Below are positions 1 through 64,000 of a stretch of 64,000 nt of DNA, in pieces. Origin of the DNA: Bugula neritina (taxonomy: Eukaryota; Animalia; Bryozoa); NCBI GenBank assembly GCA_964035545.1, contig OZ037771.1, forward strand, positions 9,603,408 to 9,667,407, read 5' to 3'. The notes beneath the pieces are model-generated. The model made no database searches and had not been told where the DNA came from. It was given only the letters and a program-made list of their open reading frames with translations. Numbering within the stretch: position 1 is the stretch's first letter; each line of letters starts with the position of its first letter. The translations under genes were made by a program, and so were the position numbers.

Positions 1-1165
1 TCATCAGCGGACCATGGGATGTCATGTTGGACATCTCTACGAAGTCGACTAACCCTCCTTCTCCCACTTTCTCGATCTCATCAGGCCATTTATCTCAGAC
101 CCGACTCGCTATGAACGGCTGCGCCAAGAGTTCCCCGCGCCCCGTGCCATCACACAAGGACCCTGCCCCAAGCCCCCCGGGGTTTAAGAAACCACACACG
201 CCCCGTCCCTCACCCCCCGCTCACACAGTGCCCCGTCCCAACTCCATACCCAGAGTCGTGCTGCAACGAATAGAAGTGCCCCAACGATGGCGACCCTCCC
301 CTCCCGTTTCCCCACGACCCTCCCGTAAACGATGTTGGCTATCTTCATCCCCCAATCGCCACTCTGCCCCCGCCCGGAACCTAAAGGAAACGGAAGATCG
401 AATACCTGAATTGGAGAGAGAAGTGCAAAGGTTGGCGCCTAGGATATCTGCCGCCGCCTCCGGGCTCTCCGCGACTCTGCGGCCCAACTGAAGAGGAATG
501 CTTAAGACAGAGTGTCTAACCCTCTCTTTTCTCTACTTGTCCTACTCCCCCGTCCCTTACTATGCCGCAGGTGGTTTCTCCCTTACAGCCTCTACCTCGT
601 GCCCCGGTGCCATAACAAATCTCCCGTTATGACAATCTGGTAGCTAGTCCATAAGTGTATATTTTTTTTAGTCGTCTGGGCCGTCAGCCTATAAGTGCCT
701 CTCAACATTAGTAACACGGCGTCGTGTTCATACTGTTTTATGTTTTTTTTGTATTTGTGTTTTTTTATGTACATACCATACGCATCTCTCTCTATTTTTA
801 TATTTTCTCTACTATTATATTTTTATTATTTTATCTGTTGTATCAGGAAGGTAGGCTTCCTGCTGGGGGGGGCGGTGTAGTGGAACACGCAATACGCGCC
901 TCCACGTGTCCCCTAGCCAATGAGAGATGCGTCAGGTGACAACCCCCAGCGATGCGTAACTAGAAAGTTGTTGTAATAGAGAGAGCGTACGAGTAACTAG
1001 TGAGGATGTAATTCATTTAATCTGTGTGTTTTCTTGTATAATTTTATTAGTATGTAACTGTAAATAAATATCTTTTAATCCTATCACAAGCCCTATATTG
1101 CTGCGGATAACTAAATCATAATTACAAGCTAGGAACCACGCATTAACACTGTGTAAATCACAACA
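1..1165 (+). mobile_element. 3' end of Ty3/Gypsy element G0: remnant of accessory ORF3, U-rich tract, hairpin, PPT, 3' LTR (876-1165); lies upstream of the first visible GEMIN8 exon, probably intronic
   Basis: G-rich PPT (865-875) then TGTAGTGG...TCACAACA. Frame 2 reads HQRTMGCHVGHLYEVD*PSFSHFLDLIRPFI, matching ORF3 of G1-G3; frame 3 gives coiled coil LKETEDRIPELEREVQRLAP. Same hairpin-PPT layout as G1-G3. Confidence 0.85.
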
Positions 1166-1238
1166 CATTTTCACCTGTTTTGTATTCTATAATGTATCAA
1201 AACTTTTTAATTAAGATCTATTACATCATTTTGTGTAG

Positions 1239-2608
1239 ATGCGAAAAAAAGTAAAGAAGATAAAGAACGAATGGAGGTTGACTGCAAAGGTAATCCTTTA
1301 TCTTAATAGCCTTCCCATAGTTTAGATTTGCCTCCTCGCAATAAAGAAACACTTTCTAGTTGAAAAGTACATCTTCATCATTTTAATCGTGAAACCGGAG
1401 CATATTCCTTTAAACTCTGTTGAGAGTGAAAGTGGGATTGTGAAAATTTATAAAGTTATAAAATTCTGTAAAAGCAGGTTTAGCAATTTATCATACTTTT
1501 ATCAATGTAATTTATTAAAAAAACTCATTTCAGAGTTATCTTATAGTTATTTCGCTCAAATGTTGTATTCTTAGAGTGGAAACAACTTCAACTTATTATC
1601 ATAATTACTATATATGACCACAAACTTTGGACCAATTGAGACTTTGCCTTCACTCACTACTCAGCTGTGTTCTTGAGACATGATGCACATTTTCTCACAT
1701 TGTGCTGTAGGAATACTTATTAATGATGATGTAAGGATTGCTCCACCAACTGAACAGCCTGGCATGAGACGGACACATGAAATTAAGTTACTTTATGGTT
1801 CTCAGTCTGATAAGGTATGAAATCATTCTTCAGTTTCAGACTATTACTTAATGCAAAGTAGAGGGAAACAACTCTTATAGTTGTTTTTCACTTTTTACTT
1901 TACTGATTGGCTAAGCCTAGGGCCACACTGTGCGTATTTTCGCATGCGAAAATTAAAATCACAAATAGCAAAGGTGTCCACTGTAGCGTCAGTGATGCGT
2001 GATAAATAAAGCTTTCATTTTTAAATCGCACTCGCTTTCAATAAAACGCAATTTACTGGAATATAGCACTAAATAAAGAAATTGGGCTCGCTGAATAACT
2101 ACCAGCCAATTAGGTGACGACGACAGAGACGATTCGCACTTGCGTTGAAAATGCAGAGCGACAAGTGCGAAGGTTTTCTCAACGCGCACAGTGGACACCT
2201 TTGCTACTTGTGATTTCAATTTTCGCATGCGAAAATACGCGCCGTGTGGCCCTAGGCTAAGTGTTGTCTCAAATCTTGTACTTTAAGTTTCTACCACCTT
2301 GAGGTTTAAAGTGTTCATGGTTGTCTTAAGATCTCTCACATATTAAGCCGATTTGACTTATACACAAAGTCATAATTTTACATTTAATAATATGTTGTTA
2401 TTCGATTAATGACCTTTCTTTAGTTTTGCAGTGCTTTTTTTTAAATAAAACTGCTATATTATTATATAATTGAATTTAGAAATTATGTATGCTGTGTATG
2501 CAGGTGCATGGAATGGAAACTTCTCAGCAACTAAGCTTCCAACAAGCTTGTGACAAGTTGAAACCTGTGTCGTGGCCCAACATACCTCTGAAGTTAACTT
2601 TCTCATAG
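1239..2608 (+). CDS. GEMIN8: Gem-associated protein 8 (SMN complex), last three coding exons: 1239-1289, 1711-1814, 2504-2608
   Basis: GT-AG exons join in phase to ...DDVRIAPPTEQPGMRRTHEIKLLYGSQSDKVHGMETSQQLSFQQACDKLKPVSWPNIPLKLTFS*, recognisably like the human GEMIN8 C-terminus (APTERPGERR..EMKRLYG..KIQAME...QLSFDKHCD..QPKYWPVIPLKF). Exon 1239-1289 is less certain. Confidence 0.88.
1915..2257. mobile_element. PIF/Harbinger-type MITE in last GEMIN8 intron
   Basis: ~70-bp inverted termini GCCTAGGGCCACAC...GTGTGGCCCTAGGC; TAA target duplication at 1912-1914 and 2258-2260. Confidence 0.85.
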
Positions 2609-3075
2609 GAAATTCATTTGAAGATCTGTTTACATGATTACATTAGCTATTATATACTGCTAGTATACTAATCTAGTTGGTAATACTGCTGTGAAACTCA
2701 ATGTGTTTATATGCTATATACTATAAGCTCTGGAATTTATCATTAATTATTGATCTAAACTTAGTAAAGAAATAGGCACTATTCTTTTGTATTTATAGAA
2801 GTATCACTTACTCAGTTTTTCTTGATGCTAATCAATGAAAAATTATAGGCTATTATGGGATGATTTATGTTTTATTCAAGTCTAATAAACACGTATTAAT
2901 AAGCATAACTTGGATTTCTAATCTTAAATCTTAATTTAATACAACACAATGTGTTCACGAAAACAATAACAACTATAACATCTCTAGTTTAGATTTCAAT
3001 TTGGGCACATGTACTCTTTAGGTAAATAGTTTCATTTGATCTCTAATGTTCGTTTATTAGTCTGATAGCTTTTAG

Positions 3076-3850
3076 TTATAGTTCATCCTTGCTCTTTTGC
3101 TTCAACGTTTCCACACAAGAGGCCAAATCCTGTAAATTTTCATCATGGTTATAGCATCTGATTGGTCGAACCAGTATGGAATGCACAGCATATATAATAT
3201 TAAACATTTCATTTTAAATGTTTCAACATTAGAGCTGTGAGTATCAGCACAGATGTACTACCGAAATGTGCAGGTGTATGGGATTTTACGTAAAAATGGC
3301 ACAGGTAATAATATCACAAATGAAAAAAAGTAGGTATAAATAGCAGGCTGATGTTAAATTTGCCCAAACCCGAACCCCCACCCTCAAACCCAAGCCCCAA
3401 CCACAAAACCAAACCCCAAATCGCTAACTACGAACCCAAAATTCCAACACGAATATTACAAGTATGCCACTTTTACCTACTTTTTCATTTGAGCCTTTTT
3501 TACCTGTGCCAGCAATTTTTCCTGTTCCATGTTCACCTGTGCCAATTTTACCAGATGGCCATGTAAGGCCAATATAAACTAGCATCACAATAAGTATTTA
3601 GTTATAGGTGCAAATTCATGTTACTTACATGGGAGATTTCCATCATTTCATGCTCATCAACAACATCATTGTCTGCAAACATTAAACAGCTAATAATTTG
3701 ACAGAAATGAAAATCTATTATTTTATGTTCTGCTTATAAAGATAGCAAAGGGCTACTTGGTGGTTAATATAAATGATTTGCTATTTAGTATAAGTTAAAA
3801 TAAATATATTATATACAGTATATATGTATATATGTATATATGTATATATA

Positions 3851-3942
<92 letters not shown>

Positions 3943-6900
3943 AAGCGGAGATATGTATGTATGTATATATTTATGTATGTATGTATGTATGTATGTATGT
4001 ATGTTTATGCAGTGTCTTTTCTTGACTCCATTGAAAAAAGCAGCAAAACACTTGTATTATGTAGTTTAGGAATGCAAAGTTGCTCTGCAATGACATACAT
4101 AGTATTTTAAATATGCTTACAGTTTTTGTCTAGCAGAGTTAAAAAATCTTTTCTTCCTTCTTTTAAAGATATGATGCTATTTTGATTGGTGTCTAGACAT
4201 AAAGCTAAGGCTTGGCCATCTAGAAGACTAGGGGACAGCTTGGTATAGTCTTGCACAAACTTGGCAAAGTCCAAAGTTGTAATCTCTAGTTAATAACAAC
4301 ACAGTAGAATGAGCAGCAAACAAAGTACCAAGACTAAAGCTTGCATCTAAACTCATAGGAATGTTTTTATTCAGCATTCTAAAATATTATTGATTCACCC
4401 ATGTAAATATGTATGTGCCCTTATTCAACAACACAGCAACTATATCATTACAACTAAGACACTGAAATTCCGATAATAACATCATATTTAAAAGGTAGAT
4501 TATGTGGTTCAGTTCTTATCAAGCTGACAGAAAAGGACTCATCATTAGGTTATGCATGTATGTTTACTTGGGATGACCTTGAGCAAATGGTGTATAGATT
4601 ATACTTCAAACAGTGAAGCCCATTCTGGTCACATGGCCAGTTGGCCAACTTTAATTTGACCCACTAAACATACATTGGTCACATGACCAGTTGGCATACT
4701 TTGACCTACTAGACATACTTTCATTTGGTTGAGACTTTAAAAGTTTCAAAATTGGATTCATCAGTTCAGTCCCATCAAGACTACCAGAACTGTCTCCATC
4801 TAGTTGGACAAACAAATCATGGTATGGTGTGTTTTGACTGGGACTTTCCTTAGTTCTGCCTCCATTCACTAACACAGTCTCCAACTCTTCTCTCTCCACC
4901 AGTTTATTACCTTTAGACAAATAACTGATAGCATTATGAAAAAAGTGTGTCACTCTAAACATTTGTTACAATGCAGCTAGTTACAAACACGTGCGATTTC
5001 TTACACAAATTTTCTTAAGAAATGTAACAACGTTTTAGGCTGCAAAATTGCAGATAATAGTAGCTCATAGCACCCTATCGGTTAGTGTTCCCGCACAGCT
5101 CTAGTAGTGGTAAAGGTTTAGTCAAGAAATATAAAAGCCCTTGGAGATAAAAACGTGGGCTTTAAACTAAGATATCTCATGTGAAAGTAATAACCTGAGT
5201 TGGGTATAAAATGTGCTAAAACAGTACACATACTAAAGTTTGCCCAGAACTAGTAGAATAGCTGACAAAATTATATATAACAGAAAAATAATATTATTTA
5301 TTGCTTGAGCTGTAGCAAAGTTCTATAATTTCATGGGTATAAGCCAGCAAAAGCTAAAAGATGCAGAGTTTACTAGAGTTCATGTAATTATTGTATAGTA
5401 ATAGTAGTTGGTATTTAACCTGCAGTATCTAAATAGGACGGAGTGGAGATAGGTGAGGATAGGTGCATGAATATTTAACCTGCATTATAATTCAAGTATA
5501 ATATCAAAAAAAATTATGTAGTTACAATTCATTTTTGCAAGATTACATTTACTAGACAAAGATTAAGTAGGGCACTTGCCATTAGTGTCAGCATATTCAA
5601 AGAATGTGTTTGTATAATCTTCTTGATCTGGTTTAGAGTCACGTGTCAGCAGCCACCACATGTCCTCAAACACGTTATCCTCCATAAGGGGAGGATAACC
5701 CTTCAACATGTATTTAAGCTCATCATATCCAAGAACTGGCTTTGGCTCTAGAATAAACGAATGGCGTCTTTTACCATGGCATTACTCGATGTGATTGAGA
5801 TTATATACTTGTTTTGAGATTATTATATTGTGCACTATCTAAAAATCTAATAGTATAAACTATTTAACAAAACTCATCAGCATAAAACACAAACCATGCA
5901 TATTAAAACGGAATTGTGGGATGCAGCTTCAATGCAATTTTCTAAGTATTGGTTAGAGAAATTGAGACAAACTTTCAGTTAAAGGTTCAAAAATAAACTA
6001 TCTTCAGCTTACATTTACTTGCTGAAATTAGAGGCTGATTTACTCATACAACTTGGTGCAACACTTATATTATAAGTAAGTTGGTGCAAGCTGTGTTGCT
6101 AAGTTTGCATTGTTTCAAATTAATAGTCATCACTGCATTTTTAAATCAAAAAAAGAGAAATTGAGACAGTTGAATATATCAAGTACATGAGGATTTATAT
6201 AAAATGCTGAATGTGGCAATACTAATCATAACATCAACAGTTGCAAAATGGCATATATCCAGCTATAAGCTAATGCCAATGCCAATGCATGTGACACCAT
6301 ATGCGTGGCAAAATAAACATCATACAATTACTGTAGAAGAAAAATTTTGGCAGCATACTTCCAAAGCTAAGAAAGCTCAGCTTGTCTCCAACCTCAGCTA
6401 AACTAATTTTACCATCTTCATCACTGTCTAGCAAACTGAACATATATTCCAGATGCTGGTGTTTATCTCGTTCATCATACGATAAATCTGCTGGTGGAGG
6501 TTTATTTAACCAACGAGGTCTTTTCTGGCTGCTAGCACTGTTTAGAGTAATACATGATAAAACCAAAGAGTTACCACAGTTTTGGAATTCCCTGACTGTG
6601 TTAGCTCTTGGGTATAAATTATAGAAATTCACAAGCAATTCTTTATTAATGCGCACAGCTAATATAATAATTTTTGTAAGGATTTGAGGATTTAAAAGTG
6701 CTATAAAGAGTTAACAAGTATTTTACAGTTTCATCAAGATTAAATTATGAAACCTTTATTTTGAGCAAATTAACTTGTCTGAATTTGCAAAGATGTTTAG
6801 GACTATAATGTATATTGTAGCAAAAAGTTAACTGAAAGGCTAAAACCAAGATGTGGGTGCAGCTAATACATCAGTATACATCAGGCATCAGTAATACGAA

Positions 6901-7116
6901 TAGTAATAGTTTTAGATTTGAAATGTGACGAAGCATTATGATTTTCTCTCAATTTAACTGCTAAAACTCTAGGTGACCACAAAACATGTTTGTAATAAAT
7001 ATGTGTTAGTATAATACCTAGTAACTATTTATAATTTACAAAAAAACTTACCCTAGTGTAAATGTAGTTGTCAACGAAACTGTCAATGAGATCAATAAAA
7101 TCACTCTATGAACCAT
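3076..7116 (-). CDS. ER-luminal multi-EF-hand Ca-binding protein (CREC-like layout), 288 aa; exons 7116-7052, 6537-6359, 5747-5580, 4910-4719, 4285-4121, 3672-3629, 3129-3076
   Basis: Seven exons sum to 867 nt in one open frame: signal peptide [24 protein letters not shown]-hand loops [61 protein letters not shown]-terminal KSKDEL*. Two loops form only across splice junctions, supporting the model. Confidence 0.88.
3255..3556. mobile_element. Degenerate foldback/MITE-like element with C/A-rich core, in last intron of the EF-hand gene
   Basis: Inverted arms TGGCACAGGTAA/TTACCTGTGCCA and AAATGAAAAAAAGTAGGTA/TACCTACTTTTTCATTT around an AACCC-rich core (~3363-3440). Ends not sharp. Confidence 0.55.
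3803..4003. repeat. (TA)n followed by (TATG)n microsatellite
   Basis: Directly visible. Confidence 0.95.
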
Positions 7117-8183
7117 GTTTTCCACCAATTCAATATGTATGCTTACTAATATCAATATATTAAATTGCTATTATGACAAAGTTTATATGGGAACTATACT
7201 AGCGTCAACTTGTTAGTACAACTATTACTAATGTGATCATAGAAATATTGCTTGCATTTACAATGCAGCCTATTATAGATCTATAATCGCGATGCGTCAA
7301 ACAATGCTGTTTACGTTATGCTTCAGCACATATTGCAAAAATTTGAATTGTTTGATTTGATTCGTTATTGGCTGCTCACTACATTAGAGCGAATTGAGGT
7401 CACGATAGCAACAATGAGAGCATATGACAACTCCAAATTTTCTTTTATGAGCTTGTTGCACCATTCCAATAATTCTTTCAAGCATTGAATATGTTTACTA
7501 GGTCAAGTGCTGACTTTTTAAGAGTATTGGTTGCGCTGTGATGAAGGCTACAATGTGCTAAGTACAAGCTACATTTAAATATAAATTAAAGTAACTCATG
7601 TAATGGCTGAAATCGAGTTTTTATTATCCGAAATTGAAAATAAAACAGTTTTATACCCACCAGCATAATCATATTGAATATTAAAATATTTTAATAATAA
7701 TTGACGGAGTTTTGCTAATGCTGATTATATAAGAATTCTGGTGCAAAAATATTAGGCTGAAAAATAACAATAAATTGCACGTGACTAGCTACTAACATTA
7801 TTGGTATGGTGATCAGAAGCAGTGCATTTTTAAAAGCATGAGTAAAACTACAGATTATTCTGGGAGAATCTGTCTGTAGCTAAGCCACCATGTTTAGTCA
7901 TTAGAAACACATCATTTTATATTAGGCATTTGGGACATATGAATATTGTCAAAAAATAACTATATCGTACCTAGTTGACTAACTTAAAGCAACTGATGCA
8001 ACTATGGTGTATAGTTATTAATAAATAATAACTTTATCTGCTAGTAATGAAGTCATTGCAACTTTGGTTTATTCAATCACCTCTTGGCTTAACTGGACAG
8101 AGTATACTGTGATCAGTAGGCTATAGCCTACATGTGAAGACCATTAGGCTATACATGTGAGGACCGATTGATCTGACACCGAG

Positions 8184-11100
8184 CTAATAAAATGGCAATG
8201 CTTTAATGAACGTCTCCAGTTTATCTTTAAACAACTCACTAGTGATGGGCTGGTTTAGAGGACAGAGTGGGTTCTTCACCACATATTCCACATATATCTG
8301 AAACAGTAAGTTTAAATTCATTACTTATGATATGCTATTTTTTTTAATAAACAAAAAGTATAGCTTAATTTTTACAAGTAATTTTCTCAAGCTTTTTAAC
8401 TTGTTATTTTTATCCCAAATTTATATAATAAATTTTAATTGACAGTTTTAGTTTTAATTACAAGAAAACACTACTAGTTTTATGTACCTGCAAAAGCAGA
8501 ATAGCTCAATACTTATGCTAAACTTACAAATAAACAAAAAAAAACACAAATTTCTATAAGAAAAAACACTGATAGAAGGACAAATTTAGTATACACAATA
8601 CAAACAAGACTGTGCTTGTTGACCTTTGGGTGTTGCAATATAATAATATCTATTATACACAGAAATTATTGTGAGTATGAAGTTTCTGGAGGAAAAAAGT
8701 TAAAAAAAAGTTTCACACACCAGTCTAACAACTGGTTTGTACTAATATAAAGGAATACAAAGTAAAAGCTGCCCAAAGATAAAAATCAAATAGAATAATA
8801 CAAATGTTATGGAGCTATTCATAAAGCATTATGCCTACTAGATCATTACAACTTATCTTAAGGATAGTGGAAAAACAGTTCAAAATACATAAATAGAAGA
8901 TAATATATCAGTAAAACATATATTTACATGATAGAAAAGAGAAGGGGGATGATACTCAGTTATTGCATCTTGAAAAATATCAATACCAAAGGTTGTAATA
9001 TAAGTTGTTGGAGTTTTGACCAATAGATATATAGTAATGTCCAGGTTGAAGATAATAAAATAAAAATGAGTGGAATGAAAACATAAAACGAAATGAACAA
9101 TAAAATGTCACCATTATAAGTATATATTTGTTTCAGAATACTCTATTTTAAAAAATGCAGCAATTGCAGTAGATTATAGAGTGATACAAATACAAAAATT
9201 TACAAAAACAATGAAATGGAGTATAATAACATAACTTTAATAATTCAATATCATTTATTTATCAAAGTACAATTAAATAAAAAATTAATTAATATTTGAG
9301 TACAACTATACTATTTGACCTAATATTATTACTAATCAGTTAGTATTACATGATTAGTACAAAAATATCAGTATTACTAATAGTATTACTAAAAATAACG
9401 TCCAAGTCTAATAGTAGCACTTATAGAATTATAGTTACAAATAGACAAAAAACATAGTGCGGTAAAGTAACACGCTATGAGTATTACTATGAGTCTACAA
9501 TTCGTTAACATAAACAACTTAAACTACAGTTATATTGAAATACGATTTAAACTGAAAATATAATTCATAGTCTAACCGCCGCACAGATGTGAAAAAAGTT
9601 GAATTAGTATAGTGTCTACCTGACCATACAGCTGACAAAGGGTCTCCCTTATATCACCTACATCAGTGCTCGTATTCATTACTAGCTTTAAACCTGATGG
9701 CGTTTCATAATAATGCAGTTTATATTTGCTATTGAAATTTGATAAAGATATAATCATAGTAACATAAATTACATTAAAGCAGAAATTTATCTTAAAATTC
9801 TATTGCCTCCAACAGGCTGCACATCACTAGCAAAAATTAATATCGACACTTTGTAATTATGCTTCTCTAAAATACCTAAATGACAATAGAGGCTTTTCAC
9901 AAGTCCCTCTGGGGACATTTGTATTTTGGAGTTGTCTCCTCCCAGACGGGCGAGGTGTAGTCTCCATGACATATAAAACAAGCACATAAAATCAGTATAA
10001 CTTTGTGGTTTGTGTGAGGACTATTACTAGTACGAGTTTCATTTTTTCTGAGATTAATATTTTGGCATAAACACACAGTTTAGCAGTTCCAGAAAAATTT
10101 TAAAAGTTTTCTTTCTTCAAAAATCTTGAGAAAAATTAAGTTCAAAGCATGTTTGTGGTTTTGGTTACTGCATGAGCAAGCTGAATTGGCAACTATGAGA
10201 TAAGTCCCATTAATCATTTGTTATACTGGCTGTCATATCCAATTTATAGCTGTTGACCTTTCAACTCTTTGGTCAGAATCTGCAATTAACACAGTCTTAG
10301 AGCACTGCTAGTGAAGGAAACAGCAGATTAGCTGTGTTAGCATTTTTATTACACTTACACTTTATTACACAATAGCTAGACTATAACCTCAACATCCATC
10401 ATTTTCACAAAAAGCATTCTCACAAAACTATAAATATATATTAAATAGACAGATTAAATTTGTAGTATCAAAATGATGTGTGGTAGCATGTGCATTTAAT
10501 TATACTTTGAAAAGTTTGTGCTACATTATGTTCAAGGGACCGTGAATGCTTTACATATTTTCATGTTATCGCTAAAACTTCTTTAAAATATTACCAAGAA
10601 AAGCAAAGCTCAGTTTATGCAAAAGAATTATTAAAAAAACTTTATATTTAGGCAGGCATCTTTTCATTTATTAATAGTTTTATTTAAAAGATTTAATTGA
10701 AATGTTATACTGTAATGGATTTCAGTAGTGCAACTAACAATTAGTTTATATATCGAAAGGGTCGACTCTATGTTATCTTATTGTGGAGGTTGACTACATC
10801 GACTCCCAGCCAACGTACATCTTACAGTCGACAGTGGCACCACTAATAGCTTATTCACACACGATGTTTTTTGTTCGTTGGGTCCTACGAATGCCCAACT
10901 AACAATCATCGCACCTCTTTGTCGCGCCAGCTGCAATAATAGTGTATAGTTGCTTAGCAACAGTGCTTTTACTAGCAAAGTTGTGACTAGTTAAATTTAG
11001 CGATAACTAAGTAAAAATAATTATAATCAAATATGAAACATTTAAATTATGACAAATTTATTAGCCAAACAAAACCTAAAGATTTAGTAGATTTATGTTT

Positions 11101-14100
11101 AACAACAGTTGGACTGTTAAAAGGAAATGAAAATGACACGTAAAACTGCAATGCCGTAGTCGTGCTTTTATATCAAACTCAAACTGATTATTTATTTTTT
11201 CGTAGCCTTTCATTACTTATTCTACTTATATTTTTTATTGTTGCTAAATAAAAAATTAAAATGACCTGTTTTATAGTAGTTTTTCTATGAAAGAACTATA
11301 GCTAAGATGTTTCAGCTGGAACAATTATAAAATAAAATAGAAGTTGGTAGTGTCTACTTTAGGTGAAATGATTCAGTTGCATCAGTTTCAATTTAACTAC
11401 ATTTTAACTTTTTTTCAAGTCACTGCTACTCATTGTGCACATCAACTCAGTTGCCTACGTGCATCTTTGTATTCAAGATCACAAAGATCATACTGATACA
11501 GTGCAGCTGGTCAAGCTATGATGATTTCTATAAAAAAACGTACTTCCGTCATGAAAACTGCTTGAAATAATTTTAAAATGCTGCTGACTAGCAAAATAAT
11601 ATGTTTCCTACAAATTTGCTCATTTTGATTAATTAGCAATTATTATTATTAATATTACTAAAATATTGATTATTTAGTTTAGTTACAATGCCGCAATGTT
11701 TGCCATGTGCATTATGCCCGCGCTTTTTGCTTTTTTAAATAAGCCAATGATGTGCGATCAGATAAAATTTGTCAGCTGAAACCTAGCTGGGTCAGGTTCC
11801 AACGAAACTGTGAAAAGTCGATCACGTGATCCAAAACGAACAAACTCTTCTGCTGTCAGACCAATCAAAGAACGCTAGTTTGGCGCAATTGACGCAATTG
11901 TCCGATCACGTGATCCAAAACTAACAAAATTTGTATTCGTCGTGCCATTTTGGTTCGCTATTCGTCCAATTCGTTGATCGTGTGAATAAGCTATAATACC
12001 AGCCAATCAGGAAGGACTGTTAATTGATAGCAGGTGGAGCTAGCTACGCGTAGTGGAAGCACGCTGAGTAGCTAGCCGGGCAGAGCAGCTTGGGACTTAG
12101 CTTAGAGTAGTTGTGTGCAAAGTGCTCAGTGTTATGTAATCGTACAATTCATGTTAGTAATTCAATTCTTGTATCTTGTAAATAATGAACTTGTTATAAC
12201 GTAAATAACCTGGTGTAGTAGCTTTGTATAAGTCGACCCACATAATATAGTGAATTGAGAAACTCACTACAATACTTGATTTTAACTTACATATTATTCT
12301 CACTAATGCCTATCTTAGCTGTAATATTCTAATTGGTGCTGTCATGACTTGTAGCTAACTTCTAAAATTTTATGTCATTCAAATGTGAGTCTCAAATTAA
12401 AGAAAGGCTTTATAACACTTTGTGACCCATGGGATCAAGCAAGCTAGTTGTATAACTGCAGCTGAGTGTCAATGACATTAGCTCATGATATTTGAAGCAT
12501 GAGAAGTTGAGAAGCTTTAACATTAAACAGTTTAACTGAAAACCCAAGCAAAATGTTAATAACCCAATTTTATCAACATGCTTTCACTGCTTCACTTGTA
12601 AGAATCTGCTTAATACTTTTCAACCAGAATTTCCTTCTAAAGTAATTTTCAGATAATTCAGTTTATGCTGCAATTTGATGAGTTGGGAAACTTGGACTTT
12701 CAGGTGCAGTAGTGATTAGATTAGTTTACCTATTTTATATTATACCAATTTTATCATATAACTATATTTTAACCTACCATGCACCTACATTAACTAGGAT
12801 CTTGAATCTACCGCAGCTGACGGAGATGACTACTACACACAAGGTAGATCCAGTACTAACGGAAAAATTGAGAAAAGCCTTTGTTCTAGATTAGAAATTT
12901 AGCAAAAAAGTTGTGTTATACGCAACACCAACATTTGCAAAGAAATTTAAAGAGCTTAGGCTATCTCAATTTCTTCACTACTGCATGCTCCTAAATGCTA
13001 CAAGCCACAGGCATAATTAAGAAATAACAAAACTGTAACACAAGGGCCTGAATGCCAACTGCTAAAAGGCTATCTGAGTTTTTGATTAAATTATCTAGAT
13101 ATATATTTATTTGAGCACAATTGTTACAATTGCAATAGATGCATTTAACCTGTATAAGAGAATTAACAGACATGTATCAATACACATTTCATATTCGATC
13201 TATACTACAAATTTAATCTGTCTATTTAAAATATATCTATAGCTTTGTAAAAATGCTTTTTGTGAAAATGATGGATGTTGAGGTAGCCTAGCTATTCTCA
13301 TAGCATAAGTGTATAAGTATAGTTAATTTAACATTCTAACACAGCTAATCTGCTGTAACAAATGATTAATGGGACTTATCTCATAGTTGCCAATTCAGCT
13401 TGCTCATGCAGTAACCAAAACCACAAACATGCTTTGAACTTAATTTCTCTCAAGATTTTTGAAGAAAAAAAATTTTAAAATTTTTTCCGAAACTGCTAAC
13501 CTGTGTGCTTATGCCAAAATATTAATCTCAGGAAAAATGAAACTCGTACTAGTAATAGTCCTCACACAAACCACAAAGTTATACTGATTTTATGTGCTTG
13601 TTTTATATGTCATGGAGACTACACCTCGCCCGTCTGGGAGGAGACAACTCCAAAATACAAATGTCCCCAGAGGGACTTGTGAAAAGCCTCTATAGAGAGA
13701 AGCTTCGTTAATATTTTTTATTTGTATGAGTAACATGTTTAGAATGTAAATTATACAACTAAAGGCCTGGTCTCACGATCGTGAAAATCACAAGAAAATC
13801 ATGTGGCGATTTTCGTAAGTTATCCTCTTGTTTTGACCAGCCACACACTCGTCGGACGAAACACATAGAAATTAGTCCGTGAATGAGTCTTGCACGAGAT
13901 ACAAACAGCAGAAAATTGCAAAACAGAGAAACGTGATAAAAATAAAATAATCACTGTTGCTAAAATTCTGTTGACCAATCAAATGGTGCTTATCTTTGAT
14001 TGTGATTTTTCGTTCATCGTCATCGTTGTGTACACCCAACGAAGACGATTTTGTTTGAATTCCCTCAAATGTTTTCATACGAATGTTTTTTTCGTGTCAA

Positions 14101-17100
14101 ATAGACGCTTTCGTGTGATTCTCACGATCGTGAAGCCATGCCTTTAGGGTCTAATAATATAATTCATCGTATAACCGCCGCACAGATGTGAAAAAAAGTT
14201 GAATTAGTATAGTGTCTACCTGACTATACAGCTGACGAAGGGTCTCCCTTATATCACCTACATCAGTGCTCGTATTCATTACTAGCTTTAAACCTGATGG
14301 CTTTTCATAATAATGCAGTTTATATTTGCTAGTCTGGTAATTGAGGAAACCATCTTTACTAAAATGTATATCAACACATAAAAACGAATATTTTACTGAA
14401 ACAATTCCAATAGAGAATTGACAAATAGCAACATAAAAAGCAACCTAAAGCAAATTAGAAATTAATTAAACATAAAGGTGTGCTGGATTATGTATAATGA
14501 ACAAAAGGAATAGCAACAAGCACCCCTATGAACAGATAAGGATTGGTTTGCATCTTTCATGGGTTTAGAGTGAAAATGGTTCAAATAAATGAATCCATGG
14601 CGAACGTATTCAAAGTAAAAGTTGTAGCTCACTTACCAGTCAAGTGGAGACAATCGCTTCACAAATGATCTCAAAGAGAACAGCATACCATACATATTTT
14701 GAAACTCCTACAGTTAATCAAAAAGATTTGACTGTAAAACATGCAGGCTCATTGTGCAGCACAATGCACCATTGTAGAAATATATTAATTTTCAGATTTC
14801 CTGCATTTACATATGCAGTACGAAAATACTATATTTGTAAATAAAAGACATATTTTGATGTGTTTCTGCAATAATGTTAAATAAAATAAACTATAAAATA
14901 AAAAAAGATGAAGAAAAGCCAAAGGTTTTACCAACTTACCGCCTTGCTCTGAAAACCTAATCTTACATATCAAAAGCCCCAAAACGATAGAAAATCTCAG
15001 AACAATTTAGCATTACTACATGACTGATATATGATATTCACCTACTACAATTATTTTATTAAATTACCAACTTTAAATTCCAAATTATCATTTAAATTTA
15101 GGACAGTTGAATTCAATTGTGCAATGAGTATAAAGTAGAGATCAGCAACTTGAATAAACAGCATTATGCTGACTGCTTTAAATTCAAAACCATTTATTAA
15201 TATCAACATTATTATCCAGACATTGCCAACAATTATAGTAACTTCTTAAAAACAAAATCATTACATGTAATTATGCTCCATTTACTGAATGTATTTAATT
15301 TGATACGAATACAAATTTAATACTAATAGCAACAGTAATACACATTCACAGTTAAATTGTCATTGTGGTTAACATTTATATTTATATTTTCATTAACTTA
15401 CATTTTCAGGTTAAAATAAACACAGAGTAAAAATTATACTAACAGCAATACCATCAGACTTATTACAATATCAGTATCACAAGTGATACAAATACTCGTA
15501 GTAATAGTATTTTATGAGTAATTGTAATAGTGATAGTAATACCTGAACCCACTCTCATAGTCATACCGATATTAGTCTTAATATTATTACTGCTGTAGCA
15601 TTCATGGCGACAGTATCACTTAAAATTTCCAAGCTAAACTTAATAATGATTATAATAACAATAATTGAAGAACTGAATCAAAATCTGGGTGCTGTAAGCC
15701 AGAAGAGATAGCACTAGTAGACCAGCATTATCAAAAGAGGTGTTTACAAACGAGAAATGCTTGAATCAAGATTTACAGAGAAATGAAAACGATACACATA
15801 AAGAGGCATCAGTCAAAGAGTCTAAACCATTCTGGAAAAAATGCAGTGAGCCAACAAAGCATAACAGATTAATGCAGAATGGGTATATAGAGTAAATAAC
15901 AAAATGGAGTGCATAAAAAGATAGGGAAAAGCATTACAGCAGCTGATGTGAAAAAGATGGCATGCGAAATACCCAATTGGAAATCACTAGGACCAGATGA
16001 AATTCAATAATTCTGGATCAAGCATGACAAAATTGCACACATTTTTTATCTGATTATGATGGTAATTATCAGCAAAAATGTTTGGAAAATAACATCAATA
16101 ACATGAGGAAAAGCAGCAGTGATCATGAAAGGCCCAGCTAATGGAAAACATGGGAAAATTGACAGGCATATTAGCTGATAAGCTGTACGGCCATCTCTCA
16201 AGTCAGAATGTCGTTTGGGGAGAACAAAAAAGCTGCATAAAACAGTTTAGGGGCACTAAAGATCGCCTTATGCTTGATAAGGCAATAACAAATGACTTAA
16301 ATCAGAGAGGCACTAATTTATGTAGCAATGTGTTGAATCGATTACCAGAAGACGTATGACATACGACCATACTTATGGATATTAGAGACAATGCAATTAT
16401 CTCGAAAGGCTAGTAACGTGATTAGATCAACAAGAAGAAAAACATGGAGTACCTTGAAGAAAAGATCAGAGAAATAGACATCAAGTGAGGAATTTTCTAA
16501 GGAGACTTTTTACATCCACTTCTCTTTGTGACTGCTTCTATTACTATCAATTCTACGAATAGAACCGGCAGAAGAATACAAGTTTAGTCAGGGCAAGAAA
16601 ATAAACCATCTCCTCTATACAGATGAGCTAAAGCTTCACAAGAAGTCTAAGCCAATAATGAAAGTTTCAGTAAATACTGTCAGGATCTTTACAAGATATG
16701 AAGAAATAAAATTTGGATTATGAAAATGTTCCATACCTGTTATGAGCAGAGGGGAGAAAATTAAGGACACAAGAATTAGTCTGCCTGATGAATAGGTTAT
16801 CCGAGAACTAGGCGAAGAGTTTTATAACTATTTTGGAGTTGTTGATATGAATAAAATAAAAACAGAAAAACTGTAAAACAAAATCTAGAAAGAGTGCTAT
16901 AAACAAATGAGAAAAGTTATAGACTCAAAACTGAATGGGAGAAATATCATAAGAAAAACAAATACATGGACTTAGCCAAAATACTTGACTGAACTGTTAA
17001 TAAGAAAAGACATGGACCGAAAGACAAAAAAGTTTATGACAATAAATCATATACTCTATCAGGGAGCAGATGTGAACAGGCTGTATATTAGGAGAAGAAA

Positions 17101-17828
17101 AAAGGGAGAGGAATGAGGTCAATTGCAGGATTTGTAAAGGATAAAGAATGCAGCATGTCAGATTACATAAGAAAAACATGTATTGATGAATACACCACTA
17201 TGAACAACTTCCTAAAGGACAAAACAGCAGTAGAACTAAAAAATTATAAAGTGATAAAATGAATTGATGGGCAGAAAAACGGCTCTACATGGCGAGTACA
17301 TTGAAAGGGTGGAAGAAATGAAATCATACTCATAGGATTAGTTAAAGTTTGGTTGGTTGAAAAAGGCAACAAAAAAGCTGCTGTTGGTTGCGCACGATCA
17401 AGCACTCTGTACTAAAAATTATGAAGTGCCTATAATGAAATATCAAGGCAGCAATAAGTGTCGGGTGTGTAATACAAGGGATGAAACTGGGATGTAGATA
17501 CTGAGTGAATGTGGGAAGCTAGCACAAAAAGAATATAAAAAAAATTGACAGTGGGGCATCAATAATTCACTGCGAGCCATGTGAAACTTACAGGCTTCAG
17601 ATGAGCAAGAACTGGTATGACCACCGAGCAGTGTCAGTACTGGAAAATGACAATGAAAAACTTTTTATGGGAGTTCAACATACACACCGATAGTCATTAA
17701 AGCTATAAGGCCTGATATAGTGGTAGCTGACAAGTGTAATGTGGAAACAAAGATAATCAATATCACAGTCTCTGATTAGGCTACTGCTGAGTAAAAGAGA
17801 AAGAATCAGAAAAGATAAAAAGACCCAC

Positions 17829-17872
<44 letters not shown>

Positions 17873-19480
17873 CGTGCGTGTGTGTATTTTATTTCATCAT
17901 AATATAGTGTTTTACAACTAGCATAAGTTACAAGAGCAGACAAACTATTAGAAAAGAAACATAGTAACAAATAACAGTATATAAAAATAAAGCTGTCGGA
18001 TGTGATGATGAGGCCCAGTGCGAAATAGCATGGCTAGTGGTACGCGGGCCCAATGTTGGCATAACCATACAAGGCACCACAGATCACTCAACAGAGTAGA
18101 GGTGATGCCTCAATTCCGTTTTAAATTTACCAAGTGGCTGTATAATCTTTAAAAATTTAGGCAACTTATTCCACAGTGCAGATATTACAAAATTGGAGGT
18201 CTGTTGACCAGCAAATGAGGAATAAAATGGAACAGGAAGAGAATGCAACTGATGACGAGTAGTATAGTGAGAGTGTGTCGAAAAGCTTCCTGAATAGTAG
18301 ATTTTATGAGCTTTAATTAGCAGTTTGTCCTTATACAACTTGTCAACTGGTAAAATGTCTGAATTCCTAAACAGGTCTTTAGAATGGTATCTAAAACGTT
18401 TGCGGTGAATTATACGGACAATTTTCTTTTGAAATTTTATCACTCTATCAAGATGGACCCTGGATGCATTCCCCCATAATTCTATAGAGTAGCACAACCT
18501 GGAATGTATAAGTGAATAGTATAACATAATCAAATTTTTTTTAGGAGCGAATGCATTTAAACAATAAAAAAGTCCCGAAATTGGTCGAAGATTTAATAAT
18601 ATTTTCTGAATGTGGGATGACCAGTTTAAATTTCTATCAATTATCACACCTGAAAATTTTACTTTGTCAACTGCTGTTATTGGTTTGCCATTTATTGTTA
18701 ATTTTAAATCAAATTGGAACCTATTTTGATAGTTCTTTAAAATAATGTAAGATGTTTTTTCATAAATAATTGTTAGCTTATTTATCTGGCACTATTTACA
18801 TAGTCTTTTAAGATCAGAAGAGATTTTCTCATATTTATTGTTTAAATTTTTGATTTTGATTGTAAACATAAACAAAGTCATCTCATTGTAATTGAAACCC
18901 TTGGAGCCACATACAATGCTGTAGATCGGATGGCACTACTTGCAGTAGCTAACTAACATACAGCTTTACAGTTACTGAGTTACTAAGATCAGCTCACATC
19001 TCGAGGGAAGTTGTACTTCTATCCATCCCAACCTAGTGGAACTATTACTAGACCGATGCCAATGATGAAGGACTACACAAGCAAAAAGCTGTAATACTAA
19101 TAGTGATATAACCAATAATAAAGATAAATCAAATGCTAATGAATAATGATCATAATATTAATAATTATAATATCATTTAAATCGATATATAATTAAATAT
19201 TCATTTTTTCATATTGATATTCATATTGATATTTAGTTTATATTATAATTATTACCTTGAACTTTGAAATTTCACGATTAAATTTTTTGTAAGTTCTAGT
19301 ACTATTACAGCACTAATAAATAGTAGTACTAGTAGTAGCACTGCCCTATGAGTATGAGTTATGACTATGAGTAGGAAAACTTACTTCGTCCTTAGGGAGG
19401 TTGGTAGGCTTTTTTCTGTTCCACTCTGCATGAAAAACACAGGTACCCAATCGATCAAATATGTAAAAATTGAAAATCAT
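8184..19480 (-). CDS. TRAPPC1: Trafficking protein particle complex subunit 1 (Bet5); exons 19480-19385, 14707-14637, 14358-14220, 8297-8184
   Basis: Joined protein MIFNFYIFDRLGTCVFHAEWNRKKPTNLPKDE-EFQNMYGMLFSLRSFVKRLSPLD-C-KDGFLNYQTSKYKLHYYEKPSGLKLVMNT...-IYVEYVVKNPLCPLNQPITSELFKDKLETFIKALPFY*; canonical GT-AG sites with consistent phases; clear TRAPPC1 motifs. Confidence 0.93.
9557..9731 (-). other. Partial direct duplicate of TRAPPC1 exon 3 with its donor and downstream intron (source 14156-14331)
   Basis: Near-identical sequence; encodes KYKLHYYETPSGLKLVMNTSTDVGDIRETLCQLYGQ; lacks the first 30 nt of the exon. Confidence 0.9.
10711..12271 (+). mobile_element. Solo LTR related to the LTRs of Gypsy G4, interrupted by a DNA transposon
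   Basis: TGTAATGGATTTCAGT...CACTACA, alignable by eye to 49645-50063; ATAC target duplication at 10707-10710 and 12272-12275. Confidence 0.92.
10847..11993. mobile_element. Non-autonomous PIF/Harbinger-type DNA transposon inside the solo LTR
   Basis: TIRs TAGCTTATTCACAC/GTGTGAATAAGCTA, TAA duplication; removal restores colinearity with the G4 LTR. Confidence 0.85.
13762..14144. mobile_element. MITE
   Basis: Imperfect ~30-bp TIRs AAGGCCTGGTCTCACGATCGTGAAAATCAC / GTGATTCTCACGATCGTGAAGCCATGCCTT flanked by TA. Confidence 0.75.
15680..19140 (+). mobile_element. Decayed RLE-type non-LTR retrotransposon (R4/Dong-like), split by a second LINE; segments ~15680-17830 and ~18880-19140
   Basis: Broken motifs PNWKSLGPD, RGTKDRLMLDKAI, GIF*GD..PLLF, INHLLYTDELKL, zinc knuckle CRVC..ET...ILSEC, RPDIVV (PD-D/E nuclease); IVIETLGA resumes after the insertion; ends in TAA-rich tail. 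Confidence 0.8.
17831..18880 (-). mobile_element. 5'-truncated CR1/L2-group LINE ending in a (CA)n microsatellite (17831-17885)
   Basis: ORF 18084-18647 (IIDRNLNWSSHI, LYYSLIHSRLCYSIELWG, QKKIVRII, LWNKLP, FKTELR) is a typical post-RT region of APE-type LINEs. Confidence 0.8.
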
Positions 19481-19979
19481 CACAAGAATACCAAATTGTT
19501 CCAAAAGATAAATATAATTCTCAAGATAGTTTACATCAATGTTATTATGCATCAGTCAAAGTGCTAAAGTTTACTCTGGTATGACCACTGAGCTGGAATA
19601 GTTGTTAATTATTGAGTTCATTGGGTATGACTATCAGTATTGTAGCCGGAGGTCCAGGTACATATTTACGCCAGAAAATAGCGTAGACGCGCAGAGTCTT
19701 AGCAGAGTGGTATATATATTAGGAGTGCCGACCTTAGGCAATCATATGGGCATCATTATGCCACAATTGGCACCGCGAGTTTATATAAGTTATAAAGTGA
19801 AAATTTTGCCACTTTGTTACCTCATTATTTTTTATTTTATGTGTACATTTTTTTAGTTTTGTTATTTGGTGAAATTTCTAAACACATTTTTATAAATATA
19901 AAATTAAAAAAAATAGCACTCATACACGTAAAAACAAAGCTATAAAGTTAAAGTTTCGCTGTGATTACTATGTGAATAT

Positions 19980-22900
19980 TGTTATGATTTTCAGAATTAG
20001 GGTTGATATGCAATCCAGATAGTCTATCTACTTGCTAGAGAACTTCACCAGGATAAGTCGAGTGAAACGAGTATATATTTTACACACAAGAACACATTAC
20101 AAAAACTATACAAATACATTCAGTAATTCTACACATTTAGATCATTCAGCACTCTAACTTCGACTAACTAACAGCGGGAAAGCTAACTACTGCTACTAAC
20201 TATCAGTGTCGCATTGTTCCGGGTCAATTACGTGACCCCATGCTGTAGTAGCGGGGAAAAATAACATTTCCCCGTGTTACGTTGCTGGTAGCTCCACGAG
20301 CCACCACACTGCCCCCACCAGCAGAAAGCCCTCTTTCTGATATAAAAAAACTTTACAATTAACTACGTACATTAGTAGACCAAAAAGAAAAAACATAATA
20401 TATATATATATATATAGATACACAATAACAGACACAATCATTATACAGCATGTCACATACAATTGGCCAGCTATAGAGAAGGAATACCGGCTAGTTGTAG
20501 TATTGGACAAGAGGTCGAGCTGTCTAGCTGTCAAGCATTTGCATGATAGTCTTGGGTCCCCCAAGAGGGTAAGGCTTGCGGATCATTCCGGGCAGCAGAA
20601 CCAGAGTCAGTGTTTGGCAAGCCGATGTTTGGCCTGGCGGGCATGTAGTTTCCTTTTAATCCGGCCAACCGAGCCTTTTAACTGATAGTCCCGTCGTGGT
20701 ACTAAGCAGATCTGGTGCTAACTGGGTGAACTCAGCCTGCAGCCGGAGGAGACATTCCTCTACAGTGGCCAGGCGAGTGGGGTCTGGGGACGGTGTCCGT
20801 CTTCGACGAGGGAGGGGACTTGGAGACCGGGTCCGCCTTCTAGTCGGAAAAGGGGAGGCTTCTCCTTCTGGATAGGTAAACTCTTCGGGGGTATACACAA
20901 TCTGAGGGCGGTCAGACACCAACGGGGATTGTTGCCTGGTATAGTCTAGTACATGTTGAAAGCCCGAAGTCAGGACGGCCAACAACATTGCCTTCTTTAC
21001 TAAGGGTCGTATCAGGGTCAGGAATTCTGGGTAGAGTTTAGCATCTACCACATAATTCTCTCCAGAGAAACAGCCCGCCGCCCGGTCTCTAGTGACGGGA
21101 TAGGGGTAGACATCATTGTATCCGCAAGGACAGAATGTGAGTAATAGGTGGGCGTTGACATGCAGCTTCAGGGAGCGGTGAGAGGCACACTCTTTGTCAC
21201 AAATCTGGCACCGCGTCCTTCCTCTGGATCCCCAGGCTGTTTCTATCTGCTCCTCCGTTTCCGGCGACACCCACCGCCAGCGGCGGCGCAGTGGCTCAGG
21301 CCGGTCACCATTGGTGTACTTCTCATGATGCGGAGCGGGAAGTGCTCTATCCCGTACCCTGGTTGTAACGGGTCGAGTGTAACCTGAAAGAGTTTCAACA
21401 GCGTTAGTATAATACACTGCAGTGTTGTCGGCTTGAACAGCCTGGCAACTTCTCGTTCAGTTAACACTCGTAGAGATTTATGGTAGTGAATAGTTGGATA
21501 GAACACGTATTGCAATGAGATTGTAAAATCTCTAAGTCAAACTGAGTTCTTACCACGGTAGTTCACTAACCTATCTCCAGCTCATTGGACTCAGTGAGTC
21601 GGAGCTGAGTGATGCAATCTAGTTTCCATATCAAGATATAGTTAACTCACCCCACGATCCGTTGTCGTAAGACATACTGAATTTGTGAAATGGTTTGGAC
21701 TATTGACTAGGAACACGTCTACTCTTGACTGCATCAGCATACAAAAAGATCGAGCAATGTGGTTGGGGTGCGTGACTAAGACTTTGCGCACCCGGCGGAT
21801 GAATTTCGTTTCTACTTCCGCCGATACAAAAGTTGATATTTCCGTGGTGTTGACAACTCCCACAATTGCTCGATACTTTTCCCGTACGGTTTTCCCCTAG
21901 ACTTTCGTACGCGCCGCTTTTAATGCAGTAACATACAAAGTCCTTTAAGTATGCGGGGGGGTTGCCTCGTACGTTGTCCCCGCTCTAGGGGAGGTGACGC
22001 ATTCGTCGGTGTACTAGTAGGGACCTCTGGTGGCGTCTCTACTTCACCGTTAGTGGTCACTTCTTCCTGTTTTCCGGATGGAGCCCCTCCCTCCGTGGGG
22101 GTTTGCATTTCCGGAAGCGGCTCGGTTTCTGGAAGTGATGGAATCAAACTTGGCGCAGGCGGTGGCGGACGCGCTTCTGCAGGCAAAAGCGGTCGCTCCT
22201 CTCTCACCAAGTCTTCTTCCCGCCGAATGACCATTTCAAATTCAGGTCCATGCCGCCGTCGCCCGCGCGTTGTCGTCTGCCTCCTGGGCTCCAACAGCGG
22301 GGGGCTTCTCCCACTGCATCCGAGCTAGCCCAATACGGCTTCAAGCGAGCCTCATTCTGGATAGACACGTGTCCTGAGCGCTCGATCTTGTTGTATGGTT
22401 GGGCATAGCCTCGATGATCACGTAGAGTCCCACGAACTTAGGCTGTAACTTAGCCGCCTGTCCGCGACGCCTACGGTAATTGACCATCCACACCCTATCT
22501 CCCGTCTGGTAGAGAGGTGGTTCCTCGGAATCTTCCTGTCGCACCTTCCACTACTGTTCGCGCAGTATTTCATGTGCGACCTTCATTCGTTCCACTGGCA
22601 TACTTGTGAACCGAGTTGTCTTGCTCTGGAACGTGGTAGGTGAGATGGTCAGGGACACGAGTCTCTCTCCCAAGCATCAAGAGGTTTGGGGTCTCACCAG
22701 TACTGGTGTGTGGGGTGCTACGGTATGCGCGTATGACTTGCGGCAACACCGTGTCCCATTCCTCCTGACTGCGTCCGAAGAGAAAACTCCGGAGCGCATC
22801 ACCTAGCATCCGGTTATTGCGCTCCACCACCCTGTTACCCTGGGGATGGTAAGGGGTGGTCCTGCTCTGATTTACTCCCCAGAGGCGGCAAAAGTCGCTC

Positions 22901-25900
22901 ATCAGTTGGGACTAAAACTGAGCGCCTTTGTCAGAGTGTATCTGTTCGGGGAGCCCGAAATAACAGAATACATGTTGGTCTAGCGCCCTGGCCACTGTTG
23001 GGGCTGACGCATCTGGGATAGCCAGAGCGTCCGCCCACCTAGTAAAGTGGTCAGTCAGTACTAAGATCCAACTATTGCCTCTTAGGGTCAGCGGCATGGG
23101 TCTGACCAGGTCAACAGCTACTACTTGCCACGGCCTGCCAGCATATAACCTCCGCCGTCCCGCTTCACCAGGGAGACGGCCATGGTTGCTGGCCTGGCAG
23201 ATTTCACACTGTTTTACTCTGAGCCGGACATATCGCCCTATTTTGGGCCAATACCACCGGAGTTGTAATTTAGAGATCACTATCTTGACCCCTGTGTGGG
23301 CCTGCTTGTGAGTGTCCCAGATTAACTCACGGCGTATGGCGCTGGGGCAAACCACCTTCTTCCTCTCCGGGTGTCTGCCGTTGGCAGCTAGAGAAATGGT
23401 CAGTAGACCATCTTGCCCGATCCTCAGCGAGTCCCAACACTGGCAGAGTAGCCGGAACTTGGCGCATCCCTGCCGTATGCGTTCCTCGCTGGGTCGTCGT
23501 CCTTCCTTTTTGACCCGATATATGTCTGCCACTACCCCAGGCAGCTCTTCCTGGAGCTTCTTCAGCTTCCGGACATATCAGCCAAAACAGGATTGGCGCG
23601 GAGGTTTTGTACAACCTCCGGGGACTCGTCAACCTCCTGCCTGGGTTGACCTTGGTCCTAATCAAACTGTGCTCCGTGGTGAGCCAGTGTCTCTAGTTCA
23701 CATCACGGGGGACCTCCGTCCCATCTCTCGATGTTGAGACACTGTTTGCAACCTCCATCGGGTCGGCGGCTCAAACCATCCGCATTGCTGTGTATCTTGC
23801 CCGGTCGATGTTCAATCCGGTACGAGAACTCAGCTAGGATTTTGAGCCACCGGGCGACCTGACTGGAGGGTTCCGCTCTCTTGCACAACCAGATCAGAGA
23901 GGCATGGTCCGTACGCAGCCGGAACTTCCTGCCGTACAGGTATGGTCTGAAGTGCTTTACTGACTTGATTACTGCCAGCAGTTCCTTGCGGGTAGTGCAG
24001 TAATTTTGTTCAGTGGGTGAGAGAGACTTACTGTAGTAAGCTACTACTACCTCTCGGCCTTCCTGCACTTAAGACAGCACAGCGCCAACGTTCTGGTCAC
24101 TGGCATCAGTGTCGAGGATGTACTCCAGATTGGGGTCTGGGTAGGCCAAGATGGGTGCCGTCAGTAGGCAACCCTTGAGGCAGTCAAACGCTCCTTGTTC
24201 GACCAGGGTCCACTGCCACGTCACTCCCTTTGCGATGAGCCGGTTTAACGGCTGTGCTATGCTCGTAAAGTCTGGTATGTATTGCCTGTAATACCCTACC
24301 AGCCCCAAGAAAGCCCGAAGTCCGGTCAAGTCTTGGGAGGTGACCGAGTCTTCTATCGCCCGTACCTTTTCAGGATCCGTTGCCACGCCGTTTCGACCGA
24401 CAACGTGCCCCAGGTACTTGACCTTCGGCTGCAATAGAGCGCACTTAGAAGGTTTGAGCTTAAGACCAGCACCTCGGACTCTCTCGAAGACCTCCCGCAG
24501 ACGACTGGTGTGTGTCTCGAAGTCTGGGGAAATCACGATGACATCATCGAGGTAGATCGGCAGTGTCTTCCAATTGAGCTCGCTGAGGACTTGCTCCATC
24601 AGCCTCTGGAAGGTGGCTGGGGCGGAAGTTAATCCGAAAGGCAGCACCTTCCACTTCCACAAACCATCCCGTGTGATAAGCGCCGCCTTCTCCTGGGCGT
24701 CGGGACTCAGAGGAACTTGCCAGTAGCCGCTCAACAAGTCTAGCGTACTGAAGTACTTACTGCCGGCTAAGGCGTCCATTGACTCGTCAATAGGAGGTAG
24801 AGGGTAGGCGTCCTGTATGGTTACCCTATTGAGCTTGCGGTAATCCACACAAAACCGCCGACTGCCGTCTCTCTTCCGGACCAGTACGACCGGCGAGCTC
24901 CACGCACTATGGGTGGGCTCTATGAGGCCGCGGTTCAGAAAATCCCGGACTTGTCGGCTGACCTCCTTCTCTTTCTTCGGCCCCAGCCTGCGCGTGGGTT
25001 GCCGGATAGAGACCGTTCCTGCAGTCAGCGGTATTTCGTGTCTGACAACTCCAGTCAGTCTCACGTCATTATCTCCGCTGCTGAACACATCACCGTAGTC
25101 GCGTAGCAACTTCGCCATAGCTTGGCGTTCCTTGTTGCTTGCGCAGCCACCACAGGCTGTTTCATATAACTCCCGGATGTGTGTTGAGACCGTCCCTCGC
25201 CCCTGAGTAGGGCGCCGAAGGGGTGCCTCCGTCGCATCACCCAGCGACCGGCCAACGTCCTCCTCCTGGACAGAGTGGAACCAGATCAGCATTGACCCAG
25301 CTGGGAGCTTGATGGGCTCGGTAAAGAGGTTGACACACTGCACTAAGATCTCCCCTGCTCAGTCAGCTGGTTCAAACTGCTGGCGAGTTGGATCCTTTCG
25401 TGCACACCTTCAACTACCCCGAGTCCAGAGATCCGGCTATTGTTCACTCTGCAGTGAATGGTAGCCCGGGAGCGGCCTAGCACAGTACAGTTTTGTACCA
25501 CCTGCACGCCTCCCACCAAGGGGCGGCCGAACTTGTCGATGCAGGCGAGTTCTCGCCCGGACATCACCATCGCAGATTTACTAAAATTGATGTGACATCC
25601 GTGCCGTTTCAGGAATGGCATCCCGAGGATGGCGTCCTCCTTGAGCTGACTGACGATAAACGTCTCTTAGATCGTTTGATCACGGACGTGTCTCGTCAGC
25701 TCAATTATATCGTAGGAGGGAAGAAACGACCCGTCAGCCAGGGTGCCATACTCCCCCTCGTTTGGTTCCATCTCGTCTCTGACCCTAGCACTGAGGGTGT
25801 CGAAGAGTTGGCGACTTATGAGGTTCATGGTACAGCCCGAATCGATTAGGAAAGTAACAGCTTTGCCTTCCAATTTGCCGGGCAAGAAATAGCTGTTTCC

Positions 25901-26588
25901 ATAGGGCTGCACCTGAACTCTCCCTTCGTGCTTTGCTCTCGCAGGGAGTACCTCCCTCGCTTTAGGTCGCGAAGGAGGTCGCTTGGGATGGTGGTAAGTT
26001 GGCCTCGGAGGTGCAGAGGCTAGATTTCCGGCTACCTTCGCTGGCTCCCATCCAGTTTCTTGGGCCGGTAGCTCGTCGAATCGATTGTGGAGGGGCATAG
26101 AGAAGGTAGTGGCGGGGCGGGGCTTCTTGCTGGTCCGTCGTGGCTGTTGCCACCCTCGGTTGTCAGCATGCGGTACCCTTCTGGGTGACGTACGTTTTTT
26201 CTTCCCTGGGGGTTTCATCGTCGGCCCGCAGGAGGTGGGAACATCTGCGGGCCGCGGTAGTTTAACCCTGGAGTTAGGAAGAGACAGCACCTGCGGAAGT
26301 GTCCTTGTTTCCGCATTCCCAGCAAAAACTGACCGTTTCCCCCGGTGGCGGCGCCGGTGGCCGTACTGGCTCAGAGGCGCTACCTACTGGGGTTTGGGAT
26401 GTCAGTGTTGCTATCAGTTTGGCCAGCATGTCGGTCAGTTGAGTGACTTTCGATGCTGCCGCTAACTGGGCCACGGCAGCCGTCGCGGAGGTTTCCTCCT
26501 CTCGCACCGCTCCCGTGTCCGCGTGGTCAACCTCCACTTGACGGGAGTTCCCGCGACTTTTATGCATCTGGTTTGCCAGGAGATAAGC
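19980..26588 (-). mobile_element. Ty3/Gypsy element G1: truncated gag, PR-RT-RH-IN pol (stops/frameshifts; ends 21700), spliced ORF3, 3' LTR ~20308-19980; 5' LTR lost
   Basis: FLIDSG protease, YLDD RT, DTDASD RNase H, H2C2 and rve integrase, FVGLY (GPY/F) motif; hairpin+PPT 20309-20339. Left LTR boundary inferred from TG...CA only. Confidence 0.93.
20607..21675 (-). pseudogene. G1 accessory ORF3, two coding exons (21675-21651, 21383-20607): C2H2 zinc finger / RS-like tract / coiled coil; one late frameshift
   Basis: ATG TCT TAC GAC AAC GGA TCG TGG G|GTGAGT; branch TACTAAC; CTCTTTCAG|GT TAC in phase; CQICDKECASHRSLKLHVNAH. Confidence 0.8.
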
Positions 26589-26603
26589 TACGATCGTGCA
26601 GGA

Positions 26604-29600
26604 GTAGAGCTACGATCGTGACGACAAAGGGGGTAATATTATTTCCCTTCTAAATGCAGCACGGAGTCACCAAGTGTATTAAGAAGATGACCCGAGACAG
26701 CAATCTGCCAATAGGAATCATGAACTATAATTAGGAACTGTGACTTCCCGCGTAACAGTTATTTAGGAATAGACTGGCAAACTGTAAGCACTGTGCTGAG
26801 TAGTTGTTGATGTGTTCATAGATTTAGTTTTTGGATTGTGTATTAGCATATGAATATATTATTGTAACCTGAACCTTACTTGCGGAGTTGATTTAGCTTA
26901 CGTGTTATGAAGTAACTTGATTGCACACTAAAACCCACAATACTGAAAAAAGATAACGGTGGTGGCAGCGGTGGGATAGTTGTGTATATCAACGATGGAG
27001 ACTGACGATGCTGGAACACCACCACAGCCAATAGAAGGTGAGCGTGGAGATAATTTAGTTCCTGTGAATCGTGTAGTAGAAGATCGAAGAGCTCCGAGGG
27101 AGTTGAATGAGGATCGATACCGGTTAAAGGCACCCACTTTCACAGGTGAAGAAGTGGAACAATTCATACAGGAATTTAGTGACGTGTTGGACATCACTTA
27201 ATGGCCACCTAGGGTGGCCCTGCTGAAGCTTAGAATGTCATTGATGGATAAGGTCAAGCCCTATGGGTTAGGACAGGACATCGACAGTATCTTTGCTTCT
27301 CTGCAGGCCCGTTTTGGCATCTCCGCCATAAACGCCCGGGCCCGACTACAAAGGCTGCGGCGTGATCCACACACCCCGCTACAAAAACATGCCGCTACAG
27401 TGATGACGCTGGCGCAGATTGCATACAGTGATCTGCTTCAAGCTAACCGTGAACGGTGTACTTTTGACGCTTTGTACAATCTATCAACGACTTGGGACTC
27501 CATCACCAATTTCTGGCCAGGGGCGTTACCACAGTCGAAAGCGCCCTTGCAGAAGGGGAGGCCTATCTTCTGGCAAAACAGATGCATAAGAACAGCGGGG
27601 TTTCCCGCCAGGTGGAAGTAGAGTCAGCGGTCACCCCAGCCGATCTAGAGGCGGAACCCTCCGCGACCGCTGCTGGACAGTTAGTTGCTGTATCGAAGGT
27701 CGCACAACTGACCGACATGTTGGCTAAACTGGTGACGACACTGACACACAAAACCTCGGTAGGTACCGCTCGCGAGCCCCCACGGCCACTGGCGCCACCA
27801 CCACGGGAAGCAGTCAGTTTTTGCTGGGAATGTCGAAATCTACATTTCCGTAAATACTGCCCCCCTTCTTGCTCCGGGGTTAAACTACCGCGGCCCGCAG
27901 ATGTTCTCGCCTCCTGCAGGTCGGCAATGAATTTTCCAGGGAAGAAGAAACGTAGGTCACCCAGATGGGTACCGCGTGCCAACAACCAGGAGTGGCATAA
28001 GCCACAGCGGACAGGTAAGGGGCACCACCTCGCTGTTACCTTCTCCATGCCATTCCACATTAGAATTGACGGGCTGCCGACCCAAGAATCGGAGTGGAGA
28101 CCAGTACAGGCGTCAGAAAGCCCGCCTCTCCCCTTCGAGGTCACCTTACAACCGTCCCAAATGACTACCTCCCCGACCCACAGCGAGAAAGGTGCTCCCT
28201 GCAAGAGTACGGCCCGAAGAAAGAGTACGGGTGCAACACCATGGGCACAGCTATTTCTTACTCGGCAAGATAGCGGGTAAAGCTGTTACCTTCCTGCTCA
28301 ATTCGGGCTGCACCACGAACCTCATAAGGCGCCAACTCTTCGACACCCTTGGCGCTAGGGTCCGAAGCGAGATGGCACCATACGACGGGGAGAATGGCAC
28401 CCTGGCAGACGGGTTGTGCATTCTTTTCTATGGTATAATTGAGCTGACGGGACGCGTCCAAGATCAAGCTATCCAAGAGACGTTTATCGTCAGTCAGCTC
28501 AAAAAGAATACTATTTTCGGGATGCCGTTTCTGAAACGGCACGGATGTCACATGGACCTCACTAAGTCTGCAATAGTGATGTCCGGGCGAGAACTAGCCT
28601 GTGTCGATAAGTTCAGCCATCCTCTAGTTGGAAGCGTGCAGGTAGTACGGAACTGTAAAATACCGTGCCGCTCCCGGGCTACTATTTACTGCAGAGTGAA
28701 TAATAGCCAGACATCCATGAAAGGGTGGTGGAAGGTGCGCACGATAGAATCCAACTCGCCAGTAGCCTAAATCAGCTGACTGTGTGAGGAAAGATCTTAG
28801 TGCGGTGCGTCAACCCTTTTTTACGGAGCCGGTGAAGCTACCTGCAGGGTCCATGTTGAGCCGTTTCCACTCTGGCCAGAAAAAGGACGTGGGACCGTCG
28901 TTGGGGGACACGGTAGAAGGTCCCCAACAGCGCCTGCAAAAAGATTGGGGACCGTCCGGAAACGCATCCAGGGGTTGTATGAGATGGCCTGTGACGGCTG
29001 TGCGAGCAACGAGGAACGCCAGGCTATGACGAGGTTGCTACGCGAATATGGTGATGTGTTCAGCAGCGGAGACCATGACGTGGGGCTGAAATGAGCTGTC
29101 AGACACGAGATACCGCTGGCTGCAGGAACAGTTCCTATTCGGCAACCCACATGCAGGTTGGGGCCGGAGAAAGAGAAGGAGGTCAGCCGACAAGTCCGGG
29201 ATCTTCTGGACCGCGGCCTCATAGAGCCAGCCCATAGCGCATGGAGCTCAGCGGTGGTTTTGCTCTGGAAGAAAGACAGAAGTTGGCGGTTCTGTGTGGA
29301 TTACTGCAAGCTCAATAGCGTGACCATACAGGACGCCAACCGTCTACTTTGTATTGATGAATTCTTGGACGCCCTAGCCGGCAGCAAGTACGTCAGTAGG
29401 TAAGACTTGTTGGGCGGTTACTCGCAGGCCCCTCTGAGTCCCGACGTCCAGGAGAAGGCGACGTTGATCACACGGGACAGACTGTGGAAGTTGAAGGTGC
29501 TGCCGTTTGGGTTGACTTCTGCCCCGGCCACCTTCTAGAGGCTGATGGAGCAAGTCTTGAGTGGACTTCACTGGAAGACACTGCTGATCTACCTTGATGG

Positions 29601-31879
29601 CGTCAAGACACGTCAGTTGTCTGAGGGAGATATTCCAAAGACTCAAAGGTGCTGGTCTGAAGCTGAAACCTTCCAAGTGCGCTCTGTTGCAGCCGGAGGT
29701 TAGGTACCTAGGGCACTTTGTCGGTTAAAACGGCGTAGCAACGGATCCTCAGAAGGTACAGGCTATAGAAGACTGATCATTCTCCAGGATTTGACCGGAC
29801 TCCGGGCTTTCTTGGGTCTGGTAGGGTATTACAGGCAATACATACCAGACTTTGCGGGGATAGCACAGCCGTTAAATCAGCTCACCACAAAGGGGGTGGC
29901 ATGGCAGTGGACACCGCTCAAACAACAGGCATTCGATTGCCTCAAGGATTTCCTAATGACGGCACCCTTCTTGGCCCAGTCAGAAAATTCCGGCTGCTTA
30001 CGGATCATGCCTCCTTGATTTGGTTGTGTAAGAGAACAGAATCATCCAGTCAGGTCGCCCGGTGGCTTGAAGTCCTAGCCGACTTCTCTTACTGGATGGA
30101 ACATTGACCGGGTAAGAGGCACAGCAATGCGGATGGTTTGAGCTGGCGGCCTGATGGAGGTTGTAAACAGTGTCTCAACATCGAGAAGAAGGATGGAGGT
30201 CCCCCACGATCTGAGTTAGAGACACTAGCTCACCACGGAGCATAGTTTGACTGGGACCAAGGTCATCTCAAGCAGACAGTTGACAAATACTCGAAGGTTG
30301 TACAAAACCTCCACGCCAATCCTGTTTTGGCCAATAATGTCCGGGAGCTGAGGAAGCTTCAGGAAAACTTGCCCGGGGTGGTGGCAGACGCGTATCAGGC
30401 CAAAAAGAACGGGCGACGACCCAGCGATGAACAACTGAGACAGGAATGCGCCAAGTTCGGGCTGTTTTGCCAGCGTTGGGACTCCCTGAGGATCGGGCAG
30501 GATGGTCTGCTGACCATTACTCTAGCCGCCTCACCCATAGAGGAAGAAGCAAATGGCAGACTACCAGGACTACTGCGCCGCCGTTGGCGGTGGGTGTCAC
30601 CGGCAATAGAGAAGAAAATAGAGGCTGCGTAGGGGCCGAAGGGAAGTACCCAATGTCAAATCTGCTACGAAGACAGGCTGTCTCACCGCTCCCTAAGACT
30701 GCACGTAGATGCACACTTTCTATTGACCTTCTGCCCATGCGGACATCACGATGTCTACCCATACCCGATCATTAAACATAGAGCTGCTGGATGCTATCAC
30801 AGGGAGAACTATGTCATGAATGCCGACATGTATCCAGACTTCCTAACGCTCATCCGGTCACTAGTAAAGAAGGCAATGGTGCTAACCGTCTTGATCTCTG
30901 GATTTCAGCATGTACTAAGTATGCCCGGCAGCAGTTTTCCATAGTAGCAGACACTCCTAATGAACCAACCTCCGCGGAGATGGAAGAAGAGTTAAAATTC
31001 CCTCGCCGGAAGGCTATGACACCACCACCAGACCGCCCAACCCGTCTGGCCACCGTAGAGGAGTGACTCCTTCGGTTACAGGCCGACTTCACGCATCTAG
31101 CCCCAGATTTGTTAAACACAACGACTGGGCTGTACCAGCTTAAGGGCTTGGTGGGAAGAATAAAACGGAGACTGTGTGCCCGCCAGGCTAAGCATGACAA
31201 TGACAATGACAATAGTCTTCGTCCATGGGACATATCTGTGAATCTCGTCCTTTCTGGGGATTCCCGATGACAAACATTATGATCACGTAAATGCCTGTTA
31301 CTTCCTCTTCCTTGGATACCACTATAGTTAGCACTATTTCTCTTTCTATAGCTGATCAATTGTGGCTACCTTGTTCTTGGTGTAATGATTATGCTTTTGT
31401 CGTCATTTATGTATATATGTATATTATATTATGTAACTGCTTTTATAATATTCTGTATTTTGCGAGGGAGTGTATTTTTTATCAGAAAGTGGGCTTTCTG
31501 CTGGTGGAGGCGAAGTGGTGGCTCGTAGAGCTACGATCATGATGACGAAGGGAGAAATAATAATTCCCTTCTAAAAACAGCACGGAGTCACTAAGTGTAA
31601 TAAGAAGATGACCCGAGACAGCAATCTGCCAATAGGAATCATGAACTAAAATTAGGAACTGTGACTTCCCGCGTAACAGTTAGTTAGAAATAGACTGGCA
31701 AACTGTAAGCACCTTTTCTGAGTAGTTGTTGATGTGTTAATAGATGTAGTTTTTACATTGTGTATTATCGTATAAATATATTATTGTAACCTGAACCTTA
31801 CTTGTGGAGTTGATTTAGCTTCCGTGTTATGAAGTAACTTGATTGCACACTAAGACCCACAATATTGAAAAAGATAACA
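26604..31879 (+). mobile_element. Ty3/Gypsy element G2 (same lineage as G1): LTRs 26604-26958 (5'-clipped) and 31514-31879; decayed gag-pol with deletions in RNase H and of the whole integrase; ORF3 remnant ~30531-31270
   Basis: Matching LTR pair, tRNA-Leu PBS, LKAPTFTGE gag, RT motifs, CQICYEDRLSHRSLRLHVDAH. Confidence 0.93.
26960..26977 (+). promoter_or_regulatory. Primer-binding site, tRNA-Leu (also 33652-33669 and 50065-50084)
   Basis: TGGTGGCAGCGGTGGGAT is complementary to the 3' end of metazoan tRNA-Leu(AAG/TAG) ...AUCCCACCGCUGCCA-CCA; lies 1 nt after each 5' LTR. Confidence 0.9.
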
Positions 31880-32026
31880 ATACATTACAGTTGTTACAAA
31901 TGTAAAACTAGTAAGTTGGATGCAAATAAGCGTAGTAATATTACTCAGTTTATGCTATCTTAGAAATTTGTAGTAAATAGTTGGCATGCATGTGCATATA
32001 TATATAAATATAAATATATAAAAAAC

Positions 32027-32070
<44 letters not shown>

Positions 32071-32075
<5 letters not shown>

Positions 32076-32819
32076 GATAGTTAAGGGCAACCTTTTAGCT
32101 GCAACTGCCTTGCTGAGGTTTGCATTGTAATCATATAAGAATTCAGTACCAGTAAAATAAAATCTCACCTAATTGTGCTAGAGTCAAAATTTAAAAACTA
32201 TGTTGTAGATCTTCTTTTTCCCCAATGTAAGTTTTGTGGAAATTTCAATTTTCATTTTTTTTGCAAAGTTATAGACAGAAAACTGCCCAATTTTGGCCAA
32301 TTTTGCCTGAAAAGCTGACTTTTCAGTACCAGTAAAATATCTCAGCAGGAAAACATGATATCTGAATAAAATTTGCACTGCTGGAATCCTGAGATATTTC
32401 TCCAGTGCAATTTTTTTCTTTTTCCAATAACTCTTCTAGATTGCCCACAAATTGGTGATTTATACACTGAAAATGCTATATTTTTTCATAGAAAATTAGC
32501 AGCGCGCAGTACTTCACGCTTCAATGAGCACGTAGGGATGAGAAGATATTGGCGGTACATGCTAATTACAGGCTTACTAGCTGGTAGGCTATAATGAATA
32601 GCTTGCTTTGTACTTTGTTTATGTAGCACCCATAATGGAATGTTGATAGATTACGCAGCCCTAATGAAGGTTGCTGCTTATTGGTTGTAGTTTGATCCTA
32701 GGCTAAACAATTGCAAGTAGGCAACACGCATGCCACCCACAAAGCCATATTATTCAAGAACCTAAACTACATTCTGAGAGAAACTTATGACATTCTTAGT
32801 GAGGATGCCCTTAACTATC

Positions 32820-32824
<5 letters not shown>
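32071..32824. mobile_element. Non-autonomous TIR DNA transposon (CACAG ends, CMC/EnSpm-like) in a (TA)n tract
   Basis: TIRs CACAGGATAGTTAAGGGCA; flanked by TA; second copy inverted at 40417-41172. Confidence 0.9.
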
Positions 32825-32887
<63 letters not shown>

Positions 32888-32889
32888 AT

Positions 32890-33060
32890 GTATATATGGA
32901 TGTATACATAAACCAAACGACATTGTGGTTGGTTCTAAGAAAGCTTGGCTGCCCAGAACAGTTCACAAACCTGATTGCAGCTCTATATACAGGAATGAAA
33001 GCCTCTGTCAACCTAAAAGGAGATCTCTCAGCACTATTCGAGATCACAAACGGTGTAAAA
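32890..33060 (+). mobile_element. RTE-like LINE reverse transcriptase fragment
   Basis: LWLVLRKLGCPEQFTNLIAALYTGMKASV...FEITNGVKQ. Confidence 0.7.
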
Positions 33061-33299
33061 CAGTGGTTCCCTACCTGGGGAGGAATTTTCCCTTAGGGAA
33101 GAATTTGGACATTTTAGGGGAGGAATTTGGATTTTGAAAAATTCATGCAACTTTTTGACAGTTTTTGAGCTCTAGCAAGTTACATGTATATGCATATCTA
33201 TAAATCTTCATCTCAGTTCATCTATTTAACCAGCCCATATTCTACAATCTCGGTTTACTTCTATATGAATGTATTTATTAATTACTTTACCCTAACTAT
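33061..33299 (+). mobile_element. Left end of a probable hAT-type element, interrupted by Gypsy G3
   Basis: Begins CAGTGGTTCCCTACCTG (hAT/Charlie-like terminus) exactly where the RTE frame breaks; no right TIR found. Confidence 0.45.
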
Positions 33300-34581
33300 T
33301 GTAGTGAGTCATGCAATGTACTAATATAAGAATCGTCCTCTTTCCGTTCGGGGAAAACTAAGGCCCCAATGTATTAGTCAATAAGAAGAACCGGAATATG
33401 TACTTCCGACCCATGTGACAGTTCCCGGGCAATTAGCAATTATCAGGTTGTTGTAAGCGAGGGCTTGAAGTGTAAACACGCATTAGTAGTGACTGATGTT
33501 GTATTGTAATTTGATGTAATGTTTGTTTTGTATTGTATTGTGGATAATAAAGGTAATGACTCGACAGCTACCCTAGTAATTGCTAGTAGAATAGCCTACT
33601 AAATACGCAAGTAAAAAAACTCACGCACAGTAATTGCACAAATTACTACAGTGGTGGCAGCGGTGGGATCTTGCGTATAACAGTCAAGGCAGAAGACGGT
33701 ACGGAGCTACCCATTCCACTGAATGAAGGTGAGGAAGATAATGTTGATATAACTGTGGAACCAGTAGTGTTAGAAGAAGTGAGAGTTCCTAGAGAGTCCG
33801 GTGAGGACAGATACCAGCTGAAGGCGCCCACCTTCACAGGCGAGGAAGCCGTAGAGCAATTTATCCAGGAATTCCAAGATGTGATGGAAGTTGCACGGTG
33901 GCCACCAAGGGTGGCGTTGCTCAAACTCAGGATGGCGCTGACAGACAAGGCTAAGCCCTACGGAACGGGACCTGATATAGACGAGATCTTCGCTTCTCTG
34001 CGGGCCCGTTTTGGTATCTCTGCCATAGATGCGCGGGCCCGCCTACAAAGGCTGCAGCATGATCCTCACACGCCGCTGCAGGAGCACGCTACCACGGTGA
34101 TGACGCTGGCGCAAATCGCGTTTCGCGATCTGCCTCAAGCGAACCGTGAGAGGTATACTTATGATGCCTTCGTGCAGTCCATCAACGACTTGGGGCTCCA
34201 CCATCAATTCCAAGCGCGGGGAGTCGCCACGGTCGAGGATGCACTCGCGGTAGGAGAAGCCTACCTCTTGGCGACTCATATGCACTGCAACCGCGTGGCC
34301 TTACACCAGGTGGCCACGGAGCACACTACTGCTCATACTGAACCAAATGCAGAACCCTCCGCGTTGGCTAATGTGACCCAGATGACGGTAGCATCGAAAG
34401 TCGCTCAGATGACTGACATGCTAGCCAAACTGGTCGCCACGTTAGCTCCCCCAAGCCAGGTAGATACTGCCCGTGAGCCTCGCGGGCTGCAGGCACAATC
34501 ACCAGGCACGAGGCATAACTTCTGCTGGGGATGCGGAAGGCTTGGAAATTTCCAGAAGAACTGCCCTCAACTCCAACAAGG

Positions 34582-34625
34582 GTTAAACTACCACGGCCCG
34601 CAGATGTTCCCACCTCCTGCGGGCC
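34582..34625 (+). promoter_or_regulatory. Predicted -1 ribosomal frameshift signal at the gag/pol junction
   Basis: G_TTA_AAC in gag phase, 6-nt spacer, 9-bp stem GGCCCGCAG/CTGCGGGCC with 13-nt loop; pol frame is -1; repeated in G1, G2, G4. Confidence 0.8.
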
Positions 34626-37024
34626 ACCGGTAAATCATCCAGAGAGGACAACGCGTCTGCCACCCCCCTGGGCGCCACGCGAGGATACTGTGGAGTGGCG
34701 ACCACTACGGCAAGTAGGCTGTTCAAGCCACTCGCCACCTGGGTTCTCTATGCCACTCCGAAACAGATCCGACGGGCTGTTGACCTCAGAGCCTGCGAGG
34801 GAAACGGTACAGGCGCCGCAAGGCGTACCACCCCAACCTCGGCAGCTGGTCATTAGTCGTCGCCAACCATGGACCCTCGACCCACAGCGAGGGAGGTGCA
34901 ACCACGGCACACACAAATGCAGCCACACGGGAGTAGCTACTTCCTGCCAGGAAAGCTAGCTGGCAAGCCTGCCAACTTCCTTCTGGACTCGGGCTGCACC
35001 ACCAACCTCTTTAGCCGTCAATTCTTTGACACCCTCAGCGCTAAGGTCAGGGACGGGCTGGCACTGTATGAGGGGGATCATGGCACCCTGGCAGACGGGT
35101 CGTGCATTCCCTTCTACGGCATTTTTGAGCTTACTGGGTGCGTTCGTAACCAGACCATCTAGGAGACGTTTATCGTCGGACAGCTCAACGAGGATGCTAT
35201 CCTCGGGATGCCATTCTTACAAGGACACAGATGTCGCATCAATTTCAGCAAATCTGCAATGATCATGGGCGACAGGGAGCTTGCCTGTGTCAATAAGTTT
35301 GGTCGTCTTCTAGTGGGAGGAGTGCAGGTCGTACGGAGCTGTACGATACCAGGCCACTCCCGGGCTACCGTCCGCTGCAAAGTAGACGGTGGCCAGACCT
35401 CTAGGTTGGAAGTTGTCAAAAGTTTGCACTCAAGAATCAAACTTGCCCACAGCTTTAGCCGGCTTACAGGACACGGAGAGATCTTGGTGCAGTGCGTCAA
35501 CCCCTCCTCAGAGACGGTGGACCTGCCATCCAGGTCCATGCTGGGCCGCTTCCATCCTGTCTAGGAGGAAGACATTGGGCCGTTGTTGAGAGCTACGACG
35601 GAAGGTCCTCAACAGAGCCCGTCTCAAGGGCGGAGGACCGTCCCAACCCACGCCTCCCATTCTCCAGGGACGCGTGGCTACGCGGGCAACAGAAGGCGCC
35701 ATGCCATGGCCAGGTTGTCACGCCGGTACAGTAAGGCACCCCGCCACACAGACCATGACGCCCGCCTAAATAGAGCGGCCTATCGTGAGGTACCACGGGC
35801 GGCGGAGACCACCCCTACTCGGCAGCCCACGACGAGGTTGGGCCCGAAGAAGAAGAACAAAGTTCCCCCGCGGTCCCCGCTGGCAAAACGGGACTCGGGC
35901 CAACTCCAACAGAGGGCTGACACGCCCCCGAAGGCCGTCCAGAGCCTCCGCGCCAAACCTGTATGGGCTGGTAACGTTGGGGAGCTACCGAAACTCTAGG
36001 AAAACCTTCCTGGAGTGGTAGCCGACGAGTACCGAGTGAAACAGGAAGGGCAACGACCCAGTGGTAGACAACGGAGACAGGGATGCGCCGAGTTACGGCT
36101 GTACTGTCAACGTTGGAACTCTTTGCGGATCGGGCCGGATGGTCTGCTGACCATGACTTTGGCCGCCAACAGCAGACAACCAGCAAGGGAGAGGATAATT
36201 TGCCCAGCTGCCATTTGCCGGAAGTTGATACAGGACACCCACCAGCAGACTGACGCAGGAGTCCAGGGGGTGGTCACCAAGCTACAACTCCGGTGGTACT
36301 GGCCCAACATAGAGCGGGACATCCAGCGCAGAGTGAAACAGTGCGAAATCTGCCAGACCAACAAGCATAGCCGTCTCCCCGGTGAAGCGGGACTGCAGGC
36401 GCATTGTGCTAGAGGGTCTTGGCAAGCGGAGACTGACGTCCTGGCCGGAAACACGCCCATGACCCCGCAGGAAGACTTGGCGAGGCAGGAAAGACCACTT
36501 CCGTCCTTGGAAGGGCGCCCACCGCCCCCAACGTCAGGCCTGCTACCACCACCACTTCCGGAACCAGAAACGGGTCCGGAAGTGCAAAAACCCCCTGTGG
36601 GAAAGGCTCCGTACGGAGGTACCAACGTAGGAACAACCGTCACAAACAGGCTGGAAACACCACCCATGAGACATAACAATCTACGGGTGAGCACACCGCC
36701 TCCTACAGTGATGACACCTTCAGGACCACACACTAGGCAACCCCCAGCGTACCTCGGAGACTTCATACATGACCGCGCTAGAAGCGGCAGTTATGAAAGT
36801 CTGGCGAGGTTTCGTATGGGAAAACAGGCAAAGAAACGTGGGAGTTGTGAACACCACGGAAATATCAACTTTTGCCTTGGCGGAACCACGAATGAGATTC
36901 ATCCGCTGGAAGTAAAAAGCCCTTGTCACGCTTCACAACCACGCTGCCCGGTCTTTTCCTACGTTGATGCAGTCAAGAGTAGACGTGCCACTAAACACTA
37001 ATCATTTACCGCTCTCATTCCAAA

Positions 37025-38010
37025 ATGTCTTACTATTCTGGATCGAAGGGTGAGTTAGTTATGTTTTTAGTACAGGAACTAGACTGCATCAGTCAGCTCT
37101 AGCTATGCCAGTTAGCGAGCTGGAGATTCGATAATGAAACACAGTGGTGGGAACACACGTCGACTTAGATTTTAAATAATCTGCCATAGCGAGTGTGTTC
37201 TCGATCAACTATTCTTTAGCCTGAATCTCACGAGTGTAACTGAACAGAGCACCTGTCAGGCTGTACATGCCGGCGATACTTTAGTGTATAGTCTTTAACA
37301 CTGCTACTCTTTCAGATAACACTCGAGTGACCACCTCCCGGTCACGGGACCAGCCAACCCCTCTACCCATGGAGGAAGAACTAGTGATGGAAAGGAGGAT
37401 TGAAAAAGCCTGGGGACCCAGCGGACCCCACCAGACCTGTCAGGTCTGCCTTGAGGAGTACCCGTCACACCGCTCCCTGCATCTGCATGTAGACGCACAC
37501 TTTCTACTGCACTTTTGTCCATGCAGGTTCCATGATGTGTACCCGTACCCCGTGATAATCCACAAGATGAACTGCTTTGCCGAAGAGGGCCATATCGTAG
37601 ACAAGGACAGTTTCCCCCAGTATCTAGACATCATCAAGCCGGTCATCAAGAAGGCTATAACCCTGGCTGCGCTAGCGTCAGGGTTCTAAGTACTACTGCT
37701 GTCTGCCCGCCATAAGTCTCCTATGGTTAAGGTCCCGTCCACTACCCCCGTCAACCCTAGTAACACTCCCGAACCAGAAGAAGTGACGATACCCTCTACC
37801 CAAGAAACTACAACAACCCTGCCAGGACCCAGCCGATTTGCTACTGTAGAAGAGCGGCTTTTAAAACTACAAGCCGAGTTTACACAACTTGCTCTTGACC
37901 TGCTGGATACAACAACATGTCTATACCAGCTGAAGGACTCAGTGGGGCAACTGAAGCAGAGGCTACGTGCCTGACAAGCTCAGCACAGATCGCGCTCACT
38001 ACAAGAGTGA
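37025..38010 (+). pseudogene. G3 accessory ORF3, two coding exons (37025-37049, 37316-38010); two premature stops
   Basis: ATG TCT TAC TAT TCT GGA TCG AAG G|GTGAGT ... CTCTTTCAG|AT AAC in phase; CQVCLEEYPSHRSLHLHVDAH; RFATVEERLLKLQAEFTQLA; stops at 37687 and 37972 where other copies have Q and R. Confidence 0.8.
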
Positions 38011-38764
38011 GAGCTCACCTAATAAGCATGCCTGTGAAAGGCACCTTTCGGCGGACTGCATTATCGTCGCGTAGATGACCAGCTCCCCCGACCATTGGCC
38101 CGCGTGCTGTATAGCACCCTCTCTCTCTCTCTGTAGCTGACCAACTGTGTGTTTGACCACTCTGTTTACCTTCTTGTATATATATGCTTGTGTGTACTAA
38201 AATATTTCTCTTCTTTCTTTTTGTGGGTTTAATTATGTATCTTTTAGATTATTGTACTGTTTTTATATGTATTTTTTTGTGTGTTCTCAGAAAGTAGGGC
38301 TTTCTGCTGGGGGGGGGCGGTGTAGTGGGTCACGAAATGTTTGAGGAATACTAAGGTCTTAATGTATTAGCCAATAAGAAGAACCGGAATATGTACTTCC
38401 GACTTATGTGACAGTTCCCGGGCAATTGACAATGATCACGTTGTTGTAAGCGAGGGCTTGAAGTAGAAACATGTGTTAGTAGTGACTGATATTATAGTGT
38501 AATTTGATGTAATGTTTGTTTTGTATTGTATTGTGAATAATAAAGGTAATTACTCGACAGCTACCCTAGTAATTGCAAGTAGAATAGCCAACTAAATACG
38601 CAAGTAGAAAACTCACGCACAGTAATTGCACAAATTACTACACTATGACGCAGTTTCGTAGCTTTTTAATTAGCTAAGTTGGTGTAAAAATGCTAAAGCA
38701 GTTTAGTGATGTCAAGTGTAAAAATTTTATCTATCCTCAATGCTAAATGCAAATGAAAAAATCT

Positions 38765-39790
38765 TGTGACACCCATTTTAGTCATTCTGGACTAAAATTG
38801 GTGTCGCGAATATTTTTAGTTTTATTTTCACATTTTGCAGAAATTTTTGTTTGTTAATATTGCTCAAAACGTTTTTAATAGTTTAAAGTATATTATGTTT
38901 CATAAGTTAGCATGTCTATGATCATAACGATAACAGTAAAATTAAGTGAAAATTAAATTTTTGATGAGGAAAAATAACTCTTTATAAGTTTGTTTTTTGT
39001 TAAAATTAATTTAATATAATCATTATTTATTTATGTTTTTGGTTTAAACAATTGTGAAATGTTCATTATTTACTGAAGAGTCATTTAACAATAATCTAAA
39101 CAGTCACAACTGTCTAAAAATCTGAAAATAAAATGAAAATTGTTCGCGACACCTATTTTAGTCAAAACCCCCCCCTTATGACTAAATTGGGTGTCACGGA
39201 CCGCGACACCCGGTGGCCACCCATTTTAGTCACACCCGTTACAGTATGTTTCAATATGCTACAGTGTTTTTCAGTATATTTCAGTATGTTTCCGTATATT
39301 TTGGTATGTTGCAGTTTATTTTGGTACGTTGCAGTTTATTTCAGTATGTTGCAGTATAATTCAGTATGTTTCAGTATATTTCAGTGTGTTACAGTCTATT
39401 TCAATATACTACAGTATATTTCAGGATGTTACAGTATATTTCGCTATGTTGTAGCATATTTTGGTATGTTACAGTATATTTCAGTATGTCGCCGTATATA
39501 CTTCAATATGTTGCAGTATATTCCAGTGTGTTACAGTATATTACAGCATGTCACAGTATATTTCAGTATGTTACAGTATATTTCAGTATGTTACGGTATA
39601 TTTCAGTGTATAAAAGTATATTACAGTGTGTTACAGTATATTTGAGTATCTTACAGTATGTTTCGATATGCTACAGTATTTTTCAGTATATTTCATTATG
39701 TTACCGTATATTTCAGTATGTTATACAGTATATTTCAGTATTTTACAGTATATTTCAGTATGTTACGGTATATTTTGGTATGTTACAGTG
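38765..39790. repeat. Unclassified repeat: GACACCCATTTTAGTCA motifs in both orientations, then a ~20-bp minisatellite (TGTTACAGTATATTTCAGTA)n at ~39237-39790
   Basis: Directly visible; the ORFs 39133-39917 are repeat artefacts. Confidence 0.8.
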
Positions 39791-40240
39791 TACCGGCTGC
39801 CTCAGTTTATTTATAACAGGTGGCACTGCTGGAATTATCCTGATGTTTATTGAAACTACTGGTAACCAACGTGAAACTACAATAATAAAATTTAATAATA
39901 GAGATATTGATGAATAAAAAATTAAACATAAAACATTACAAAAATTGTTGCATAACATTAACAATGGTCAACATACCTCTATTACCCTTCCTAGGGGGAG
40001 TTAGAATTAAATATATAAATTTGTGATAGTGAAAGTTCAATCAAAAATCAAAAATGACTAGTGAGAATTTCAACAGTCAGTGGAGAAAAGCATCAGACTT
40101 TGGAATGGAAGCATAAAACACCTCAGCTATTATAATTCCTGGCTACAAGCTATACAAAGCTGACAGCTATTATGTTAGCAAAAATCATTGCATTGTATAA
40201 TAGTGAAAACAAAGCTATTTGTGGTCTAAAAAAAGCTGTG

Positions 40241-40288
40241 GCTAAGTGAGTAGCTAAGTGAGTAGCTAAGTGAGTAGCTTAGTGAGTA
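40241..40288. repeat. (GCTAAGTGAGTA)x4 inside the BEL 3' LTR
   Basis: Directly visible. Confidence 0.9.
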
Positions 40289-40416
40289 TATGGGTGAATG
40301 GTGATGAATTGTCCTGTGCCACTGTATGCAATTGTGTGTAATAAAAAATGATCAAAACGCTGCACTCCAACCTAAAATTTAGGATGAAATTTTACTTGGT
40401 GCTTTTACTAAAACTA

Positions 40417-41172
40417 CACAGGATAGTTAAGGACATCCTCACTAAGAATATCATAAAATTCTCTCAAAATGTAGTTTAGGTTCTTGAATAATATTGCTCT
40501 GCGGGTGGCATGCGTGTTGCCTACTTGCATTTGTTTAGCCTAAGATTAAACTACAGCCAATGGGCAGCAACTTTCATTAGGGCTGCGTTATCTATCAACA
40601 TTCCATTATGGGTGCTACATAAACAAAGTACAAAGCAAGCTATTCATTATAGCCTGCCAGCAAGCAAGCTTGTAATTAGCATGTACGAGCCAATATCTTC
40701 TCATCTATACGTGCTCATTGAAGCGTGAAGTGATGCGCGCTGCTAATTACCCATGAAAAAATATGGCATTTTCAGTGTATAAATCACCAATTTATGGGCA
40801 ATCTAGAAGAGTTATTAGAAAAAGAAAAAAATTGCACTGGAGAAATATCTCATGATTCTAACAGTGCAATTTTTATTCAGATATCATGTTTTCCTGCTGA
40901 GATATTTTACTGGTACTGAAAAGTCAACTTTTCACGCAAAATTGGCCAAAATTGGGCAGTTTTCTGTCTATAACTTTGCAAAAAAAATGAAAATTGAAAT
41001 TTCCAAAAAATTTACACTGGAGAAAAAAAAGATCTACAACAGAGTTTTTAAATTTTGACTCTAGCACAATTAGGTGAGATTTTATTTTACTGGCACTGAA
41101 TTCTTATATGATTACAATGCAAAACCTCAGCTAGGCAGTTGCAGCTAAAAGGTTGCCCTTAACTATCCTGTG
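40417..41172. mobile_element. Second (inverted) copy of the CACAG-ended element, inserted in the last codons of BEL pol
   Basis: TIRs plus TA duplication; removal restores RPLSNLV-VLVKAPSKISS*. Confidence 0.92.
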
Positions 41173-44100
41173 TACTAAATTGCTCAATGGCCTGACGAGC
41201 TGACGGGCCTTCACTTGGGGTATCCACGTACACCTAATAGCAGCGTCACGGATCTCACTACCCCATCATGCGATCGATGTACCTCGATGACACGGGCCAT
41301 CGACCAGTCATTTCAGAGACTGGCTTCTTGCATAACATGAACGACATCACCTACAGCTACCTCAGGGGTTTTTTTAGTCCATCTTTGTCGCACCTGAAGT
41401 GTCTGCAGATACTCGCTACGCCACTTACGCCTGAATTGATTAGATAGCTCTTGAACAACTCGCCAGCCCTTGCAGGAGTAAAGATCTGAGCCAGAGAACT
41501 CAGCAGGAGGGGCAGGGTGAGTTGGGATTTCATGGTAAAGAGCATATTTGGGGTGAGTGGGAGATCATCTTCAGAGACGGTCCCCAGAGGTCTACTGTTA
41601 ATAATTGACATAACCTCATAAAAAAGAGTTCTTAACTGAGAGGTGCTCAACCTTGCACAGTGTGTCCTTCCAATTCCTTTGAGGACTGTTCTGACAGATC
41701 GAATCAGAGGCTACCACACACCACCCATGTGACTAGAGTGAGGTGGATTAAAGATGAACTTGATGTTGGGGTGTGAAGATTTGAGGTGACCTTCCAAGTT
41801 TTTGGCGAGGTCATTTAATGCTCCGATAAAGTTTGTGCCTTGGTCGCAGCGTATTGTAGACACTGCACCACAAAGAGATATTAGGTAGCGAAGTGCATTA
41901 ATGAAAGAATCAGAAAACATATCTTTAAGAAGCTCAATATGAACAGCTCTGGGGGCAAGGCAACTTATCATGAGTCTGTAAGCCTTTCTTTCTTTTTGAT
42001 CATCCTTAACTATAAATGGACCAAAACAGTCAATCCCACAATGAGTGAATGGGGCTGCTTCATCAAGCCTTTCTGCAGGAAGAGTTGCCATATGAGGAGT
42101 TGCAGGTGTACCGTGAATCTTTTTTGCATTCAACACAGTTTTGAATGACTTTGAAAACCTTAGACTTGGCATTGACTATCCAGAAACCATGAGATCTAAT
42201 TTGAGCTAGCGTAGGTTCTCGACTTTAGTGAGCAGAAAGATGAGCGGTCACATGTGCAGATATGGGTAAGATGATAGGGTGCTTCTCATCATATGAAAGG
42301 GTAGTGCATTCCTGTAGTCTCCCACCAATATGAAGTAGGCCTCTTGAGTCTAGGAATGGGTCTAGCTTTGTCAGACAGCTAGATTTCTTCAGAGGCTGCG
42401 ATGCCTTAAGCACGGCGATCTCATTTGAGAAATACTCTACTTGAATGAGTTGTAGGATAGTCTGTTTGGCGTTTCGAAATTTAGACTGGGGAGTTTTGCT
42501 TAGGTACTTTTGAATTGTGGCAATTGCTCTCACTGCTCTGTTCCAGTCAGAAAACTTTCCCAAGCGTTTGTCGAGAGAAAATTGTACTGTTTGTGAAGAT
42601 AACGACAGTGATGACTGTTTTACCTCTTCATCATCAGGATTGATGTACACTTGTGGTTGCGCATGTAAGATGATAGGTTCAGTCTTGAGAAATTGAGGAC
42701 CGCTAAGCCAGTCAGATGAGCTGATTTCTTTGACATTGGCGCCTCTACAACTGAGGTCAGCTGGGTTTTCTGTAGTTGGAATGTATTTCCAGCTGTTCGA
42801 ATCTGAAAGATGCCGTATTGTTTCTACTCTGTTTGCAACATATGTGTGAAATCGATTACCAGTATTACTTATATAGCCAAGAACAACAGTTGAGTCAGAA
42901 TATAAGTGTGTGTTGATGTTTGGAATGTCAAGTTCTTTGACATACTTTGTGACCAATCTGACAGCACTTGTTGCTGCCTGAAGCTCGGGCCTTGGAACGG
43001 TCACTTGTTTCATTGGCGCAACCTTGGCCTTACGTGAAAGAAGTGCAACATGCACTCGCTTTGCCGACTCAACTAGTCGAAGATATGTGCAATGACCATA
43101 GCCCACTGTACTCGCATCAGCAAATGTGTGCAGTTGAGCAGTTTTAATCGAATTGAAACCATGAGGAGTGAGACAGCGAGGTATGGTGATGTGATTGATA
43201 GACATCAAGTCTGATTTACAAGTAGATCATCTGAGAAGTAAGGAGCCTGTAAGTGGTGCATTCCAATCAGGGTTATTACGGCATGTCTCTTTCAGAATGA
43301 TTTTACCCTGGAGAACAAAGGGAGCTATCAGACCTAGGGGGTCAAACACGGAAGCTACTGTAGATAAAACACCTTTCCTAGTGTCTGGTTTGATAATGGG
43401 GCGATGCTGGAATGTGAATTGGTCTTGGTCCGTATCCTACAGGACACCAAGTGATCGTTCTTGAGGTAATAGATCAGAGGTGAGATTTAGGGTGGCAAGT
43501 GTATTTGCACACTCACTCCTTGGTAACTGTGACATGACAGACCTACTGTTAGAGGCTATTTTGTGAAGCTTAAATTGACCGGTTTGGCAAACTGACTGAG
43601 TTTGTTTAATCAGGATAATAGCTTCTGCTTCACTGGAAACACTTGTGAGAACATCATCAACGTAAAAGTTGTGATGAATGAAGTGATGTGATGGTGCAAG
43701 AGTCGGTGATAATGACTTGCAGCGATCAGCTAGAAACCTGAGACCGTAGGTTGCACATGCGAGAGAAGATTGAGCTCCAAAAAAATGAACAGTCATCTTG
43801 TAAGTAGCATATCTTCCATCTTTATTGTACCATATAAAGTTAGGATAGTCTTGGTGCTCTGGTAAAACCTTGAATTGATGGAACATTCGTTCTATGTCCC
43901 CCATAAAGGCTATATGATTCTTCCTAAATTGCAGTAGGATACCTTAGAGGTCATTTATGTGATCTGGACCATGCAGAAGGAAGTTATTCAGACTAACTCC
44001 TCCTACCATAGCAGTGCAATCAAAGACAACACGAATGCAATCAGGCTTGTGAGGATGAAACACTCCAAAGGGAGGAATATACCAGGAAGTGGTTGAATCA

Positions 44101-46213
44101 TGAGGAGCAATAACAGCTTCACCCTTAGAAATGAGGTCAGTCATGAAATGGTGGTATTGAGTTTTGTACGCAGGATTACTGTTGAACTTCTTCTCTAGAA
44201 GTCTGAATCGATGTAGTGCAGAGGACTTGGGGTCAATATGTGGAGGTTTAGCTTTAAATGGCAACGGCATCCAGACCCTGTTATTTTTCATTGTGGTCTG
44301 ACTTTTCATTGTGAAGAGAAATTGCTTGTCTTCAATAAGGAGACTTGGTGTTTCATCGTGTGAGTCTGAATATTCAGGGTTGAATATGTCAATTAGCTTA
44401 GCAAGCTCTTTTTTTGGATTAGCAGTACACTTGAAAGTTACTAGCTCTCTGCCCTGTGGCACTGGTCGATTGATTATTTTAGTATGTGTAATATGCTGAG
44501 GATTTATTTTACCCATGACTTTCCAACCTATCACTGTCTTGATTGCAAACGGTTCTTCTTTGTTACTTGTGATAAGGATTTGTTGAGGTCTGTATGCCTC
44601 CATGAAAGTGTTGCTAATCAATAATATTACTGGGATATTGTTAGTGGAATCCGGTAGTTCATCTGCCACTGGCAACAAGTGGGGCCATGTCTGTAGCTTT
44701 TGCTTTGTAGGAATTTGAGTGTTGTCAATAGATAGTGTTGGGTGTGAATAACATGGTGGTGGTGAATGTCGCTCTGTACCTCTGTAGGCACGAACCTATA
44801 AGCCTGTAACAATATCACAGTCAATTGGTTTGTTGTTAGAAGTCAATGTGGTAAGACCAATTTATATTTTCATAGTGTCAGGATTCAGTTTTGCTATAGT
44901 GTTGTAGGTTATGTAAGTGGTGTCAGACATGGAGTCCACTAGGGCAAAAACTAAACATTCTTTTGATGGGTTTTCCTCACTGCTGACCCAAACTGGTATT
45001 ACCCATGATAAGCTATCAGGGGCAATATTGATGCAATTAAAATTTCCAGTGAAGGTTTGTTTATCATCATCTAGTCATTTATCTGATGCATTTTGTTGAG
45101 AGCTTTGTGCTTCTGGGTTTTCCTGTGAATCTGGTTTTGTAGTGAGTTGCTTGTTTGAACCATTGGATGTTGCTACGTTTTTAGGGTATTTATGCATTTT
45201 GTGAAGAGAAGTTGGATTCCTTTCTTTGCAGGTGTTACAGACAGCAGGAGATTCACATTCCTTGGCAATGTGGTTACCATCTAAACAGGCATAGCAAAAG
45301 TGTTTGCCTTTGATGAACTCATGAGCTTCAGAAAATGGCAGAAGTTTTAGCTTTCTAAAAACAGCAGTTTTGTGATTGTCCATTTTGCAGAATATAGATG
45401 CATGAATGTGTGCCTTAAATTGCTGTGGAGTAACTTCGAACTGCTGTGCAGCAAATGTCCTCTTTGGAATTACAGGTTTTTTTATAATGTCTTGAGTTTT
45501 TGTCTTTGCTTATGTGTTTGATTCATGGAGAGCTTTTGACAATAAATTTTGAGCTATATCACAGTGGTGTGATAAAATGTTATAAATGTTTTTAGAGGAG
45601 CAAATCTCCCAGTCTCTTTTTCTAATCTGGTAGACTCGTCAGCCCACATTTATCCGATTTGATGTGGAATTTTCACTATTAACCTTTTATTGGCTGCTTT
45701 CGTATTGAGGTTGATGTCTGCATCAAGACCATCAATATATTCCAGTAAATCAATAAAATCTTCTAAAGCTTTTGCATCTCTTTGGTTTATTTTTGGCCAG
45801 TTTTGGAGTTTATCTAAGTATGCCTCTGTTATTTTTTCTCCTTTCCCGTATCTGTCATCTAATTTAGCCCAGGCTGCCTCATATGAGTGTTCTGTCTTTT
45901 GTCTGTAAAGACCTTGGATGACTTTGTAAGCTCTGCCGTCTACAAACTGTCTTAAATTTAACCATTTTTGCTCGGCTGAGCTTTTTGAGAGGTTAAAAGC
46001 CTCATTGAAGGCCACCTTCCAATCTTGGTATTTCAGTGGATCGCCCGAAAACATGGGGGGCTCTGATGGACATTGCCTAACTAGGTTGATAGCTTCAGCG
46101 TAATCATCAGGTGTAAAGGCAGGTTGCTGTTGGTAGCTGGGGTTAGTAACAGGGCTTTGATAAGCAACCTGGGGAACATTGCTTGAGAGCTCATTAGACT
46201 GTAAAAAAGGGTT

Positions 46214-48784
46214 CACAGTTAGTTTAAGGTCATGCTTTTCAGTTTCTGGCTCTTTGCCAGGTGCTTTATGTTCTATATGAACAATGTTCCACTGATAGCT
46301 CGAACAGGTTGAATGTCACAAGAACAAAAAAAATATGAAAAGATAAAGAAACTTATGTTCTCCAATATACTTTTTTATTTTTTTCAAAAGCCAATTCATG
46401 TTTAAGTTATAGCTTGTTGAAAAAACTAGTCCCCCTTCCACATTCTCTTTAATTTATACGCTCCTGACTTGTTATTGTGTCTCAATATGCCTTGTATTTG
46501 AGTGCTTGTTAGTCTCGCTTCACTAACTTTGCCTATACTTCACAAGTGCCAGTGCTGCTGGCTCAAAAGCTAAATGTTATAAACTGTCAGCTAAAATCTG
46601 ATCTAGTATTCCTAGGTTGGTTGGCCTAAATAAAACAATAGTCAAATCATGATTTCATGTTTTAAAAATTTACTCTATTCTAACCTGCTGCCTAGCTAGT
46701 TATATTTTTGATGTATAATTACAGAATTTGTGATACATTTTTTTGGCAACCATCCGAGTTATAAAATGCAGTAATGGTACTTATAATATTATATTATTAT
46801 CATTATAATATACTATATAGTATTATGTGTGTTTTTATTATACTGCATAATATATATTTTATTATTGTTGTTGTGCAAACAAGTGCAATTAACCTAGTTT
46901 TCAAAATGTACCTCTAAATTATCAGAATATCAGTTTAGATATTTCCATACTTTGCTAGGTAAACCTAAAAAAAGAGGCTGTATTCCCAAAGTAAAGGGTG
47001 TTGAACTATGAACTATATTAGATTTGCCACTCTGCTACCAAGTGCATCAGTATAATATTATATGAATAGCTCTGATGCTTTGTCTCCAGTGGCTGGCTGC
47101 GATATGATAACTTAGCCAACTTCCAAGAGTTTAAAATTGGCGCAATTATTCAAGAGGTTACATACTGCAGAGAGCTAGCAGTGATAGTAACCTTGCTATT
47201 GACAGTACTTATTACAACTGCCAGCATATAAGCTGCATTGTAGAATGCCGTTGGGGTAGGCTAGTAAAACCAAATTCTGCTCTCTAATATATTTTAGACA
47301 CAATGCAGCAACATAGTTTTTAGTTTCAAATTATATTGCCACCCTTACATGAGCTGTGGGCTTCATAAAGATTCATATGATTAGATATTTATGCTATAGG
47401 CCCTACCTGTGCTAGTGTATGATGAAAATAACACACCATTGTCAAAGTTAACTTCAAGTATGTTGTTTTCCAGAAACTCAGTATTGTCCATTTATCTCTC
47501 GCATACAAATACTTATGTAATGGCATACAGTTTAAGTTTTATTTTAGAGCACATCTGCAAACTCTACAATAAGAGCTTGCTTTACCAGTCTATTTCAGAC
47601 CTGTTTTTGTAGCTAGTAATACGCAAGCTACTTATTTTTAAACTTTTGGGTTATTTGTTCAAAACCATTAGCTTTGCTAGTAACCTGAGGCTATTGCAAC
47701 AGTTTACTGCTGATCAACATGAATTGACAGCCTAATAATTATAACCCATTTGCCGCGAAATATTTATGAAATAACTGTTACTCAAATAGTGAGCGACTTA
47801 CTAACGATGACTGCGTGGTCCAGAGGTCAACGGCGTCGGCGAGGAGTTGGTTGGTCATGGTTCAACCCTAGTTTGTTGCAATTTTTTTTGTCAACTTATG
47901 CAAATCCTACGCATGTATAATAAATATGGCTATAATTGTAAAGTTTTTTTAACTTTTGTTCAACGGTAAGACAACATACATGCATAATAATTAGATACTG
48001 AACACTGGGCTAAACCTTAAATTGATCTTATAGAATACAATGTACTTAAAATAATCATATGTGAATTAGAGAAACTGAAAGTACACCTGCTGCACTATAA
48101 ACAAACCTTTACTGACAAGACTGCAAAGTGAAGTGATTTAGCTGAAATTAACTCTGCCAAACAAACAAAGAATTATGTTGTGCTGAGGCATTTTCAATAG
48201 ATTGTAACATAGTGAGATATTCAGCAAAGTGCTAATGTAAAACAGGGAACAATATATTGGCAGAAATCCAATAGATTGCCAATTTGTGCGAGAGGGTACT
48301 ATATGTTATTGTAATAGCGCGCAGAGCGGCAAACGTACTGGGAATGTTATAATTAGTCATAGGAGCGTAGCTAGAACCACCATATGAAGAATTTAGAAAA
48401 TTGCAGTGAGACTTGCAAAATGGTGTATGTTTTTACCAAATTGTGAAGAGCATAAACAGAATTTCAAAAAACAAAGAAAGTATATTAGAGAAAACATATC
48501 AAGGAATGTCAAGTTTAACTTTTAGACTTTATAAAATGAATCCCCTGTGCTACAGCAGTGGAACATGGAGGGTGTAAAATTTTACTTATTATGCAACAAC
48601 TTTCTCAGAAAATTTTTTCTTGAAAAATTAAAAAAGTATATGAAAGAGGAATGCAAGAGCTATCTTTTCATGTAAAATTTATTAATGTGAGACAAAAACT
48701 GTTCGAGCTATCCCCTGGAAACTGTTTATGTATAACATAAAGCAGTGCCTGAATCTGGAAAGTAATGACCTTAAACTAACTGTG
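46214..48784. mobile_element. Non-autonomous CMC/EnSpm-like DNA transposon in BEL gag
   Basis: TIRs CACAGTTAGTTTAAGGTCAT, extending imperfectly ~110 bp; 2-bp TT duplication; removal restores gag frame PST-NPFLQ. Confidence 0.85.
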
Positions 48785-49644
48785 TTTGTGGATGGTACAG
48801 GTGTGGTTGGAAGAATACGAGAGTGCATGATATTTTTAGTCAGACGCTGAGGTGTGTGAATGATTGGTTGAGGTGGCGTAGCTGGTGTGATGGATGGCAA
48901 CTGATTTAGAAGTGAAGAAGAGCTGTCCTTCTTTTCCTCTTCTTCAATGGCTTGGGCTATGACTTGCTCTTCAGCCTCCGCTGCGTGCATTTCAGCCTGA
49001 AGCTCTTGCTGCTTGACAGCGTTTGTAAGTTGACTAGCTTGCTGTCGTAACTCATGAATTATATTGGCAGATTCTAATTTTTTTCTTAGTGCGGCTGCTT
49101 TAGCTGTGGATTACACCTGCATTAATCTGAGCTGTGACTGTGAACTAGCACGAAATGAGTGATAAGATGAAGCCGGTTTTGAACTTACAAAATGACTAGC
49201 GGATTCTAAGATCTCAAAGCGCTGAATTTCTTGTGCTGGCTTGAAGCCAGCAGTTTTTGTTTTGGTTGAAAGTTTACTCATTCGATCTATGACATCACCA
49301 ATCAATGTTTCACAATCAGAATGCGATCTATCCATTTGATTTCGGACTCGAAGATCTGGCTCATGATCTCCTAGCATGAGGCGCCACTCATCATAGGTTC
49401 CTTTTAAATTGTGTTTAGCTTGGGATAGTTGGTTTTTATAACCTTCGAATGAGTCGTACGAAATATCCTGTTTTGATGCAAAGTGAGAACATATAGATTT
49501 GTGTCACTCAGCACAGTTTGTGATTTCATTGTCTAGTTGTGTAGCTTTCTGATTAATTTTTGTTCTTAAAGATGTATGGGATTTTGAGGCATTTGATTCA
49601 GACATCACTTATTTAGGTATGAAAGCGTAGCAATCACAAAGAAT

Positions 49645-52600
49645 TGTAATGGATTTCAGTGGTGCAATTTATTGTTAGTTATTATATCGAAAGGGTCGAC
49701 TCTATACTGTATGCTATTGTGGAGATCGACTACATCGACCTCCAGTGACTTGTAGCTATGGCCAACAGTGGCACCACTAGTAACAACCAATCAGGACTGA
49801 TACACTAATTGATAGCAGGTGGAGCTAGCTACTCGTAGTTGAAGCGCGCTGAGTAGCTAGCCAGGCAGAGCAGCTTGGGACTTCGTTTAGAGTACTTGTG
49901 TATAAAGCTCACTTATTATGTAATCGTTTCAATTCATGTTAGCAATAAATAAAACTTTTTGTATCTTGTAATGAATAAACTTTTGATAACGTAAACAACC
50001 TGGTGTAGTGGCTTTGTTTAAGTCGACCCACACATAATATAGTGAATTGTGGAATTCACTACAGTGGTGGCAGCAGTGGGATTCCACTTGATACAAATGC
50101 TCCTAGCCAGGGAGTAAGATAGCCGACGAGGACGACGCGCCCGGACAGGAACCGGCAGCAATAGAGGAGGATCACATAGGCGGCCCAGCGCTGCCTATGA
50201 ACAGGTACCACTTGCGGGCTCCCATCTTCTCAGGGGAAGAAGATGTGGAGCAATTCATCACGGAGTTTAGTGATGTGGCGGCCATCTGCAGATGGCCGAA
50301 TAGGGTTACCCTGATCCAGCTGCGGTTATGTCTGACAGGGCCGGCTAAACCCTATGGGATAAGCCAGAATGTCGGTGACATATTTGAAGCATTACGAGCT
50401 CAGTTTGGATTAACCGCTCGAGATGCTCGCGTGCAACTGCAGGGGCTTAGGAGAAATCTTAAGACCAACCTGCAAGAGCATGCTACCGCAGTCGAACGAC
50501 TGGCGCAAGTCGCCTACGGTGACTTGCCTGCTGATAGTCGACAGAGCCTAGCACTGGATGCATTCCTCCAGTCTATTAACAACCTCGGTCTGAAACAGCA
50601 TCTGCTGGTGGCCGAAGTTGAGACTATGGAGAGAGCTCTAAGGCTTGGGAATGCTTATTTCCAAGCCGACAGTGCGAGTCGACCTGGTGCGACGATACAG
50701 CAGGTCGGAGCAGACGACGACGTGTCGACGTCGCCGGCGAAGACAGCTGTACATGTCGCCTCGGCAGCAGCAGACGAATCGACTAGCTTGACCACAAGCT
50801 TGATTCGAGAACTGCTAGCCGAGATCAGGCAACTGCGTTAGCAGTCGACAGCCGAGCGACCCAGGAGGTCGTCGGTAGCTGTCGACGACAGGCGCCGCCC
50901 CGTATGCTGGGGCTGTGGTTTTGGTGGGCACTTCATGCGAAGTTGCCCCCATGGTAGTGGGAGGCAGTTAAACAGCAACGGCCAACCGTAACTTCCGCCG
51001 ACCGTGGGCCCCAGTTTAACCCCCCAAGGCAGAGGCCAAGGCCCAAACCCCACCGGGTGAGGAGGCCGCCTTCGCCAGAGTGGCAAGCCCCAAGGAGAGT
51101 TAGCAGGCTGCAAGGCCCACCAAAACCTTCGGCTTGGGCACTCAAAAACCGCTTTGAAGGTTTGCTTGATGAGGGAGTGAACGACGAGTGGGAGCAAAAC
51201 AGGGATTTTCCTCGGTTGCTCACACGAGCATCAGTCCGAGAATTCACTCGGCCGCCCGTGTGTGAGCGAGACCGAGACGTAACCTGCTAGCCCACGCGAC
51301 GTCGACGACCCCCTCGCAACCGAAAAGCACAGGTGCATCCCCAACTCCATGCACATGAGGTGTCGCTTCAAGAGACGAACCGCTCAGTGAGCGCTCAGCC
51401 ATATGGAAGCAGCTATTTCCTCCCCGGCCAACTTGCTGGCAAAGCTGTCACGTTCCTGTTGGATACTGGGTGCACCACAAATCTACTGAGTCGGCGTCTA
51501 TTCGACACTCTCAGTGCCAGGGACAGGGCTAGCCTCGAACCATATGAAGGGGAACAGGGCACGTTGGCGGACGGGTCGTGTATTCCTTTCTATGGGGTAA
51601 TCCAGTTGACTGGTAGAGTCTGTGATCAGATGATCAGTGAGACCTTCGTCGTCAGTCAACTCAAGGAGGACGCCATCTTGGGCATGCCATTTCTGAAGCG
51701 ACACAGGTGCTACATCGACTTTAGCAAGTCGGCGGTAGTGATGGCTGGGCGTGAGCTGGCCTGTGTCGACCGATTTGGCCGACCCTTGGTGGGGGGAGTG
51801 CAGGTGGTACAGTGTTGCACTGTACCTGGGTGCTCCCAGGCTACAGTTCGCTGCAGAGTGAACTGTAGGGAAATCTCCGAGCTTGGAGTGGTGGAAGGTG
51901 CACTGGGGGGCGTCCAGCTCGCTAACAGTCTGAACAGGCTGGATGAGCAGGGGGAGTTCCTGGTCCAGTGCGTAAACCCTTTCACGGAGCCGGTAGAATT
52001 GCCGGCTGGGTCTCTAGTGGGGAAGTTCCACTCTGTACAGGAGGAGGATGGAGGGCCCGTGCTGGAGACGGCGGACGAAGCCCGTGGGGTACCCACTAGA
52101 GACGGCAGGGGGCCGGTGCCTAAACACGTAGTGGAGTTGTACGAGAATGCCTGTGATGGCTGTGAGAGCAAGCGAGAACGCCTGGTGATGGCGCGGCTAC
52201 TCTCTGAGTACAAGGACGTGTTCAGTTGCGGCGACCATGACATGGGTCTGACTAAGACTGTCTGTCACGAGATACCCCTGGCGGCGGGGACGGCGCCCAT
52301 CCGGCAGCCGACCCGCCGGTTAGGTCCTGAGAAGGAGAGAGAAGTGAGCCGTCAGGTGCAAGACCTTCTGAACCGGGACCTGATTGAGCCAGGCCATGGG
52401 GCCTGGAGTTCTCCAGTCGTCCTGGTTCGGAAAAAGGATGGGAGCTGGAGGTTTTGCGTTGATTATTGCAGGCTGAACAGCGTGACCATCCAGGGCGCTT
52501 ACCCTCTCCCTAGGATCAATGAGTCGCTCGATGCCTTAGCTGGTAGCAAGTTCTTCAGCACGTTGGACTTGCTAAGCGGGTATTGGCAGGTGCCCCTGAG

Positions 52601-55600
52601 TCCTGAAGCACAGGACAAGGCTGCTTTCATAACGCGGGATGGGCTCTGGAAATGGAAGGTGTTGCCATTCGGACTTACGTCCGCACTGGCCACCTTTCAG
52701 CGACTCATGGAGCAGGTCCTGAGTGGGCTGCACTGAAAGACCTTGCTCATCTATCTCGATGATGTCATTGTCATCTCCCCCGACTTTGACACACATGTCA
52801 GTCGACTCAGGGAGGTGTTTGACAGGCTTCGAGCTGCTGGTCTGAAACTCAAGCCCTCTAAGTGTGCATTACTGCAACGCGAGGTCAAGTACCTGGGCCA
52901 TGTAGTTGGTCGAGATAGGGTCGCCACCGTCCTCGAGAAGGTACGGGCTGTGAGGGACTGGGCCGTCCCTGTCGACCTCCCAGAATGGCGGGCATTCCTG
53001 GGACTGGTAGGGTACTATCGTCAGTACATACCAGACTTCGCCGGAATTGCACAGCCGTTAAATCGGCTGACAGCAAAGGGGGTGCGCTGGCAGTGGACAC
53101 AGGCCGAGCAGAAGGCATTTGACCACCTGAAGGGTCGCCTGGTGGAAGCACCCATCTTGGCGTATCCTGACCCTGCGAAGGAGTACATTTTGGATACTGA
53201 TGTCAGTAACCATAATGTGGGGGCTGTGCTGTCGCAAGTCCAAGATGGTCGCGAGGTGGTGGTGGCTTACTGTAGCAAAGCCCTGTCGGCGCCTGAGAAG
53301 AACTACTGTACAACCAGGAGGGAACTCTTGGCAGTAGTCAAGGCGGTCAAACACTTTAGACCATATCTATATGGGCGCACATTCCGGCTTCGGACGGACC
53401 ATGCGTCTTTGATATGGCTGTGTCGACGGGCAGAACCATCAAGCAAAGTAGCGCGCTGGCTAGAGATCCTGGCAGAGTTTTCTTATCGGATCGAACACCG
53501 ACCCAGTAGGAAACACGGTAACGCCGATGGACTCAGCCGCCGCCAGGCAGATGGGTGTAAGCAGTGCCAGATTATTGAGCGCAGGGATGGTGAACCACTC
53601 GCTCGGACGTTGAAGCGCAGTTGGGGAAAGCGGGTGTATACAGCTGGAAAAAGGACAACTCCTGTCCGAATCCCCTAACGAAGCTGTTAACAACCTTCAC
53701 GCAAACCCCACGCTGCTCAGGAACGTCAGGGAGCTATGTCGGCTCCAGGCTACGCTACCAGGGGTGGTAGCTGACCTAGTCCGGGCCAAGAAAGAGGGAC
53801 GGCGGCCGAGTGAGGCCGAACAACGAGTGAAAAGTACAGAGTTTAAGTACTTCTGTGACCGCTGGGACTCCCTCAGGTTCAACAGCGATGGGCTGCTAAC
53901 GATCACGTTGGCAGCCGGCACCAATCGCAGTGAACGAGAGAGGGTAGTCTGCCCGTCCGCTCTGAGGCGGGAGTTGATCTGGGACACCCATAGGCAAGCT
54001 CACGCGGGAGCAAGCTGGGTGACTAGGTGTCTTCAACTCCAGTGGTTTTGGCCCGGTATGACCCGGGATGTCCGACTCCGGGTGCGGAAGTGCGAGGTAT
54101 GCCAAGCTAGCAAGCATGGCCGCCCCACTGAAACCGCAGGGAGGCGTCGCCTCCATGCCGGTCGTCCGTGGCAGGTAGTTGCTGTCGATCTGGTAGGCCC
54201 CATGCCCACAACAGTGAGAGGTAATAACTGGATACTGGTATTAACTGACCATTTCACGCGGTGGGCTGATGCACTGGCTATTCCAGATGCATCGGCCCCC
54301 TCGGTGGCCAGAGCCTTGGATCAGCAGGTGTTCTGTTAATTCGGCTTGCCGGAACAGATACACTCTGATCAAAGCACCCAGTTTCAGTCGCAAATTATGA
54401 GCGATCTCTGTAAAATGTGAGAGGTAAACCAGAGTCGGACGACCCCGTATCACCCGCAAGGGAACGGGGTTGTGGAGCGGAACAACCGAATGCTAGGGGA
54501 CTCTCTGAGAAGCCTGCTGATCGGTAGGAGCCAGGAAGAGTGGGACTTGGTGCTGCTGCAGATCATGCGAGCGTACCGTAGTACCCCTCCATCCAGTACA
54601 CTGGAGACCCTTAATTTTCTCATGCTAAGGAAAGAAACCAGGGTTCCTGAGCACGTAACCTATCATGTTCCGGCTCCCGAGAGCAACGTCCACGATTACG
54701 TGGACGAACTCGTTAAACGCATGGGGACAGCTCAGGAGGTGCTACGTGAGCAGCAATGGCAGGTCAAAAGTGGTGACTCTGACGACCCCCCCTTATACAA
54801 GGTGGGAGACTGGGTCTGGATGACCAGTCATCGCCGGCGGCGCGGACAGGCAGCCAAGTTGCAGCCGAAGTTCGTAGGTCCCTACTGCGTGATCGAGGTG
54901 ATGCCAAATCACACCTACAAAGTGGAACGGTCTGGACAAGTGTCAGCCCAGAACGAATCACGGCTGAAACCTCACTGGGCGAGTCCTGATGCAGCAGGTC
55001 AAGCACCTCCCCTCTTAGAGCCCGCTAGACGCCCGCCTATGAGGGGGCGAGGCATGGCGTATAGAGAGGTTGAGGAGACACTGCAAGATCAGGACAGGGC
55101 GGCTGACGCGCCGCCCGACCCGGCCCGGCCACCTCCACCCCAGGAGGAGGAGGCCGACACACCAGAAGACCTGTCAGAGCCAGCCCCACCACCTGTGGAG
55201 CCGGTCGACAGGCCCATCGCCCCGGATGAGATTGACATTCCTCAAAATCATGAGGAAGAGGCAGCTGGGGGAGGACCACCCGTACTGGTGGACCCCCCCG
55301 TACTGGCGACACCACCCGTGGTGGAAGAGCCACCAGTCGTAGCAAATTCCCCAGTGCAGTTGGAGCGTAGGCAACGCACTAGGGCGCCTCCATCTTATTT
55401 AAAAGATTTCTTGTGTGATGCAGTGGAAAAACATCCATCAGCTCTCATAAAAGAAATCTGGGGAGACGAGCAATTGAGAGTTGCATTTCCAAAATATAAG
55501 GAGACGCAACTGTGAGTTGCGTACCCAGTGGTGTAAATATAAACACTACCGGGGGTAAAGAAAAGAGCAAAGCCAGCTCGCTAGTGAAGGGGGTATTATG

Positions 55601-57199
55601 CAATCACTTTCACTGCGAAGAGCGTTTTTTTCTATTTCAACTGCCAACGTGCACGCATGTACTTGGCAGGCTGGCGTACTACGTAGCCTAAGTGGGCAGC
55701 AGACTAACGTCGTGGCTGTTTTATGGTAAGTCTACTAGTATAATTCTAATAATTAAGTAGAATTCAAGCTGGTAGCTTAAATCAGTCTCGCTTTATCATA
55801 ACGATAAAGCTAGTTTCCAAAGTCAGGTGATTCACTGACGACTTGAGTGAGGCAGTCGACCGCATGATTTAATAATAATCAGTGGTTAGTAGATTGCGAG
55901 ACTCAGTCGAGGTGTCGTACTGACAGGTGCAAACCCCTTCAACAGTTTCTGGCATTCTGTTGCAGGTGAGACTTTAATGGCGGAGCATAATTCTTTCTCC
56001 TGGCACCACCGTCGCGCAGTCACCCATCATTCATTACGTTACTTTTCGACGCGATGCTGACTGTTTGACTTGCTTCTTGGAGTGCCATAATAGCAATTCT
56101 GGTGACTGTCGTGGCGGATGGTGCCTTACAACAGCAAGGTGCAGAGAGGCAACTAAACAGAGGAGTTCTTCTCTCTTCTCGTCCTGGCGATGACGTATCG
56201 ACATAATAATACTGCAATGAGGGATACAACTAGACAGAGCAGTTCTTCTCTCTTCTCGTCCTGATGACGACGTACCGACGTAATAATAATAAGAAGTAAC
56301 AAGTAATATTAAAGAATCCTGCATGAAGTAATAATTAAATATAAAAGTCAAGATGAAGAAGCCTTAAATTCCCCCCTTTGGGAATTCGACGGTGATTAGT
56401 GTGGATGCTAGTATTCGACACGACCCTCTAAAAAGAGACCAACAACCCCCCTTTCTTCTCCCCCCTTTGGAGAGATTCCTTTGCCACGCTTGATTCTTCT
56501 GGGGGCTTGTCGAGGCCACCCATTGCTGTGTTCGGACTATGTGAATGTGATACAGTATATCTCCTTCCCTCCCTATGTTTATGCTGCCTTACATTATCTG
56601 GTGAGAGACACTCGACCCTGCGACGGATCATGATCGATCGTCTTGTTAATATTGTAAATCACTTTGATTATGTTATTTTGTGTCCTCTTATTCCTGTTTA
56701 CTTTTTAATCTTTTATTTTATTTTTAATGTTGTCATGCAAGCCTTAATTATAGAGTGTACCTTTCGATAGGTGTGGAGAGTGTAATGGATTTCAGTGGTG
56801 CAATTTATTGTTAGTTATTATATCGAAAGAGTCGACTCTATACTGTATGCTATTGTGGAGATCGACTACATCAACCTCCAGCGACTTGTAGCTATGGCCA
56901 ACAGTGGCACCACTAGTAACAACCAATCAGGACTGATGCACTAATTGATAGCAGGTGGAGCTAGCTACTCGTAGTGGAAGCGGGCTGAATAGTTAGCCAG
57001 GCAGAGCAGCTTAGGACTTCGTTTAGAGTAGTTGTGTATAAAGCTCACTTATTATGTAATCGTTTCAATTCATGTTAGCAGTAAATAAAACTTCTTGTAT
57101 CTTGTAATAGATATACTTATCATAGCGTAAACAACCTGGTGTAGTGGCTTTGTTTAAGTCGACCCACACATAATATAGTGAATTGTAAAATTCACTACA
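49645..57199 (+). mobile_element. Full-length Ty3/Gypsy element G4 (related but distinct family) in the BEL 5' UTR; LTRs 49645-50063 and 56781-57199; gag ~50197-50990, pol to 55515 with several stops
   Basis: Highly similar LTR pair, tRNA-Leu PBS, FLLDTG, YLDD, RNase H, integrase, FVGPY; flanks GAAT/TAAT (3 of 4 match). Confidence 0.96.
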
Positions 57200-58193
57200 T
57201 AATTTTCATAAAAAATTTGCTCACTAATTTGCTACCGCCTATTGCAGCAGAGACAAGACAAGAATGACAAGTGATGAGAGATGATTGAAGAAACCTTATA
57301 TGTGACGAGTAGGTTATGATGATTAATGTCGGCCAATATCAAAAAAATGTCCCGAATTATTCCACTAGCTTTGTGATTTCACTATTACAGTTACTGATTT
57401 TACAGTGATTTAAACAAATGAACACTAATTCAGCCTAGTTATATTTAGCTTAACAAAAACAAGATTATAAAAAGAAGTGTTGATGTGCTATTACTTAGTT
57501 TAGGTGATTATGGTATGTAAGAAACTCAAGTGTTGTAGATATAATGATACGTTAAAACAACTTATCAATCGAGTTAGTTGTTTGTTGACTGCTGGCTCTG
57601 TCTGCATAGTTCTGATGTCTGATGCTGTGCTAGTTGTAGAAATGATGTACTGGTGATGATAATTGAAACTGAGTACATACAGGAACTGAAACTGGATCCT
57701 TACTGGCTTTATAGTTTGTTTGCTTGGTTGATTTTTTAAGTACTCTACTTCAAGGTAATAAATTGCAGCAGGGTTTGTGTCTCCTTGGTAAAGGCAACAA
57801 CTGTTAAGAACTGGTCTTTTCAATAATAGGTAGAGTTTTGCTGGAAGGTCTGCCCCAGTTTAATTAGAACAGGTTGCACTGCTGGATTTATGCTGATGTT
57901 TATTGAAACTAACTGGTAACCAACGTGAAACTACAATAATAAAATTTAATAATAGAGATATTGATGAACAGAAAAATTAAACATAAAACATTACCAATGG
58001 TCAAAATACCTCTATTACTCTTCCTGGGAAAAGTTGAAATTAAATGTATAAATTTGTGATAGTGAAAGGTTGATAAAAAATCAAAAATGACTGGTGAGAA
58101 TTACAACAGTCAGCGGAGAAAAGCATAAGACTCTGGAATGAAGAATAAAACACCTCAGCTATTATAATTCCTGGCTACAAGCTATAAAAAGCT

Positions 58194-61100
58194 TAGCACT
58201 TTTGGGCATGTTTTAGCACCTTTGGGCAGTGTTAAGCACACTAAGTCTACTATTAGCATTATTGGGCACGTTTCAGAATCCCTGGGCACTTATTGATACT
58301 AGTATAATATTTCGCTCAATTTAGCACATTTAGGCATGTTTTAGCACATTTGGGCACTGTTAAGCACAGTAGTTCTACTATTAGCATTATTGGGCACGTT
58401 TCAGAATCCCTGGGCACTTATTGATACTAGTATATTATTTCGCTCAATTTAGCACATTTAGGCATGTTTTAGCACATTTGGGCACTGTTAAGCACAGTAG
58501 TTCTACTATTAGCACTAATGGGCACGTTTCAGAACCTCTGAACACTTATTGGTACAATTGCCATATTTGGCATGTTTTAGCACATTTTGGCATGTTTTAG
58601 CACATTTTGGCATGTTTTAGCACATTTAGGACCTGTTGGCACATTTGTTCCGTTTGTAGCATTATTGGACACGTTTCAGAACCCCTGGGCACTTATTGAT
58701 ACTAGTATAATATTTGGCTCAATTTAGCACATTTAGGCATGTTTTAGCACATTTGGGCACTGTTAAGCACAGTAGTTCTACTATTAGCACTATTGTGCGC
58801 GTTTCAGAATCTCTGGGCACTTATTAGTACTAGTAGTATATTTGGCTCAATTTAGCACATTTGAGCATGTTTTAGCACATTTTTGCACGTTTTAGCAGAT
58901 TTGGGCACTGTTAAGCACATTTGTTCTGTTTGTAACACTATTGGGTGCATTTCAGTACTTTTGTGCACTTATTAGTACTATTAGCTTAATTGGTTCAATT
59001 TAGCACATTTGAGCATGTTTTAGCACATTTGGGCATGGTTGAGCACAGTAGTTCTACTAATAGCACTATTGTGCACGTTTCAGAATCTCTGTGCACTTAT
59101 TAATACTAGTAGTATATTTGGCTCAATTTAGCACATTACGGCATGTTTTAGCACATTTTGGTAGTTTTAGCACATTAGGGGATGTTTTAGCACATTTTGG
59201 CATGTTTTAGCACATTTGGGCACTGTTAGCACATTTGTTCTGTTGGTAGCACTATTGGGTGCGTTTCAGAACCTCTGGGCAATTATTGGTACTAGTAGTA
59301 TATTTGGCTCAATTTAGCACATTACGGCATGTTTTAGCACATTTTGGTAGTTTTAGCACATTTGGGCACTGTCAAGCACATTTGTTCTGTTTGTAACACT
59401 ATTGGGTGTGTTTCAGTACTTCTGTGCACTTATTGGTACTATTAGCATATTTGGCTCAATTTAGCACACATGGGCATGTTTTAGCACATTTGGGCGTGTT
59501 TTAGTACATTTGGGCACTGTCAAGCACATTTGCTCTGTTTGTAGCACTAATGGGTGCGTCTCAGACCCTCTGGGCACTTATTGGTACAAGTAGTATATTT
59601 GGCTCAATTTAGCACAATTGGGCATGTTTTAGCCCATTTGGGCACTGGTGAGCACAGTAAATCTACTATTAGCAATATTGGGCGCGTTTCAGCACCGCTG
59701 GGCACTTATTGGCGCTATTAGCAAGTTTGGCTCAATTTAGATCATTTGAGCATGTTTTAGCACATTTTAGCTTGTTTTAGCACATTCGGGCACTGTTAAG
59801 CACATTTGTTCTGTTTGTAGCACTATTGGGTGCGTTTCAGAATCTCTGGGCACTTATTGGCACTAGTAGTATATTTGGCTCAATTTAGCACATTTTGGCA
59901 TTTTTTTGCACATTGGGGCACTGTTAAGCTCTTTTTTTCTGTTTGTAGCGCTATTGGGTGCGTTTCAGTACTTCTGGGCACTTATTGGTAGTGTTAGCAT
60001 ATTTGACCTAATTTAGCACATTTGGGCATGTTTTAGGACATTTGGGCACTGTGGAACACAGTAGTTCTACTATTAGCACTATTGGATGCGTTTCAGTACT
60101 TCTGGGCACTAACTAGTATTATTAGCATATTTGACTTAATTTAGCACATTTGGGCATGTTTTAGGACATTTGGGCACTGTGAAACACAGTAGTTCTACTA
60201 TTAGCACTATTGGGTGTGTTTGAGTACTTCTGTGCACTTATTGGTACTATTAGCATATTCGTCTCAATTCAGTACATTCGGGCATGTTTTAGCACATTGA
60301 GGAATGTTCTAGCACATTTTTGCAGTGTTAAGCACACTAGTTCTACTATTAGCACTATTGGGCACGTTTCAGAACCTCTGGGCACTGAATGGTACTATTA
60401 GCATATTTGGCTCAATTAAGCACACTTAGGCATGTTTCAGCCCATTTGGCAATGTTTTTGCAGATTTGGGCACTGTTAAGCACCCTAGTCCTACTATTAG
60501 CACTATTGGGCATGTTTCAGAACCTCTGGGCACTAATGGGTACTATTAGCACAATTGGCTCATCGTAGCACATTTGGGCACGTTTGAGCACTGTTGAGCA
60601 CACTTGTTCTACTTTTAGCACTATTCGACACGTTTCAGAACCTCTGGGCGCTTATTGGTGCTATAAGTGTAATTGGCTCGATTTAGCACATTTGGGCACA
60701 TTTGGGCACATTTGGGCACTGTTAAGCGCACTAGATCTACTATTTGCACTATTGGGCACATTTCAGAACCCCTGGGCGCTTATTGGTGTTATTAGTATAT
60801 TTGGCTCAATTTAGCACATTTGGGCATGTTTTAGCACATTTGTGCACTGTTAAGCACACTAGTTCTACTATCAGCACTATTGGGCACGTTTCAGAACCTC
60901 TGGGCACTAATAGGTACTATTAGCGTGTTTGGCTCAATTCAGAACATTTTTGCATGTTTTAGGACATTTGGGCATGTTTTAGCCCAATTGGGAATGATTT
61001 AGCAGATTTGGGCACTGTTAAGCACACTAGTCCTGCTATTAGCATTATTGGTAAGTTTAAGGACCTCTGGGAGCCTATTGGTGCTATTAGTGTGATTCGC

Positions 61101-64000
61101 TTAGATCATTAGAGCATGTTTTAGCCCATTTTGGGCGCAGTTGAGCACAGTAGTTCTACTAATAGCACTAATGTCCGCGTTTCAGAATCTCTGGGCACTT
61201 ATTTGTACTATTAGCATGTTTGGCTCAATTTAGTACATTTGGGCACGTTTTAGCCCATTTTGGAATGTTTTAACAGATTTGGGTACTGTTAAGCACACTA
61301 GTCCTAATATTAGCAGTATTTTGCGCGTTTCAGAATTTCTGCACACTAATAGGTACTATAAGCACCATTGGCTCAAATTAGCACAATTGGGCATGTTTTA
61401 GCACGTTTTGGCACTGTTGAGCACACTTGTTCTGGTTTTGGCACTATTGGGCAGGTTTCAGAACTTCTGAGCACTAAAAAGTACTGTTAGCATGTTTGGC
61501 TCAATCTAGCACATTTGGGCATGTTTTAGCACATTTGGGCACTGTTAAGCACACTAGTCCTAATATTAGCACTATTGGACATGTTTCAGAACCTCTGGAC
61601 ACTAATAGGTACTATTAGGACCATTGGCTCAATTTAGCACATTTGGGCATGTTTTAGCTCGTTTTGGCACTTTTGAGCACACTTGTTCTAGTTTGAGCAC
61701 TATTGGGTAGTTTCAGAATTTCTGGGCACTTATTGGTACTATTAGCATATTTGGCTCAATTTAGTACATTTGGCTCAATTTAGTACATTTGGGCATGTTT
61801 TAGCACATTTGGGCATGTTTCAGAACCTCTGGGCACTTATTGGTACTATTAGCATATTCGGCTCAGTTTAGTACATTTGGGCATGTTTTACCCCATTTGG
61901 GCACTGTTGAGAACACTAGTTCTACTATGAGCACTATTGGGCACATTTCGGAACCTGTCGGCACTTATTGGTACAGTTACCATAATTGGCTCAATTTAGA
62001 ACATTTGGGCATGTTTTAGCCCATTTGGGAATGTTTTAGCAAGTTTGGGCACTGTTAAGCACACTAGTCCTAATATTAGCACTATTTGGCACGTTTCAAA
62101 TATTCTGCGCACTAATAGGTTCTATTAGCACAATTGGCTCATTTTAGCACATTTGGGCATGTTTTAGCACGTTTGGGCACTATTGAGCACACTTGTTCTA
62201 GTTTTGGCACTATTGGGCATGTTTCAGAACTTCTGGACACTAATAGGTACTATTAGGACCATTGGCTCAATTTAGCACATTTGGGCATGTTTTAGCATGT
62301 TTTGGCACTGTTGAGCACACTTGTTCTAGTTTTGGCACTATTGGGTCCGTATCAGACCTTCTGTTCACTAAAAGGTACTATTAGCATATTTGGCTCAATT
62401 TAGTACATTTGGGCATGTTATAGCCCATTTGGGAATGTTTTAGCAGATTTGGGCACTGTTGCGCACAAAAGTTCTACTATCCGCACTATTGCGCACATTT
62501 CAGAAGCTCTGGGCACTTATTGGTACTATTACCATCTTTGGCTCAATTTAGTACATTTGGGCATGTTTTTGCCCAATTGGGCACTGTTGAGCACACTTGT
62601 TCTAGTTTTAGCACTATTGGGCACGTTTCAGAACTTCTGGGCACTTATAGGTACTATTAGCATATTTGGCTCAACTTAGTACATTTGGGCATGTTTTAGC
62701 CCATTTGGGCACTGTTGAGAACACCAGTTCTACTATGAGCACTATTGGGCACGTTTCGGAACCTGTGGGCACTTACTGGTACTATTACCATGTTTGGCTC
62801 AATTTAGTACATTTGGGCATGTTATAGCCCATTTGGGAATGTTTTAGCCGATTTGGGCACTGTTAAGCACAATAGTTCTACTATCAGCACTATGTGGCAC
62901 ATTTCGGAACCTCTGGGCACTTATTGGCACTATTACCATGTTTGGCTCAATTTAGTACATTTGGGCATGTTTTTGCCCAATTGGGCACTGTTGAGCACAC
63001 TTGTTCTAGTTTTAGCACTATTGGGCACATTCCAGAACTTCTGGGCACTTTTTGGTACTATTAGCATATTTGGCTCAATTTAGTACATTTGGGCATGTTT
63101 TAGCCCATTTGGGAATGTTTTAGCAGATTTGTGCACGGTTAAGCACCCTAGTCCTATTATTAGCACTATTGTGCAAGTTTAGGAACCTCTGGGCGCTTAT
63201 ATGTGCTATTTGTGTATTTTGCTCAAATTAATACATTTGGGCATGTTTTAGTTAATTGGGGAATCTTTAGCAGATTTGGGCACTGTTAAGCACACTAGTC
63301 CTAATATTAGCACTATTTGGCACATTTCGGAACCTGTGGGCACTTATTGGTACTATTACCATAATTGGCTCAATTTAGAATATTTGGGCATGTTTTAGCC
63401 CATTTTGGAATGTTATAGTAGGTTTGGGCACTGTTAAGCACACTAGTTCTACTATTAGCACTATTCTGCACGTTTCTGAACCTGTGGGCACTTATTGGTA
63501 CTATTAGCATATTTGGCTCAATTTAGTACATTTGGGCATGTTTTCGCCCATTTTGGAATGTTTTAGCAGATTTGGGCACTGTTAAGCACACTAGTCCTAA
63601 TATTAGCACTATTTGGCACGTTTCAAATATTCTGCGCACTAATAGGTACTATTAGCACAATTAGCTCAATTTAGCACATTTGGGCATGTTTTAGCACGTT
63701 TGGGCACTATTGAGCACACTTGTTCTAGTTTTGTCACTATTGGGCATGTTTCAGAACTTCTGGACAATAATAGGTACTATTAGGACCATTGGCTCAATTT
63801 AGCACATTTGGGCATGTTTTAGCACGTTTTGGCACTGTTGAGCACACTTGTTCTGGTTTTGGCACTATTGGGCATGTTTCAGAACCTCTTGGCAATTATT
63901 GGTATTATTAGCATATTCGGCTTAATTTAGTACATTTGGGCATGTTTTAGCCCGTTTGAGAATGTTTTAGCAGATTTGTGCGCGGTTAAGCACCCTAGTC
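58194..64000. repeat. Complex satellite: ~128-bp monomers (variants +20 bp) built from ~10/20-bp subunits TTAGCACATT-TGGGCATGTT; runs off the window
   Basis: Equivalent positions at 58253, 58381, 58509; near-identical blocks 404 bp apart (62449/62853). Confidence 0.95.

Follow-up and report, generated by a model that had tools for sequence, protein, structure and literature searches.

A stretch of 64,000 nucleotides from the bryozoan Bugula neritina (the window, meaning the whole stretch of DNA that was analysed) contains Gypsy-type elements in which an additional open reading frame, ORF3, follows pol. The locus raises the question of what this gene encodes, how it is expressed, and why the elements keep within it an intron that is dispensable to gag-pol.

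The elements and their third open reading frame

Five Gypsy-type elements lie in the window: G0 (3' end only), G1 (minus strand), G2, G3 and G4 (49645-57199). Paired LTRs are 90-97% alike, a primer site and purine tract are common to the elements, and the pol order in a Pfam scan is RVT_1, RT_RNaseH_2, Integrase_H2C2, rve, SH3_Tf2-1. By their LTRs, primer site, polypurine tract and PR-RT-RH-IN order, the elements are Ty3/Gypsy LTR retrotransposons. The shared primer binding site, at 33651-33670, 26957-26976 and 50064-50083 of the window, presumably fits the 3' end of tRNA-Leu. The features referred to below, with SD1 and SD2 denoting the donors at the gag start and in the internal exon respectively, are:

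1..491, plus strand: 3' part of G0 ORF3, a distant subtype, followed by a polypurine tract and an LTR from 876
19971..20325, minus strand: G1 polypurine tract and 3' LTR (LTR 20308-19971)
20607..21383, minus strand: G1 ORF3 exon 2, with tandem finger domain, Arg/Ser-Pro linker and C-terminal helix; phase 1; frame break near 20686
21384..21650, minus strand: G1 intron, 267 nt, GT..AG, donor GTGAGT at 21650, 3' end CTCTTTCAG; conserved, weakly structured
21651..21675, minus strand: G1 internal exon, 25 nt, with ATG (21675), ending at donor SD2; 24 nt past the pol stop
21700..26588, minus strand: end of G1 gag, followed by pol with protease, RT, RNase H, integrase and a conserved C-terminal tail; truncated at the 5' end beside the G2 LTR
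26995..27037, plus strand: G2 gag-start leader, 14 codons and 1 nt, then donor GTGAG (SD1, phase 1)
30531..31270, plus strand: G2 ORF3 remnant fused to integrase; stops, frame break
33300..38642, plus strand: whole G3; LTRs 33300-33650 and 38321-38642; 4-bp target duplication; large pol deletions
33686..33728, plus strand: G3 leader at the gag start, with donor SD1 (GT at 33729); the N-terminus of homologue P0024 matches it
37025..37049, plus strand: G3 internal exon with ATG, ending at donor SD2; 23 nt past the pol stop
37050..37315, plus strand: G3 intron, 266 nt
37316..38010, plus strand: G3 ORF3 exon 2; two in-frame stops, internal deletion

As originally predicted, a homologous ORF3 sits between pol and the polypurine tract in G0 to G3; profile searches match the G1, G2 and G3 copies at iE <1e-60, and the G0 copy, matched at iE 4e-14 with a wide profile, is 87% identical over 60 aa to a family member (P0114). 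The profile search of the window found no ORF3 homologue in G4. In G1 and G3 the exon of 25 nt, the donor, the intron of 267 or 266 nt and the phase 1 acceptor lie where they had been placed, and an ATG-exon-donor pattern built from these two elements matches only those two places in the 64 kb.

ORF3 is defective or cut in all four window copies, so that an intact product is visible in none. In addition to its frame break, G1 is missing the His of the second finger; the G0 copy has a frameshift and is truncated at the edge of the window; and in G2 a deletion at 30530 removed exon 1, the intron and the acceptor, leaving a remnant with two stops and a frame break. A reading of the G2 deletion as a splice product was rejected because the deletion misses the acceptor position. 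A separate deletion at the head-to-head junction of G1 and G2 (26588-26604) took the 5' part of G1 together with the first bases of the G2 LTR.

With G1 exon 2 as the query, 52 proteins of 44-89% identity were found among 2080 candidates, none of them named or Pfam-labelled, and many are open to a common C-terminus, i.e. intact. Of 10 close clusters looked up, none carries an organism name. Between the window copies, ORF3 has a pS of 0.72-0.81, which is near saturation, and a pN of 0.18-0.35. The resulting dN/dS is about 0.09-0.15 where computable, i.e. not near 1, with bootstrap upper bounds reaching 0.40 at most (60-367 of 500 replicates remained once the saturated ones had been discarded). 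This was the check proposed for the gene at the outset, and ORF3 is a real gene under purifying selection. Between G1 and G2 the synonymous divergence is far higher in ORF3 (pS 0.73) than in integrase (pS 0.29, 64 codons), which suggests that ORF3 modules have been exchanged between subfamilies. No ORF3 relative was confirmed among 122 and 165 pattern matches in metagenome contigs, or among 58 in viral contigs.

The surroundings of the elements are rich in other repeats. Decayed ORFs at 41700-49500 (minus strand) resemble a BEL/Pao-type retrotransposon in motifs assigned by eye, and an ORF at 18084-18791 (minus strand) looks, again by eye, like the C-terminal portion of the reverse transcriptase of a LINE. 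A satellite of 128-bp period and a 10/20-bp minisatellite occupy 58064-64000 and 39194-39792, and solo copies of the G4 LTR are found at 10711-12249. Long inverted repeats of 93-97% identity (32119-32826/40415-41123 and 9886-10468/13202-13693) are possibly DNA transposon ends; the first pair flanks G3 on both sides.

The finger domain and its host relatives

The ORF3 protein, about 250-280 aa long, is made up of an N-terminal finger domain, a Pro/Ser linker and a long predicted C-terminal helix. The domain reads W-x-S-x2-T, CxxC-x12-H-x3-H-x5-CxC-x12-H, a further Cys and V-D, with a 12/5/12 finger spacing in 99 of 125 extracted domains; the second finger is therefore CxC-x12-H, and not the x11 form first given. 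The classical C2H2 ligands (CxxC-x12-H-x3-H) are near invariant in the 125 domains, a set that was selected by that pattern, and the first finger is of the classical C2H2 type with a beta-beta-alpha fold. The pair as a whole does not match a TGEKP-type tandem array, having a 5-residue linker, a second finger of the form CxC-x12-H..C and a conserved W-x-S-x2-T before it. Of the layout predicted for the whole lineage, the fingers and the helical tail held, but the Arg/Ser-Pro tract is confined to G1 and G0, and what G0 shows of the finger domain is just its tail.

An Env identity for ORF3 was rejected, as there is no signal peptide or membrane segment. The hydropathy peak stays below 1.6 in 22 of 23 proteins, with the remaining one reaching 1.80 in a stretch that holds three basic residues, and Pfam scans detect no Env family, in agreement with the original prediction.

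The domain model built from 99 sequences is confident (pLDDT 83), whilst an earlier structure model placed the long C-terminal helix at low confidence. The structural comparison called for at the outset gave no Foldseek match at E <=0.001 for two ORF3 models and nothing at Z >=5 in a wide search with the domain model. The best matches are weak, namely Kaiso (Z 4.0, rmsd 3.4, 59 aligned), SALL4 (Z 3.8) and the finger region of ARS2 (Z 3.6, rmsd 7.9); all have Z <=4.0, and most are DNA-binding tandem fingers. In profile comparison the domain matches SALL3 at E 3e-6, and most domain members fall below Pfam cut-offs. No described family in Pfam, PDB or Atlas matches ORF3; Atlas matches for the G1 protein are all under 0.9, and those for the host domain are unlabelled clusters at 0.95, which serve as leads only.

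The tandem finger domain is not confined to the elements, and the idea of an element-only gene was in this respect mistaken. When 1.84 billion representatives were searched with a profile, 129 hits were obtained, many of them limited to the N-terminal 125 residues, and 4 of the 20 distant clusters looked up have organism-named members, two from Watersipora subatra (XP_067940964.1, XP_067944745.1) and two from Bugula neritina (KAF6040922.1, KAF6040923.1). These uncharacterised host proteins have the same tandem finger domain as ORF3 and, in most cases, a helical C-terminus; they differ from it in being longer, and some contain two copies of the domain or an extra N-terminal domain. The extra N-terminal domain is common to three annotated bryozoan genes across two genera: it is shared by P0215 and P0216 of Bugula (EB796_000764 and EB796_000763, which have neighbouring locus tags) and P0132 of Watersipora. 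Since the finger domain is found in annotated genes of bryozoans, and three of these genes have this further domain in common across genera, a host family carrying it probably exists.

XP_067940964.1 is the nearest named host protein, its domain being 34% identical to that of G1. A quick tree built from 65 domains gives the close ORF3 group a support of 99, and a wider group that includes the G0 type (support 94) is sister to this Watersipora protein; the root is arbitrary. The domain was probably exchanged long ago between elements and bryozoan hosts, in either direction, and is a candidate for capture or domestication.

The existence of host genes with the domain, together with the broken state of every window copy, would fit a piece of host sequence that was captured recently and is kept as a passenger, with incidental splice sites. 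This account is very improbable: even the nearest named host protein reaches just 34% identity in the domain, the element subtypes are deeply different, and the splice traces described below both fall on canonical sites in the right phase. Recent passenger capture was rejected, being largely refuted by an ORF3 dN/dS far below 1.

Host relatives common to Watersipora and Bugula bear on a further possibility, that ORF3 counters host silencing, either by stripping repressive chromatin from its own family or as a decoy of related host zinc-finger proteins. Such a role could also accommodate the suggested exchange of ORF3 modules between G1 and G2, and we consider it unlikely: selection on the gene is strongly purifying with no sign of positive selection, the conserved intron would be left unexplained, and no resemblance to any known anti-silencing protein was found.

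Proposed splice routes and the conserved intron

Two independent sequence traces bear on how ORF3 is expressed. The first comes from run X2, in which one of the eight joints listed at G3 skips 266 bases with GT..AG ends, corresponding exactly to the predicted G3 intron. The joint rests on one contig of depth 843, with a short side of 28 bases, undefined letters in between and likeness set to 80%, and belongs to a class of joints that calls for caution. The X2 run is probably genomic DNA, since the depths of its long contigs lie around 50 and 100. If so, the joint would represent intron-less genomic copies, i.e. reverse-transcribed spliced RNA. No intron-skipping X2 joint was seen at G1 among the 15 joints listed of 18, and run X1, guessed to be RNA, has no joint at the G1 or G3 intron.

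The second trace is a homologue, P0024, one of 208 proteins inspected and known as a protein only, which opens with 14 residues matching the start of Gag and continues with exon 2. Residues 2-14 are identical to the G3 Gag start at 11 of 13 positions (the score is 58, a value that none of 300 shuffles came near, the highest being 42), and the similarity ends at a G|GTGAG donor at 33728/9 (SD1), 43 nt into gag and in the phase 1 that the ORF3 acceptor needs. With residues 1-62 of P0024 as the query there were 8 matches among 9 candidates, and no second form with a Gag leader. P0024 and the presence of the donor in both G2 and G3 point to a subgenomic splice from the gag start to ORF3, as for env genes. 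The splicing that had been predicted for ORF3 gains support from the contig that skips the G3 intron, but the prediction had missed the donor at the gag start. Taken together, the two traces are consistent with ORF3 being spliced to one acceptor from two donors, SD1 at the gag start and SD2 in the internal exon, and the evidence for its splicing is good but indirect.

The Gag residues at the start of P0024 would also fit a product acting in the particle or at integration, as a target-site tether or RNA chaperone detached from integrase or Gag. The internal ATG of G1 is in the pol frame after one stop, as such an appendage might be, and P0197 may join the integrase tail and the domain in one frame, a weak match (E 0.086) that is not significant. 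Yet the ATG of G3 is outside the pol frame, and separate splice routes argue for independent regulation; we regard a particle role as improbable.

The 25-nt exon was originally taken to be coding, a status that its substitutions do not support: G1 and G3 are identical at 18 of 25 nt, and all seven differences, which fall in three codons, change the residue. The peptide it would encode starts none of the 208 proteins inspected. Given these two observations, what is conserved in the exon may be the nucleic acid and not the peptide.

Upstream of it, at 21700-21940 (minus strand) and 36760-37001, pol extends beyond the Pro-rich tail of integrase and includes a conserved segment that has a Cys/His motif (pN 0.26, pS 0.49), to which no family could be assigned. 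The pol tail also holds a conserved pyrimidine run with CAG, at 21730 (minus strand) and 36971. This is a candidate further acceptor, with which the 25-nt exon could be the last part of a larger internal exon.

The intron is better conserved than its surroundings. G1 and G3 differ at 0.25 of aligned positions in the intron, compared with 0.47-0.49 at the synonymous sites in integrase and in the pol tail and, under the same aligner, 38% in the 3' untranslated part. Its low distance was reached in 0 of 200 simulations at a true divergence of 47% and in 1 of 200 at 35%. All 12 of the G3 indels listed (from 19) fall inside the intron, and a coding intron was rejected in view of the many single-base indels. 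Both introns fold better than shuffled sequences (z -2.55 for G1 and -2.35 for G3; 3 and 4 of 200); one hairpin is common to them and the predicted structures otherwise differ, two sequences being too few to show covariation. Rfam contains nothing that matches either intron, and its five sub-threshold microRNA matches lie elsewhere. The acceptor alone accounts for part of the conservation, at the 3' end, and the remainder suggests a regulatory element. Retention of the intron needs selection in cis, because its removal leaves gag-pol intact.

Candidate roles and known systems

The reading that we favour, tentatively, is that ORF3 is a regulator resembling Rev and CERV that aids nuclear exit or packaging of unspliced element RNA. 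By default, the LTR transcript would be spliced to give ORF3 protein, which would enter the nucleus via Arg/Lys patches, oligomerise through its C-terminal helix and bind the conserved 266-nt intron, held only by unspliced RNA. Its finger domain would be the one for which an ancient exchange with a zinc-finger family of bryozoan hosts is probable. Binding would favour the intron-bearing gag-pol RNA and so account for the upkeep of an intron that gag-pol can dispense with.

According to the available part of the Cer1 report (PMC10309623), CERV of C. elegans is nuclear and needed to export unspliced RNA. As with ORF3, it is a non-Env ORF lying after pol and before the 3' LTR of a Gypsy/Ty3 element, and its spliced mRNA begins in the gag frame, as ORF3 does in the P0024 form. 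CERV is described there as a protein of 517 aa from five exons, with a C4 loop and a G-like domain and no homologue reported outside nematodes; in common with ORF3 and its zinc fingers, it has a Cys-rich putative zinc site. Compared by description only, ORF3 differs in its length of about 250-280 aa, its C2H2 plus CxC-H-C pair and its second, internal donor (PMC10309623). No nematode name was found among 30 clusters looked up from the 129 profile hits and 52 close hits. Retroviral Rev, as outlined in the same excerpt (PMC10309623), is a regulator made from spliced RNA and has basic patches, as proposed for ORF3, and acts with a conserved folded sequence present only in unspliced RNA, for which the intron is a candidate counterpart; in ORF3, for its part, no conserved export motif was found, zinc fingers stand in place of an Arg-rich helix, and RNA binding is putative.

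Against the favoured role stand the weak fold matches, mostly to DNA-binding tandem fingers, and the export motif: a leucine-rich pattern is present in 15 of 23 proteins, its position varying and mostly falling within the folded domain, and none is conserved. Moreover, X2 being DNA would mean that there are some copies without the intron, in which case copying would not absolutely require it. A bolder form of the idea, in which a bryozoan Gypsy lineage independently built a Rev/response-element system from a host tandem zinc-finger protein, two splice routes and an intron licensing both export and packaging, we hold to be doubtful.

The fold matches lend themselves to a different view, which we rate as possible rather than probable: ORF3 would bind DNA and act as a transactivator in the manner of foamy-virus Tas, being produced early, from an internal promoter located within the pol tail, via the 25-nt exon and the intron. 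It would switch on the LTR or the internal promoter, and the intron would be conserved as a DNA regulatory sequence. This is consistent with the tandem C2H2-like pair, the Pro/Ser/acidic linker and helical tail seen in transcription factors, the resemblance of host relatives to nuclear factors, and the internal exon with its own ATG, which requires an upstream start or acceptor. Internal promoters are known for foamy tas/bet and for the env of Oikopleura Tor in the portions available of PMC12789967 and PMC4402516. Foamy Tas, as presented in the former, is also an accessory regulator at the 3' end of its element, as ORF3 is, and has a parallel in the possible second internal start; but a foamy virus is a retrovirus with env, unlike the ORF3 elements, whose internal promoter is hypothetical (PMC12789967). 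The fold matches themselves reach only Z <=4.0, P0024 points to an LTR-driven route, and the G1 and G3 LTRs barely align while their fingers are about 50% identical, so that a common LTR target is not evident.

The export reading would gain its interest from how rarely such systems have been met. The balance of spliced and unspliced RNA in envelope-less LTR retrotransposons is largely an open question, and Cer1 CERV is the only dedicated export protein of a Gypsy element in the literature searched. If true, the reading would place the feedback switch of complex retroviruses inside an envelope-less retrotransposon and provide a second, apparently unrelated solution in another phylum, so that complex-retrovirus regulation would arise repeatedly. 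The compact layout, one small intron and one protein of about 260 aa, makes the proposal directly testable.

A spliced non-Env regulator in a Gypsy element is nevertheless already known from Cer1 CERV, in the part of that report available (PMC10309623), and ORF3 would be a variant of this arrangement. The claim of an undescribed family stands in so far as Pfam, PDB, Atlas and the open-access literature yielded no description of ORF3, which is apparently a new accessory gene; it gives way in that CERV and the non-Env ORF3s of bdelloid rotifers (PMC5408684) are precedents. In the excerpts available, the rotifer ORF3s (PMC5408684) and the additional ORFs of plants (PMC7264820) are, as here, captured downstream of pol and ahead of the 3' LTR, but comprise esterases, exonucleases, coiled-coil and membrane proteins and antisense ORFs, unlike a zinc-finger ORF3; the word "zinc" is missing from both texts. 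The term "zinc finger" is missing likewise from a survey of metazoan errantiviruses (PMC13524379) and a bryozoan genome paper (PMC13326412). The ORF3 finger domain is described in none of the rotifer, plant, MDG1, Tor and foamy-virus excerpts.

Two further systems resemble ORF3 in part. The env of Oikopleura Tor3a is spliced from a donor near the gag start, as proposed for ORF3 with its upstream acceptor, whereas the ORF3 product is without the signal peptide or membrane segment of Env (available part of PMC4402516). The sORF1 of Drosophila MDG1/412 is, in the available part of PMC11952523, a small nuclear accessory protein of a Gypsy-type element, like the ORF3 proposed here, and differs in lying upstream of gag, being unspliced and having a predicted helix-turn-helix. 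Within the window, G4 may contain a different accessory gene at 55515-56780, where a donor-like site (55726) and an acceptor-like site (55965) are followed by a short, decayed Cys-rich frame.

Follow-up and report, generated by a model that had tools for sequence, protein, structure and literature searches.

In the window, which is the entire 64,000-nt stretch of Bugula neritina DNA analysed here, it was found that a short GT..AG intron of an accessory gene, ORF3, is conserved between two diverged Ty3/gypsy copies. The intron may well hold a folded cis-acting RNA element that would act only in the intron-retaining genomic RNA. The proposed element would consist of a hairpin domain of about 105 nt and a 29-nt hairpin. 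The ORF3 mRNA would be produced by splicing from either of two donors, D1 (in gag) or D2 (local), to the acceptor A2, and would lack the element because it is made by splicing, and the full-length RNA used for reverse transcription would keep it.

Gene order and flanking signals of the retroelement copies

The element is a Ty3/gypsy (Metaviridae) LTR retrotransposon, with LTRs around gag and pol. Its order is LTR, primer-binding site, gag, PR-RT-RH-IN, ORF3, and LTR. The LTR pairs are 90-97% identical, and the primer-binding site, TGGTGGCAGC..., adjoins the 5′ LTR. On G1 and G2, Pfam found Asp_protease_2, RVT_1, RT_RNaseH(_2), Integrase_H2C2, and rve, in this order. G1 and G3 are the two diverged copies, and in both of them ORF3 comes after the integrase. 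The following features lie outside the ORF3 exons and intron (^ marks a splice point).

33725..33734, + strand: G3 gag donor D1, GAAG^GTGAGG; exon end 33728, phase 1, past gag codon 14
27034..27043, + strand: G4 gag donor D1, GAAG^GTGAGC; exon end 27037, 14 codons from the ATG at 26995
30540..31195, + strand: G4 ORF3 remnant (tblastn)
36838..36874, + strand: 37-nt block by the integrase C-terminus; one base differs between G1 and G3
36966..36987, + strand: block of 22 nt shared unchanged by G1 and G3, shortly before the ORF3 ATG; contains candidate acceptor A1
AG 36971-36972, + strand: candidate acceptor A1, a pyrimidine tract followed by GATGCAG^TC

The donor D1 of G4 is equal to that of G3 in position and phase. 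Compared with G1, a deletion of about 2.1 kb in G4 has removed the integrase C-terminus, the mini-exon, and the intron. The sliding-window identity of G1 and G3 is 0.90-0.97 at 36838..36874. If used, acceptor A1 would delimit a 77-nt mini-exon.

The ORF3 intron and its shared acceptor

The exons and introns of ORF3 in the two copies are as follows.

37025..37049, + strand: G3 ORF3 exon 1, ATG plus 22 nt, ending at donor D2, AAGG^GTGAGT, phase 1
37050..37315, + strand: G3 ORF3 intron, 266 nt, GT..AG
37316..37974, + strand: G3 ORF3 exon 2, with a single in-frame TAA at 37687-37689
21651..21675, - strand: G1 ORF3 exon 1, ATG at 21675-21673, donor TGGG^GTGAGT
21384..21650, - strand: G1 ORF3 intron, 267 nt, GT..AG, with TACTAAC about 25 nt ahead of the AG
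20656..21383, - strand: G1 ORF3 exon 2, 241 open codons (P0001)

Both introns begin with GTGAGTTA (preceded by G) and finish with ACTCTTTCAG, and branch-point-like motifs lie 20-25 nt before the AG (TACTAAC in G1 and CTTTAAC in G3). GT...AG ends, consensus flanks, a branch point, and a pyrimidine tract are the motifs of U2-type spliceosomal introns, and by their motifs both stretches can be classed as such introns. In each copy, removal of the intron joins the 25-nt exon 1 (phase 1) to the conserved ORF3 frame of exon 2. The G3 exon 1 is identical to that of G1 at 18 of 25 positions, and the final ~10 codons of the G1 exon 2 are off the frame used in relatives. A coding role of the intron was rejected; each of the six frames holds 4-10 stops in both copies, and the mismatches follow no clear 3-base period (24/38/27).

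One public X1 contig, whose source run may be RNA or DNA, skips exactly 37050-37315 (266 nt with GT..AG ends). The joint is 37048->37315 (cut +1), i.e. 37049/50-37314/15, with a depth of 843; this excised form of G3 is a single contig whose shorter side is 28 letters. Since an excised G3 copy exists, spliced RNA may sometimes be copied, a point against the proposed element. For G1, no joint across 21384-21650 was found in X1-X4, and the intron is kept by bridging contigs in X2-X4.

It was revealed that a database protein, P0025, has gag codons 1-14 in frame with ORF3 exon 2. Its residues 2-14 are identical to the G3 gag N-terminus at 11 of 13 positions (BLASTP), and the match stops exactly at the GAAG^GTGAG donor. 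Judging from this fusion, a donor far upstream, in gag codon 15, also uses the ORF3 acceptor A2, which would resemble the splicing of an env-like subgenomic mRNA. Since A2 is joined to the gag donor in P0025, the "ORF3 intron" would at the same time be the 3′ end of an intron spanning gag and pol. In 16 of the 63 ORF3 relatives, the reading runs from intron sequence into exon 2, and thus the intron is widespread in the family.

Conservation of the intron

A preliminary description of the window had stated that the G1 and G3 introns align end to end, and this was confirmed. The 266 nt of G3 and the 267 nt of G1 are 66-75% identical depending on the aligner. With MAFFT, 174 of 270 columns are identical (174 of 263 aligned positions), and with Needleman-Wunsch (NW) 194 of 259 aligned positions are; the NW per-column identity is 0.708 compared with 0.479 ± 0.015 in 100 shuffles. 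The four-fold degenerate sites of G1 and G3 are identical at 66 of 133 positions in pol (50%) and at 19 of 60 in ORF3 (32%), and a Fisher test of the intron against such sites gave p values from 0.0016 to 6e-10. ORF3 exon 2 reaches only 0.49-0.54 identity per column, and over the first 30-60 nt beyond the acceptor the identity falls to 0.27-0.47.

The identical positions are clustered. There are 11 runs of at least 7 identical columns (4.3 expected; 1 of 5000 permutations), and the interior columns alone have nine such runs (3.4 expected; 0 of 5000 permutations). The conserved blocks at the two ends correspond to the splice sites (5′ and 3′), and the nine interior blocks lie far from them. In other subfamilies, the middle of the intron has diverged at an equal or nearly equal length (117 vs 117 and 129 vs 133 nt). 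The best reading of these comparisons is that the intron, which is conserved well above synonymous sites, is under purifying selection. In the integrase tail (290 nt just upstream), 59 of 93 third codon positions are identical (63%), and their comparison with the intron gave p values of 0.70 (MAFFT) and 0.04 (NW). Since these third positions are not clearly below the intron identity, a younger common origin of the block made of the integrase tail and the intron is conceivable.

Predicted folding

The following hairpins are predicted for the two introns.

37094..37122, + strand: G3 hairpin A, outer stem CAGCUC/GAGCUG, inner stem GCUA/UAGC
21578..21607, - strand: G1 hairpin A, outer stem CAGCUC/GAGCUG, inner stem GACUC/GAGUC
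37122..37232, + strand: G3 central hairpin domain, 111 nt, closing helix 37123-37130/37222-37229, apical hairpin 37166-37183
21468..21578, - strand: G1 central hairpin domain, closing helix 21578-21573/21477-21472, apical hairpin 21532-21517

The strongest structural signal is the central domain, which is absent from the list of hairpins in the preliminary description. Its z score is about -4.1 to -4.27 in G3 (0 of 200 shuffles as stable) and about -2.8 to -3.08 in G1 (1 of 200). The whole introns also fold better than shuffles (z of -2.35 and -2.55), and the consensus fold energy has a z of -2.66, with 4 of 300 shuffles as low. In five of five comparisons the sense strand is more stable than the antisense strand (-4.12 vs -1.98 for the G3 central domain). 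Among the six equal-sized flanking controls, five gave a z between -1.6 and +0.9, and a control at the G1 integrase end gave -2.8. Some of the conserved intron blocks are complementary to each other; for two helices, CAGCTC/GAGCTG and GGAGAT/ATCTC, each arm lies in a conserved block. Several G3 helices are broken or register-shifted in G1.

The CAGCTC...GAGCTG stems that had been reported for hairpin A lie at exactly 37094-37122 and 21578-21607, and their inner stems, which had been said to pair in spite of different sequences, are both predicted (GCUA/UAGC in G3 and GACUC/GAGUC in G1). When the inner 17-18 nt were shuffled, an equally stable hairpin formed in 552 of 2000 trials for G3 and in 167 of 2000 for G1. 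The GGC/GCC and ACAC/GUGU stems placed before the branch point by the same description are present in G1, but this 3′ stretch folds there at the level of chance (z of -0.53; 61 of 200 shuffles as stable) and the G3 stretch folds otherwise. Long-range pairing between leader and intron was not supported by duplexfold, a method ill-suited to such lengths (shuffles as low in 155 of 200 and in 59 of 200). A comparison with Rfam, which had been suggested as a check, revealed no family matching either intron.

Covariation and the search for further copies

The hairpins had also been called covarying, a term that proved too strong: hairpin A is matched by part of the shuffles, and the compensatory pairs of the whole intron are marginal in RNAalifold. 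With the two sequences, nine both-side changes were counted against 4.6 ± 2.2 in column shuffles (reached in 16 of 300), and 28 of 300 shuffles attained the observed structure conservation index (0.42). Thus, compensatory pairing is marginal with two copies. Among the variants listed in G1-like contigs (at least 27), 14 of 27 are unpaired (38% expected, p 0.10), eight keep pairing, and five break it.

A covariance model, R1, was made from the G1 and G3 core (144 positions with 34 pairs). When run on the full window, filters being off, it recovered both source copies and otherwise only the G1 antisense strand at 19 bits, with nothing at the G2 stretch. A search for further DNA copies with the ORF3 alignment gave 184 pattern matches in metagenome contigs and 150 in viral contigs, and none of either set was confirmed. 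In genome contigs, the same search gave one weak and probably spurious candidate, L001 (34% over 59 aa). Two metagenome contigs found by an 18-nt invariant-block pattern, L002 and L003, were unrelated on inspection. Since further copies were not found, the analysis of the intron is one of two copies, G1 and G3.

The preliminary description had named a lack of significant covariation and an intron divergence equal to neutral or synonymous divergence as findings that would speak against it. The divergence is well below the synonymous level, but covariation is not significant with two copies. Its larger proposal, a cis-acting element of the unspliced RNA, draws support from the conservation, the clustered blocks, the sense-strand folding, and the excised form, but not from covariation.

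The ORF3 protein

The ORF3 protein is about 240 aa in length, has 63 relatives in public data, and matches no Pfam family at threshold. Most of 34 aligned sequences have a finger, CQIC-x12-H-x3-H (CxxC-x12-H-x3-H), with few substitutions. In the same alignment, an arginine-rich RRRWRW precedes the finger, and helices and a basic tail follow it as sequence features. The Pfam C2H2 models hit residues 57-78 below the cut-off (E of 0.03-0.35; about 14 bits vs cut-offs of 21-27), and the sub-threshold hits include zf-C2H2_jaz, a dsRNA-binding model (E of 0.034). A PDB profile search gave only zinc-finger matches at E of 0.6-0.9, and an Atlas look-up gave matches at or below 0.85 only, which point to C2H2 fingers. 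For ORF3, AlphaFold2 gave a model of low quality (mean pLDDT 54, pTM 0.31). Neither ORF3 nor the intron resembled Rev, CERV, or any RRE in the Rfam, Pfam, and PDB profile searches.

Alternative explanations

Does the intron merely control splicing? This is possible but rather unlikely. The blocks and the local structure would then set the use of A2 and the mini-exon and balance the genomic RNA against the ORF3 mRNA, with no separate signal for export or packaging. The blocks themselves would comprise the splice sites, the branch point, and the pyrimidine tract, together with intronic enhancers or silencers. Such a role would fit the splice sites in the terminal blocks, the conserved pyrimidine tract and AG upstream of the mini-exon, and the weak covariation; moreover, since two donors share one acceptor, a regulated choice of splice sites would be needed. 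However, nine interior blocks of at least 7 nt lie far from the splice sites, and the best fold is formed by the middle 111 nt. Since an intron-less copy could still make ORF3 mRNA via candidate A1, control of splicing would leave the persistence of the intron unexplained. Alternatively, the blocks might act as DNA. Proteins would then bind them as parts of an internal promoter or enhancer that serves either ORF3 or an antisense transcript, and their first-intron location would match that of such elements in many host genes. The intron lies directly behind a possible internal start, the conserved block at 36966-36987 is just 5′ of the ORF3 ATG, and conserved blocks without covariation are expected of protein-binding DNA. 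This explanation is nevertheless improbable given that the fold is more stable in the sense strand in all five comparisons, that conserved blocks pair mutually, and that P0025 shows ORF3 to be expressible from the LTR promoter through splicing.

It is even less probable that the intron has no function and that its low divergence is neutral, the integrase tail and the intron having been swapped as a block between the G1 and G3 lineages by later recombination. Co-packaged retroelement RNAs commonly undergo template switching, and the 63% identity of the integrase-tail third positions is near the 66% of the intron (MAFFT), as this explanation would have it. On the other hand, the identities are strongly clustered instead of even, the length is held (266 vs 267 nt, and likewise in other subfamilies), and both copies fold above chance. 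Since the identity drops within 30-60 nt of the acceptor, the recombination boundary would also have to match the splice site. A pair resembling Rev and RRE is a further and unlikely reading, in which ORF3 would bind the intronic hairpin domain and take the intron-retaining RNA to the cytoplasm or into particles. The anatomy fits, the element being missing from both spliced forms, and the C2H2-like finger, RRRWRW, and basic tail of ORF3, with the sub-threshold zf-C2H2_jaz hit, are sequence features that such a protein might have. There is also a Ty3/gypsy precedent, CERV of Cer1, in the accessible text of PMC10309623. Against it stand the poor AlphaFold2 model of ORF3 and the absence of any likeness to Rev, CERV, or RRE in the searches above.

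Comparison with known systems

In the Rev system, export depends on an adaptor that binds the response element, multimerises, and bears an export signal. As in HIV-1 Rev/RRE, and also in Rex, Rem, and Rec, the structured RNA considered here would lie within sequence removed from the mRNA of a small accessory protein, and likewise the unspliced RNA has to exit the nucleus and be packaged. The position of the element agrees with this type: it is in the unspliced RNA and absent from the ORF3 mRNA forms, and its structure is a prediction with z of -2.4 to -4.3. It differs in being a predicted element of about 110-270 nt in a short 3′ intron, with no likeness to RRE in sequence or in Rfam, and in its companion ORF3, which is C2H2-like, has about 240 aa, and belongs to no Pfam family. 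According to the accessible text of PMC10309623, CERV of Cer1, a Ty3/gypsy element of C. elegans, is a cysteine-rich putative zinc-finger protein made from a spliced mRNA sharing the gag start, and it is needed to export the unspliced Cer1 genomic RNA; that text defines no RNA target of CERV. CERV has 517 aa and five exons overlapping gag (PMC10309623, same text), whereas ORF3 is encoded downstream of pol and has about 240 aa. No similarity between CERV and ORF3 was detected.

The retroviral packaging signal psi lies in the 5′ leader, is bound by Gag, and is absent from spliced RNA. Like psi, the proposed element is downstream of the donors, D1 and D2, and would be removed by both splices; unlike psi, it is near the 3′ end and not in the 5′ leader. 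The CTE of MPMV, the MTE of MusD, and the RTE of IAP are folded RNAs that export intron-containing retroelement RNA, as described in the accessible parts of PMC12786077 and PMC10309623. The proposed element, whose fold is predicted, shares with them a position between pol and the 3′ LTR. They act via host factors, and no dedicated small intron is described for them in those parts (PMC12786077, PMC10309623). No homology of the intron to CTE, MTE, or RTE was found, and no Rfam model is similar.

Among the LTR retroelements, the Ogre intron is reportedly a further case of splicing. Spliced subgenomic mRNAs of gypsy env, copia/EVADE, and BARE gag are described in the accessible parts of PMC12786077, PMC3735527, and PMC5580714. 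As in these, an early-gag donor is joined to a downstream acceptor and the genomic copies retain the intron. In contrast to these, the present family has an additional short intron nested within the first, preceded by an ATG mini-exon of its own and placed ahead of a non-env ORF3. The conservation of this short intron resembles that of coding sequence, and a structure is predicted for it. In a limited literature search, no description of a conserved structured intron in a Ty3/gypsy ORF3 was found.

Significance

An intron of a retroelement is self-erasing, since progeny made from spliced RNA lose it permanently. The ORF3 intron nevertheless survives across diverged families, and thus intron-bearing RNA may be the favoured template. 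Its survival past the saturation of synonymous sites, its length held within one base, and its folding above chance point to some mechanism for distinguishing unspliced from spliced RNA. In the simplest case, the intron would carry a signal needed for nuclear export, packaging, or dimerisation of the unspliced RNA, and either ORF3 or a host factor could be the reader of this signal. Retroviruses meet the problem of unspliced RNA with psi, CTE, or Rev/RRE. Outside the retroviruses, CERV of Cer1 is the sole comparable case found in the accessible parts of the literature.

I propose, with considerable doubt, that an independent circuit of the Rev/RRE type might exist in a metazoan Ty3/gypsy family, in which the C2H2 protein ORF3, translated only from spliced mRNA, would recognise the hairpin domain of its own intron and thereby select the genomic RNA for export and packaging. 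If true, such a circuit would also keep the intron from erasure by retrotransposition. The family offers a compact and testable pair, an RNA of 110-270 nt and an uncharacterised accessory protein of about 240 aa.

ORF3 Intron in Ty3/gypsy Copies

In the two Ty3/gypsy copies G3 and G1, a stretch of 266 or 267 nt in the accessory ORF3 downstream of pol is an intron, on three lines of evidence. At 29-42% GC the window is AT-rich apart from islands of 52-59% GC, and Pfam analysis of ORFs (aspartyl protease, RVT_1, RNase H, and integrase domains) together with a repeat search, which gave the LTR pairs, identified these islands as Ty3/gypsy LTR retrotransposons. The copies and the ORF3 features are as follows (^, splice cut).

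~20298-26590, minus: G1, 5′ end truncated by G4
26604-26950 and 31525-31872, plus: LTRs of G4
33346-33618 and 38339-38611, plus: LTRs of G3, 90% identical
49645-49944 and 56781-57080, plus: LTRs of G2, 97% identical
36999-37001, plus: G3 pol stop
37025, plus: ATG of G3 ORF3 exon 1, 25 nt, ending AAGG^GTGAGT
37050-37315, plus: G3 ORF3 intron, 3′ end ACTCTTTCAG
To 37974, plus: G3 ORF3 exon 2, in phase, with one in-frame TAA at 37687
21675, minus: ATG of G1 ORF3, same layout as G3
21650-21384, minus: G1 ORF3 intron (267 nt), TACTAAC before AG

Exon 2 of G1 has 241 open codons (protein P0001), the final ~10 of which are out of the frame used by its relatives. G4 keeps exon 2 remnants and has lost the integrase tail, mini-exon, and intron by a ~2.1-kb deletion. 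A fifth ORF3 is represented by its C-terminal portion at 3-491 and 796-893 (plus; tblastn E 0.003 to P0001 residues 99-129, and more weakly to residues 204-234). A polypurine-tract/LTR-start match comes next, and the stretch is the 3′ terminus of another element, truncated by the window edge. Upstream of the ORF3 start, a 22-nt block (36966-36987) is invariant between G1 and G3 and contains a pyrimidine tract and GATGCAG^TC, a candidate acceptor by its sequence that could define a 77-nt mini-exon. Near the integrase C-terminus, 37 nt (36838-36874, plus) are the same in G1 and G3 but for one base, in surroundings of 70% identity.

The first line of evidence is that splice signals and phase are consistent in both copies. 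The second comes from Logan contigs of four public runs placed on 20000-38700, the run type (RNA or DNA) not being on record. One contig of run X1 (depth 843) joins 37048 to 37315 and skips 266 nt, with GT..AG ends when the cut is set one place rightward; its shorter side has 28 letters, and the two sides may have further letters between them. The gap is exactly the predicted G3 intron, and a break placed precisely at both of the most conserved ends would not be expected of a copy with a diverged middle. An intron-less joint of G1 was not seen in the contigs of the four runs, where the bridging contigs retain the intron. Whether the runs are RNA or DNA, the excised forms derive from splicing.

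The third line is a database protein of 261 residues, P0025, which starts MAEEGTELPIPRNE and continues into ORF3 exon 2. Over residues 2-14 it agrees with the G3 gag N-terminus at 11 of 13 positions, and the agreement stops precisely at GAAG^GTGAGG (33728^33729); G4 carries GAAG^GTGAGC after exactly 14 gag codons. Therefore, the acceptor at 37315^37316 also serves a second donor of equal phase, located in gag codon 15, and this yields an env-like subgenomic mRNA. Thus, the 266 nt are both a stand-alone intron and the end of a large gag-pol intron.

P0025 is the one gag fusion among 63 ORF3 relatives in the protein collection (52, 6 cluster members, and 5 more). Sixteen others read through from intron sequence into exon 2, one more is uncertain, and 45 begin within exon 2 and are uninformative on the intron. 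None of the 63 has a name or a Pfam family, and no relatives were found in the DNA collections searched. The ORF3 alignment shows RRRWRWVS, a CxxC-x12-H-x3-H finger, helices, and a basic tail; C2H2 models matched below threshold only, and AlphaFold2 modeled the protein poorly (mean pLDDT 54).

Other Repeats in the Window

The junction of G1 and G4 at 26590-26604 is head to head, with the G4 5′ LTR cutting the G1 5′ end, which indicates a nested or adjacent insertion. A primer-binding site, TGGTGGCAGC[G/A]GTGGGAT, adjoins the 5′ LTR and is nearly identical in G3 (33650-33668), G4 (26960-26978), and G2 (50065-50083); it probably resembles a leucine tRNA at its 3′ terminus. A BEL/Pao-type element, of a type not known outside metazoans, lies at 41711-44795 (minus; Peptidase_A17 at 42225-43226, E 6e-25), and its peptidase indicates that the host is an animal. 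Inverted repeats of ~700 nt (32119-32826 and 40415-41123, 93-95% complementary) on either side of the G3 insertion and its surroundings may form the arms of some element, foldback-type or other. Another young mobile element is suggested within the AT-rich part by repeats ~3-4.6 kb apart, both direct (98% identity) and inverted (97% complementarity) (9592-9731/14192-14331; 9886-10223/13356-13693). A tandem satellite with a ~128-bp unit occupies the final 6 kb (58064-64000). Further arrays are one 10-bp periodic and several 8-bp microsatellite-like ones (39194-39792; 3765-3970, 31939-32108, 32769-32944), and weak mir-297-like Rfam matches fall inside one of them.

Conservation of the Intron

The preliminary description held that the G1 and G3 introns align end to end, and they do: in this comparison of two copies, 174 of 270 columns are identical by MAFFT and 194 of 259 aligned positions by Needleman-Wunsch (0.708 per column; shuffles 0.479 ± 0.015, maximum 0.522 in 100). 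In protein-guided codon alignments, four-fold sites are identical at 66/133 in pol and 19/60 in ORF3 exon 2, and all pol third positions at 244/469. The intron is thus more identical than synonymous sites (Fisher p at most 0.0016, for MAFFT set against the four-fold sites of pol, and down to 6e-10). Identity per column is only 0.49-0.54 in exon 2 and 0.565 between the ORF3 stop and the LTR, and past the acceptor it falls to 0.27-0.47 within 30-60 nt.

Could the intron belong to a block that is neutral and was exchanged recently? Directly upstream, the 290-nt integrase tail has 59 of 93 third positions (63%) identical, not clearly fewer than in the intron; this tail is not a clean neutral yardstick because it holds two near-invariant blocks. 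With two sequences, it has to be kept in view that integrase tail and intron may together be of younger origin. Identical columns are clustered, with 11 runs of at least 7 against 4.3 expected (1/5000 permutations), or 9 against 3.4 in interior columns alone (0/5000). Neither copy has an open reading frame in the intron, and other subfamilies in the runs have a diverged middle of equal or near-equal length (117 vs 117, 129 vs 133). Clustering, lack of an open frame, and held length argue against uniform neutral decay, and I regard the neutral block as very improbable.

Predicted RNA Structure

Whole-intron folding gave z -2.35 (G3) and -2.55 (G1) against dinucleotide shuffles. Folding is strongest in a central domain of 111 nt, 37122-37232 in G3 (z -4.27, 0/200) and 21578-21468 in G1 (z -3.08, 1/200), with a common plan of a closing helix GAGAU/AUCUC, a GUGGU..GAAC/GUUC stem, an apical AGAUU/AAUCU hairpin, and a U[C/U]G/C[G/A]A helix that contains one clean compensatory change. 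Several G3 helices are broken or register-shifted in G1. Sense folding exceeded antisense in all five comparisons, and five of six equal-sized flanking controls had z -1.6 to +0.9 (the sixth, -2.8). A structure in the intron is therefore plausible and, as modeled, strand-specific.

The covarying hairpins proposed earlier fared unevenly. Over 55 RNAalifold pairs, 9 both-side changes were counted against 4.6 ± 2.2 in 300 class-preserving column shuffles, 16 of which reach 9; the consensus energy has z -2.66 (4/300), and the structure conservation index of 0.42 was reached by 28/300. Covariation between G1 and G3 is suggestive at best. The CAGCUC/GAGCUG hairpin (37094-37122 in G3; 21578-21607 in G1) is present, with an outer stem that is uninformative because it is invariant, and shuffling does as well as its differing inner stems in 28% (G3) and 8% (G1) of trials. 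In G1, the 3′ GGC/GCC and ACAC/GUGU stems do not exceed chance. Neither intron had an Rfam match; the six hits over 20000-58000 with E of 1 or less all lie outside the introns, far below gathering scores.

In the analogous place after pol, G2 has ATG^GTAAGT...TTGCAG, 240 nt (55726-55965, plus), with z -5.7 to -5.9, no shuffle as low, and a ~100-nt hairpin with a UGAUU/AAUCA cap. A G1/G3 covariance model did not match it, and an ORF3 homologue and a gag donor were not found in G2. By its folding, this stretch might be a structured element analogous to that of G1 and G3 but lacking the intron context.

Possible Function

Since splicing from the gag donor or the exon 1 donor removes the intron, ORF3 mRNA would lack the putative element and the LTR-to-LTR RNA would carry it. 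Retroviral psi, CTE, and Rev/RRE follow the same logic. So does CERV of Cer1, which comes from a spliced mRNA sharing its start with gag and is required for genomic RNA export (PMC10309623). MusD and IAP have structured elements for export, located between pol and the 3′ LTR, and Ogre and EVADE have functional introns (PMC12786077). No homology to these systems was found. In the Drosophila MDG1 group, small ORFs are another kind of accessory gene, encoding a transmembrane fusogen-like protein (PMC11952523).

The intron might act in splice control alone, a reading that fits its two uses with one acceptor and that I hold to be unlikely but worth weighing. A DNA-level promoter or enhancer, set beside folding that favors the sense strand, seems quite improbable. 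About even chances go to the main reading, a cis-acting signal of the intron-bearing RNA; its special case, a Rev/RRE-like pairing that names ORF3 as the reader of the signal, is doubtful. A copy made from RNA spliced at the exon 1 donor would keep gag-pol and permanently lose the intron, and at least one molecule from such RNA exists, the X1 contig. Intron-bearing lineages nevertheless persist across families with saturated silent sites. Persistence despite this route of self-loss suggests that the intron-bearing RNA is the favored replication template. The most economical cause would be a cis-acting signal, whether for export, packaging, or dimerisation.
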